Assembly: GCA_963924565.1 (NCBI GenBank)
Contig: OZ004609.1
Coordinates: 30,380,001 to 30,444,000 of the forward strand
Direction of reading: 5' to 3'
DNA: 64,000 bases
From: Ascidiella aspersa
Lineage: Eukaryota
Shown: positions 1 to 64,000 of the stretch, in pieces
Numbering within the stretch: position 1 is the first letter of the stretch
Layout: the number at the start of each line of letters is the position of its first letter
Position numbers and translations under genes: made by a program
The notes under the pieces: model-generated
The model's database searches: none
What the model saw: the letters and a program-made list of their open reading frames with translations, nothing else
What the model was told of the DNA's origin: nothing

Positions 1-3000
1 TTTAATGAAGTCTCCCAGCAGTTCGTCACTGTATTCACAGAATAGCAGCCATCCCTATCTTTCTAGGCAATTATCAAAGGTGAGCGAATATTCAAGAACC
101 GATTACACTTAATGGCTCATTGAACAGGGATAAAAGTTGGTTAACAAATTGCCTGATACCTTGCTTGCACCTAAATAAAAACAGTTCTAGCAGGCTGTAC
201 AACATTTTAACTTAACATTTTAAATTATTCCCCTAATAGAATGAAAATTTCCCCTTATTATAATTTTTACTAAAAGACAGAAAGATCAAAATAAATTTTA
301 GTCGATTAGGACAAAAAGGAAAAAAATGTATTTTTATTCTTTTATTTTAATTTTTTTACATGCCTAGTTGCCTACCCTTTACCTGGCTTTTTTGTCCTTT
401 TAATTGTGTGTATGCATACGTATGAAATTTTTTTTCTAAATATATAATTCTTAGATGATCATTCCTTAAATGTGAAGTCTCAGTCACTACTCACTAAACT
501 CTCTTTTTAATCAATAGATAGCAATCTGTCGTTATGGGATAAAGTTCCAATTTGGTTGAGTTACGTGGGCGGGTATAGTAATGACAGGGGTGTGTGTTAC
601 TGTTATTGCCGCGCTTGTAAGTTTTCAGTCGGTAATAAATGAGTCATAACAGAGCCCAACCCATTGTCACTTAACCTATTTTGCCCCAAGCTTTTCAACG
701 CGCTTTTGTTTTGTTATTTTCAATCTGTCAGCAGATTATTTAACTTTTCTCTATTTTTCTTACTCTTAGGGATCTAAGCTTGTTCAAGGTGGAATAATAC
801 CGCGGATTACCCCATCAAGGAAAAAGAAAGAAAAGCCAAAGTTTAAGAAGTTCAAATACCACCAGTACATACCCCCTGACCAGGTAAAATTGCTTACTAG
901 AATACTGTTAACTTGTTGATTAACCATATTGTGCTGCATAGCGCTCCAGTTATTGTTCTTGTTGTTGATGGTACTTTAATAAAGCCCCAAGGTTTTTATT
1001 TTTGTTTTTTCTTTATTCTAATGCGCCATGCATTTTAAAACTAAATTAGTTAATAAACTATGCAGTACTGAATAATTACTGTTTGTAAATTCCTTTGGTG
1101 GCAAATTGTTGTTTATTTGCAATAGTAAATGCTGATTGTATGTTAAATTTGTCATAAAAAATTGTTACTAAATGCCTCAAAATGTGTTGCAATTTGTAGT
1201 TTGCATCAAAATGTGCGATTTGTAGTTTGCATGTTAAAATTGTTTGCAATTTGTAGTTTGTAGACTTTTCACATAATAGGTTCAAATTGGCAAGTACTGT
1301 ATTTTACCTAGAATTTAAATGAAATTGTATATCTGACTTCAAGACAGATGGATTCGACCTGGTAGATGTAATTTTGCTGTCTTCCGTGGCAGACATTACA
1401 AAAAGCTGTGTGATTGGTGGTTTTACTTCAATAGTCAATGGAATTTGTAAATTGCAGCTTTCAATATTGACACCCAAGTGGTTTTTCCCTTTACATGGGC
1501 CAGGTGTCAATTACGAAACAGGACATTTAAGTTGTAGAAATATCGCGCCTAAGCATATCACTTGGTATTATTTAGTCGCAGGGTTCAGCCAGATAATATA
1601 TTGATTAATTAGCTGGAATTTCCAGTGTTTTTTATCAAATCACACACAGCTGTAGCGAGATTTTGAAAGTGAACATCGTCCAAATTGCATGACCCACCTT
1701 GTCCTGTGCATCCGGAACTGAAATAATTGCCCTGTGTGCTAATTGCTTCTGGTGCAATGTACTTTTTAAATATAGATGCCTTGTAGCAGTGGCCTTGACT
1801 TTCTGTGTGGTCTGAAAATTGAATTTTTACAGGTCAATTAAGTGCCGCAATCTGCTTCTAGCATGTGTGCGTCATGGTGAAACGGATATTGATCAATAAA
1901 ATCTTTAAGTTTAAACAAACTCAAATGTTATTGATTTTGTTGGTTTGTAGTTAAAAACACAAATTTGTCACTGTCAAGTTTTGTTTTTAGTTGTTTTGTA
2001 GAAAAACGTCATGTAAGCTCTAGCAAGACCATTTTATTAGATTGCTAGTCATTTAAAAATATTTTTTCTTTTTAAGGTGTCTAAAAACTTGTATCAAACC
2101 TCCCTAGAAGCAATCCTTATTGCAGGTAAAGGCTAGATAGCTTCATATCAAAGTCTTAGACGCATTAAAAAGCCTCACAATGCCGTACAAAATTAAGTGG
2201 CACAAGTAAAATTTATTTTGTGGCAGAGCAAGTGACATCTTATCCCATAATCTCGCTTGGTCTTCTTAGAAGCCTGACGCAGGCACGTCACAGAGCTTTG
2301 TCAATTTGCAAAGCGACGGCGATCAGCCGGACTCAATTTTCACTTCTCTGCCAAGCTGCTTTGGCCCTTGGCTATTACCAGGCTTGATGGAAGTGCTTGT
2401 ATTTCCTTTGCCTGTCTCTGTCTCTTGTTTACGTCTCAATTGGAAACATGTGCCGGTTGGAACCATCCCTTGCTTTATCTTGTTTTAATGGTGAAACTGC
2501 TCAACCTAAGCCATGTTTTCACTGATTTCGGTTCGGCCCATGTGGTTAGTTCAAAGGGAGTTTCGATGACACGAAGTGTGGAAGATTGCTGAAACATAGC
2601 ACTTGAGTAGAGCGATAGATTCCTTATCATGTATTAAAAAACACTATATTTTACTTTTTCAATTAGGCAAAAAAAATTTTCCAAGTGTTTTTGTTAAATA
2701 TTTTGCAACCAAACTGCTGCAAGTGCCAGTTGTTATTACACTTGATCATCATAAACTACAACTTCTTGGTAAAATCTTTATGTCCTAAGTTCTGCACTGC
2801 TGCAATACAGTGATGTTGAATGAAAAGGGCAACTTGTTAACAGCAGTTGCATTTATTTTCTGGTGCCATAAAAATGTTGTGGACTTTGCCATTACTAGGT
2901 AAATCACATGAAACACTTCCTATAGAAAAATGAGTAATAATGTATGATATAATATAGAAGTTTTTTGATTTACCAAATTTATATTCAGTGATATTTTGAA

Positions 3001-6000
3001 CATAATTATCTGATCAGATTTAGCTTTGCAAAATACAAGGGTAGATTTTACAAATAAGTGGTCAGATTTATTTATTTTGTATTGACAAATTTTGTTTTGA
3101 AAAAGAAATAAAATACTGCGGTAACCCAGTTTTTCCAAGATGGTCACTACTGTACTCATAGTCAAATAACAAATCTTCCTAAACTGTTTGCTATTTTTTG
3201 TAAGGCAGATTAGTTTGTTGCATAGGAATGTCTTCCAGTGGGTTTACATAACCCAGTAACTACACAGTATTACAGTGTCTGGCAAACACAAATCACCTCA
3301 AGTGTGTCTTATGGTCCCACCCATGGATGAGTAAATATTGGCCTTGCCTCCCTTAGTGTGCCAACTATTCAAACTGAGCCACAAGTTATTGGGTGGTTTT
3401 ATTATGCCAATTCTCAAATCACTGTGTGTCTAAGGAGTCTTTCTCTTGTCAGAGCAGTACTGATTTACAGTTGGAGGTGATTAAAAAATCATGCAGAATA
3501 AAAGTGGGAATTGTCTTGGTTTTCCCCATGCAAACAATTTTACTATGTATGGCACAAAATTAACCTATTTTTAATATATAACCTCGAATGGACATTTCTG
3601 TTTAAAACATTTTGCATGGAGGTAAATGAATTATTGATATAAATATATTTTAGTAATAGTTTTGTTAATTCTTATTTAAACTTGTTTTTAGTGCAAGCTT
3701 TCAAGTCCAAACCATGTTTATTTAGTTCTGCAATTTGCTTATATATCAGCTTAACTTAAAAAGTTTGTTTTCTGTTGGTTTTTGTAATCCGTAAACCATA
3801 AACAATTTCAGCTTACATTGCTTTCGCTCCTACTTTGGCCTTAAGTGGTTGTTCATAACATTGGATTTGAATTTTAATTTAAGTTGATTAATGCTCCTTT
3901 TCCTTAAGCTACCTGGTTTACGTAGGGCAACTCTTGTGCTAGCACTATTGTAGTGTTTACCTGTTGTTTGCATTGCACACCATCCATGTCTACCCCATAT
4001 TGCCAGCACTGCGCTTTTTTACTATTTCCTGGTGTAGAGCCAATTGCAATAAAACGTGTTTGGCCTACAAGCGTGTCTGCAGTCAGTAATCTAGGTCCAT
4101 GTCGATCATGTAAAATGTTCACCATGTGCTGAGAACAGTTATTAATTATCAGACTGTCCTACACTTCTTTTTCCAACTGTGCAGGCCTGATTTTACCCTA
4201 AAATTGGTTTCATGTTTTATTGATTACTGTTTGGTGCAGTCATTATCGAACCAAAACCCACTGAACTTATTGTCTACCATCCTTCAAGCATGTTTGAGAT
4301 GACCTGAATGTTTACATTGCCAACCCAATCAGAGATTTTGTAATTATAGTAATTTTTGTGATGGTATGTGTTTAATGGTTAATTCAGCAACATAAACTTA
4401 ATATATATGCTATGCCTTTATTTTATGCAATTTTGAATAAAATTTTTATGATATATAGGTAAAAACAAATTAAGTTATTTTTATCTGACAAATAAATACA
4501 ATACATACATTAGGTATATATTTCTTGTGTATTTGATCCATTTATTTTTAGTAACTTAGTATTGCTTACATTCAATACAGGTTCATAAAAATTGTATGTA
4601 GTTTGTCCTTAAAAAATCTGTTTTTGCTTTAATAAATTGTACTCATGAGTTATTGTTTTTTTATGGTGATTGGGCTGCGACTTAAGTAGACTTTTTTCTT
4701 TAGCATCACGGAAAGAGCAGAGAACTCAATGCGAAAGAGTTGGGAGGTGACACGCCATACTCCAGGCTCCTACAGCAACAGCAACTCTATTTACAGCTAC
4801 AAATCATGAACAAACAGTACTCAACACAGCTGTCCAACCACAGGTATTTCGTCTTGCTACTTTCTCCGCAATTCTTGTCACGACTCTTTTTTTTAATTTT
4901 GTTTCGGACGATTTACAGCGGGGATTTTGCTCTACGAGGGCTCGAGGTTTCAATTATTATTAAAATATTGTCAAATTATAATTTTTCAGTTCACTGTCAT
5001 TTTTTTTTGTTTATCGTTTCCACAATTTTTAATTTCACAAATTGACATGTTTGTATTGTGTATTATAGATCTGAACATTCACAGCAGACTGGAAGTTTTT
5101 CGCAATCGGTATGTACCCCTTTCCTTTTATTAACCATCTATATAAATATAATATTATATAGGAAATACTGCATATTTAAGTGTAACACTCAGGCAGTATG
5201 ATAGCCTAGCAAAAAGGTTAAGTGAAATAGCGTGTATATATGACAAAGGACTTTTCTTTCTATACTTTCCATTGATTTAAGAGTTCAATCTCATTAGGTT
5301 TGATTTTGGCTCCATGGCGAGGGTAATCACTTTCCTGTTAGAGTAGAGGTCGACTGTAATCCAATTACTTTAAAACTGTGGTTTCGGCTTAATGCCAGAC
5401 ACCTGTAACCTTGCAAGAGATGATTGTAAATCGTTCTTAGAACAAAAGGATGCTGGGTATGGCGCTTTAAAATGATTATTTTATTTACAAAATATATTTT
5501 TGGCGCCATTTTTTCAGTAGTATGCATAGGTACTATTTGTTGTACCAAAAGTAGCACACTTATCAATTTATACAAAAAATAAATAGATTATGTGTTAATT
5601 AAAAAAATATCAAAAAATTTCAAAAAGTTTAATTTGTGAGTATTAAGAGAAAGAGAAAAAATATTAGGCCCTCCCTTAAAAAAGTCCACCAGGTAAAGCG
5701 AAAAGAAATACTCCAGCAGTGTTATAAATGAACAAAGAGTTATTCAAAACGTTGGACCTACTTATGTGTAGGCTTTAATATTCCTACTGCGTATTACTAC
5801 AACCTCAAGCCAGTATGTTACAAACTTGGCAGTTAGAGTTGCCGCTGAAGACTCTTTTCAAGTTTATTTGCTTTTCTTTTCAGACGTTGGGCGCCCCCTC
5901 CCCACCCCCACTGTCGCAGTCAATGAAGGAGAAACCGAGCAACATTTGCGCAACACTTACTATGAACAAACTCGACGAAATGAAAGTGTCCGAACTGAAA

Positions 6001-9000
6001 GAGGAGCTCAAGTACAGGAGATTGAAGGTAAACACAAATCACTATCTATGGATGGGTCAACAAGGTTTCACTAAAAATAACTTTTAGTATGCTTTTTAAT
6101 GAGTGTAATGTGGTTGCCAGGCTTTGCATCGTTTATAAAATAGTTCTTCCGGCCAGCTTTTTAACCGTAATTTTGATCATTTTGCCATTTCTTGACGACA
6201 AGCGGATTTTAATATTAACAAAACATAGGTTGAAAATATACATGGTCGCCAGACAAATTGAAGTGTAAAAAACCTGCAAATTGAATATAGCATATGTAAA
6301 GTTGCCTTTCAGAAGATTGTTATTGCTAAAGTTATACAAGGAAATAAATTTATTCTCGTTCTTTGTGTTTTACATTCGAACCCATTGTTATGATCGAATG
6401 TACAAACTCGGTGCGACTTGTCATTTGGCCGCGATGTAGCTTTTTGTATTGAGCATCAAACTGAAATTGTTTTTAACCGGCAAAAAGTAGACAAATATTC
6501 ATAGCATGATTTCTCAACAAAAAAGAAAGTTAAAGAAGGTATAAATATGAACGTTCAACTATTTAGTCAAATCTGCATTAAGTTATTTGTTGTTTTTTAA
6601 GGTCACTGGTACGAAAGAGGTTTTGGTCGACCGACTGAAGCCGTTCTGTGTGGATTACGACAATCCATTGTGAGTTTAAAAAAATACCAAACGTAAAAAC
6701 ATGATAGACATCTTAATTAACCTGCTGTAACCGGTAATGCTTAAATGGTACAAAACTTATAAACGAAAAACAGTGGAGTACAATTACCATCAGGATGTAA
6801 CTCTGCAAAATTATTGTAGCAAATGTTTTGAAATGGTTCCTTTTTTGTCTGAAAATCTTATCTGCAGACTAACTTCTTGCGAAGCAAATAGATGCGGAAC
6901 CGCGCCGTGTATTGTGGCACCACAATAAACTTTACAACAGCGTTTAAAACTTTTTTAACGCCGACCCGTAAAAATATATATATTTTTCTGTCAACGAACT
7001 GTGAAATTAAAATAAGGCACCTAAGCGTTTTTTTTTTAATTTTAATTTGAAAAAATTCAACCCATTTTATAAAAAAATGCACCAATGAAATCCTAAAACT
7101 AGTTCACGTACGTCGTACGTCCAAGGGATCCACGGACCATTCACGAACCCATGCTTTATTTTTGTTTTTTCACGCAACGTATCCAAGAAAGCAAACGTTG
7201 CCTATTTGACGCGCGAGACAAAGGTGCAAGCCTACTGTTCGGGCGCCTTGCATTGCTGCAAAGCAACTGCGCAGAGTAACGAGGGCGGGTGCGGGAAAAA
7301 AAGCGATCTAAACGCAAAACCGTGTTTTTTTGTTTCCAGTCTCACCGATCCGCTGAACCACGACGAAAACTCGTCGTCGTCTTTCCCGACCGCCGGCAGC
7401 CCTACCGCTATGAGCGAGGTAAGTTAAGAGCTAGCTGCGAGACGCGACACGCTTTAGCGTAGATTCCCTTTAAAGCCACGCTTTGTGGCATCCTCGATTC
7501 TTCGTAACGACTGAAAATACTGGTTATGCATTTGAACTCGTTCAAAACAAGGAGCTGTAGTTTTAGAGGGCGCGCAATAATTTACTATGGGTGGGATAAG
7601 GGGATAAGTTTTGTAAAGTTAGTAATAAAGCAGTCTTTTTTAAAGAGGAATTGCAAAAGTGATCATACGGCTAGTTAACACTCAAAATCTCTGTATAAAT
7701 GGTTGTAGTTATTTGCCGATAATTTATAAATGTATACAGCGTTCCTCAATTTTTTTAAATTTAATTGATTGTCTTTGAATTAACTTGCGTATTTAAAAGT
7801 TTTTAAGCGTTTGTTTTCCAAATGTGTTCGAATGTCTTCGAATATGCGTTTTAAATGCGGAATTTGTGTCTTAAATATGTTTGACAACCCTATATTAAAA
7901 TATCGTTTTGACAGGGCTTCTTTGAATCAAATTGAACGAGATAACGCCAAGGCTTTTTTATAGACAGTCGATTTTTTAAGATATAGAATACCCAATACCA
8001 TATTGGCAAACATTCTTAATTAAGCAATTCTTTGAATAAACCTTGGCTGTAAGTTCGTAACAACACGTATAACCGATTCGCCCAGACTTGGACAACTAGA
8101 ATACTAGATAATTCTAGTTTTCTAATTCAATAAATTAGAGCAAAATATGGCTAATTCTAATTCTAATCTAATTTGCCAATTGCTTGTGTTTTCTAATTCT
8201 AGTTCTAATCTAATTCGTTTTTTACCAAAAATCCTACTTTGTCCAACGACATTTTAGTCTCTTAGTGAAAACAAAGAATTTGAATTCAAACTCTTTAGTT
8301 GAAACGTAATTTTCACGGACTAAAAATCATATGCTATGCTAAAATGCTTAAAAATTAGCACACACATAATTGACATGCATATTCCTATTAAAATACTTCT
8401 CGATTTAAATGTAATTGATTGTGTATAATAAAATGTAACTTTAGTTTAAATTCTAGTTCAAATTCGCTTTTTTTAAGAATTCGGTAATTCTAATCTAATT
8501 TGAGAAAACTCAAAATGATCTAATTCTAATTCTAATCTAATTTGAAAAAACTGAAATGCTCTAATTTTAATTCTAATCTAATTTTAAAAAGCTAAAATAA
8601 ATCTAGTTGTCCAAGTCTGGCATTCGCCAATTACTTTTATAATGCGTGACTTTGCGAGGTTTCGTAAAGTAACATTATATAAGACCGTCCTATTATTATA
8701 AACGTCCAGCCAAAACTAGTCACCGACGGAAAAAAACTAAAAAGCCTTATTTAAAAGAGCGCCGGCCTTTAAGCGGCCACGCAATTTGGCCGTCTGCGCG
8801 ACGTCGCTTGCGCTCAATTAGCGACGCATTGACGCACTTGGCGAAACGCGACAGGCGTCATTTGCGGCGCACACAAACACGGACGGAATTCTGTTTGCCA
8901 TCCAATCCGGCCCATTGCACACCGTGCGTGGTTGGATTATCTATACTTTCGGTTTTGTGCGCCTCAGTGCGACGTGCCCTTGCTTTTCTCGGTCGTCTTA

Positions 9001-12000
9001 AACTCTTATGGGACTGGTCACGGAAGAGATACGTTAAAAACTTGCGTTTTTCGTGTGTGTTGATGTGTTTGTGGACTTCCTTAATGGGCTTTGGTTTTGG
9101 GTTTCGTGAATCATTGTAAGTTTGCTTTTGCAAATTTCATATGCACGTCGACAACTTGAATGATGTTATATGAGGTAAATAAACGTATCCTAAAACCTTG
9201 GTATTATGTTAGGTAAGAAAACTTGTTTTACAAACTTGGTATTATGTAACGTAAAAAACTTGTCCTTGAAACTTGATATTATGTCAGGTAAAAAAACTTC
9301 CCTAAACCTATTTTATACAACTTTCTGTCCACCTACGGCTCAATTAATTAAACTTAGGCAAACCCAAAAGTTGATTGCAGGTATTTTTTTGGACGGTAAA
9401 AGTGTCGCATGTAATCTTGCCAGGCATCTTTCGGTCAGCGAAAACATCTTCCTTTTCTCTTTCCAACTGTTACGTAACTGTTGTTTTGGGGCCAAATGTG
9501 AAACAAGGTCACTTGTCGGCACACATGATAACGGCCGTGACTCATTTTACCTTACAAATCTGATGGAAAAGTGTAAACAAAGTCGCAAACAGTTTGTTTC
9601 AACTCCGTCGATATTTGGAGTCCAAAAGCGCAGCAGTAAACATTAGTTGCACTTTACTATTTATTTGGTCTAAGTATGGCCGCTTTGCTTGGCTGGGGAA
9701 AGTTTATCGGTTTCAAACTGATAATTTTAGTAAATAAACCAGAGGTCGTGGGTTTTTTTACTCGGCCGAGAAGAACTACACGGATCACCCTAATTCTCTT
9801 TTGTTGCCTATTACCATTGATTTGTCGAGTTTTATAAATGGTTTCGTATGTTATATAAGTGATTAAAAAAAAATAGAAAGAAGTTATACAATATTTTTGC
9901 GCCGTTCCTGGCATTTTTTCGCTTGAAATAATAAATTTTCAACAAATGTTAATACCAACACCCATTGTATGTAAGATAGAATGGTTAACATATCCGAAGG
10001 TGGTATCGGTGCCAAGCCCCATCAAATTGACATAGGCATTTCAGCACTTTTTCAGTTTCGCGCTAATTAAACACGACGATGGTCATTGCAAGTCCCATAA
10101 CTCCGGTCTCCCTTTTTTGGCCGAGAAAACCTCTGACCTTACTTTTTTCGTCACAGGGTTCCTCCTACTCGGCACACGACAAGGATAACGGCGCCGGCGG
10201 CCCGGTGTTTCCCCCGCTCAACAACCAGCAGCAGCAGCATGGTTCGGCGCCTTTCGCGAGTCGAGTGGCGCGTATGCCGATTCCCGAGCAACACAAGATC
10301 GTGCTCAAGCAGGAAAAGTTCACCATGCCCACCTGGCACTCCAACATACAGGTACATGTGTGGGCAGTGTTGACTTAAGTCGATGACTTGGCATGAGTGC
10401 ACTTAAATCACTGTTTTTAAATGACTTGACTCAACTTAACTTTTGCGTAAAATGGCTTAAATGTCTTGACTTAAGTCATTTAGAAAATTGACTTGACTTA
10501 CACTTAAGTCATTTACAGAAACGACTTGACGTATGTTAAGGTGCTTTAGTTCAGTACTTTTTGGTAAAATTGAATTATTTAAGCCAATTATGAAATGTAA
10601 TAAATGTTAAATATTTGTTGCGCATTTTGTATTTTCTTTGCGAAATTTTGACCATAATGAACGTATTCACCATTTGTGAAAGTTTAATACTAATTTTTTA
10701 TGCCAATGCTGTGACTTAAAATTGACTAACATAACTTTTGACATGGACTTGACTTGCCATTTGTTGAAAACGAACTGACTTATACTATGCCGCAAGGTAT
10801 TACCCTATGGTTTACATAGATTTTTGGTTGTGCTAAATCGGGGATACCGTGTTCTTGTATGGATAAATTAATACACCTTTCTGCTTAAACTGATTGTGTT
10901 CTATTTTTCCTGCAAAGGGTGTCGATTATGGTGGCGTACCAGTCCTTAGATGTTGCAAAGCAGAATCTTGCCAGCCTTCTGGTGACAAGCGTTTTTGGCC
11001 TAAATTCTTCGGTTTTTGATCGCGCTCTTAAACTTAAATGATGTGTTCGCCTAAGGAATGTATGAACCTTGCCTCTTTTGGCGATAAACAAGGCTATTAA
11101 TAAGTGAATTAGACAACCAAACGTTGCGGCGAAGGCGCCAAAATTTTCGTGACATTAATTAAAAAATACATAAGGGGCATGTGAAGGTACAACCTGGGGT
11201 CTGGGGGTGCACATGTCTGCTTTTCTTACTCTAAAACTGTTCTGCTTTTCTTACTCTAAAACATCGATAGGCTGTTTTCAGCCGAACGAAAAAATGCAGC
11301 TTAAAACCAGATTAAAAAGCTCGAAAAAATATTCTTTGGATAAATTAGGATAAATTTTCAATTTATATTGCTCGAAATAATGATATATATAATAAAATAT
11401 AATAAAAATTGTCAGAGTCGCAATGCAACTTTACCTTTTGGATAGATTTATTGAAAACAAAGACTAATAAATCTAAGAAAACCAGGCTAAAATACTTTAC
11501 GCCGCAGGTTGAGAAGCATAGTCTAGTCTAGTAGGCTACATCCTTAATATGCCGATGCGAATGTTAAAAACAACCACAAGGTATTTTGTAAAATGGATCT
11601 CGGAAAAAAAATTCAACAAAAAATTTTTTTTTACTTAAATTTTTTTTGCACCAATTTCTTCGGTTTTTTGGCTTATTCTTCGGCCGACATAGTCGCCAAG
11701 TCGCCAGCATTCTGCCATACTGTTGCAAAGTTTATGTTCCGAAGATTATTTTGGTTTCATTTACAAGATTGTTGTTGTTTCGTTTAGTCGTTATCCTAGC
11801 TTTTTTTGCAAAACTAGCAATAGCTTGTAAAGAAAACAAGTAATCGCCGTAAACCTAACGAATAGTAAATATTTTATAATTATCTAAATTTAAAACTCAC
11901 GACGTCCTGTTAAAAAAACGGCGAAAATATCCCGAACCTTTTCGGCAGGACGCGCGCGTCGTTTCCATGGTGACCACGCATCCGACCTCGTCCATCTACA

Positions 12001-15000
12001 CGGCGAGCAGTCGGAAGCTGACCAAGGATAAGCTGCTGGAGGAACAACAGAAGGAGATCCAGGACCTACGCAAGATGGTGGAGCTCCATCGATCCCAACT
12101 GCAGCAGCTTCAGGATCACAAGCAGCTCATCAAGAAAAAGGTTGGTGATTATCGAAAAATAACAGATCTTGTAAACTTCAGATCTTTATGGTTGGAGGTT
12201 AAAGTTGAACGTAGAATAAATATGAAAGTCGGTGCGGAAGTACGGGTTCAGGTTTACCACAATGCGTTTGAATATCTTTGAATTGATTTGCGTATTGAAA
12301 AGTCTTTGAAAAACCTAATGTCTTTCCAGAAGTCTTGAACTTATTTTTTCTTTATAAATATGTCTTACTCTATATGGGGTAACCAGGTGGCACTATGTAA
12401 AAACAAATTGCTAATTTATTTTTTGTTCAGGATTGCTAATTTATATTATGCTTAAGTTATATGTTCAGAAAGAACTGTTAAAAAAATAAAAATATATTTT
12501 TAATGTGTTGACCAATGACCATGGCATTTACAGTGTTTTGTTTTCGCAATTTGAGGTCTTTAGAAACCTACAATTTTTCTGAAGAGTCTTTGAAATTTTT
12601 TTTTTTAATTTTTGTGTCAACCGTGTAGGTAGTATCATACCAACTTCTGCATGAGCTTCGGCATTCGTTCAACAGCTATTTTGCCGAAAACCCTATTTTT
12701 TCCTTTTTAGTGAAAATGTTAAATGAAGATTGTACAATTCTATACGCTCCTAAGTAGTGATTTGATTTTGTATTATGAACGACATAAGAAGGTTCTTTTA
12801 AGACGAACGAATCATCTAAGGTGTAAAACTGTTCTGTTTTGGCTCGAAATGACTATGATTTTTCTGATACAAAATGCTTTATAGTAGGCAAGTGTAATAC
12901 CATGTTCTGGATTTTAGGGAAAATCGTAATAAAAAAACGGTTAATGATAAATTTTAGAAAACCTTTTTACTAACGAGCATGTATTTATAAAAGCCTCCAA
13001 TGGCACCAAATTAGACGCAAAAATTTGTCGGCGTTTGCTCTACGCCCGGTATGAAGCTAATATGCCCGATATTTATGCGGCACTCCGAAATTGTTAAATA
13101 TCTGCAGCTTTTAACGAATTTGTTCTCTCTTGTTTTAGTCGGCTGAGAAGCTCCTGGAGGCCCAGCAAGCCAAGCAAAGCACCTTCGAGTTTCCAACAGC
13201 CACCCAGAACGCACAACCCGCCGTGCAGTTCTGCTCCGGGTAAGCTTAGCTTCGGTTTAAACACATATTATTTTGTTTTTTTGCTTGGTACCACCCTTCT
13301 GTTTGACACAGTGCGTCTCAACCTTTTTACGACGACCCTAATACTAAGAGTAAGCATAACGGCGGTTTTTGGCGGCCCGATTTCTGTTCACCTAACTTTT
13401 AGTAAGCATAAAGTTGACAAAAACGTATGACCGTTAATGAAAATATGACCGTTAATGAAAATATGACTGTTAATGAAAATAAGTCTTCGTATTACTTCAG
13501 TTTCTCAAATTTACGAGAAATCTTGTTCTGAACCAATCTAAATAAATCAAACCATGTAACCAAAATTTTGTTCGGCCACCCAATTTTGTTTCCAGCTGCT
13601 GATATTGGAATCATTCATTTCTTATTTAGTTTTTATCAAGATGTGATCGAAAGAGTGGATTTGTTACAAAACGGATTTTGGCTTACTAACCTATTGATCC
13701 AAACTGAATAAACCGACGCCAATTTCCATTTATTCCAGTATTTTTTTGATCTGGCAACTCTTATTTTCAATGTTAAAGCCTTGTGCTAACACTACGTTCA
13801 AGATTAAAAATCTTGCAAGCGAGTAAACCTCCTTTTTAACGTAAACCTCCTTTTTTATGCAGCAACCCGACCACCAATCGTCAAACGTCGTCGTCGTCTC
13901 AGCCCTACAACAGCCCACCCAACTACGAGCAAGCGTTTGAGGTGAGTGAGACGTTACGCCAGTAAAGTGTTTGCCAGTTCCATGGACAAGATTTGCTTTA
14001 ACGCTCAGTATCTGGAACTACAGCAGGGATTCTCATACTTTGTGCCGTGGCACACAAGTGTGTCTCAAGGGTCTATTAACTATCATTTTCGAAAATAAGT
14101 TTTTTTGTGTTAAAAGAATACACAAACAAGCAAGCTTGCGCGACACTAAATATATACACTATAATGTATGATATTGTGGTATTATATTGCCCGGCCGTGC
14201 ATTACAAATTATGATACTATTGCAGGCAGTGCGCTGCGAGTATTGTTTGATTTTATTAAGGTCCGCAACCCCAAAAGTTTGAAAACCAGTGCCCTACAAT
14301 ATTGAAAGGCCTTATACGTACACCAGCTTGAACACATACATATTTCAAGAAAGAATATTGCTATAATAAAATAATAACTATTTTTGTTAACAAAGGACTC
14401 TTGGTGGTCATCAGCTATAAATTATTTTTAAACAGTTTTAAGTTTAATGAATATGCCTTTATTATTACTTTTGATAGATAAGCGTATAGGGCGTGATACG
14501 GCCTCATTTTATTCGCTCGATTTTTGTTGAAAATTGTGTTCATTTTTCAACGCGTGTATCTGCTTTATCCAGCTGATGAACGACGACGACCCCCGACCTA
14601 ACCATCACCATCATGAGCGGGCCAACCAGGATATGGACGCACTGCTTGAACTGCTGGCAGATAACGGAGGTAAGGCTTTTTTGGAAAACTACACAAAAGC
14701 CCTAATAACATTAGGGGTATTTTGTGTTTGGCTTTAGCGCGTAGGATCGAGCAACAGAATATTTTTAGTTTTATAGTTTATGCGTTTTTTAAAGTCACAA
14801 AAAAAGTCATTTTACGCGAATTAACACCCCGGTTCCCATCTTGGTAATGTGACTAAATTTATTTCAAATCTTTGGAAATAATGTCTCAATTTAAAGCTTG
14901 TCATTACGCACACCTTAATGTGTTCACCAAAAGAGAGTGCCTTGTCATTTTTATGACACAGACGATGCAGCAATTTATCTCTTTGAATTCAATAAACTCG

Positions 15001-17113
15001 TTTTGTGGCGTTCACTCTTTAAAATCGCCCTATTCACTGTGAAGCAACGCACAGCAGGCAAATATGCGACCAGGTGTGTATTCTGTGTCATCGGGTGTTA
15101 TAAAAGTCATCTTGTGTTATAAAAGCTTTTAAAAATAGCGTTCGCTTAGAAATTTCCTCGTAATTTCTTGGGAACCCACGGCTAAGTCATTGTGAAATGG
15201 CAGGGTGATAGGTGGTCTAAACTCCAAACCGACCGGTGATAATTAACGCTACAGGGACTTGCGGCGTGAGGCCCGCAATCAGCACCCCAAATAACCGTCA
15301 ATTTAGGGCGTGTTTCGCCTCTCTATGAGTCCGGATTTATCGCTGATTACTGGGCTCGCAAAGAGATCGGTCGCTTTGAAAGCCAAAAAAACGTCGAAAT
15401 GAGAATAGATTTATTGCCACAAGGAAATATCTAAACCAAAGCTTTGCCGAATGGGTCGCGCTACAAGTTTTAGTTGTTGCGAGTAGGGGTGTGATAATTT
15501 TACACAAAACCTGGCACATTTTGACTTCTTCTCACTCTCGACATGTAACTGTTAAACAAATAAAACGCAATCCACAAGTGAGCTGCAGATTAATTTAAAA
15601 ATGGGTGTAGAAGTAAATCACTAGAAATTGTACAGTCAAACTCAAAAGGATCGCTAGTTATTTAAGCAAATAACATGAGTCGGTAGTTTTGGAAGTGTCC
15701 TAGTATATGACAAAATTTTCCTTTTCAGTTTTTTAATCCAACACCGGTCAACTGATATCACAAGGCTGGTTTCATTTATGCAAATATCTTAAATTTTAAT
15801 AACGCGCTGTGGCGTTTTAAACTGCGGTGCGAACGGCGTTTTAATCTGAGTGGCAATTATTTTACGCACTGCGCACAATTGCTGACCCAAGGTCCTTGAA
15901 ACGTTGCTATATATGCAAAGGCTGCGCGCCGCTCTTTCGAACTGCGTTGTTACGTCAATGCAAAGTAAGTCTTTCTATTTGAAGCACGTGGTGTAGAATA
16001 GATTTCACTGCGTAGATCTTCGTATAAGGTGCGTTGTTTGATAGTATTTAATAACCCTTTATGTTTTTCATTATCTACGTAAAACAATTCCAAAAAGGTT
16101 TTATTACCCTAATCTGCCATTACCCTTTTTGATCAACGAAGTTTGGTATTTGTCTGTTCTACTTTATTGATTTTCGGGCCAAAACTTTTTTAAGTTGGCC
16201 TAGAGATTTATTAAGCCTTTACGCAAGCTGCTAAGTCATTGGTGTATTGAAGTATTTTTGGAGGCGATTTGCGGGCTTGGCTAATCAACGAGCGAGAATC
16301 GCTTTGCTTATTCAAGCGCTCGTGATTATTACGTAGTCAGCACGTAAATGCGGATTACAACTACCACTTGAAATCTAAACGTCAACAATAAGGAGCGGCC
16401 CCTCCAAACGCTATTCCTTAAAACTTTCCAGAAATACACGCATTTGAGATTTTCCACACACAATCTTTGCTTTTCTGACGTTAGTAGTTTGGATGCGTCA
16501 CCGTTAATTAGTCTCCGCACCTAGTGAGATAGCTTACTCATTCAGTTATTTGCCGCATGGCGAACATAGACTTTGCTTAAGAATCGCTAATTAACAAACC
16601 GATTTTGATTTTACTTTGTATTTAGACAATCAGATTAGTACTTTTTTTTATAAAACGACAACAAGTTTAAACTAAGCCGTTCTTTATAAATATAAATTCC
16701 AGTCGTTTCATACTAAATGAAATTTTACATTCGGAATCGCTTCAGTGACACAAAGAGCGCCTGTGTGAAGTTAAAAACTAAGTAAAATCCCTAATAAGAC
16801 ATTTGTGTCAAAATAATGATTTTCTCCAATATGCAGCCTGTGGTTAACAACCAAACCTTTCGGTTCCTCAGAGCTTCCCAGCACTCCTGTGGTGGCGCGC
16901 CTCAACAACCACAACCCGCACCAGCACAACCACCAGCACCAAGTCGCCTACACAACGCGCCTCAACGACGTGCCAAACCACAACCAGCACGTCTACACCC
17001 AGCACCAGCACCCTCTGCTAGCCACCTACCAGCAGCAACAGCAGCAGGCTGAATACGGCAGTGTGATCGCCCAGGAGCGCGCCCAGTTACAGCAGGACAT
17101 AGCCCACCATCAC

Positions 17114-17152
<39 letters not shown>

Positions 17153-17944
17153 AGGAGCTGTTCGCATCGCGGGTCGCGCGATTTCGCCTCGCCTGATCTC
17201 ACCAAGATGCTGGTTGAGACGGCCGGCGACGCGCTCATGGACACTTCCAACTTCCCGCCGGTCATCAGCCCCCAGGAACGCGGCGCCGGGCCCGGGGGAA
17301 TTCCAAGCGCGGTGGGCGGCTACGACCAGCCGCTCAACTACTCGCGACAGAGCGCGCGCAACAGCGTCGACTCGGGCATCATCTACGCCAACTCGCACTA
17401 CTCGCCGATGGACACCAACCTGGACGGCTCGAGCAAGGACATCTTCAACGACCTGCGCCTTTCCTCGTCGTCATTAGACAGTGGCGAGCCAACGCTCAAC
17501 ACGATCAGCCTCTCGCCGGCCACGCCCCCACGTCCGCGGCCACACCTCCAGTCCACCTTCCGCCCGCACCCGTCGCCGCGCTCCAACCAGCTCATCAAGT
17601 CGGCCTCCCAGGAACTGCTCTCGACCAGCGACGGCGCCGTCCCTGGGAACCACCCAATGGACAACGAGCTAGGCTGGCTGGACCTGACCCTAAGCGCGGC
17701 CGTGGCCGGTCCTGGAACCCCAGGTGGCCCCTTTGGCCAGATAAACTTCGCAGAGGAGCCTCACATGCAGCGCTTCCACTCCGCAATGCCCTACCAGTCG
17801 GGGGGCTACAGTGACTACGAACCAGGGGCCATGGGCGGCGCCGGCGGTTCCACTGGCACCCTTAATATCAACCACGGCATGTCGTCCGCCGAGCTCTACG
17901 AGATCGACTTATTGGACGCGCTGGGCGCAAGCTACAACACCTAG
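1..17944 (+). CDS. MRTF: Myocardin/MRTF-family SRF co-activator, 5'-partial (any RPEL/N-terminal exons lie upstream of the window)
   Basis: GT-AG exons with consistent phases: <1-79, 770-883 (KKKEKPKFKKFKYHQYIPPDQ, basic domain), 4704-4843 (YSRLLQQQQLYLQLQIM, Q-rich), 5069-5108, 5884-6027 + 6602-6669 (LDEMKVSELKEELKYRRLK|VTGTKEVLVDRL, SAP domain), 7340-7418, 10157-10351, 11949-12140 (KDKLLEEQQKEIQDLRKMVE, coiled coil), 13139-13239, 13863-13941 (PPNYEQA), 14573-14669 (QDMDALLELLADNG), 16872-17944 (poly-Q, GWLDLTL, TAG). Motif order matches the myocardin/MRTF family. Confidence 0.92.
1100..1290. repeat. Low-complexity TTGCAATTTGTAGTTTG repeats, probably a transposon remnant
   Basis: atttgtagtttg occurs three times within 1190-1262, with degenerate flanking units. 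Confidence 0.5.
8083..8619. mobile_element. hAT-like MITE in an MRTF intron
   Basis: Perfect TIRs CAGACTTGGACAACTAGA...TCTAGTTGTCCAAGTCTG, many subterminal TTCTAATCTAATT repeats, near-TSD GATTCGCC / GCATTCGCC. Confidence 0.88.
9192..9308 (+). repeat. Degenerate ~38-bp tandem repeat (3 copies)
   Basis: aaacttggtattatgt(n)nggtaanaaaactt repeated three times. Confidence 0.7.
10365..10790. mobile_element. MITE family with GACTTAAGTC/GACTTGACT subterminal repeats (copy 1)
   Basis: Starts CAGTGTTG, then many gacttaagtc/gacttgact units. Related copies at ~33810-33923, ~36170-36501, ~41907-42240 and ~55160-55230. Confidence 0.7.
13309..13590 (+). mobile_element. hAT (Charlie-like) MITE, truncated copy
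   Basis: CAGTGCGTCTCAACCTTTTT...GACCCTAATACTAAGAG, collinear with the 18310 element. Contains a 3x 18-bp tandem repeat (tatgaccgttaatgaaaa). Confidence 0.65.
14024..14291. mobile_element. hAT (Charlie-like) MITE
   Basis: CAGGGATTCTCATACTTTGTGCCGTGGCACAC...AAAGTTTGAAAACCAGTG, with degenerate 8-bp flanks aactacag/ccctacaa. Related to 34177-34457. Confidence 0.65.
17113..17151 (+). repeat. CAG/CAA poly-glutamine tract in the last MRTF exon
   Basis: caacagcagcagcaacaacaacagcagcaacagcagcag, in frame, 13 Q after HHH. Confidence 0.9.
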
Positions 17945-18309
17945 TGGTAAAAGCCCTTCCTTTTTGCGTTTTTTTTATTTCCATCTTTTCCTGCACTACA
18001 GAACTTATCAAGTTTCATCTTTGCGTTCTTTGTTGCGTTTTTTTTGTTGGTTTTTGCTTCGAACCTTTTCGCGCGCCCTCGCTCTTTTATTCGCCCGTAG
18101 TTTTTTCGCCGTTGAGCAAATCTCGTTTAGCTCGTTTGTTTTGCCTTGGATTGATTAGATTTGCATTTGCCCGCGCAAGAAGTCACAAGCCACTGCCCCG
18201 AGTTTTCGACCGATCGACCCACCTGGAGCATTAGGCGTTCAACACGCCAACTGCGCCTATTGTTACCCGAAGCAAAAGCCCATTACTGTTATTAACTATC
18301 GCGTTAGAT

Positions 18310-18622
18310 CAGTGTTTATCAACCCTTTTTCGTGGCGACCCAAATACTAAGAGTTAATAAAGCAGCGAAGCTTTGGCGACTCAATTCGATTAAATGAACT
18401 TTTTACAAGTAAACAAAACATAAGACAAATAGCATAAACAAATTCGAATTTAAATCTTATAATCCATGCCCTGGTATTTCTTCTATAACGTTTTAAATTT
18501 TGAAAAGAAATTTTTCTCTTGGCCCCTCTCAGTAAATCTATTGATGCTACTGCAGTCGGCGACCCAACCAAATTCAACGGCAACTTACTTAGGGGTCGCG
18601 ACCTATATGTTAAGAAGCACTG
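18310..18622. mobile_element. hAT (Charlie-like) MITE in the presumed MRTF 3' UTR
   Basis: TIRs CAGTGTTTATCAAC...GTTAAGAAGCACTG, subterminal GGCGACCC/GGGTCGC motifs, 8-bp flanks cgttagat/ctttagac. Confidence 0.8.
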
Positions 18623-21600
18623 CTTTAGACAGCCATGCGACCTAATCCGGCGAATGAATATCCGATGCAACGTGCACTCTTTACACAAGGCTTTATCGAA
18701 AGCAGCTTCAAAACACCCGAGTTTGCTGCTGCTCTTTCCAGTTCTTTGCTTACGCTTTACCCTCGCGCGCAACCGACTTGATTCGCTCGGCCAATCCCGC
18801 AAACCGCGTGTAAATACTTATACATATATGCAAGCCGCGCATTGTATGCTACGCGTGTGCCGACAGCGCCCGCAGTATTCTATAACGTATTTCCCCACCC
18901 CACCTTTATCTCGTGTTTTCTCCCCACCCCCAACCTGCCCCAATTACACGCCTGGTCGCCTGTTTTGGTGGCAGGTCGAACCCCCCTTTTAATGCCGCAG
19001 CCTATTACTAACTTATCTTTTGCCAACGTATAGCACACAGCTAATAATGCACTTTTTTGGTCTCAAACTCCCACCACCCAATAATTCTGTTGTCCCCTAT
19101 CCTATCAAACCAAGTAGAACTGTGGTTGACTCCGCAATTCCTTGATCGATAGACTGCCTTGTATTTTTCCTAATCTTTTTCTTCGTTTTAAGGAGATAAA
19201 AATTAATTACGTACGGTCTTAATTGGCCGTGTTTCGGTTTAGGAAGCTTTGTTTTAGCAAACTAGTTACCGCAAAAACACAGCATACAATTACTCACTAG
19301 AATCTTAGCGGTCAAACACGCCGTGAAAAACATTGAAACTAAGGCGGTTTGTCTTTCGCGAACCGCTGCGTTTCTTGTAATAACGCGATATACGAAGTAA
19401 AAATTCAACCACAAGCGTTACCTATAGTTTGGTATTTAAAAAAAATCCAATTTTACACCCTATACGTAATGGAATATTAATTGATTGACGTTATCCTGTT
19501 CAATCCCTATGCCGTGAGAGTTTATTCGGTTGAAATCGTAATTTTCGACCTGCGCAGATTATTGTGCGATCAGAGTTAACCTTTTTCTCAATCGAAACAG
19601 TGTTAAAACCGAAACACATTTGTAAATTTGTCATAGGAATAAAGATAAAATTAAAAGAACAATTTTCTTCCAGAGCAATGATTAACCATGAGACAAACCC
19701 ACTTTTAATTGATTAATGGCGCACTTACGCTGTTGTACAGCATGCGGTCGTCCGATTGTCTTATTTGCACCATCGTGATAAGCTTGCAGCGCGCGCCCTA
19801 AAAAGTGGATTTAAGGCCACAGCCGCGCCGCACGCCCATTCGCTTATTTTTCCGCAAAATCGCTTTCCGCCGCCCTGTGCCGCTTTCCTTAGCTTTTGCG
19901 GCCAGCGGCGAGCGGCGCCTAAAATTCACTTTCTCGCGTTTATATTGTAAGTATGCACCCGTCGCCCGAGATTGATTTCTCCTTGCTCGCCGGAACACGT
20001 GACTCACGCGTAGTGACGTACCTTCACGGTTGAATGCGCCTCTCTGTTGACCGGAGAAGCGCCGAAGCGTGTCGCAGATTTTTTGCCTCTCGTCTTCTCT
20101 AAGATCGGCGATTCCCCAAACCTGCCCGCGATCGCCTTTTGCCGACAGTGCCATGGTTTGTTTCCCTACACAGGTGTCCGGTGTTTTCTGTGCGCCATTT
20201 ACATCGCGAGTACACTTCTACGCCAATTTACCTGACCGCATATAATTTTTTTAACATGTATCAAAGTCGCGTCAGATTTAACGCGTCATGTCGAATCTAG
20301 GCCACAGGCGTAAAAGTATAGGGCGCACCAAGTTATTTATATTGTGATAATATCTTGAGGAGTTTTTCAGTTTTTATGCAGGTCTAAAAGGAGTGCTACC
20401 GTTTTCAACGTCGCACACTAACCGGTTTAATCTAATAGTTTTTCTGTCTATTATAACCGCTGCGGCAGAGTGTTCTTTTTTAAATCATACCGGCCTTCCT
20501 CTGTACATTTGCGACCCCACTTATCTCTATTGTTTCTTTTTTTGGCCGTTTCCTAAAGGCGTGATTAACCTTTATCCTATTCAAGTTGTAGAAAATAAGG
20601 CGAAAAAAATAACGATGCTAGCTTTTAAGGTATCAAACTTAGGTTATTTGACGCCCCGACCATTTACCCCTTCTCGCGCGGCTCAACTTTCAAGTGATTC
20701 TTATTCTTTCTCGTTCCTGTTCCTACAAATCGCGATATTTCTCTGCGCGCCCCGTTGTGTTGTTTGTGATATGCGACGTGACATATATAGTGCCTTTCGA
20801 CACCGTAAAATAAACGTGACGTTTTTTCCATGACGCTAGCGCCTGTGCTCTACTTGTTTAAGGGGAGTTTTTCACTTGTTAATTGTAGCTGACAATGTCC
20901 TAAACGGGCTAGTTGGCAGTTTTCCTAGAAGCGAGAATTTGGCAAAACTTTAGGATTGAAGGGCCATTGACTGTGTTGCTAAACAGAAGTAAAACTCTTC
21001 ATGGAATGTTAGCTTTTTTTAGAAAGAGAACAACGCTACTTACGAAATCGTAAGCACTATATAACATGTAATCACCGGACAAAGTACTTAACCTGACAAA
21101 CAATGCAATATGGAACGGAATATATGCTGCCCGAAAACGCTGAGTTTAAAGTATAATAGGCCAAGTCGATTACAACTTATTGAAACAGGGGTCTTCTTGG
21201 TTCAAAAGATAAATACGCCCTTCACCTTTTGGAGAAAGGATAAACAGATAAAAACACATAACACATTTCGCCAAGTGGTGTCTGTTTTTTAGTGAAATAG
21301 TCTACCCGCAGTTATATCTGTGGATTTAGACCAATACCATCCGAATTACACCTGCATCTGTAATAAGAAAGCCTCACGGCTAAACATGCAAAAAATATTA
21401 TTTTGTCAGAATAGAAAATGTTTATTTTAAAAACAAAAACAATCATGAGAGTAAAATTGTTAATATAAGGTTTGTCACATTATATGTTTCATTAAAGGCC
21501 TAAAGAAAACCAAATACGCATTTTACTAAAAATATGAAATATTGTTTACCTGTTGACGCCGGCTGTTTGAAGTAGTTTTGTTAAAAACACAAATTTTCCG

Positions 21601-22955
21601 TTGCTAACGGCCCACGAATATTAAAAATAAGCCCAAAAAACGTATTTCAGATTCTTTTGCCGATTTAAAAGCAAGAAACAGTAAAAATATTTTAAAAACC
21701 GAATTGTTTTAGTTTTTAGGCGAACTAGTATGACGCAAGTCGTCAATTAACTTTTTGAATAAAAGGAACGTCAGTTGCGTTTAGAAAATATTTTAAAGAA
21801 CAAACAAGGTAACAAACTCATGGATTTAACAGAGCGTAAAGTACATGTTCTCCTTAGGCTAATGCGTAACGTAGGTATCAGGTAACGCACTTTTCTTAAC
21901 TATGACGCGCTACGTTCTAAACTAAGATGCGCAACGTTCCATACCATATATTGCAGTAATTTCCTATTCCATGTTTAAACCAGATGATATTTACAAACTA
22001 TGCGACATTTTTGACGTTGTGTCGCGACGTATTCTCTTTAGCAGAAAAAAGATTTTTTGCGAAAGGTCTACACTCTACAGTATGCTGTTGCTCTTTGCTG
22101 GACAATTATTGGACATATTATCACATTTCCAACATTAACCACGTATTCTCCTCATATTTTGTTAATTGTCGTTTTACCACTTATTTTATCAAGCTGAACG
22201 CGACACTAGTATTGTCGTGCTTAAGCGATTTCTGTCGCGTTGCGGCATGATACTTGATTGCGATATTTGTAAAAAAAAACTCAAAATAATTTGTATATGT
22301 ATTGAGTGACAATATATAGACAATCCAATAGTATTTTACCACATTCAACAACAGTTTACATTAAAAATAATATTATTTTACCAAAATGCAAATAGCTAAC
22401 TCATTTAATTACATTTTCCATGCGACAAAAACTATCTGAGCGACATCTATTCGCGACATATTTTATTTCATGCAAGTCACGGTTTTTGTATAGTTTACGT
22501 CAGTTCTTATGTTCCTTGTTTAAAATTCTGTAAAATTTAAAGTGTATCAGACAAGTCTGAGATTTTCTACTCATTGTTTTTTGTTACTTATGACCGTATA
22601 ACCTATTGGTGGTAATGTTAAATTTAATTTCCCGAGTTTTGTGGTATTTCCATGATAATTAGTTTATTCGGGTAATCAATCTCATAAAGTGCCTATTGAC
22701 TATTTTACTGGATCGCTCGGCCTAGATAGACCCAAAGGGTTATATATATGACTAACTGGCTTGCTAACCCTAAAACTGACCAAAGGGAAGTAAGCAGCTC
22801 GAAATTTTGCGTAATATCACCGGAAGTAAACAAGATATCGATTAGAATTTTTTACACAATACTCAAAGCAATCTAAGCTAGCCAGCAATCAAACTTAAAA
22901 AAAAAAAACATTAAAATATTCATATTTATTTTGCCAAAATCTTATGCCAAAATTC

Positions 22956-23158
22956 GGCGCTGGTCTAGAATCCTACCACAACGTTGAAATAATTATTAAG
23001 CAATGCATAATATGTGGGTTAGGGTGTCGGTTAGTGTTTGGGTGTGGGTAGGTCAAGTAATATTGTATAACACTATTACTGGACTCACCCAAACCCAAAC
23101 GCTAACCGACACCCTAACCCAAATAATGTTCGTTGTGGTAGGATTCTAGACGAGCGCC
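22956..23158. mobile_element. Foldback MITE with GG termini and 8-bp TSD (Merlin-like)
   Basis: TIR GGCGCTGGTCTAGAATCCTACCACAACG, whole element palindromic, perfect TSD CAAAATTC (22948-22955 / 23159-23166). Confidence 0.9.
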
Positions 23159-24249
23159 CAAAATTCTGCCATACACTCCCAAACAATATTTTAATGCCAA
23201 ATGATTTCACAACTAGTTTTGGGCCAGTCTGGAAAGTATGGCAGACCTTGACGAGATCTCACGGCCAAAAAAATTTGGGTGCAACAAGGGTAAAAAAATG
23301 TGCACTTTCAAATTGCCAGGTGCACTTTATGATTTTCAATGCACTCTGTATTGCATACACTGTACTGTAAGCGTATGCTGATGCGATAAATAAGTGTGCA
23401 CAAGCGTTTTGCATATTTGGGGTGCAGTTGAGATTATTTTCCGTGTTGAACTTTTAAAAGGTTGAAAAACTTGCGGGTGCACTTGCCACACTTTCCACAG
23501 TGGGTTTGGGGCATTTCACTCCAGAGGTCTTAGCTGGAATGTAATCGTGTACCCTACAAGCTTTTATATTGTTATGCCAAAAGTATAATGGAGCATTTGT
23601 TAAGTTATAATTGCAATTGTGGTTCAGTTCCATTCTACATTATGTTACCTGATTTAGTAATTACTCACCGAAATAATTATTTCCTGTTGTCATATAACAC
23701 CTAAGGTGTTATTAAACCCTGATCATTTCATGGAATGTTTGCCGAGATCCCAGGTGTGCCATGCCAAATTTATTGAGTTACAATCAAGGTTTTATGAACA
23801 TATGAGGTTTGAAAATCTTTTACAACTCAACCTTTCCCCGAAATAAAGTGTGCCATTAACTAATTTAAGTGTGTTCATGATTTACTTCAATCTTGCATTC
23901 GCACCTCCCGCAGAAAGCATTGGCATAAATTATAAGCTAAACTTTAGCAGTAATAGAAAGAAGAACAACCTCCAGTCTAACAATTGTGTTAATGAGGTTT
24001 GCTCCGGTGATTTCCAGTTATGTTTATCTCGTCACGTTTCTTCTTCTTTTTAATCAGTGTAAAAAACACAGTTCCAGTCTTATTGTCTTCTTTGATATAA
24101 ATAGGGACAGCGGCCATTTGACCAAAGAAGACCTGTTGTGCAACATTCTGTAAAACTGTCTGTTACAACATTTTTTCTAAGCAATTTAGAAAAAAAACAA
24201 TTATTTAATGAAGTGATAAGTTTACCTAATGGTATATAATTGTAAACTG

Positions 24250-24318
24250 ATTGGGGGGTCGCACAGGTTTACGAGTACTGGAAAGGGGTCGCAACAGCCA
24301 AAAGTTTGGCAACCACTG
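24250..24318. mobile_element. Right end of a hAT-like MITE
   Basis: GGGGTCGC x2 then AAAGTTTGGCAACCACTG, the same terminus type as 18622 and 34457. Confidence 0.6.
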
Positions 24319-24654
24319 CGCTAGAATCTGACTTGCTGTTAGTTGATATGATATTCATAAAAAGGCCATGTTAATAACAAAACTTCACATATTAGAGTTG
24401 GGTTGTTGTTGTTAAATAAAGAAAGTAATACAAGGTTTAGCAATTTCATTGGAACTTCACCCATCCTAATTCCTCCTAAACCTAATTAATTGCTGGTGCT
24501 TTGACAAACCATACCATAATCATATTGAGTGTTGAGTTTTGAAAGTGCTGTGAGGTTTGACTAGCGTTTTACCGCTACTGTTTAAATTTCTAAAAGCAAC
24601 ATGTTACATTTCTTCTAAGGGCAGTACATTTTTTAACAAATAACATTCTTGGCC

Positions 24655-24882
24655 ATGTCGGATAAGAAGAAAACTGAGGAGAAGATCGAAGCCAAAGCTC
24701 CTGATCTGGGATCACTGGAGGAAGATGATGAGTTCGAAGAGTTCCCAGCAGAGGAGTGGGGAGAGATGGAAAAGGAGCCGGAGGTTTTCTGGGAGGAAAA
24801 CTGGGACGATGACAATATCGAGGACGACTTTTCCAAGCAGCTAAGAGCAGTTTTGGAAAAGTCCGGACAAATGAAGGGGTAA
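24655..24882 (+). CDS. SEM1: 26S proteasome complex subunit SEM1/DSS1, 75 aa, single coding exon
   Basis: [10 protein letters not shown]...[19 protein letters not shown]...[24 protein letters not shown] matches the DSS1/SEM1 signature. ATG in gccATG context, TAA at 24880-24882, AATAAA at 25085. Confidence 0.97.
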
Positions 24883-25163
24883 TAAGAGGCCACTGTGTTT
24901 TTGGTTTCTGTGGAACCTGGCTGAACTGGTTTAGGGCTTAAAATGATCTTAATTGAAATACAGAAGAGTCATTGCCTTTTGATCTTAAGATTATTATACT
25001 ACATTTGTCTATGCTTCACCAAAACTTCTTTAACCACCTCTTTAACAAAGCAATACCTTGCTTTAACACCATTTATTTGAAGCGAATAAATGCGATTATA
25101 TTTCAAAATAATAAACTGGTTTTGATGCCGTGTAAGTCGATTGAATCCCTTTTCCTTTCTTTG

Positions 25164-28100
25164 TTATCCTGAATAAAACACAACCCATTTGTTTGTTTTT
25201 TGCAATGCTGGTGAAATTATTTTACCAATAGTGAATTGCAACTTTGACTGTTGTCTGTATCTTAGACAAAAATCCATTCAGCTACTATAATTAAAAAAAA
25301 CGCACAAAGCATTTTGTTGAAAAATCTTGTTATGAAAAACATGTCCACAAATACAGGCAATAAAACGATCTTATTTTAAACTACTCACCCGAAAATGAAT
25401 ATATTAATCTAGGGCATTGGTATCTTGTCACACATTTTCCTTTCTTGTTCTTGTAGTAGTTGGGTTTGCAAGTGCAGCCCGATTTACACTCGGGGTAGCA
25501 TACGCGCCCATAGTTGCAAGTTCGCACGCATCGGTAACAACGTTTGTGTTCCATATTGAGTGGACACGTTGCTGTAATGCAATATATTGCAAAATGTTAC
25601 TAGCTTGTTACTTTTTCATTTTGCTAGACTAGTATTCACCGCAACAAGTGCATTTATATATTCAACCATATGAAGTAGCCTAATATTCAAGGCAGGGATG
25701 AACGTAGAATGATTTTCATACCGGTAAAATTAAAAAAATTGTTACCGAAACGTATAAAAAAGAGACGGCGTCGAAATGTTACGTCCTAACGGTACTACAA
25801 TGTTAAGTTAAATGCAGTTGAGGAAATGGCGGGATGGCCTACGGACCGAAAATGTTTTTTATCGCTGCACCATTCATGGCTTACTTTTAATACTAATTTA
25901 AGGAATATATAGGCCTGCGGACAATCTGTAAGTCGCAGCGCCTACTATTCAAAACTTGATGTTAACCTGTAGCACTTACGCTTGGGGCAGTATACAAAGT
26001 TATTAGGGGTACACATTCCGATCGGCTCACTCCAAACCCATCCCGGCGGACAGCTACACCCTGGCTTGCACGTGTATCCGGGGCAAGGGTTCGAATTTGG
26101 ATTGTACCAGTCGTGGCAAGTTTTCTTGCATGGCGCGCATTTCGGGTAGTAAATTTGCTTGCCAGTACATTCTGAAAGAAAAACCGATTGAAAAAAGCAA
26201 GATTTTTTGGTGAATATCAAGAAAAACGTTTTATTGAATTTGGATTAGCTGTTGTCATTGAAAGCAACTTTTCTTATATATTTTTAGTCTACTCTGCTAG
26301 ACAACGGTTACGTGATCTTTGACCTATCGGAGGCAATTTTGAGAAACAAACTGATAATTGAATTTTTCATGAAGTCAGAAGGAAACCGTGCTTTTAACTT
26401 ACTTTTGGGGCACATATGTGAAAGCACACATTTCTTCCCGTCCCAGTAGTAACCCTTGTATGCGCATTTGCACCCAGGCTTGCAATCTGCCGTACAAGGC
26501 TTGCCAATGTCTTTACAATCGTTGCAACCGACACATTTGTGATAGATCTGACCAGCAGGGCAATCTGTTTAAAAGTTGATTTGGTATATTTTGGGCTAAT
26601 TATTCGATTTTACCAAAAGAAAAGAGTAACAATCTGCTAACTAATTGAGGTAGGCCTAATATGAGCTCGACCCCCCAAAATAGTTAATTTTCGAGTTGTA
26701 AGAGAAAAGAATTGGGCCAAAATCTAATAAAATAAAAGGTTTAAAGTCTTACAATTGGGACATTTCTTCTCCAGAACACATTTGTTTCCGTCCCAGTAGT
26801 AGCCCTTGTATGCACACTTGCATCCAGGCTTGCAATCTGCCGTACAAGGCTTGCCAATGTCCTTACAATCGTTGCAGCCGACACATTTGTGATAGATCTG
26901 ACCAGCGGGGCAATCTGGTTAAATGTTAAGATGGCAAATTTAACGAAATGCAGTTCATTATTTGTTTTCACCGAAAGAAAAAAGTAACAGTCTGCCAAAA
27001 TAATAGGGCTAGGCCTAACTTGAGCAGAACCCTAAAAATACATAACAGTTTGATTTGCAATTTAAAAGAATTGGGCTAGAAACTATATAGCCTAATAGGC
27101 CTATAACGAGTTGTTCAAAGATCTTACAATTCGGACATTTGTTTTCCAAAACACATTTCTTTCCATCCCAGTAGTAACCCTTGTATGCGCATTTGCACCC
27201 AGGTTTGCAATCTGCCGTACAAGGCTTGTCAATGTCTTTACAATCATTGCAACCGACACATTTGTGATAGATCTGACCAGCGGGACAATCTGTTTAAATG
27301 TTGCATCAGTAAATTTAACGAATTGAAGTTGATTATTCGTTTTTTAACGAAAAAAAACAGTAATCAGTCTGCCAAACTAAAAGAGTTAGGTCTAGTATGA
27401 AATGAGCCTAAAGATACTTTACAGTGTGAGTTGCAATTAAAAAATTGGCACCGGAAACTAATATAATGAATTGTTCAAAGGTCTTACAATTGGGACATTT
27501 CTTCTCCAGAACACATTTGTTTCCGTCCCAGTAGTAGCCCTTGTATGCACATTTACATCCAGGCTTGCAATCGGCCGTACAAGGCTTGCTAATGTCTTTA
27601 CAATCGTTGCAACCGACACATTTGTGATAGATCTGACCAGCAGGGCAGTCTGTTTACAAGTTCAATTGGTAAATTTAACGAATTGAAGTTGATTATTCGT
27701 TTTTTATCGAAATAAAAGAGTAATAGTCTGTCAAACAAATAGAGGTAAAACTGAACCCAAAAACTTAATGTTTAAGTTTATATTAAAAAGAATTGAGCCA
27801 GAAACTAATATATTGAATTGTTCAAAGGTCTTACAATTTGGACATTTCTTTTCCAGAACACATTTCTTCCCGTCCCAGTAGTAGCCCTTGTATGCACACT
27901 TGCATCCAGGCTTGCAATCTGCCGAACAAGGCTTGCCAATGTCTTTACAATCGTTGCAACCCACACATTTGTGATAGATTTGACCAGCGGGACAATCTGT
28001 TTAAATGTCGAATCGGTAAATTTAAATAATTTAAGTTGACTATTCGTTTTTCACCAAAAGAAAACAGTAGCCTACCGAATCGGTCTGCCAAACTGATAGA

Positions 28101-29056
28101 GTTAGGCCTACTTTGAGCTGAACCCTAAAAAATAGTTAATAGTTTAAAAGAAACTAATATAATGAATAGTTTGAGGATCTTACAATTTGGGCATTTATTT
28201 TCCAGAACACATTTCTTGCCAGGCGTTTTCTACGATTTGCGATATTTTACCAGCTTTCAAATGGGCAGCCGGGCAAAGTATAAACTCTAATTATTGTGTT
28301 AGTGGTCCCGAGTCGGCTTGTACGTATTAATTTATACGTATGTGAGAAAAACCTACAAAAACTTACATTTAGGGCAATACTCCTTTTCGACGCAGTTATA
28401 GCCGTTTAAATAGTATCCTTTTGGACAAGCGCAGCCTGATTTGCATGCGCACCGGTCGTATGTTCCTACATCCTTGCAGTCAGTTGCACAAGGCTTGCAA
28501 CGGTGGTAGATCTGTCCTCGGGGGCATGCTGCAAACAATGTATATATCTATGTGCCTCTTAACTGCTAAGCGAAATCTTGTGTACACGTTTGAGATAAGC
28601 GCAATCCATCATTGATGAAACTTTTGCCTGCGATCGAAAAACCATACACTCGATCAAAAGAGTTTCGAAGTAAAACTGGTTAAAATAGACCCTTATTTTT
28701 CTAATACGTGCGAAATTATTGGCAGCAGCTTCGCACTGAAAGCAAAAAATCTGTTAAATTTTATTTAGGTTTTGGTGTTTCGTGCTTTATTTTAGCAGAG
28801 GCTGTTTTTTAATAGATTGTATTTTATAAACAACACTCAAGCAACTATTTTCCTCTGATAAATTTGTTCAAATTACCTCAATATAATTGTCAAATTACCC
28901 CCAATGTTAAACTTACCAACAGTTTAAGAACCACTTGATTAAACCTGTAGATGTAAAAAACAGAACTTATAACATTTACTTACTCGGATAATAATATGTC
29001 GCGCTGACCGCAGATAAAACGCTCAACAACAGAAACAGACAAACCAAGGATTTCAT
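25164..29056 (-). CDS. Secreted multi-TIL-domain protein A (signal peptide + 8 TIL domains; putative serine-protease inhibitor)
   Basis: Exons: 29056-28984 (MKSLVCLFLLLSVLSAVSA-TYYYP), 28528-28367, 27996-27835, 27649-27488, 27289-27128, 26914-26753, 26564-26403 (each 162 nt, one 10-Cys TIL), 26171-25980, 25571-25389, and a probable terminal exon 25168-25164 (GA TAA). The alternative end is read-through to TAG at 25383-25381. All introns are phase 1. Confidence 0.88.
26403..28220 (-). repeat. Tandem ~350-375-bp exon+intron repeat (5 full units plus a truncated 6th) within TIL gene A
   Basis: Near-identical 162-nt exons and alignable introns, with donors at 26403, 26753, 27128, 27488, 27835 and 28184. 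Confidence 0.92.
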
Positions 29057-32000
29057 CTTCAGAGGGAATTTTTCTTCTTCGTCTTTCTAGTTGTAGGCGA
29101 CTATGATAAGCTATGCTCGATGTGCATTGCTTTTATGGAAAAGTAATTGCTGATTATTTTATATAACTTAGTGTGACTTGACAAACGAGGGGAATTTCGC
29201 TTGGTTTGTTTGCAGTTGGTTATTCAGAGGTTTGGCCCTCCGGGCAATGACATTGCATTTGTTTTTTCCGTGCATTTAATTGCCTTAATTGTTCAGCCGA
29301 TCATACTGTCGTATAGAATTTTTTCTTTTCTTTCTTCGTGGTAAGAGAAACCTTGACTGACGGCTATAACTAAGTGGATTTTGTTTTAAACACATTTTTT
29401 AATCGCATAAAATGACTATGCTTCCATGTATAATGTCGCTTTAAAAATGACCGTTAGTTTAATTTCAACGCAGTGTTTAAAAACAAAATTTGGGGATCTT
29501 AATATTTTATTATTCTACTTGGCTCCCTAAGGAAGAAATTTTGAAGTTTTGGGAGGAAATTTGTTCCAGGCAGGGATTGGGGAGGAAAACTAGACAAAAA
29601 AAGTTATTTAATCGGCTATGTGGAGGAAAAAGTTATTTAACTCTAATGAGTACTGCTAGTATTGTAAAGAGTCTATTGGGGTCATAATCTAAGTGTATTC
29701 ATTCTTCACAGTTACGACCATTTGAGAAATATAAACCAATGCCAGCCGTTTTTAAATAGATAAAATGAATAACTACGTCATACATTAAAATAAACTCACT
29801 TTCAGACGATTAGCGAATCCAATTTTTGTAACAAGTCTTGGCTTTTGACGCAGATGTGTCTATTGCAGTTTTACATGTTTTGTTTTTAATTTTTCCAACA
29901 GGTTTCATTTTATGTCAGCAGTTTAGATCGAAGTAATAAAATAATAATGTAGATTACTTCATGGTTTTTGATGACGAGGAATTGGCAGTATTTGGGTTTG
30001 TTGTGGAGGAATTTAAAAAAACAACGTTTGTGAGGTTAAGGTTGTCTCGTTCTACACGCGATATAATTAGTTCGGCAATGATTTTGCAGTTTACTTTTTG
30101 AACTCTCATCGCACGCAAATTCGAACGCCGACTTCGCTAATGGTTTTTTCAGCGCCTGCGGATAAATATGGCGGAACGAATGTATTTCCAAACTAATCCG
30201 CGGCTTCTGAATTCATGTAATTCGTGAGTGCAAATTGCAAGTCATTCTATTTTAATACCGAGTCGGATCATTTCTAATTTATTTTTGCAAAAAAGCAAAA
30301 ATTCCCGCCAAGTCGGCATGGCCGTTAAAAGACAAAACAGTTTTGTTTGCGTCAAAAAAACACACCATTCGTTGAACATTCAGAATTGGTTTACATGTAA
30401 TGAACGCCATTGATAAATTGTTTATCAAACAATCGCTTGTGTTGTAAATTTTTGAGAGAAATTCAAGTTTAAATTAAAAGCCAAGGGTCTAAATTTTATT
30501 GTTGGACGCATTTTGAGTCTTTACATTTCTAATACCCAAAATTCATATATTTGTATTTGTTAACGGACGTGTGCAGGTGTGACAAGAATATGTTTTCCGT
30601 AAAATATATTTTGCTTTAGCACCAGAACTTCGTCTTCTAATAATAATCGTGGCGTGACTTCGGGTTAGTTGTGTATTATATATACTCGTAAATTTCCAAT
30701 ATAGCATAAAGTTATTGGTTACATGTCGAGTTTCCTCAGAAGTGTTAAGTAAACGCTTTGATTTTTCACCTTCATCAAATCCGAAGGCCGTTAGACAGGT
30801 ATAAAACTGATCTTAAAATGAAAACTTATAATAAAAAAAAATAAATGATCTTAAGTTGCTGGCTTGTACGGATATTTTTTGTACCGTTCATTGAGCGGAG
30901 CTGTTTGTTTCAAATATTTTTATAAAAAAACAACAAAAAACGTTGAATGCCTTGCATTTCCCGGGCAGTGCAAGGAAACTTCTGTATGAAATTCTTGCAC
31001 TCGCCCGCTATTTTTTGTCTGGTATTTGCGGAAGCAATATTTCGTAAGTGTCGATCGAACCTTAGTATAATTTGGCAAACTGCCTTAGGAATTCGATTTT
31101 TCGAAACATTCCTTATTTTAATTTAACATAGACCACACACCCAACACAAATGTAGTAATGCAATTAAGGCATTCAAAGAGTAAAATCTCGAAAATCTGGA
31201 AGGTTAATCTGATAGTGGTGTTTCTGAGTAAATGACGAAGTAAACATTTGTTTTTTGGGGAATGATTTCTGCATAAAATTGTTTTGGGTTACGAATTGTG
31301 TTTCTCTAAGTCTACATAATAGACAACTTTCATTTAAAAAATAATTTATTACACATATTATTAGCTACACTTTTTTAATTTTACAAAACCAAGTTTCGAT
31401 TATATAACCGGAAAATACTTGGTCGAGTGATTGATTTCAGTACCCTGAAAGCTTTCGGTGTGTAACCGTAATACAACTATAGTTTTATCTTTTTATATAA
31501 AAATAATTGTGTAAAAAGCATGATTTCCCAAAGCAACAATTAATCTGCCGCTAACCATTTTTGATGAATTATTATTATTGATGGATTTGTAATCACTTCC
31601 AAGATAACAAACCCCTAGTTTTGCCCTCCACTGTCGGAGCTTTCGATCAATTTCATATTTAGTAGGCCACTAAAAACATTAGGTATATTGCTGGCTTTTC
31701 AAAACAATTTCAAATTGAAAGTGTTTGCTATGGTGACATTAATTATAAACTCTTTAGTTTATTTGTTAAACAAACTATTATCTTTTAGTCCAATATTTAT
31801 ATTTTTACTTAAAGGATTATCAATACCTATAACATTTTATTATTTTAAGCTTTTTCTAGAAACACTCACTAGGGGGCACGAGGGAATACCCATCCCTCCC
31901 CTCACCTCAAACTAGATGTTTCGTTATTTTTACCCACATAAATAACTTAAAATTTCCCGCTTCGTGCGGATGTTGTATTGATTTTTACTAGTAATGGAAT

Positions 32001-32262
32001 ATAATTCCTTTTCATTAAAGCTGCCGTAATAGCCTTTAGTGCCTCCTAAATCAGCCTCTCTCCAAAATACAAACTATTCTAAGTCAGTTTAGTTATCGCT
32101 TTTGGTTTCGCGTTTTGTGCGAATCGACAACTCTTTGCGATATCTTTATTGTATCGTAAGTAACCCTTCTCCAACTCAAAAAATTAACAGGATAAACGCA
32201 CGTAGTCTTTGTTTTGTTCTCACGTGGTGCCTGTGCCATACAGGTCAACCGTCCTCTTAACT

Positions 32263-33200
32263 CAGGGGCGGGCAAAATACGGCCCGCGATAGGATTTTGA
32301 GCGCCCGCAGACAGTGTTCGGTTTTACGATAATGTGGCCCGCGGCCACAGTCTACCGCAATCCCCAATTACTTTCTTACTACGTCAAATAATAGTGATCG
32401 TTAGTTATTCTTTAGTTTTTGTTTTGGACTCCAGCCATAAGAGTGAAATAAGAACAACATCAACATCACACAGTTCGGAAATAAAACTAACACACAGTAC
32501 GGAATAAGACCAAAATAGGATTAATATTAAATAGTCGTAATACTGTCTAAATTGGAATAAGTCATAAAAAAATAAGACCTAAATGACCAGAATCACTAAC
32601 TCCACTAATAATTTCAACCCTAACCCATTTTCTAACCCCACCCACCGGCCACCAATAACCCAGAACAGGGCCAGAAAATCAGTTGCCAAAAAAGCGGCTT
32701 CAAACCAGGGCGCCCAAAATTCAACACCAAAGCGGCCAATGCCATGGCCCCCATCGTCCCATATCTTCTCCCTACAGTTTCAGACGATGTAGTTATTATT
32801 CTGTTGTATATATGATATTACTGCGTGTTTGGCTTTATTATGTCGTTGATGTTAATACTATGGTATTATTGATTTTTCTGCTTTAGGTGTTGTTGATTTT
32901 TAGGTCTTATTGTTTGTTCCAAATTTAGATTTAGAGTTTACATCAATATTATTCCTTGGATTTTGCCAAGAAACGTAAAGTTTAACAAAGATTGGATGCC
33001 GAAGTACTTTTTTAAGTCGGCAGGAAATAATCAGTTCTTTACAGGGTAATGGAAGTGTTGCCGTGTTTAAAGAGTAGAACATTAGCCGCCATTATGCGAA
33101 AAAAACATGTAGGCCATGGCAGCACAATTAATATATCGATCAGGAATCCGGCCCGCCAAGTACTTCAGTTTCCCATATCAGGCCCGCCGACTGGAGAAGA
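32263..33200. mobile_element. hAT-like non-autonomous element with a probable nested insertion
   Basis: Starts CAGGGGCGGGCAAAATACGGCCCGCG and ends with CGGCCCGCC repeats. The interior (~32400-32950) has inverted AATAAGACCTAAA / TTTAGGTCTTATT arms. Confidence 0.55.
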
Positions 33201-33809
33201 ACTATAAGTGAATGCTCTTTTCGCGCTTTCACTTAAACTTATAGGCGCCATCTCCTTGAATAAATTTAAATCAAATTCCAGTTAAACATTGCGCACCAGT
33301 TCGCTTGGAACAGAAAGTATTTTAAGATTAGGCCTACTTGTATTATAAGTTAACCTTGGGACGTTATCTCTGAAAAAATCCTTGTCTCCCAAGCCGAAAT
33401 ATAAGATCTGCCCAGGCAGCACTCACACAGTCCTTTGGGACATTTTCTTATTGTGTTTCCATGTCTCCTAAATTCTATAGCCGAATTCTCCAAAACATTT
33501 TTTCGGTATTGCTAAATACAGAATATACACAGCTGTTGTTTTATTCACTTGAATACATGTGGATAAATGCGATTAAATGTAGTTACAAGTGTGGAAAGAA
33601 CATCATGTCTTCCAGGTCATATCCATTTCCATCTTTACTTCTGCAAAATACCAGACAACATAAGAAAATAAATACATTACTTAGATTGCCTTTAAAATAT
33701 TATTATATTATTGTAACAATTGTTATTAAAATCAAGAATCAGTTTTTTTGTGCAAAACTAAAGATAAATAACTCAAATAAAAAAAAAATGCTTCATAAAA
33801 ACTTTATTT

Positions 33810-33923
33810 CAACTCAAGGTCAAGTCATTTTGCCCAAAATACTTAAGTCAAGTCAGATTATTTAAAAAATGATTTAATTGCACTTAGTCAAGTCATTGAC
33901 TTGCGTCATTCATTACAACACTG
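33810..33923. mobile_element. GACTTAAGTC-family MITE, right end
   Basis: aagtcaagtca repeats ending in CAACACTG, the reverse complement of the CAGTGTTG terminus. Confidence 0.65.
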
Positions 33924-33971
33924 GTAACCAGTCGGGCGCTTCAGAGATGCACCTAACATTTTTAAACTCAC

Positions 33972-36900
33972 CTAATAGTAATCGTCTTTGCACTCAGATT
34001 GCGTTATGCATTCATGGCCGTCCAAGAACTTGCCAGCGGGACACGCGCATCCGGGTTTGCAAATCCTCGGACAGGGCTTATTCACGTTCAAGTCGTGGCA
34101 CGTCTTGTTGCATGGAGTACATTCCCACCACACCTGCTCGTACGGACAGCCTATAGTCGAAAAAAAACGATTCCATTAGTGATTTCCAAAATATGTGCCT
34201 CGGTACACTAGTGTGCCACGAGAGATTGTCAAGTGTGCCGCGAAACTGTTTTGTAATTTTGGAAAATAAGTTATTTGCATTACCAATTAAATGTGCACTA
34301 GTCATTACAAATTAACAAAATTGAGTCATTTACATATAGTTTGTCGTATGTTAAGGCGATTGTAAAGTTAGCATATTGTTGTTCTGGTCAAAGTGTGCCG
34401 TCAAATATTTAAGATTTTTTTAGTGTGCCGCAAGCTAAAAAAGTTTGACAACCACTGCATTAACCGGGACCAAGATTCAGGTGCGTTGGGCTGTTTCACA
34501 AAAAGTAACAACATTAAAGGTATAGGGCGAAACGATTTAAAATCTCAATGTCGTTTATGGTTTCAATGTCGTTTATGGTTTCAGTAGAAATGACATAAGT
34601 TATATGAGCCGTAATTAAAAAATAAAATGTTTTCAGGCCATTACAAAGATACTCGCCTTTATGCGCATTGTAAGAAATTACTTTTAAACAAACGTAAAAT
34701 ATTATTGTAGTTTAATATAGAATAAATAACTTTTGTAACCTTCTTTTCCCCTAAATGAAGGGGTTACAGGTTACAGTTATTTATAATCATAAATCGGTTT
34801 AAGTTTAAAAACAAATGTAAATACTCTTTATATTTCCGGGGTATATAACTGCGAAAAATACATTTTTTTACTCTCATAAAAACTCGCCAATTTCAAATTC
34901 CCTCGTTTATAATACTGTTAACAATAAAAACGGTGACTTTGCGGGAGAAAAGATGTAAAGCAAAATTTTTTAAGTCTCACTTGTTTTGCATTGATCCTCG
35001 GTTACGCATTCGTATTTATTATAGTCCCAGTAGGTGCTGTTGGCGCACGCGCAACCGGGCTTGCATTCCTTGGTGCAGGTTTTGTTGCTCAAAACATCTT
35101 TGCATTTAAGGTGGCAGGGAAGGCATTGTTGGTAGGCAAGTCCATCGTAGCACCCTGTGAAGCAGAGCAAATGATCGTGTTACGTGGTTTGGATTTCCAA
35201 TATCAATATTTTAATAGATAAATGAAACTCTCAAGGTATACTCACTTATTTCTACTACTACCAGCTTGTCAAAACTAAAATATTTGTAGTTTTCTTTACG
35301 AAATCACCTTATATTATGTGTATTTCAGATCCCTTTCTTATCGACATTTTGGAGCTATTTCCAATAATTTTTGCTTTGAAACACTGATTTTTGCTTTGAA
35401 ATAAATTTATTCATTTTGTATGTTTGATGACCCAAGGCTATACGTAATAATATATAGTACAAAGGGTAATCGATCGCCAAGAGACGCTGTTATTTGATAT
35501 TTAGGTTAATTTTGGCGATAAAAGTCACATATGTTTCAGCGTGCACCCTAAAGAAATAACCCCCGGTATTTCTTCCATGCACTTCCACGTTACCATGTCT
35601 AAAACCAGGTTAAAAATCAAACTGTTTGATTTTTACCGTGACTATGTCACATCGTTCTTGGTTAAATAACAAGCGTTCCAAAAATTACCCAAACAAATTG
35701 GGAAAATACGGAAAAATACAAGCCAAACATATTGACTTACGTAGTAAGAATATCATAGCTCATACAGAAGTGGTAACATTTGTCCAAATACCTCCAACCA
35801 TTATGCTCCTTAATATCCACTTACGTTCTTTGCACTGCTGTTTAGTGAGGCATTTGCCATCGTCCCAGTAGGATCCCACCGGACAAGCGCAGCCAGGTCG
35901 ACAAATCGCAAAGCAGGGCTCGTTAGAATCCAAGTCGTCGCAATCCGTCGCACACGGAACGCACTCGTGATGGACCAGGCCTGCTTTGCATTCTTTTAAA
36001 ACATTAATACGATTAAGACCTAAAAATGAATCCCTGTTTGCTAATGCATGGGAACAGTTTTATTTGATTGATTAATAGATTGGACGGGCCAGTTGGTGCT
36101 CGTTCTTTTTGTTGGCCCTCACTTAAGAACCATTTTTTCAGGGTAAAATTAATTCGGACCAATTACCAATTGTTGTAAGTAATTTTTAGGCCTAATGACT
36201 TAAGTCCAAATCAAGTCACTTTTAAAAGCACTCAAGTCCAAGTAAAGTTGTTTTGAATAAATACCAAGTCAGGTCCCAGTCAACTCCTAGTCATAAAAAT
36301 TTAACGTTAAACTATAAAAAAATGATAAACTCGTCCGATTGATCAATAACTCAACTAAAAACTAATACAAACGCATAGTATAGCAAAGAAATTGTTTTAT
36401 GGGCAAAACTTAAGATGAAAGTCAAATCAAGTCATTTTACCCAAATGACTTCAGTCAAGTTAAATCGATTAAAAACATTGACTTAAGTCATTAGAATACT
36501 GCAATTACCCGAATTGTTTTTTGTCAGTATAGCTTTTTTCATATGCGACGTAAAAACACAGCCTAAACCTTACGTATTGGACACTGGTAGCGACGGACAC
36601 ACTTCATTCCGTTCCAATAGCGCCCTTTCGGACATTTGCATCCGGGTTTGCACAATCTCGGGCAGGGCTTGCCAATATCGCTGCAGTTTGTGCACCCCAC
36701 GCATTCGGAGTACATCTGGCCAGGAGGACAGGCTGCAGAAACAGTTTGGAATTAATGCACATTCCACTACTGTATAGGTGGAAAAACAATAATGCTATTA
36801 TTTTATTGTTTGCAACTTACTATATAGAAACACTACTAAACACTGAATAACACGAAAATCATCGTTTATGTAAATGCCTATTTATATTAAAATGTTATAT

Positions 36901-39900
36901 TCCCGTTTTGCTTTTTAATTTTTTTTAGCAACAATATAGTCCTACCCACCGAAGAAAACATGATGAAATTTAATTATCAAGTTGTCAGAAACAAATAAAT
37001 TATAACCACCTGTGTGTCAAATAATGCTAAAACAATACGATAATAACCTACTAATTTGCATTGAAACGTTCGTTGAAAAATAGGCCCAAGTGCCATATCA
37101 ATATATACCCTAAAGCCTAATACATCCGTCTACCTCTTAGGTTCAAGTATCACTGGGTAAAAAGGAGCATATCCTAAAATAAGCTGATGCTTACTTATTG
37201 GACATTGATTCGGTGGAACGCACGAAGAACCGTTCCAATAGGAACCAGGGCTACACGCACACCCAGGTATACATACTGCTGGACAAGCTACGATCTGGCC
37301 AGCGTCACTGCAGTTGAAAGCACAGGATGGACACTCCTGGTAGACCTGGTTGGACGGGCAGGCTATACACAGACAAAAAGTATTTCATTGATAAAATCTA
37401 TAGTTCCCGTTCTTTAAAGGTTAAAATGTGTGTGGGGAAATATTACTTCGGACATATGTATGTAGGCCTATTAAGTTTTAGTGTGACAGCTAATATAACG
37501 GTTAATCGCGAACACAAGAAGAAAAGGCCAATTAGGTGATATAAGGTTCTCTAGAAGGAGTTTATAAACTTATTTCCACAATGCTTTCACTGTTAATCTT
37601 AAAATAGAATGATCTGCATTATGCAAACAGGTTCTCACATAAATGAGTAGAGCCACAGACAGTGCAAAGATCACTTAAAAAATTCGTCTACCTCTTGGGT
37701 TCAATTATCACTTGGCAAAAAAATTCATGCTCTCAAAACTGCTGATGCTTACTTTTTGGACATTGATTTGGTGCAACGCACAAGGAACCGTCCCAGTAGG
37801 ATCCTGGGCTGCACGCACATCCTGGTATACATACATCTGGACAAATTACGATCTGGCCCGCGTCACTGCAGTTGAAAGCACAGGATGGACACTCCTGATA
37901 AACCTGGTTGGACGGGCAACCTACACAGAAAAAAAGTATTTGTATGTACTCCAATAATCAATACTTGTCGTTCTTTAAAGTTAAATTGTGTGGGTTGCGA
38001 TATTTTATTTTGGACATGTATTCGTTTTTAGTGTCACAGCTAATATCAACACAAAATGAACAGGCCTTTTATAGGTGATTATACAAGTTTTTGCAGAAGG
38101 AGTCGCGCTGGAGCTCTGAAAAATACATTTTATTTTCACATATTATGTTTTCACAGTAAATTTTAATGTAGAATGATCTGCATGATGCAGACAGGTTTTC
38201 ACATAAATATAGACACGTACAGATAGTTAAAATATCGTTAAAAATGTAAAAGCTTGCTAGCCAAGTCTTCTCATTGAGTCCTTAGGGTCCTTCTTGCAAA
38301 CCCTTTATGCCACACTAAGCGGCCTCCACCCAGTCTAGGAACCTCTGTTATATGGTAAATCTTTAATTTAAAAAAATATTTTGTTAGGCCAAGCGATGCT
38401 TTTTTTATAGATCAAGCAATTCGCCTTACTTGGCGGGCATTGGTCGGGTGCTACGCACTTCGTTCCATCCCAAACGTGCCCTTCTACTCGGCATTTACAC
38501 CCAGGAATGCATACAAGTAAACAGGGCTTGTTAAGGTCTTTGCAATCGTTGCAGCCAACGCATTCGCTGTAGATTTGGTCTTCCGGACAATCTATTTAAA
38601 AAAATGATTTTTAATATAATCAAAATGAAAAATAATTAAAAGATAAAAAAATGTTTGTTTTTAGTCGAATAAAAGCTGTTTCAGCTAAGGCTGTGTATTC
38701 TAAATACATAAAATCATAGTAAACGTATAGTTTTTATTTGTTTTATCTTTAGTTATATTCACAAGTGCTTAACTATTTTGTTTTATTAAATATATTTATT
38801 ATGATGTTTGGGGAATATCCCGAACTAATGTCAACCTACGCATCTGTGGCAGCACTATTTAAAAACGGTTTAGTTAAGGCTAATCTGGTTAATCCAGTTT
38901 CATGTTGGTGAAATACACTTGTGCAAATAAAAGGGTACAATTGTATGAACCTAAAAAACTTTAACTTTAAAAAATGTTCATGTATTTTTTTCACGTTCAA
39001 GCAAATAGCGTACACTAAATAAACAGCGTAACCAGTTGGCACTATAGAAAGAAAAATTGTATTGAATTCTCACAATCTTTTGCACTTCGTCTGGTCAAAG
39101 TAACAATGAATCATGTTTCATTTCTACTTTGACCTGATGGAGCACGGTTGTGCGAAAGCTTGTCGAAAATTCAATACAATTTTTCTTTTTAATTGCCACC
39201 TGATTACACCGTTCAGAATTAGAAAAATACGTCCATTTACTAACATTAAAAAAATAGCGTAGACTGCTATGTAAAACGCTTTATATGTGATAGTTATGTA
39301 TTCCCTTACAGTTTGCACATTGTTTCGGCGCGACACAGTAAGATCCGTTCCAGTAGGTTCCAGAAGTGCAAGCACAGCCAGGAATGCACGCACGACAAAT
39401 CACTTTCGAATCCAAGTCATTGCAGTTGAAACGGCAAGGCGGGCAGGTTTGGAAGACTTGGTTCGCCAGACAAGCTGAATGAACGAGATGATAAAACGTC
39501 AAATTGTTTTGTTTGGGCGGGATAACTGCAAATCACCGGATATAATATTTTGTGTCGAAATTTATGAACATAACTATCTTTAAACGAACGAAAAAGGGAA
39601 ATATTAACTCCATGCGCCGTAGTTTGGTGACTCCTGGTTTAAAGGTGAAACGTAGTATACACGGATTCTTGCATGTCGAGGATTGTTTTCTTCTTAAAAT
39701 ATTATACATATAAATAGCAAAGCCAAATCGGATGAGTAAACGACATCATCGTTATGAAGACTTTTCGATAACTATAATTGTATCATCATTAGTTATAACA
39801 ACTGGAATCCATTTAATCCCCGCTTATGACCGGAATTTTGGGTACACTTTACTGTAGCCTATAGGTTAAATATAATAATATCACAGCAGAAAAGGTCGAG

Positions 39901-42900
39901 TAAATACACATGTATACTCGACCTATTTGGCTTTGTTGTTTATGCTCAAGCTACATCACAGGTCGGTGAGTAGTATGCCGAAATGTCATAATTGATTTAA
40001 TAATAATCAAAGTATTCTTTCGAATAACAAAATCTACCTGAATCCGTATGGTGAAAACAAACGATTCTGGTTGCACATCAATGATAAAGATCAAACTAAG
40101 TACAAAGCTTAGTAAACCGAAAATCAGTTTGTTTGTATGTTACAAAAAGATAAATATATTTCGCTATAAAGCATCATCAGTATCTTAATTCGAATGAATC
40201 CATTCGTATGAATTTCAAAACACTTCGACGGTTGTTTCTCCTCGTAACGATAGCACATAGTCTTACTTGGAGGGCATTGGTCGGTTGCTACGCACTTCGT
40301 TCCGTCCCAAACGTGTCCTTCTACTCGGCATTTGCACCCAGGATTGCATATAAGTAAACAGGGCTTGTTAACGTCTTTGCAATAGTTGCAGCCAACGCAT
40401 TCGCTGTAGATTTGGTCTTCCGAACAAACTTTAAAAAGCAGGTTTAGATATTGCAACGATATGCATCTAGTGGTTTAACAAATTATTAAAAGTTAAGTAA
40501 GGTATCAGAACGCTCTTTCTAGCTGATAAATTCTTTATATACATATATATACAAAAACACAAAGTGTACGCCTTCCACGGTTAAATTTCACGTTTCTCAA
40601 CCCAATGGTCGCCTACTCCAGTAGCTCACATGTAAACATTTATTGAGATGGGTGTTTAGCAAAACTCATACCAAATTTAAAAACCTGTAGCTATAGAAAG
40701 ACATGCTGACATCATTTTTATTGAAATGATATTGTTTCTATGTTTTTCTCAGTTAAGATCCAAAAAGGTTAAGAAAATTGCATGGGTCATCAAAGATTTG
40801 TGTTATACTCATGCTAAGTATTTCGGGTAGCAGCGAAAAATGTTAAAAAGGCACTAGAAGTAGATATTCGCACAATCGACAAGTAACATTTAACAGTTTT
40901 ACCTTTGGGACATTGATTCGGTGCAACGCATAAAGAACCATTCCAGTAGGAACCAGGGCTACACGCACATCCCGGTTGGCAAATTAACGGACAAGCTACG
41001 TTCTGGTCCGCGACACTGCAGTTGAAAGCACAGGATGGACAATCCTGGTAGACCTGATTGGACGGGCAGACTGTATAGATAAGAAGAAACAAATGCTAGG
41101 TTATTTTAGTTACTCAAATATTCTATAATTCTCTAATGGTTGCATAGTAGGTTGCGATATTTTAATTGTATTCCATTTTAATGTAACAATTATACCGGTT
41201 AATCGCAAAACCGCTGTAAGAAATATATTTATTTCGACAATGCGTTCACTGTTATTTATAATGTAGAATGATATGCGTTATGCAAAACGTTTTTTAGATT
41301 AGCATAAGAGAGAAACAATTATTTGATTAGAAGATATTTACACAGTTTTGCCAAGTAAGACTTTAACACTCTTACAGTTTGGGCATTGCGATTGATTGAC
41401 ACATTTCATGCCGTCCCAGAACTGTCCACTGCTGACTGGGCATCTGCATCCCGGCTTGCAAATTCTCGAGCATGGCTTGCCAATATTGCTGCAGTTTTGG
41501 CAACCAGCGCATTCGGAGAACTCCTGGCCAGCTGGACATTCTGAATTAAGCATTAGAGCATGCTGTAAAGTTTTTACCGTTCTGCCGAAAAATAAGTGTT
41601 GTCTACGGCTCTACGCTATCCGCTCCGACTCTACTTCAACTATAGATTGACTCGGTATTTAGCATTTTAGCGCGATTGGACGTGACACATATGGTTAGCT
41701 TGCACTTAGTTTGAATCTGAATGAATCAAAATAGTTAGTTAGCGCGTTACGGTGTGAAGTTATTGTGTGACGTCAATTGTAGCCTAAATGTCCTCGTCCC
41801 TCCAACAATCCGGATTTCCGTTTGAAATAAGCTATAAATCTAAGCGGTAAATTTTACTGGCTTTGCGACAAAATGGCAATTTTTTAGACAGGCGGTGATT
41901 TAATATCAGTGTCGTAAACAAGTCATTTCAAAATGACTTAAGCCCCAGTCAAGTATTTTGTAAAGTAACTTAAATCCAAGTCAAATCTTTTGAATAAATC
42001 ACAAGTCAAGTCATAATTATAGCAGGTCAATTCAAAGTTCAGTACTTGTTATAAAAATTAAACGTCCACTAAAATGGGTATACTCTCTCGATTATTAGCA
42101 ATATCTCACCTAAAAAATAGAAAAACCCAACACAGAGCAATATGTTGAACAATTAAGATAAATAACAAGTCTAGTAATATGTACAAAAGGCTTAAAGCTA
42201 CTGAAATAATTTGTCCGAAAGACTCAATTCAAATTATTTACAAACAGGGACTGGAATTAAATAATCAAAAGGAAAACTAATCTTACTTATGGGGCATTGC
42301 TGTGGGTAGACACAGGCCGTTCCATTCCAAAACTGACCCCTGACCCGGCATTTGCACCCGGGCTTGCAGATTTTCGGACAGGGCTTTCCGACGTCATCAC
42401 AGTTGTTGCATCCGACGCACCGCGTATAAAACTGACCGGTTGGACAGACTGTAAGCAAATCAAAACTTTCATGTGCATAAAACCGCAGTCGGTGTCGCCA
42501 TATTTCATGGGCTAATGTTGGAGTTGGCAGCGAGTGGTTTTGTAAACAAATAAAAAGCTTTACAAAACATCATAGAAAGTTTCCTTTAATAATTTCTGCA
42601 AAAGGTAAGCAAACTTGAGTTTGCAATTTGTAATAAGTTTTAAAGTATGTTAATGAAACAACCACCAACTAAACGTAATTTAACAAATCGGTTTAGGTCA
42701 TAGTAGAGACAATCGAGTCTGCCCCAACAAAATTAAGTTGGATAGCCTCTATATACCAAATAGACTCGATTCTAGTGGTTGGGGAACCACGGCTGAACGC
42801 TATCATATGACCAGAAGTAATTAAACCTTTATATACTTTTGCAAAATTACCGTTGGGGCACCAATTGGCGTACACACAGTCTTTGCCATTCCAGTATTGA

Positions 42901-45517
42901 TTCCTTCGACACCTGCAGCCGGTTTTGCAGTCCTTGGTGCAAGTCTTGTTGGTGCCCAAGTCTTTGCAATCGGTTACGCATGGCAGACAGTAGCTTAAGT
43001 ACTGACCGTCCGGGCAATCTGACAATTGGTAAACAAACAGTGATTGTTTTAGGATTTTAAAGCACTGCGTAAAAAAGTAAACATCTTGGAAAGACGCAAG
43101 TCTGTCAAAAACTTATACAACTAAATTTTCCCGATTGAGTTGTATGTTTTTAAGACAGGCTTGTGTCATTCAAAGTTAAACAATCATGCTGTGTCCGCCT
43201 GTGTGAGCTGACATAGGCTAGCTAACCTAATCGTATGGTAATTAATCGTTAATGTAAATCACAAAGGGCAATTCGGGTCAGTAACAATGGCCCTGTCAGT
43301 ATTTTTTATCAATTGTTGCTCTGCCCACTACTGGAACTTACTTCTTCGCAGTTTGTATAGTAAGTTTTGTTTACAATATTGGGAATGGAAGATATTGGGA
43401 AACTTACCCTGAAGAAACTAAAACGGGCCTATTTCCCTTTTGTCGTTCCAGTATTGTGCCACATTCCCAACTATAAGTCAGCAGATAAAAATGATGGGAT
43501 ACTGAAACCTTCACCAATTAATGTTTCCTCAAAAAAAGTTCTGGCCTATTGCAAAAGTAATATTAAGTATAATTATAAAATGTGTACCTTTTGGACATTG
43601 GTCTTTTGTCACACATTTCTCGATGTCGTCATTCCAGTAAGTGTCTTTGGCGCAAGCACACCCGGGTCTGCATTCTTTGGTACAGGTTTTGTTATAGGCG
43701 ATGTCGTCGCAGTGCAAATGGCAGGGACGACACTCGTGAAAAGCCAGGTAATCCGGACAACCTTTGTACGAAGAAAATCGACCATTTTCACAAAAGCGCT
43801 TTAAGAAGCAGATTGATTTAAAAGCGGCAATGTATCCTGACGATTAATTTATTTCCAATTTGGAATTACACTTTTCCAAGAAAATTATGTGAGATGAGTA
43901 GTTTTATCGTAACGAACATACGGATTTACGCTGGACCATCTTTGGGGATCCTTTTTTTTAATCGCTGAAAAAATCTAGGACTATAGCCAAGGGGTTCTTA
44001 AACTCGGGGCGCCGTGAAGGACTCTCCTAAAAAAAATGTTTTTATTTATTTAATATCAAGTTTGGCTAACACGATAAATTCTTTTTAAATACTTTTTAGT
44101 CGTGACTAACACAGATTATTTTTTAGTTTATTCCAATCATTAATCACCTCAGTAGCCAAATTCTCGTTTTCAGTTGACCTGAATATGACAGAATATACTT
44201 ACTTTGAACACTGTACAGTGTTGTCAGAGGGAATTGTATTAGACCATTCCTCGAAACTATATACTTTTGCTAATTCACTAAATCAATCCAAACGATTTTC
44301 GCGCATCGCGAGGACGAGTTTATTTGTTGTAGTCCTTTTTACTGTTAATACTTTTATATAGGATGTATTTCCAGTTAAAAGGCGCCCACGCGTTTTATTT
44401 TCCAAATGCTATTAAGACTCTTTAAAGTCCTCTTGCCCTTAGGGTAATGACAACGCATAGGGTAATGACGTCATTTGTATTGGATCGGTCGGCTGCACTT
44501 TTCGCCAAGGCATCAGACATTTCAAGGCGTCAGTTTTAAAATGTTAGACAACCATAAAAGCGTAACGCGCGTCTCCCGGACTCACGTTTGCACTGATCCT
44601 TGGTCACGCATTCGTCTCCGTTCCGGTATTTGTCGGCAGGACACGCGCATCCTGGCCTGCATTCCTTGGTGCACGTCCTGTTGCTCAGCACGTCCTCGCA
44701 CTCCAAGTGACAAGGAACGCATTGGTGGTAAATCAGGCCGTCGTCGCAACCTTTAAAAGATTTTGTATACGTTATAGGCGCGAAAAAGTCAAAGTTATCG
44801 TGGTCGAAAATATAGTGTATAGTGTTTCAGCCCAGGTGCACAAATGCACCGCCTTACTAAGTCATTTACGCAGTTAGAATTTCTTCTCGGGTATTTTCAG
44901 AAGCAGCTATAGCTTTTAAGATTCGCCGATAAACCTTACCAAAGCAAAAAACAGTCAAAACGCAGAAAGACATGAAGCTGTATAAAATAAATATGAACTT
45001 TGCTCGTATTTTGTTGAAATTATATGCTAATTTAATACTAATTTACAAGGTTCGAAATTCATTTAGGATATGCCTTAAAATATGCCTGTATGACATTTTC
45101 TTTGTATGAATTTTTTAGGGGGAACACTGGTCCAGGCGAATTGCGGAGCTGTGCTTATTTTCACGCTTTGAAAAACTTATTGGGAGTTTTTAATGTAAGA
45201 AAAAAAATTAAGCCAAGATGAAACAATTTGTTTTTCTCAAAATTTTTGACACTTACCCCCGACCTCGTTCTATTAGAAAGTTATGTCGGCACTATTATGC
45301 CTATATATGGACCTGCTGGTCTGTCTTTCCTATCGCAAACCGGTGGTATACTCTTTGTTGCAAAAGCAAGAAAGGTAATGCAGATAGAAAACGTATCAAA
45401 TCGTCTACGCCACAAACAAAACATTTAAAAACATTACTTACGGCGGCCGTAATAGGTTGCGTAGGCTGTCGAACAAGCAGTAGCCAACACGAGAAACAAT
45501 AGAGTCGAGAAGTTCAT
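33972..45517 (-). CDS. Secreted multi-TIL-domain protein B (signal peptide + 15 TIL domains; putative serine-protease inhibitor)
   Basis: Exons: 45517-45442 (MNFSTLLFLVLATACSTAYA-TYYGR), 44750-44586, 43761-43588, 43018-42851, 42448-42287, 41540-41376, 41070-40903, 40428-40267, 39474-39310, 38591-38430, 37920-37753, 37362-37195, 36732-36574, 35992-35825, 35154-34981, 34150-33972 (...CKDDYY TAG). Every internal exon is 159-174 nt, phase 1-1, and encodes one 10-Cys TIL domain. Confidence 0.88.
34177..34457. mobile_element. hAT (Charlie-like) MITE
   Basis: TAGTGATTTCCAAA...GTGTGCCG repeats...AAGTTTGACAACCACTG. Confidence 0.75.
36170..36501. mobile_element. GACTTAAGTC-family MITE
   Basis: Clusters of gacttaagtc/caagtca at both ends, terminating in AATACTG. 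Confidence 0.65.
39024..39211. mobile_element. Foldback/hairpin MITE
   Basis: ~80-bp imperfect inverted arms (CAGCGTAACCAGTTGGCAC...AAAGAAAAATTGTATTGAATT...GGTCAAAGTA and its reverse complement) around a ~22-nt spacer. Confidence 0.75.
41907..42240. mobile_element. GACTTAAGTC-family MITE
   Basis: Starts CAGTGTCG, then caagtca/gacttaag repeats collinear with the 36170 copy. Confidence 0.6.
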
Positions 45518-45583
45518 CTTCACACAATTCCAATCCTGGTCTCGAACAGTTGATTTGTGATTGATTATCCTGGCTCCTTCTCG

Positions 45584-45594
45584 CTTTATATATC
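45584..45594 (-). promoter_or_regulatory. TATA box of TIL gene B
   Basis: GATATATAAAG on the minus strand ~70 nt upstream of the ATG at 45517. Confidence 0.6.
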
Positions 45595-48334
45595 CATCGC
45601 GAGGTACATTTCCAGTTCTAAAAAGCCACACGCCAAATTTGGCAGCAGAATTCACCTGATTTTCCTCGAAGTTTACTGGAGGCTGATTTCATTTTGCGGT
45701 GGATGTCGCCGCAAAAAAGCCGTTCCAGCGACTGTTTTACTTTTGCAATTTCACAGATATAGCGATTTTGTAAGTACCTCGCAGCAATTCAATTGTTGAT
45801 CTCAAAAATGACAGGCTGTATTTCCAGTGCAACAACATACGATTAATTTCCAAAACGGGTGGCGTTTTGGATAACCACCAGCCACTTGTTTGAGTCTGTC
45901 ACTTTATTTTCATTTGCACTCTGTGGCCAGCAGCGAAATATGCTAATTGTAGAGTGACGAGCGGAGATAATTTAATTAATTTTAGGTATTTACGCTTTCT
46001 TTGCCAAATTTACTTATTGGAATGTATATGGTGCCAAAACAGCAAAATGGTTTTCGTGAATACTGTGTCATATTTGAAAATAAATAAAATCAAATCAAAT
46101 CGTACACTACCAAACGTTGGACCTAGGTAAAAGAAGTAAAATTGTGAGTTCGACTTTTCAAAAATAATTTCTGATTTGTTAAAACACTAATTGAATAATT
46201 ATTCCACAGTTTAAAAATGCTTAAGGAAATACGTTAACCGAATGCACTTATAGGTCAATGCTTTCAAATGACTCCACACGGCAAAAAAATGTATGTGTAA
46301 AAAGAATGTGTTGCAAAATTTAGTTAGAAATTGTCATTTCTCCTATTGTACAAGCAAAAAAGTTAACAGAAAAAAGAAAATAATGGCCTGTTTGAAACAA
46401 TGGTTTTAATTCATAGATCATTTTCACGATTTAAGTTTCCCGAATATTGCAAAGCCCAATTATTTTCGTATTTATTTACATTTATTTCAAAGAAAATGTC
46501 TTTGGCAGAAGGTTTAAAGGAAATAGCTTTCATGCTTATACGTGGGAGTCGCGGTGCATGCGACATAAAGTGGTAGTTTCCATGAGAAATGGCTGGAAAA
46601 CGAGCGATTAGAAAGCGATATACTGGCGCCCGCTGCGCCAGAACCGCGAATGGAAAACACCTGCTTGAAATAGAGGATTGCATCGCGCACGCCTGTTGCA
46701 CAACCTAATTTTATCTATAGCTGTATCTTCTTACGGTTTTAATTCACATTCCTTTAATAGCTATTACGTGTCACATTTCCAACTACACTGTGTTAACGAC
46801 TTTGATCTCTAAAGCCACTCAGCAACAGTCACATATATTTGTGAGTTTTGTTTATGCCTGATTTAGCAGCTATTTATTCCAAATTTCTTAAGATTGGCGA
46901 TCTGCTTTTTTATTGCCAGTCCTGTAACTTTTATTGTTTTTCTTAAACCTAAAGCGCCTAGGATAGAATAAGAAGTTAAAACCCACGTTTCGTGACAATC
47001 GTCATATTTGTTCAAAGGCTACTGGTTCAAGTGGCTGTTATTTAAAACTATTTTTGTTTTACTTTTGTGTGAGCTGTGGGTATTATATTTAATGATTTTT
47101 TTTTGTATTACCGGGAAAGTACGATAACCATTTTAGAGTCGGAATTGAACTGCCCACTTAAAAATGTATAATTGCATAGATATCAGTTGAAGAACAAAAG
47201 ATCTCTTATTTTTATTTCTTGGGGAACTTTTTAATTTGCGCTTATTTTTGTTTTTCAAAGTTTCTTTCGAATTCTCTTTCAACGCAAGGTTGATACGAGT
47301 TAAGGAGAATTTGATGCGTATTTAAAGCGAAGGATTTTGCATGCCTGCGGCGAAATTGGCCAAATGACATCTCCAGGATGCATAATAACCAAAGCTATTT
47401 TAATTTGTGTAATCTAACTCTACTTAAAATTGCAGCACGTGGACACGAAATATCGGCAATTAGAATCGCCAGAAGTTAGAAGAAAGAAAGGGCCTAAAAA
47501 AATATGAAAATTAGAGTTCTACTATTGTCACTACTTTGGCAAAATATAGGCTTGTTGCAAGAATTAAAAAAATATATAATACATGTGCTTCTTGTGAAAT
47601 ACCGGAAAAGACAGCCTGACGAAACCATCGCAGCATTAAATTGCATATTGGTAAAATGTTTACTTAAAATATCAAACCCTAAGAAACCAGCGAAACAACG
47701 ACTTTACGTAATAAAATAAGTATATAATGGATCTATTCAGTGTGTTTAATAGAAACATAGCACAGACAGTGCAAACCCAGTCAAAAATTTAGACAGATTA
47801 TCTGTGGCCCATATGTCATTTATCATTGGCTTATCTCAGGTAGGGCCCTGTGTTGATAAAACCATCATATACCATATCTTGCAAGTTGGGCCCTTGTATG
47901 GCCATTCCTTTATATTTGAAGTATCATGTTGCCCTCCATACCACCTAGTTAACATGTAGAAAAAAAGTTTCTTCACAAAATTTTCTTGAACATTTGAAAT
48001 ATAATTAAGAGGCGTTTAAATGTAAATTGGTTAATTATGTGAAAGTTGATAAAGTAGTCTGCTGGGGCAGCTCACACTTTACAGAGTGTATAGTAGGTAT
48101 TTCTCTACATTCAGGTGGTCAATGTAGCTAAATACGGAAAAATGATACTTATATCATTAAAAAAATAGATTAAGTGATAGACATTAAATAATGTTTATCC
48201 GTCACAGCAAAGCAGTCGTGATAAAGATATATTTGTGAAAGCCAAACTTGGTCTGTATTTTCTCAGCAAGTCTTCGCACTCCGCTTACTATATAAGCTTT
48301 AAAGGATATTGTTAACATCCCCGCTCCACTCTTT

Positions 48335-48348
48335 CCACTAGAGGGCGC
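48335..48348 (+). promoter_or_regulatory. CTCF-like motif
   Basis: CCACTAGAGGGCGC closely matches the CTCF core consensus. A palindromic CRE (TGACGTCA) follows at 48364-48371. Confidence 0.55.
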
Positions 48349-48499
48349 AAACAGTTAGAGTTGTGACGTCATAGTATAAGCACACAGGGGTTTGTTTACA
48401 TTTAAAAGCATCTTTGTATAAAAAATATTGTGTAAATAGGTCTTACGTCTGTCGGAATAACACGTTATTGGAAACCACTAGGCATTCGAATCACCACTG

Positions 48500-48505
48500 T
48501 TTATT
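48500..48505 (-). terminator. Alpha-tubulin polyadenylation signal
   Basis: AATAAA on the minus strand ~95 nt after the TAA stop. Confidence 0.7.
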
Positions 48506-48600
48506 CACATTAGTGAGATTGCGACAACAACAAACACCAAAATGCGAACAAACAACAGGTTCGGGTTGAGATCAGCGATGAAGATCGAAAGAGGAGGAGT

Positions 48601-53958
<5,358 letters not shown>

Positions 53959-54072
53959 TTTGCAGTTGGTGAGGTTGGGACGAGTTGTAAAACAAGTAGA
54001 ACAGGGCAGTTGAAGACGGGGGCAAGCTTCTGAACAAGCCTAACGACAGTTACGTGCCTTTGCTGGTTCGGA

Positions 54073-54136
54073 AAGTGATAAAAACCGCGGCGGGGTGAGG
54101 CGCTATATATATTCCAGGCTGCCCGTTTGCCATTGG
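54073..54136 (-). promoter_or_regulatory. Alpha-tubulin core promoter (CCAAT, TATA, Inr)
   Basis: Minus strand: CCAAT at ~54136-54132, TATATATA at ~54112-54105, TCACTT initiator at 54078-54073 about 30 nt downstream of TATA, within a CpG-rich block (54050-54490). Confidence 0.75.
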
Positions 54137-57100
54137 TCCTCGCCGCCCGAGCGTGACAGTTGCCCGGGCGATTATCGTCGCTACGGCGGGAAGGGGCCAC
54201 GTGCTAGCAACGGTTTCTTTTGTTACGGGACCCTTTGCGCCAGATTTACCGTTCGCGCCGTCAGCGCTGGACAAAGCTCGATTTTTCGACCTTTTGTTGC
54301 GACTTCTCGTGTTCGCGGTGCCCTCTGTCTTCGTTTGCCTTTCCGAATTGTAAGTCGCCGTCTCGCAGCGGGGAAGCTTTTAATTTTTAAAACCGCGCAC
54401 CGACTTAACCTAACGCAGAAATCAGAGCGCCCCAATTCGCCCCTTTAATCGCGTCAACACCGCTTCGTTGAGCCACTGGGAAAGCCCTGGCGCAATTTAA
54501 TTACAAAACACTCGTTTTAATATTAAGGTTCGTTATGTCTCGTTAGTCTTTTGGAATCCAGCGAATTGTCGTGGCTGTACCTGGCAATCCCGTTACAGTT
54601 TCGGCTTTCAATAATTCATGTCGTTTAAATTCAACAATTTTATCTTTGACGTTAATCGATTTAAGATATAGCGTTAAAACAATACAGGACATTCAACAGC
54701 TTAATTGTGCCTGTTTGAATTAAACATGTATCGCGTCAACAATCCATGACCTTAGTACTCATGTAACATATTTAATTCCCAGCCCCGGTCCCAATAATTA
54801 ATCGTCCACAAAAACTGGTATATAGGCAAAATTACAAAAGTCAATTATGTAACTGAACGCCAGTTAAACTAATGACGTCTTTATTATGTGGTTGTGGGCA
54901 TGTCGGCCCGTCGCTTCATAAATTATTATCTACTGTAATAATGTATCAATTTAATCTTGGAGTCGCAGCCAAACAGTTTTTATATGTAAAATATGGAAAA
55001 CGTTTTTATGCCAACTCATAAATAATTAAAACCTATTAAGGGATACCACGAGATCATATTCGACAAACTTATTGCGACACTGAGTAATTAAGCCTAAAAG
55101 GGTTGACCGAACAGTCTATGGTTTTCAAGTGTTTCAAACATGTTATTACCATAGTTATAATGACTTAAGTCAATCACTTGACGTAGGTGAACTCGGTTTA
55201 GGTTTTAAAAATAATTGTCTTGACTTCAGTGTTATGTGTAGAGTAAAATCGAACTAAAAACTTTGAAAAATAAACAAAATGGCAAAAACCCCAGCGTTTT
55301 AAACAAAATTTAAAGAAAACCAACGTTATTTAATGTTGGTCACAATAAATCTAACGAGATATCTTTAGTTAGTTTAGATCCGTCATTTTGTCAAACAGTT
55401 GGCATTATTTAGAAATAACAGTAGAGAACGCTGATTGTCAAAGGTTTTCATTGGCTGTGAACACACGATAATTTTGGACAAAGTTTCTCGTAACAATAGC
55501 GCGCTTTCCAAATTAGGTAAACGCTACGCTATATAAAACGGACTAATTACGCTTTGTTGGGACGCTTAAACGTACGTTTGTCAAAATTTACAAGAGGTAA
55601 TAACATAACGTGTAGCGTAAATGGCAAAGGTAATTTAGAAGGCTGCCAAACAATTCCAGCAGCAGCCTATTCAGCTAGCTATAGAGTGATGTCGATGAAA
55701 CATCGCATCACAGTGTCGAATTCTGGCGATGCGATACGCAAGGACGCCAGCGTTGCCAGGCAACATGCGCATAAACATGTCCCTGCCGCGCTGTAGAACA
55801 GCAGCCAGCAACAAGCGACTGTGGTGCGTCGGCGTCCACAAACAAACAAACAACACTTGTACCGGCTGACGGTGAAAAGGCCGACTGCGTATACGACACA
55901 TGCCCGACATGTTTGTGGTCAAACTCGAAACCCTCTCGAGAATTTTCCAGAAGCGCTGGAGATGGGAAAGGGGCGTGTTTTTTTACGAAATGAGAAGCCA
56001 AAGCGGGTGTTCATACACTTTTGATTTTTACATGGATCTCAGAAATATTTGGAAACATAGCAAAAACTGTTCGCATTCGTTTTGGCCCCCTAAAAAAAAT
56101 TGAAAGCAAAAAACTTGGCATGATGCACTAAAATTCGAATATAGATTGGTTTCTAGACAATTTAATTTGATTTAAGATTAAGTGGAATGAGAAATCTATG
56201 TATAAACTCATGCGTTAAATAAGGATTTGCTATCAGTCCGATTAAAAAGTTGTTCCAACTTAATCAATCTTATAATTTGGGTGTGGCTTTGAGACTCTTC
56301 AAAACTCTCTGGCTGGCCAAACCCAGTTTAATAACCATATATACTTTAACCTCCTTTATTCTATTTAAACTAAGAATTTGGTTGCATATTTGTGCATCAA
56401 ACTATAACCTCAGGTTTCCCAATGCTCTCTGTTTGAGACATCCCGTTATGACGTAATATTGCGACGTCATCTCTGCAAATTTTTCATCTTTCCGGAAATT
56501 AAATTATTCTACTTACAACTCTGCGTAGCGTAGTTAAAAATAGGGTTGAACCAACTATACCTAAACATTCTGCAGCTTAAACTGCTGTAGTTATACGGTG
56601 GTGACTAACTTGGGACAGTAAATTGTTCATTAAGCTTGTAAATCTTTATACTTCAAATAGGTATGTCGAATTACTGTTTTTAGGAGAATTGTTACAATAA
56701 GGGATTCATATTACAAAATTTGCTTGGGTGGAAAACAAAACTAATGTCAAACATTTTAAACTTATAATGCGCTTGAACCACTCTCCAACAAGTGTAAAAC
56801 ATATGTTGATACAAGAATTCAGTTTATAAATAGCATAACTTTGAAGTTATTCGAATAAAATTACCACAAACACACTGTGTATAGATTCTAAGCGCAAAGT
56901 TTGTTGGACGGTAAATTCCTACTGCAAAACTGTACAATACCACAATACCATAGGAATTTCGAAGAATTTTGTAAAGAAAAAAATAATTTGGAATTGCATC
57001 ATAGCTATTTACGAGAACCTTCGTTCCCAGAAGGTTCGCGGCGTATAAGAATTCCTAGTAATTGTGAGTAAGGCTTGGTATTTGACACCGCGTTATGTCA

Positions 57101-57944
57101 AGTTACCCCGCACTGATGTGTAATGACAAACGTTGGAAAAGTGCTGACGTTTTTATCCCAGCCACGGGAAGGCGGGATAATTAAATCAGGTGTATTTTTA
57201 TTGTATCATGTGACATCTGATTTTCATTATCCAAACAAGTTTGTCAGTGTGTACTGTTTAAAGAACGTGGTCCAACCAACTGCAAGATTGCAAATAGACT
57301 TTTGCAGCCCGCAAACCTTCTTTTCGTAATAATGCAATGTTGTTTGTGCGTAACATTTTCTAACTTTGCTAAAAATAAGTATAATTTAACTTTAAATAAA
57401 AAATTAAAAAGGGAAAGGAAAATATGAAAAAAATATATGTACCCTAACATACCTCCGTTAGACCGAAGGTTAACATCTCATAATTTAGGAGCTACGATTT
57501 TGACTTGTTAAAATACATACTAAGAAATGTCTTGAAAATGTGTCGCAGGTTGTGGGGTTTTCTTTAAGTTGCCTGCAGGTCAAAAGTATTTGAACCACGC
57601 TAAAATAAGTATTGAATTATTTTATTTAGAATGCTTTGCAGATCTTTCTAGATGCTTAGTCGCTCTTGGGCGCCAGATAGCGATTTATTTTAAACTATTG
57701 TTTAACCACAAGAGTGCGACATTCAACCTAGATTACTACTTGGCACACATTGTCGCATATTTTGATCTCTACTTTTCTCGTTGCTTTAACCGCCCCTGAC
57801 AAATGTACATGGAGCTCTTGTTTTCTAACTAATTAAAAACAAATAAGATTTTTTATGAAAAAAAAAATCACAACACGAAATGAGCTGATTTATGCATTTT
57901 AGCAATGTCCCTGCATTCTGCATTTTGGTCAATTACATTAATTC

Positions 57945-58311
57945 AGTTCAAGGGCAATTACAATTACAATCACTCTTTAAAATGTTTCAATTACATTACA
58001 ATTACATTAAAAACTGTAATTAATTACATCAATTACAATTACACAATTGTAATTTACTAGGTTTTTTATTGCTGTTGAAGTATGGACAACAGTTTGTCTC
58101 ATCGCTTCCCAAAGAAAATAAACAACGTGGAACATTATTGAAACGTCAATGTTCTGAATATCAATGTATTGAGCCAAAATTTTAGCAAATTACAATTACA
58201 GTTAAAATTACAGAATGAAGATGCCTTAAATACTTTCCAATTACAATTACATTAGAAAACTGTAATTAATTACATCAATTAAAATAACAAATTACAATTG
58301 ATCCAACTCTG
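57945..58311. mobile_element. MITE with CAATTA repeats (hAT-like)
   Basis: Two clusters of caattacaattac, right terminus CAATTGATCCAACTCTG. The left end is degraded. Confidence 0.6.
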
Positions 58312-60099
58312 AACATCACTGCTGATAAATTAACGCAAAACGGTACACATAAACGCAAAACGCATCTTCTTCAACATTTAAATTGAAGGAAAGGTTACTT
58401 TATGGTAAAAGTTGTTTTAAATTTATTATAACAAATTTAATAAGCAACAGTTGAACCAAATTATTTTTTATTTGTTACTGAATTAAGAGCACACAATTTT
58501 TTGTGTTTAAACCAAGTTACCATGCAGTACTGTGCGTAAACCAAATTAGCAGTGGCAATGAGAGCTGATTTTTTTCGACGAACGGAAACGTCTGGTGCAA
58601 TAGTTTCGACAATGCAGCGTTCGGCCCAGCCTTATATACACGATGCAGGCAAGCGATGTCAGCACTTCTGTACTTTAAGCTAAATGTTAAATGTCTTTAA
58701 ATAATAGGTATTCCTCCGAAAAATAAAAAGAGGAAAAATACGTGACTAATTTTGAATTTACAATTTACATTTTTCTGTAAATTGTGATTTTTTTTTCTAT
58801 AAACAGTAACTCCATTGCGACACCCTTGCTGATATTATCGTTGAGTGTTTCAATGTAATATCACCCTAAAGTCCTAAACTAACTGGAATAACACACATTA
58901 ACTCTACGCAATGTAGGAAAATATTTGTTCTTATTGCATTCGAGTGATGGATAAAGGGTCGTATAAAGAGGCTTATTAATTGAAAAAAAATCGGTTCCTT
59001 AAAATTACCGAATCCTCCTTGGCACCCTTTAGCATTATAACTACTACTCCAGGGTGGCGCGGCAAAATTATTGGAAACCCCCGAGTTTGAATATAAACCG
59101 ACAATATTATTTTACTGCAGTTAACCTATGTAATAGAAACCAAAAGACTTAATAAAACCGGCTTTTTAAAAAATGGAGAATACACTTTTGTTTCAATTCA
59201 TAATTTTTTTAGCAGCAAAATGTGACAGTGTGCTTGTTTTTAATTTTTACAAATGGTAGAGTGATTTTACAAACAAAGCGAAATTTGTTAGTCAATTTTA
59301 AATAACAACGTCTGTGACGAGGAAAGGCCATTTAAATTTAAAGGACTGCGGTCTAACAACAACGGAAAAAATTACAAGCAAACAACAGTAGGCTTAGAAG
59401 TAAAATAATTATGGACGCTAACCGTCGCTAAGTCGTCAACACAAATTGTTTTAAAGCTCTTTCAAGACTGTACAGTTTGTGTGCTTTGGCGGTTCTTAAC
59501 CGCGGTACTGAGGTAGTTGGTGCGAAAGTGTGTCAACAGTGCTTAGGGAGAATTACATAGGAATATTGGCGAGGCATAAGTGGGTCTAATGATCTCGCCG
59601 GTTTAGTTCTTAAGGTGCACGCATAAACTTTTCGTTTCTTTATTTTTCACTTTCCGCGTGCCGGTTCGAGTGCTCGTTTGAAGAAGTTTGTTTTCTTAAA
59701 TTTCAATTCTCTCTTCGCTACATTGCTGGTACCCAACTGGAAAAAAATTGTTTGCACAGGAAAGGCCCAAACTCGAATACCCCGTTTACCTAAAATAAAT
59801 CAAATATTGACTGACCGGTTTGTGGACTATGCAATTTTAATAACATCTTAACATGGTAGTTTATAGGGGCTTAAGTTCGTTTAGAAACTAACCTTTATTC
59901 TTTGTTCAAGCACTTCTGTAGAAATAAGGGACTGTGCGCCAAGTGTGGGTTTACCGTTTAATATTTACGGGTTGAAAAAGAAAACTTAACACAACCAAAA
60001 ACAATCACTTGAAAGTAAAGCTGTTTTTAGCATATTATGCTAAACGTCACTTCAGCAAATTAGGCCCAAGAAGCCTCGTCAGCACGTGGTTGGTGTATC

Positions 60100-60858
60100 A
60101 AATAGCCTGCGGGAAAAAGGGCGTCAAGATTGCAACATTATGGCGCAATACCAAAAACAGCGGCATCGCGTGTATCGCGGCGGGACGAGCCAACAGGAGT
60201 GCGCTAAATCACAGATGCGAAAGTCTTTAGTCTGCAATTACGAGCTTCCTCGGTAAATCTGCCAGCCGGAACTTTCTGTTTGCGGCGGACGCCCCTGAAA
60301 GTTGCTCGGCCCGGTTGACAAAGACGTGTGTGCGCAATCCATAAAGCGGGCATTTAAACATGTTGGATCGTTAAAATGCGCGTCGTTCGAAAGGCGTTTT
60401 CTGCGTGCTTCAACTCTCTCGAGACTCCTTGCGCCCAAGCCGCACAACGTTTGGACGCGCGGGCAAGGCACGGCGCCACTGGTCCGCGTGAATTTGACCA
60501 AACGCGAGCAGCGCGTAAATCAAACGCAGGCGTGTCTGGGCTTGCCAGGGCAGGCTCGAACCGGGCCGTTGACGCTTTTTAAATGTGCTGAAGATGTATG
60601 CCGCCCGTTTTACGGAGTCAACAAGATCGGCCTTGTAGCACGTGCGTACAAATGATAACGGTCAGGGGTAGTTCGCCCCCCTAGAGCGCCGATTTTTTGT
60701 AAATTAGTTTTTGCGGCGCGACAGACTGAAAGTGATCTTTCAAAGATAGGTTTTGTGTGGACAGTGATGATATATAAGAAAGCGGTTTGTAAGCTTTTCA
60801 GATTTACAGGCTGGTTTTCGTTCGCACACAGGCCAGTAAAGTTAATTTCCGGTCAAAT
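60100..60858 (+). promoter_or_regulatory. CpG-rich promoter region and probable non-coding first exon of the TNFR-like gene
   Basis: Dense CpG block at 60100-60720, donor-like AAT|GTAAGT at 60858/60859, acceptor cctcag at 61325 just before the ATG. Confidence 0.5.
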
Positions 60859-61332
60859 GTAAGTTATTTTCGAATATTTAATTCAGATTTGTATTTTGTA
60901 ACTTTAAAAATAAACTTTGACAGGGATCACTGTATGTAGTATAATAGATAATGGCGTCCTTTGTCGTATTATATATACAGCAATCAACACCTGTAAGGCC
61001 AGATTTATTTACTCTGCGTTTTCCTCGAGTCAATCAGTTCAGCAGTAGGCATTATTATTATGGGTTGTTAATGCGCCCCGTGCCCAATTGCCACAGAAAG
61101 TTTTGAGCTTGTCGAAGCTTGTCCATTGTTGTTGATGCTGCGGTTCTAAAGTACGGCTGTGCGGCACCTGTCTTAAACTCGACGGATTTCTAGCAGAAAT
61201 CATTTCCGTTCCAACTTTTGTAGCGGCTTGCGCTCCACTTTACGCTGGCGGTCACTAACGTCTTTTTTGTCTAATACAGTTTAATTTTTCTGAATTAGGC
61301 AATTTTTAACCGTCAAAATCCTCAGTTTCAAA

Positions 61333-63743
61333 ATGCAGTGTACAACTTTGATTACAGCAGTTGTTGTGTTGTGCAATATCATTGTGCCGGTAAGTGTGCA
61401 ATACGCATGGTTGTATTTCTTGTGAAATTGTAGTAAGTGTTAATTATAACATAACTGTAATTATTTGCAGGTTGTGAAGGCAAGCAAGTGCAAGGGGGAA
61501 CACGAGTATTTGGATGCACTCGGAGAATGCCAATTGTGCAGTCGTTGTGGTGCTGGTTTTGAACCGAGCTCGGTTAGTTTCCTTAATAAAACTTGTTTAT
61601 TATGAAAAAACTGGTGCTGGTCTAGAATGCTAAAACATTTTCATATTGCCAACATTGTTTGGGTGAGGGTGTGAGTTTAGCATTTGGTTCCGGGTTGGTC
61701 AAGTTGTACTATTATTATATTTATTGCCCCATATTTGTTTGTTCTTTGCAGTGTCATTTTGACAACTCATATTGTTACTTTAAAAAAAGTGACAGTTAGG
61801 ATTGTAGACCAGCGCCGAAGAACTTGTTTATTAGAAATATATAATATATTGGGCGCTGGTCTAGAATCCTAGCACAACGAAACACCATTTGGGTTAGGGT
61901 GCGGGTTAGTGTTTGGGTTAAGGTGGGTCAAGCATTATTATTAAACAAAGAATATAATAACACTTGACCCACCCACACCCAAACGCTAACCCGCACCATA
62001 ACTAAAATTTTGTGCGTTGATTTTAGAACTGTGGTAGGATTCTAGACCAGCGCCATATATTGTTTTGTTTTTTAATTATGCCATACCCCTTTGAAAATAC
62101 ACAATGTATTTTTGGGTTTGAAACCATAACTTTGGTCTATATGCAATAAAAGTATAAAGCCAAAATACATTTTTAGCACATTAAAAAAAATCCTGGCTTA
62201 TTATTCGTTTATTTGTTTTTCTTTCTTTCCATTTATTTAGAAACTATTTATAGTCCTGCTTTAACATATTTGAATGACAGAACATGACTTTAACCCAGCT
62301 AGTAATTCTAATTAAAAAATTATTATTAAAATAGATTTTATTTCATTGAAATTCATTTTTTTTACACTTTTGGTATTTTTTTAATTTTAATGAATTTTAT
62401 ATTTGAATTTTTTGTTGCTTAATTTAGCATCTGTGTGGATTTGGCCATAAAGACCCTTCCTACAAATGTGTTCCATGTGAGGAAGGAAGCTTTTCAACTT
62501 CCCTTGATTACAAGCTGTGCAGAACATGCCAGGTAATCATTATTCAGATTTAATACAAAGATTAACATACTGCGGTTATGTTTTTTTTCATTTTATCACA
62601 TTTTGCATATTCATACAGCCGTGTACCGGTTGGAATGCCAAGACTGAGTCTCATTGCACCTCAACGAAAGACGCAGAATGTGGAGCCTGCCATTCTGGGT
62701 TCTTCAGACCATTGATGTCTGATGGGAAATTGGATCATGAGTGTCACAAGTGCACAGACCCAGAAACACCAGGATGTATGTTTATGCGTCATGCTAAATA
62801 AATAGTCATGCTAAAAGCATATATTTTTATAAATATAACTATTTTTCTATGTAGTGATTTTTGTAGCTTTCTTATTAGTTTATTGGATTTTAGACAATTT
62901 CTATTAAAGATAATGTTTATTTCTCTAAAAACTTTTATGTAATTGCAGGTGAAGGGCAGGAGGTGATCGGACTTGTATTGGGAGTCATTGGCGGAGTTAT
63001 TTTCATCATCCTAGCAACCTCTTTGTGCCTGTGGTGTCTCTTCAGAAGAAGACCTGTCACTAAGAAGCAGGGTAAAAATACAAAATTACTTGTTTTGATT
63101 TTGAAGACCGAATTTCAGTTAACATGGAACTAAATTTGTCATTAAATGAATTTTTGTAAAATTTGGCTATCTTCTAGCTTAATTTTATAAAGCTGTTGCT
63201 TGCAATATATTATTACTCAGGATTGGACAAGTTTGCTAATTTTAAAAGTTTTAACATATTTTATTATTTTGATGCAAATGACTGGATTTTTGTTATTTTT
63301 GGCAAAGGAGTTCAACTTGGTTTAGGTTATTTTGCAAATCACATTTAACTGAGACTGAAGTCGTTTCAAAATGATTGTTTACCATGCTGTAAAGTTGTAT
63401 TTGTCCATAAACACAATTTTGATGGCTTACAAGATTAGTTCTTGTATTTAATTTCATGCGATAGATGGTATTCTCATACACAGTACTGAATTAAAAGTTA
63501 AATAGTGAAATGTATTTTCATATATGTAGTATGTTTTGGAATCTATAAAGCCTTTTAATAATTTGCTGATTTTGCAGAAACCCAGCAGTGCAGCGTTATG
63601 CTGAAGTGTGCTAACAACGAGGACACAATCACGAGCTCGTCACTCGAACCATTGACGACAACCCAATCTCAAGAGCTGTTCGTGCAACAAGAAGGCAGCC
63701 CCTCGTCTCTTAAGGCTCAGCGCTCCCCGGACATAAGAACAAT
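61333..63743 (+). CDS. TNF receptor superfamily member, TNFRSF19(TROY)/EDA2R-like, 3'-partial
   Basis: Exons: 61333-61389 (signal peptide), 61471-61572 (CKGEHEYLDALGECQLCSRCGAGFEPS), 62428-62532 (LCGFG...CVPCEEGSFSTSLDYKLCRTCQ), 62619-62775 (PCTGWN...HCTSTKDAECGACHSGFFR...DHECHKC), 62949-63071 (TM VIGLVLGVIGGVIFIILATSLCLWCLF, then RRR), 63578-63743 (cytoplasmic). Cys spacing and the CGFG and CxxTxDAxCGxCxxGF(Y/F)R motifs match the TROY/XEDAR clade. Confidence 0.85.
61613..61816. mobile_element. Merlin-like foldback MITE, older copy
   Basis: GGTGCTGGTCTAGAATGCTA...TAGGATTGTAGACCAGCGCC, with degenerate TSD aaaaaact/gaagaact. Confidence 0.75.
61852..62054. mobile_element. Merlin-like foldback MITE
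   Basis: GGCGCTGGTCTAGAATCCTA...TAGGATTCTAGACCAGCGCC, perfect 8-bp TSD ATATATTG (61844-61851 / 62055-62062). Confidence 0.9.
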
Positions 63744-64000
63744 GTGAGTTTCCTCATTTCGCTGAAAGCACTTCTGGCCACTTCTAACTGGGAATTGGCC
63801 AGTTTAAAAGACCACTTCAAACAATGGCCGGCTCCCTTTTAAAAAAAAATAGCTTAAAAAGCGTAAAAGACTAAGACTTATTTAATGTGCCACAGGCTAA
63901 TAAACTGGCCTAAACAACCTTTTATGGTGTTACTTGTCAATGTTTTAGGTTACGGACCTTTTAAACAATTGCTCTTGTAGCTTGGGGTAAGGGCTATTGA

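What the first reader, a model, noticed from the sequence alone, without database searches (positions are those of the whole stretch)
25164..45517. Tandem pair of TIL-only secreted genes: a modular one-exon-one-domain inhibitor system with opposite evolutionary modes
Seen: two co-oriented genes, each with a signal-peptide exon ending in a shared TYY motif, then 8 or 15 symmetric phase-1 exons encoding one 10-Cys TIL domain each. No vWD, C8 or mucin domains were found, so these are not zonadhesin, mucin or SCO-spondin. Both appear to have a last intron at the stop codon. Established: in Ascaris-type (MEROPS I8) TIL inhibitors the reactive bond lies between Cys5 and Cys6. Inference: gene A has amplified one specificity (avidity) while gene B has diversified specificities (breadth). 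Together they resemble an expandable, lineage-specific protease-inhibitor or defence array.
Basis: partly seen in the sequence, partly recalled or inferred. Interest (0 to 1): 0.8.

Follow-up and report, generated by a model that had tools for sequence, protein, structure and literature searches.

The report
Two tandem TIL-repeat secreted-protein genes
A sea-squirt chromosome carries two neighbouring genes for secreted proteins built only of 8 and 15 copies of one small cysteine-rich (TIL) module, one module per exon; they are real and one is expressed, but this is an ordinary kind of animal gene and its protease-inhibitor role remains unproven.

Summary
Observation confirmed. On the minus strand lie two co-oriented genes. 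Each has a signal-peptide exon ending ..ATYY, followed by 15 (gene B) or 8 (gene A) phase-1/phase-1 exons. All 23 of these exons hit Pfam TIL. RNA-seq reads confirm most of gene A's exon chain, its strand and the intron one codon before its stop. They show no reads between 29200 and 30999, upstream of gene A's first exon. No vWD or C8 exon lies on this chromosome beyond 2.5 Mb.

New here:
- Gene A's five near-identical modules are old copies (dS 0.24-0.70) kept alike by purifying selection (dN/dS 0.03-0.14), not by recent amplification.
- A 4-TIL paralogue with one central module lies about 325 kb away.
- RNA joints among the repeat exons vary, from exon skipping or repeat polymorphism.

The modules are no closer to Ascaris-type inhibitors than to von Willebrand factor TILs. 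The putative P1 column is not unusually variable. Frog Rdd proteins show that TIL-like-repeat-only proteins can be matrix proteins. TIL-only proteins exist in other ascidians, for example a 13-TIL Ciona "zonadhesin".

Verdict: new member of a known kind, modest interest. The scan had already noted gene B on this same stretch (s1-802043, s1-802437).

The parts
45584..45592 (-). TATA-like box (TATATAAAG) upstream of gene B
   Evidence: Read directly from the sequence; 67-75 nt upstream of the ATG. Function not tested.
45442..45517 (-). Gene B exon 1: ATG, signal peptide, ..AYATYYGR, phase-1 donor gtaagt
   Evidence: The exon end was read by hand; the table used a wrong end, 45448.
33972..44750 (-). 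Gene B, 15 TIL exons: B1 44586-44750, B2 43588-43761, B3 42851-43018, B4 42287-42448, B5 41376-41540, B6 40903-41070, B7 40267-40428, B8 39310-39474, B9 38430-38591, B10 37753-37920, B11 37195-37362, B12 36574-36732, B13 35825-35992, B14 34981-35154, B15 33972-34150 (ends ..DDYY, TAG)
   Evidence: Splice sites and phases; 15 of 15 hit Pfam TIL. No junction codon is a stop. No RNA evidence was obtained for this gene. The predicted CDS is 2583 nt, or 860 aa; this is the total corrected by hand for exon 1.
29157..29165 (-). TATA-like box (TATATAAAA) upstream of gene A
   Evidence: RNA depth is 12 in 29000-29199 and 0 from 29200 to 30999, so transcription starts between this box and the ATG.
28984..29056 (-). 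Gene A exon 1: ATG, signal peptide, ..VSATYYYP, phase-1 donor gtaagt
   Evidence: The joint to A1 is seen in 26 RNA reads, placed one base off the canonical site (28529/28985). I take this, by inference, for a base difference at the exon's last position in the RNA-source animal.
25389..28528 (-). Gene A, 8 TIL exons: A1 28367-28528, A2 27835-27996, A3 27488-27649, A4 27128-27289, A5 26753-26914, A6 26403-26564 (A2-A6 are the repeated central module), A7 25980-26171, A8 25389-25571
   Evidence: 8 of 8 hit Pfam TIL. RNA joints: A2>A3 18 reads (+5 offset), A3>A4 11, A4>A5 32, A5>A6 11, A6>A7 33, A7>A8 34. The A1>A2 joint is not among the 15 joints shown (2 were not shown). TRF reports period 347, 4.6 copies, at 26426-28069.
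25050..25168 (-). Gene A last exon: completes the Gly codon, then TAA (25164-25166), then 3' UTR with AATAAA. It lies antisense to the 3' end of the DSS1 gene.
   Evidence: The joint 25168/25389 is seen in 34 RNA reads; sequence. The 3' end (~25050) is estimated from the AATAAA and was not measured.
24649..24882 (+). Neighbouring DSS1/SEM1 gene, convergent with gene A (context, not part of the system)
   Evidence: Pfam PF05160, 75 bits. Reads on the opposite strand at 25000-25199.

Best explanation
These are two separate, tandemly arranged paralogous genes of an ascidian. Each encodes a secreted beads-on-a-string protein: a cleavable signal peptide, a short Tyr-rich N-terminus, then TIL modules joined by linkers of 2-4 residues between most modules (longer after A8). 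Gene A has 8 modules (about 474 aa) and gene B has 15 (about 860 aa). Every module has exactly 10 Cys and no linker has a Cys, so all Cys can pair within modules (5 disulfides each).

Inferred: the proteins most likely act as multi-headed canonical (Laskowski-type, MEROPS I8-like) serine-protease inhibitors. Each module would present the loop between Cys5 and Cys6 to a protease. On this reading gene A carries five heads with Ala at the putative P1 (elastase-like targets). Gene B carries heads with P1 Lys/Arg (9 of 15 by the alignment, 8 by strict register), Leu (3), Ala (2, or 3 by strict register) and Asp (1).
For: - Architecture.
- RNA: one search shows most of gene A's exon chain, GT..AG ends on the minus strand, first mates on +, and zero depth from 29200 to 30999.
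- No vWD or C8 near the locus.
- Loop: 20 of 23 modules have a three-residue Cys5-Cys6 loop. The residues at the second position are those typical of inhibitor P1 sites.
- P1 register: in silkworm BmSPI38 the mutagenic primer context reads A-C-V-[P1]-A, so P1 is the second residue after a Cys (passages of PMC10004685).
- Precedent: silkworm TIL proteins with 3-6 TIL domains, in tandem lineage-specific clusters, with different predicted P1 residues per domain (passages of PMC3278429).
- An even Cys count and Cys-free linkers argue against covalent multimers.
- Solved TIL inhibitors are among the best sequence and fold matches.
Against: - No assay exists.
- The profile of the 23 modules scores higher on non-inhibitory VWF TILs (38.7 and 33.3 bits) than on any solved inhibitor (at most 34.9 bits).
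- The model of the central module fits VWF TIL better (TM 0.75-0.76, rmsd 2.0) than inhibitors (TM 0.57-0.63, rmsd 2.7-3.7), and no Foldseek E-value reaches 0.001.
- The putative P1 column is not hypervariable relative to other columns.
- Gene A's loop T-A-D has Asp at P1'. A1 has a one-residue loop, B8 a two-residue loop, A7 a four-residue loop, and A8 has Pro at the putative P1.
- B1, B2, B3 and B14 carry an N-glycosylation sequon (N-x-T) immediately before Cys5.
- Frog Rdd proteins, which are secreted and built of repeated D-domain-like modules, act in the extracellular matrix (PMC3968263).
- Gene B has no transcript evidence here.
Confidence: 0.5

Rival explanations
1. The proteins are extracellular-matrix or structural TIL-repeat proteins, not inhibitors. 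The modules would serve as protein-protein interaction or cross-linking beads, as in Xenopus Rdd proteins, VWF/mucin TILs or cystine-knot repeat adhesive proteins. They would sit in tunic, mucus net, blood or an adhesive secretion. The Tyr-rich ends and Tyr linkers could serve cross-linking.
For: - The best per-domain sequence and fold matches are VWF TILs.
- Rdd proteins consist of repeated D-domain-like modules, are secreted and N-glycosylated, form high-molecular-weight complexes under non-reducing conditions, and have a reported Ciona savignyi homologue of 270 aa (passages of PMC3968263).
- The paralogue A' has the same overall plan of a signal peptide plus four modules.
- Frog proteins with 4-5 TIL-like modules are the best non-ascidian matches of gene A's central module, at 38-42% identity.
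- Gene A is basic and rich in Lys and Tyr: 9-10 Lys and 4 Tyr per 53-aa central module, and the split codon between A1 and A6 is Tyr at all five junctions.
- All three leaders end in TYY, and gene B ends in DDYY.
Against: - There is no free Cys to make intermolecular disulfides.
- There is no collinear module-by-module correspondence to the frog proteins; every gene A module matches their first two modules best.
- I did not verify that those frog proteins are Rdd.
- The flatworm adhesion paper states that no adhesive function of TIL domains has been reported (passages of PMC8621496).
- There are no tissue data.
Confidence: 0.3
2. The proteins are secreted TIL-repeat proteins with another binding function, such as antimicrobial or pathogen-binding activity, or gamete or egg-coat interaction as the automatic name 'zonadhesin-like' would suggest.
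For: - The relatives in Ciona, Phallusia and Clavelina carry only automatic names such as zonadhesin, zonadhesin-like or uncharacterized.
- The genome holds several further TIL arrays on the same chromosome, some mixed with other Cys-rich modules. This suggests a broadly used binding scaffold.
Against: Nothing specific supports it. True zonadhesin has MAM, mucin and vWD domains (recalled), and vWD and C8 are absent here.
Confidence: 0.12
3. The two loci are one gene, or are parts of a larger vWD/mucin-type gene.
For: They are co-oriented and only 4.9 kb apart. Gene B has no transcript data here.
Against: - B15 ends in an in-frame stop, and polyA-like signals follow it.
- Gene A has its own TATA-like box, ATG and signal peptide.
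- RNA depth is zero from 29200 to 30999, upstream of gene A's exon 1.
- No vWD or C8 match lies anywhere on the contig beyond 2.5 Mb.
Confidence: 0.03

Closest known systems
Ascidian TIL-only proteins annotated automatically as zonadhesin or zonadhesin-like: Ciona intestinalis XP_078481982 (757 aa), Phallusia mammillata A0A6F9DXU9 (709 aa)
   Same: They are ascidian proteins, and Pfam finds only TIL in them: 13 stretches in the Ciona protein and 8 in the Phallusia one. A signal peptide is evident in the Phallusia sequence as read; the Ciona model begins within a TIL module. The Phallusia protein is the best match of 19 of the 23 modules, at 44-53% identity for those modules.
   Different: They are not one-to-one orthologues; no module match exceeds 55% identity among the 150 best representatives. 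The Phallusia protein also carries an unannotated 8-Cys module that genes A and B lack. None is functionally characterised in the papers I could search.
Silkworm multi-TIL serine protease inhibitors (BmSPI43, 45-49; MEROPS I8-type)
   Same: They are secreted proteins of 3-6 TIL domains, in tandem lineage-specific gene clusters, with different predicted P1 residues per domain (passages of PMC3278429).
   Different: They are insect proteins with fewer domains. The inhibitor activity documented in the passages I read is for single-domain members. There is no orthology.
Ascaris chymotrypsin/elastase inhibitor C/E-1 (1EAI), bee AMCI (1CCV), frog BSTI (1HX2) and LL-TIL (8HWU)
   Same: They share the 10-Cys TIL fold. 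They give profile matches of 24-35 bits and fold matches of TM 0.57-0.63.
   Different: They are single-domain proteins. The modules here match VWF TILs at least as well. Inhibition is untested here.
Xenopus Rdd (repeated D-domain-like) proteins
   Same: They are chordate secreted proteins made only of repeated TIL-like modules. The four-module plan equals that of paralogue A'. A tunicate homologue is reported (PMC3968263).
   Different: They have a matrix and vascular role and form disulfide-linked complexes. There is no collinear module correspondence. Genes A and B have 8 and 15 modules.
von Willebrand factor / gel-forming mucins / zonadhesin / SCO-spondin (vWD-C8-TIL assemblies)
   Same: The TIL module itself. 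VWF D1 and D2 TILs are the best-scoring solved relatives.
   Different: There is no vWD, C8 or mucin region in or near the locus.

Membership tests
Pfam TIL (PF01826) domain family | Match to the family HMM above the gathering score | tested here: met
   23 of 23 exon peptides match at E <= 0.01, best E 3.7e-11; the one score shown is 33.8 bits against a cut-off of 24.5.
Pfam TIL (PF01826) domain family | Ten conserved Cys in the TIL spacing | tested here: met
   Ten Cys columns are invariant in all 23 modules. The disulfide pattern 1-7, 2-6, 3-5, 4-10, 8-9 is taken from PMC10004685 and was not tested.
Pfam TIL (PF01826) domain family | TIL fold | tested here: inconclusive
   The AlphaFold model of module A5 has pLDDT 88. 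The top Foldseek hits are all TIL structures (probability 0.93-1.0, TM 0.57-0.76), but no E-value reaches 0.001.
MEROPS I8 (Ascaris-type canonical serine protease inhibitors) | Exposed reactive-site loop between Cys5 and Cys6 with a plausible P1 residue | tested here: inconclusive
   20 of 23 modules have a three-residue loop with K, R, L, A, D or P at the second position. A1, B8 and A7 have loops of 1, 2 and 4 residues. Non-inhibitory VWF TILs have the same loop length (alignment), so the feature does not discriminate.
MEROPS I8 (Ascaris-type canonical serine protease inhibitors) | Closer to proven inhibitors than to non-inhibitory TILs | tested here: not met
   VWF TILs score 38.7 and 33.3 bits against 34.9-24.1 for inhibitors. 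TM is 0.75-0.76 for VWF against 0.57-0.63 for inhibitors.
MEROPS I8 (Ascaris-type canonical serine protease inhibitors) | Measured tight-binding inhibition of a serine protease | not testable with these tools
   Needs recombinant protein and enzyme assays.
Zonadhesin / gel-forming mucin / VWF / SCO-spondin | vWD domain(s) in the same gene | tested here: not met
   There are 107 VWD matches in the genome, and none on contig C3 beyond 2.5 Mb; the locus is at 30.4 Mb. 150 of 157 candidates were scored.
Zonadhesin / gel-forming mucin / VWF / SCO-spondin | C8 domain next to TIL | tested here: not met
   There are 74 C8 matches, and none on C3 beyond 2.5 Mb. 95 of 95 candidates were scored.
Xenopus Rdd family | Signal peptide followed only by repeated D-like (TIL-like) modules | tested here: met
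   The four-module form is seen only in paralogue A'.
Xenopus Rdd family | Module-by-module (collinear) homology to the frog four-module proteins | tested here: not met
   All gene A and A' modules score best on modules 1 or 2 of the 272-aa frog protein P0097; in the five-module P0067, A8/A8' score best on modules 4 and 5 and A1/A1' on modules 3-4. No collinear order appears in either. I did not confirm that P0097 and P0067 are Rdd proteins.
Xenopus Rdd family | Disulfide-linked high-molecular-weight extracellular complexes | not testable with these tools
   Needs non-reducing western blots. The absence of odd Cys argues weakly against it.

The most novel reading that the evidence does not exclude
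Gene A is not an inhibitor. It would be a Lys/Tyr-rich cystine-knot polymer unit, in which the TIL scaffold is reused as a cross-linkable structural or adhesive bead. Five selection-frozen modules are separated by single Tyr residues, and the termini are Tyr-rich. The number of beads would vary between transcripts or alleles, because the symmetric exons can be skipped or recombined (extra and backward joints). This would link it to the Tyr-rich split-TIL family noted elsewhere in this genome, and would parallel mussel Mfp-2-type EGF-repeat adhesives (recalled).
Probability: 0.12. Interest if true: 0.6.

Novelty: new member of a known kind. Interest (0 to 1): 0.3.

Why it matters
If the inhibitor reading holds, these genes are a compact natural example of how symmetric phase-1 exons let a secreted inhibitor change its valency (gene A) and its specificity range (gene B). 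Tunicates are the closest invertebrate relatives of vertebrates.

The clearest new result is the contrast within gene A. Five module copies have diverged at silent sites about as far as their introns, yet remain almost identical as protein. This points to a single, strongly constrained binding partner and makes the central module a good candidate for expression and target fishing.

Otherwise the finding is ordinary. TIL-only proteins are widespread: 1523 representatives match at E <= 0.001, and many have 5-38 modules. Other ascidian genomes already carry automatically annotated examples.

Tried and rejected
- The search for homologous proteins with one 53-aa module found nothing. That tool only sees proteins of about 29-93 aa, so the blank says little.
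- Single-module phmmer searches of the PDB found nothing useful; only the 23-module profile worked.
- The search of 1.84 billion representatives with the profile gave no close orthologue. Local blastp of every module against the 150 best hits gave at most 54.7% identity. Only the best 150 could be examined, and cluster representatives stand for relatives down to 50% identity.
- I tested whether gene A or A' is the ascidian Rdd orthologue by module-wise scores against two frog proteins. There was no collinearity, so I rejected it as orthology and kept it as a functional analogy.
- I looked for similarity between the 3' ends and the 5' flanks of genes A and B and found none.
- I looked for a hypervariable reactive loop in gene B; it is not distinguishable from other variable columns.
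- The ESM Atlas look-up of the unannotated 8-Cys module from other arrays gave only a 0.80 hit without a family.
- Paper searches found no characterised ascidian TIL-only protein: 'TIL domain'+ascidian; trypsin inhibitor-like+cysteine-rich+tunicate+protease inhibitor; zonadhesin+Ciona; 'TIL domains'+Ciona; PF01826+tunicate. Supplements were closed. Figure S3 of PMC3278429, which holds the P1 alignments, could not be seen.
- Gene B's transcripts could not be examined, and I used it on gene A.
All searches and the fold were exon by exon or on alignments of single-exon peptides.

Full report
WHAT IS THERE. The window is G000:C3:30380001-30444000 of a 308.6-Mb, 75-contig assembly. An earlier follow-up note of this scan calls the genome a sea squirt (s1-788740). 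This fits my own result that the nearest relatives of these modules are proteins of Phallusia, Clavelina and Ciona. The window has no N.

A scan for stop-free, Cys-rich stretches found 23 TIL-like segments on the minus strand between 25384 and 44826. It found none in the gaps 28547-33975 and 44826-53026. Each segment has a phase-1 AG acceptor just before its first Cys. Each also has a phase-1 GT donor, mostly gtaag, 1-3 residues after its tenth Cys; in A8 the acceptor lies two codons before the first Cys and the donor eight residues after the tenth. This gives exons of 159-192 nt.

Two leader exons were found with the pattern M..TYY. Gene B starts at ATG 45517 and gene A at ATG 29056, and both have phase-1 gtaagt donors. 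The 23 exon peptides align with ten invariant Cys and one invariant Gly. All 23 of 23 match Pfam TIL PF01826 at E <= 0.01; the one score shown is 33.8 bits against a cut-off of 24.5. No junction codon is a stop. The predicted products are about 474 aa (gene A) and 860 aa (gene B). The total for gene B is corrected by hand because I had entered a wrong exon-1 end; the right end, 45442, is read.

TRANSCRIPT EVIDENCE. One RNA-seq run of the same species label (X3, raw reads) and one DNA-like run (X1) were laid on 25000-30999. From X3, 588 reads were laid, with about 6 in 100 of the run read. Depth sits on the predicted exons, with first mates on the + strand. The joints have CT..AC ends on the + strand, which is GT..AG on the minus strand.

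Joints that match the prediction, in reads:
- exon 1 > A1: 26, placed one base off the canonical site. I take this, by inference, for a base difference at the last exon-1 position in that animal.
- A2 > A3: 18, plus 5 offset by two bases
- A3 > A4: 11
- A4 > A5: 32
- A5 > A6: 11
- A6 > A7: 33
- A7 > A8: 34
- A8 > last exon: 34

The A1 > A2 joint is not among the 15 joints shown; 2 joints were not shown. The last intron (25169-25388) leaves one base of a Gly codon in A8. X1 shows none of the joints, so they are not DNA forms in that run.

Its stop TAG is followed at once by GTGAGT. However, polyA-like signals lie about 95 and 165 nt downstream, so an intron there is possible but unproven.

UNEXPECTED JOINTS. 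Further joints link the repeat exons out of order:
- A2 > A6: 13 reads
- A3 > A6: 9
- A3 > A5: 5
- A1 > A4: 5
- backward A2 > A2: 6
- backward A5 > A4: 4 (all)

The three joints into A6 sum to 33, which equals A6 > A7. All the repeat exons are symmetric, so skipping would keep the frame. The backward joints cannot come from simple skipping on the reference order. The RNA animal also differs from the reference at many exon positions. I therefore cannot separate three explanations: exon skipping, alleles with a different number or mosaic of repeats, and assignment of reads among 87-95% identical exons. This remains unexplained.

HOW THE GENES EVOLVED. TRF finds a 347-bp unit in 4.6 copies. It corresponds to exon plus intron for A2-A6. 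Between these units the exons are 87-95% identical and the introns 66-80% identical with gaps. Nei-Gojobori estimates between the five exons give dS 0.24-0.70, dN 0.008-0.069 and dN/dS 0.03-0.14 (only about 29 synonymous sites per pair, so the estimates are rough). Silent sites have thus diverged about as far as the introns. The near-identity of the five modules as protein (1-6 differences in 53) is maintained by purifying selection, not by recent amplification or recent gene conversion.

The RNA reads agree. Of 28 coding differences from the reference in gene A, 22 are synonymous and 6 are not. Three of the six change a copy towards the common residue. Some of these 'differences' may be reads of sister copies.

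A paralogue (A') lies at C3:30767635-30770482, about 325 kb away. It has the same leader (..SATYYYP), exons matching A1, one central module, A7 and A8. It also has the same G|gtgagtag donor and a near-identical last exon starting GATAA. Between A and A', the central module has dN/dS 0.12, while A7 and A8 have 0.50 and 0.39.

In a module tree, A1/A1', A7/A7' and A8/A8' pair with strong support. A6 pairs with the A' central module inside the A2-A6 group (85/90). Gene B falls into several types: B6/B8/B10/B11 (99/98), B7/B9 (99/97) and B4/B5/B12 (87/92). Deeper branches are unresolved. Gene B's recent duplicates have dN/dS 0.14-0.35.

The whole genome lists 116 TIL matches, 20 of them in this locus. 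Further TIL arrays without nearby vWD lie on the same contig at 17.85, 21.81, 26.89, 30.77 and 35.78 Mb.

WHAT IT IS NOT. There is no vWD match (107 in the genome; 150 of 157 candidates scored) and no C8 match (74; 95 of 95 scored) on contig C3 beyond 2.5 Mb. So the genes are not zonadhesin, mucin, VWF or SCO-spondin, whatever automatic names their relatives carry.

WHAT IT DOES.

I could check the P1 register only indirectly. The BmSPI38 primers in PMC10004685 place P1 as the second residue after a Cys. That P1 lies between Cys5 and Cys6 in the Ascaris inhibitor is my recollection.

By that register, gene A's five central modules read T/S-A-D, so P1 is Ala. By the alignment, gene B's 15 modules have K (5), R (4), L (3), A (2) and D (1); B8's two-residue loop RA would give Ala by the strict register, making R 3 and A 3. 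A1, B8 and A7 have loops of 1, 2 and 4 residues, and A8 has Pro. These residues suit an inhibitor array. Silkworm multi-TIL inhibitors in tandem clusters with different predicted P1 per domain are a direct precedent (passages of PMC3278429).

Three tests failed to favour the inhibitor reading.
- The 23-module profile scores 38.7 and 33.3 bits on VWF TILs. It scores 34.9, 33.4, 30.0, 28.9 and 24.1 bits on LL-TIL-mut1, LL-TIL, Ascaris C/E-1, AMCI and BSTI.
- The model of module A5 (pLDDT 88) superposes at TM 0.75-0.76 on VWF TIL and at 0.57-0.63 on the inhibitors. No Foldseek E-value is below 0.001.
- The P1 column of gene B has an entropy of 2.15 bits, within the range of many other columns, which reach up to 2.92 bits.

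A real rival exists. Xenopus Rdd proteins are secreted, consist of four repeated D-domain-like modules, and form high-molecular-weight complexes under non-reducing conditions. They act in vascular development, and a Ciona savignyi homologue is reported (passages of PMC3968263). Frog proteins of 4-5 TIL-like modules are the best non-ascidian matches of gene A's central module. However, module-wise scores show no collinear orthology, and I did not verify that these frog proteins are Rdd.

Against covalent multimers, every module has exactly ten Cys and no linker has one.

Gene A is basic and rich in Lys and Tyr. The split codon between A1 and A6 is Tyr at all five junctions. This keeps a cross-linking or adhesive reading open, though the flatworm adhesion paper states that no adhesive role of TIL domains is reported (PMC8621496).

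I put the inhibitor reading at about 0.5, a matrix or structural role at about 0.3, other binding roles at about 0.1, and a fused or larger gene at about 0.03.

NOVELTY. The profile finds 1523 representatives at E <= 0.001, many with 5-38 TIL stretches. The closest are ascidian proteins named zonadhesin, zonadhesin-like or uncharacterized. They include a Ciona protein of 757 aa in which Pfam finds 13 TIL stretches and nothing else. No module match among the 150 best exceeds 55% identity. There is thus no evident one-to-one orthologue, though the fast evolution of ascidians and the top-150 limit weaken that statement.

Five paper searches found no functional study of an ascidian TIL-only protein; the library does not hold most subscription papers. 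The scan itself had already noted gene B on this same stretch (s1-802043, s1-802437).

Verdict: a correct and careful observation of an ordinary kind of gene, a new member of a known kind, with an unproven function. The selection pattern in gene A and the variable repeat joints are the parts worth following.

Noticed in passing
L004 4636-7482 (G000:C3:30767635-30770482, + strand): A four-TIL paralogue of gene A. It has the same ..SATYYYP leader, one central module instead of five, the same G|gtgagtag terminal donor and a near-identical last exon. The duplicated block aligns to window 24519-29260 at 74-92% identity.
   Followed up: yes
L004 7757-8117 (- strand) versus window 24649-24882 (+): The duplication block also carries a second DSS1/SEM1 copy whose reading frame is split between two frames, so it looks like a frameshifted pseudogene. 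The window copy is an intact 77-aa ORF (Pfam 75 bits) with reads on its strand just downstream.
   Followed up: partly
L001-L009 (G000:C3 at 17.85, 21.81, 26.89 and 35.78 Mb): Further TIL exon arrays without nearby vWD. Several interleave TIL exons with an 8-Cys module (..C..PC....CP..P.A.C...YCGGC.A.F..) that has no Pfam hit and only a 0.80 Atlas hit. One array ends in a thyroglobulin type-1 exon. The same unannotated module occurs in the Phallusia 'zonadhesin' A0A6F9DXU9.
   Followed up: partly
window 26403-28528: The RNA joints among the repeat exons include skips (A2>A6, A3>A6, A3>A5, A1>A4) and backward joints (A2>A2, A5>A4). Exon skipping, repeat-number or mosaic alleles, or circular RNA cannot be told apart with one run.
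   Followed up: partly
window 29800-29999; window 22952-23161: DNA word depth is 923 in one 200-base bin against about 47 around it. A 207-base stretch is 97.6% identical to L004 345-551, in both orientations. These are probably dispersed or inverted-repeat mobile elements.
   Followed up: no
window 53026-55990 (- strand): Alpha-tubulin-like exon (Pfam Tubulin, 61 bits, at 53057-53389), downstream of the locus.
   Followed up: partly
window 16001-20000: GC rises to 0.43-0.51 with strong negative GC skew. An ORF at 17113-17319 (-) ends in a run of 12 Cys codons, that is, a trinucleotide repeat. Not examined.
   Followed up: no

Follow-up and report, generated by a model that had tools for sequence, protein, structure and literature searches.

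Gene B of Ascidiella aspersa, a transcribed gene of fifteen TIL domains, is a predicted multi-headed serine protease inhibitor with polymorphic reactive loops

Gene B of Ascidiella aspersa encodes fifteen tandem TIL domains and is probably a secreted, multi-headed, standard-mechanism serine protease inhibitor of the Ascaris type (MEROPS I8), in which the order of the reactive loops would be a legacy of exon history. It lies on the minus strand of the window, the 64,000-nt stretch of contig OZ004609.1 analysed here (GCA_963924565.1, positions 30,380,001 to 30,444,000), and it is transcribed and spliced. The loops predict heads against trypsin-like enzymes (Lys/Arg) and against chymotrypsin-, elastase- or subtilisin-like ones (Leu/Ala).

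The gene consists of a signal exon and 15 one-domain TIL exons (Table 1). The CDS of 2583 nt encodes 860 aa, including 150 Cys (15 x 10), and contains no internal stop; all introns are GT-AG and phase 1. The initial annotation had placed the gene at 33972..44750, an interval that holds all 15 domains but not the start, which lies in the signal exon at 45517-45442. The leader is the top hydropathy window of the protein, and an equally hydrophobic stretch is absent from the rest of the chain; it is a putative signal peptide, with which the product would be secreted. Reads of RNA run X4, selected by species label and read to ~6%, span all 15 consecutive joints with 2–38 reads each (10 at the joint of exon 1 to the first TIL exon), the support being short reads over neighbouring joints and 15 listed of 180. 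All 15 joints are also present in X3 contigs. Exon-skipping joints were absent from the 15 listed of 180 and from the 15 listed of 17 in a second mapping (~6% of X4), and rare isoforms may occur beyond the fraction read.

Table 1. Exons of gene B in the window, with Cys5-Cys6 loops from the N- to the C-terminus
Feature	Position	Strand	Loop	Predicted P1	Remarks
Exon 1	45442..45517	-			25 codons + 1 nt; holds the start codon and a hydrophobic leader resembling a signal peptide
TIL domain 1	44586..44750	-	CTKEC (44673-44659)	Lys	
TIL domain 2	43588..43761	-	CTKEC	Lys	
TIL domain 3	42851..43018	-	CTKDC	Lys	
TIL domain 4	42287..42448	-	CPKIC	Lys	
TIL domain 5	41376..41540	-	CSRIC	Arg	sister of domain 12
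TIL domain 6	40903..41070	-	CPLIC	Leu	clade 6/8/10/11
TIL domain 7	40267..40428	-	CLLIC	Leu	DNA 94% identical to domain 9
TIL domain 8	39310..39474	-	CRAC (39397-39386)		short loop, no assignable P1
TIL domain 9	38430..38591	-	CLLVC	Leu	
TIL domain 10	37753..37920	-	CPDVC (37843-37829)	Asp	Ala in other runs
TIL domain 11	37195..37362	-	CPAVC (37285-37271)	Ala	CPLIC in another allele
TIL domain 12	36574..36732	-	CPRLC	Arg	
TIL domain 13	35825..35992	-	CFAIC	Ala	
TIL domain 14	34981..35154	-	CTKEC	Lys	sister of domain 1
TIL domain 15	33972..34150	-	CPRIC	Arg	P2 Thr in other runs; stop codon

Ascaris-type inhibitors have the disulfides 1-7, 2-6, 3-5, 4-10 and 8-9 and an exposed canonical loop. 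This loop, between Cys5 and Cys6, is pinned by two disulfides and acts as a substrate mimic, its middle residue entering the S1 pocket. All 15 exons of gene B match Pfam TIL (PF01826), 13 of them singly above the curated cut-off, and the 10 Cys alignment columns are invariant across the 15 domains. The loops and their order, as first listed, are exact in the translation of the spliced minus-strand exons, and all of them stand on one spliced gene. A three-residue P2-P1-P1' loop separates Cys5 from Cys6 in 14/15 domains; domain 8, with two residues, departs from this pattern, and such short loops are found in 20/1235 homologue loops. The predicted P1 is basic in eight domains, Leu or Ala in five and Asp in one, with one shortened loop. 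Each domain of gene B would present its Cys5-Cys6 loop to a protease in this way, with the mid-loop residue directed into S1. Weak or altered heads are likely in two cases, domain 8 and domain 10 in its Asp allele.

The placing of the reactive loop and of P1 agrees with the available part of the TIL literature, which sets the bait loop between Cys5 and Cys6 and P1 at its middle (PMC3606364); in addition, the loop of domain 6 falls opposite that of the Ascaris chymotrypsin/elastase inhibitor 1EAI in their alignment (CPLIC vs CPLMC, E 2.5e-06). With P1 at mid-loop, the set of eight basic, five Leu/Ala, one Asp and one short loop predicts mixed specificity. P1 as a determinant of specificity is likewise borne out in the available part of PMC10004685: P1 substitutions in TIL proteins change specificity, and Lys or Arg at P1 gave trypsin inhibition. 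Against it, the majority of BmSPI38/39 P1 mutants in that work retained subtilisin and elastase inhibition. Loop swaps alter activity as well, but chimeras did not always take the donor profile (PMC3606364, in part), and class labels drawn from P1 alone are therefore soft.

Such a design is ordinary. Multi-TIL proteins with mixed P1 are common, and the inference of multi-class inhibition is already published. Among homologues gathered with the gene B profile, and hence biased towards similar loops, 99/151 multi-TIL proteins mix basic and hydrophobic P1; Ala, Leu, Lys and Arg together fill 606/1001 P1 positions. Nine of the 12 distinct three-residue loops of gene B recur in other proteins, with CPRIC in 42, CPAVC in 27, CPLIC in 21 and CPKIC in 21 of 239 proteins. 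Silkworm BmSPI48 has been proposed to hit two protease classes via different P1 residues (PMC3278429, as far as its available text goes). The mixture is accordingly not unusual, and the multi-class inference by itself matters little.

The closest characterized relatives of gene B are the Ascaris-type inhibitors of MEROPS I8, including C/E-1 (1EAI), AMCI-1 (1CCV), BSTI (1HX2), LL-TIL (8HWU/8J3Q) and SjAPI, which have in common with it the ten-Cys TIL domain and the three-residue loop. 1EAI is the best solved match of domain 6, and 8J3Q (loop CTREC) that of domain 2. These inhibitors are single domains of 56–61 residues, whereas gene B, a predicted inhibitor, has 15 per chain, one of them with a two-residue loop. 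Tandem TIL domains with mixed loops are also found in 'zonadhesin-like' or TIL-only proteins of ascidians (Phallusia A0A6F9DXU9; Ciona XP_078481982.1 and XP_078482213.1; Herdmania HmEGFL-1, O18464) and of insects, spiders and a fungus. A Ciona protein of 757 aa, for example, has the loops CPRIC, CAAVC, CTLQC and CPAVC. One-to-one orthologues of gene B were not found, the best single-domain identities being ~40–57%, and our search of literature listings yielded no functional work on multi-TIL proteins of ascidians and no paper on HmEGFL-1.

TIL domains also occur in von Willebrand factor (vWF), gel-forming mucins and FCGBP, within VWD-C8-TIL-E assemblies, and these modules are not known to act as inhibitors. 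Gene B has the same domain family and fold, and it could be a structural, adhesive or matrix rod, like vWF, mucins or the silk and glue proteins termed 'zonadhesin-like', with loops that vary without inhibitory meaning. We consider this rather unlikely, although several observations agree with it. Among solved structures, vWF, mucins and FCGBP lead the profile hits, the linkers between domains are only 2–3 residues long, the chain has 17 N-glycosylation sequons, and P1 is not hypervariable over the 15 domains (17th by entropy among 42 non-Cys columns). Against a rod, Pfam finds TIL alone in the spliced start-to-stop product, with no VWD, C8 or other module. The three-residue length is kept in all loops except that of domain 8, and the loops resemble those of solved inhibitors (1EAI CPLMC, 1HX2 CDKKC, 1CCV CTMQC, 8HWU CIAVC) and not those of vWF among the profile hits (CQERC, CNEAC, CMSMGC).

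Models of two of the 15 domains, 8 and 6 (mean pLDDT 85 and 84), have the TIL fold. Their top 26 and top 25 fold matches are all TIL-bearing chains with middling scores (maximum Z 6.1 and 5.8, rmsd ~2 A over 54–55 residues), and the best of them are MUC5AC and vWF, with non-inhibitory TIL modules. Against 1EAI, domain 6 with its normal loop (Z 4.2) and domain 8 with its short one (Z 3.6) behave alike, so that fold comparison at Z 3.6–6.1 does not separate inhibitory from structural TIL domains. Foldseek returned no match under E 0.001. In both models the reactive loop lacks regular secondary structure and falls inside the lowest-confidence block (pLDDT 76–77). The sequence searches did not bring up the chain of the Ascaris trypsin inhibitor (loop CTREC, P1 Arg); 1ATA appeared only in the fold lists.

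The order of the loops had been read as a trypsin-type block followed by a chymotrypsin/elastase-type block. It is only borderline beyond chance and follows exon kinship. Over six codings of P1 class, a neighbour test gave p = 0.15, 0.64, 0.25, 0.051, 0.086 and 0.34, and a run test, post hoc in that run lengths were read off the data, gave p = 0.036, 0.28, 0.091, 0.008, 0.018 and 0.19. The sister exons 6/8/10/11 (tree support 98) and 7/9 (support 100), each counted once, bring the order to p = 0.53. On a tree built with the loops removed, basic/non-basic changes number 3 vs 5.2 in shuffles (p = 0.04), and exons 10 and 11 are an exon-plus-intron tandem duplication of ~560 nt. Phase-1, one-domain exons would duplicate locally, with a block-like order as by-product. 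The Leu/Ala block 6–11 would then be two recently expanded lineages (6/8/10/11 and 7/9) flanked by basic-P1 domains that pair as sisters across it (1 with 14, 5 with 12).

Selection could instead keep the N-terminal and central blocks apart, for example for cleavage into fragments or for trapping several enzymes of one cascade, which we regard as improbable. It draws on five consecutive basic P1 residues from several lineages, on run tests below 0.05 in 3/6 codings, and on the linkers KR after domain 1 and KER after domain 13. The block picture is further favoured by the alleles with Ala in domain 10 and Leu in domain 11, which make 6–11 an unbroken non-basic run (p = 0.051 for neighbours, 0.008 for post-hoc runs). 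However, the neighbour test never falls below 0.05, P1 class tracks the tree, the two possible cut linkers lie away from the block borders, and P1 order is near random in homologues, with p < 0.05 in 2/57 and 219 same-class neighbours vs 204.9 expected.

In the block 6–11 the loops are still changing, as P1 alleles at domains 10 and 11 show. In domain 10, changes at 37835/37836, two adjacent bases, turn P1 Asp into Ala in 7/16 X4 reads and in all of X2 and X3, and in none of X1; the other 9/16 X4 reads keep the window letters, and the Asp allele is therefore transcribed. Another allele of domain 11 has Leu-Ile for Ala-Val, with 15 changes in 70 nt (37211-37280); the loop change is covered by spliced data only (X3, X4), and flanking changes at 37153-37241 are present in X1 and X2. 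In domain 15, a change at 34070 (P2 Thr) is carried by 25/37 X4 reads and by all of X2 and X3, and by none of X1. RNA editing was rejected as the source of the changes in domains 10 and 15, since intron-spanning X2 contigs carry them.

Asp at P1 had been singled out as unusual, but acidic residues occupy 111/1001 homologue P1 positions. A dedicated role of domain 10 against an Asp/Glu-specific protease, as the transcription of its Asp allele, the recurrence of acidic P1 in 63/151 multi-TIL homologues and the closeness of the two alleles might suggest, is improbable. X2 and X3 carry Ala only, and the change of P1 from Ala to Asp in BmSPI39 lowered inhibition of the enzymes assayed (PMC10004685, available part), which makes a weakened head equally plausible.

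Of the 15 allele differences of exon 11, nine fall within a 19-nt stretch about the loop (p = 0.0004); at the loop itself they match exon 6. Exons 7 and 9 keep their 94% DNA identity amid unalignable introns, and BLAST does not extend into their flanks. The bunched tract and the likeness of exons 7 and 9 suggest loop exchange by gene conversion, and the P1 alleles of domains 10 and 11 probably arose by conversion between sister exons. In the trio 6/10/11, synonymous sites of the loop differ as much as replacement sites, which would fit tract exchange; positive selection is only suggested. Potato type II multi-repeat inhibitors, an analogy only because the fold is unrelated, arose by tandem domain duplication; their repeats evolve in concert through conversion or unequal crossing-over and have diversified at P1, with positive selection at P1 shown by codon models (PMC2259423, available part). 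Tentatively, the central exons may form an exchangeable bait-loop library, in which conversion moves Leu, Ala and Asp P1 residues among domains 6, 10 and 11 and selection keeps specificity alleles, so that the proteases covered would differ from one individual to another. This would amount to an anti-protease defence diversified in the germline of an invertebrate chordate. Should conversion between exons make the P1 alleles and selection keep them, the gene would be a tractable case of such a diversifying defence in a tunicate. In our literature search, within-species P1 alleles were not found described for multi-TIL proteins of ascidians, insects, spiders, the fungus or silkworm. The gene also provides a natural panel for tests of P1 specificity, with 12 distinct canonical loops, one short loop and the Asp/Ala and Ala/Leu alleles on one scaffold.

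A backward joint from 41070 to 37753 (6 reads) appears only with exon 11 omitted from the mapped stretch. It is read as exon 10-to-11 reads misplaced onto the look-alike exon 6, although some haplotypes may carry a further copy that resembles exon 6.

Cysteine-rich modules appear on the minus strand in the six-frame translation of the window, and those of gene B fall into one leader exon and 15 exons carrying one TIL domain each. Its introns are GT-AG and phase 1 throughout, and the coding sequence of 2583 nt (860 amino acids, 150 cysteines within the domains) stops at 33972. All 15 exons match Pfam PF01826, 13 of them exceeding the cut-off singly. RNA reads of run X4, assigned by species label, cross all 15 consecutive joints (2–38 reads each, from about 6% of the run) in the orientation of a minus-strand transcript; contigs of run X3 contain the same joints. 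Exon-skipping joints were absent from those listed in two read comparisons (15 of 180 and 15 of 17). The plain reading is 15 domains in a single chain, from short-read joints between neighbouring exons. The donor- and acceptor-like sites 3' of the stop codon, together with 31 RNA reads at position 33622, suggest a separate 3' UTR exon.

Features of the window and related loci in the genome (window positions unless G000:C3 is given)
Feature	Position	Strand	Remarks
Gene B leader exon	45517-45442	minus	76 nt, splice sites set
Gene B TIL exons (n = 15)	between 44750 and 33972	minus	splice sites set
TATA-like TATATAAA	45592-45585	minus	~70 nt upstream of gene B start codon
Donor-like GTGAGT to acceptor-like site	33971-33641		donor directly 3' of gene B stop, acceptor at 33641
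KR linker after domain 1; KER linker after domain 13	44586/43761; 35825/35154		only basic pairs among 14 linkers; possible cleavage points
Short high-copy repeats within or beside gene B introns	~33820-33870, 34250, 35740-35770, 36190-36480, 39120-39190, 41900-42030		very high contig depth, loose ends
Gene A	29056-25399	minus	own leader exon, 8 TIL exons
Presumed alpha-tubulin-like exons	~51238-53389	minus	motif resemblance
Cysteine-rich exons, presumably resembling TNF-receptor repeats	~61450-62798	plus	pattern resemblance
374-codon open frame	16820-17944	plus	poly-glutamine, second half GC-rich; probably last exon of a transcription regulator
Gene A paralogue (L008)	G000:C3:30768155-30770221		same four exon types, once each
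Further multi-TIL arrays (L001-L003, L005, L006)	G000:C3 near 17.85, 21.81, 26.90, 35.78 Mb		other loop sets, runs of CTLAC/CTLDC/CTLGC

The 15 Cys5-Cys6 loops listed in the initial annotation recur exactly in the spliced translation. CPLIC of domain 6 aligns with CPLMC in 1EAI, the chymotrypsin/elastase inhibitor of Ascaris, whose Leu31 we take to be its P1; the Ascaris trypsin inhibitor presumably has Arg at P1 in the loop CTREC. In this register, with P1 the central loop residue (PMC3606364), eight heads are predicted to be basic (domains 1–5, 12, 14, and 15), five to carry Leu or Ala (6, 7, 9, 11, and 13), and one Asp (10), while the loop of domain 8 is short by one residue and its P1 is not assignable. 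Loop position and the effect of P1 are established for the family, classified as MEROPS I8 (bioRxiv 10.1101/2024.10.04.616518). According to PMC10004685, two silkworm TIL proteins gained trypsin inhibition from Lys or Arg at P1, almost all mutants retained subtilisin and elastase inhibition, and an Ala56Asp mutant was weaker. The product of gene B is probably a secreted I8-type inhibitor with multiple heads of mixed specificity, and its domain order would have arisen from local exon duplication. A structural TIL rod instead of an inhibitor appears unlikely. Modelled domains 8 and 6 adopt the TIL fold but match vWF and mucin modules at least as well as they match inhibitors, so the fold does not decide between the two readings.

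The mixture of loops is not unusual. A profile search with gene B gave 239 proteins, a set biased to gene B-like loops and partly redundant, with loops called by pattern and counted before four more were added. At least three three-residue loops are present in 151 of them; basic and hydrophobic/small P1 are mixed in 99 of these 151, acidic P1 occurs in 63, and all three kinds in 42. Two-residue loops make up 20 of 1235. Nine of the 12 distinct three-residue loops of gene B recur in other proteins, and mixed kinds are likewise found among the 12 TIL loops of a Ciona protein. Named close matches are Ciona, Phallusia, and Herdmania proteins, and paralogous TIL exons of the genome reach 69% against a Phallusia protein, which makes an ascidian source likely. 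The genome contains at least 116 TIL matches, and eight of 13 stretches examined have additional TIL exons, frequently arrayed and with loops of mixed kind. Five-residue loops, e.g., CSLQKRC, are found in the G000:C3 arrays and in the Phallusia protein P0003. Multi-domain inhibitors were already stated to carry various P1 residues, and four-TIL BmSPI48 was proposed to hit two target classes (PMC3278429). The Asp P1 of domain 10 had been called unusual, which the homologues do not support, as acidic P1 makes up 111 of their 1001 loops; a dedicated Asp/Glu-protease head, compatible with an inhibitor of mixed specificity, is very improbable.

The loops had also been described as ordered in blocks along the protein. 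The order is as listed; the block pattern is borderline (neighbour test over six codings, p = 0.051–0.64), and most of it is explained by the domain tree. With a run test whose run lengths were taken from the data, p was 0.008–0.28 (<0.05 in three of six codings). In the tree, domains 6/8/10/11 form one clade (support 98) and 7/9 another (support 100), both persisting with the loop removed; by DNA identity, domains 1 and 14 (73%) and 5 and 12 (74%) are sister pairs. Exons 10 and 11 belong to a tandem duplication of exon plus intron (73% across 600 alignment columns). Basic/non-basic changes on the loop-removed tree number 3 vs 5.2 in shuffles (p = 0.04, with domains 8 and 10 treated as non-basic). 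When sister groups are collapsed to one entry each, a choice of ours, the order test gives p = 0.53. Homologues show a nearly random loop order (p < 0.05 in 2 of 57), and selection for block order is a highly doubtful alternative to local duplication. P1 is not hypervariable over the 15 domains (rank 17 of 42); within the trio 6/10/11, 12 columns vary, and among these P1 alone shows three residues.

The accordion pattern of gene B recurs in the neighbouring gene A. Since its paralogue has each of four exon types once, gene A expanded one exon five-fold; the five near-identical exons carry CTADC/CSADC, and its first TIL exon has the one-residue loop CAC.

Gene B loops are polymorphic, as seen only beyond the single sequence available to the initial annotation. 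From their joints, X1 and X2 were taken as DNA and X3 as RNA. Domain 10 has Ala in place of Asp throughout X2 and X3 and in 7 of 16 X4 reads, but not in X1; P2 of domain 15 is Thr in X2, X3, and 25 of 37 X4 reads. In domain 11, Leu-Ile replaces Ala-Val in X3 and 3/3 X4 reads, within 15 changes at 37211–37280; the contig carrying them extends a further 51 nt with none. Nine changes lie in 19 nt around this loop (p = 0.0004), mostly matching exon 6, and in X1 the flank occurs in both forms (depth 22 of 52). Loops, 44 of 685 non-Cys mature residues, hold four of 13 amino-acid changes among the variants listed (40/387 and 40/115); as this listing is partial and two of the four share one tract, these counts do not establish loop enrichment. 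Identity between exons 7 and 9 is 94% (three synonymous differences at 26 sites), and BLAST gave no alignment between their introns. Together, the allele tracts and the likeness of exons 7 and 9 suggest exon-limited gene conversion; that conversion shuffles P1 alleles which selection then holds is a rather tentative extension. Conversion was similarly proposed in print for potato type II repeats (PMC2259423), to which the suggested exon conversion in gene B may be likened.
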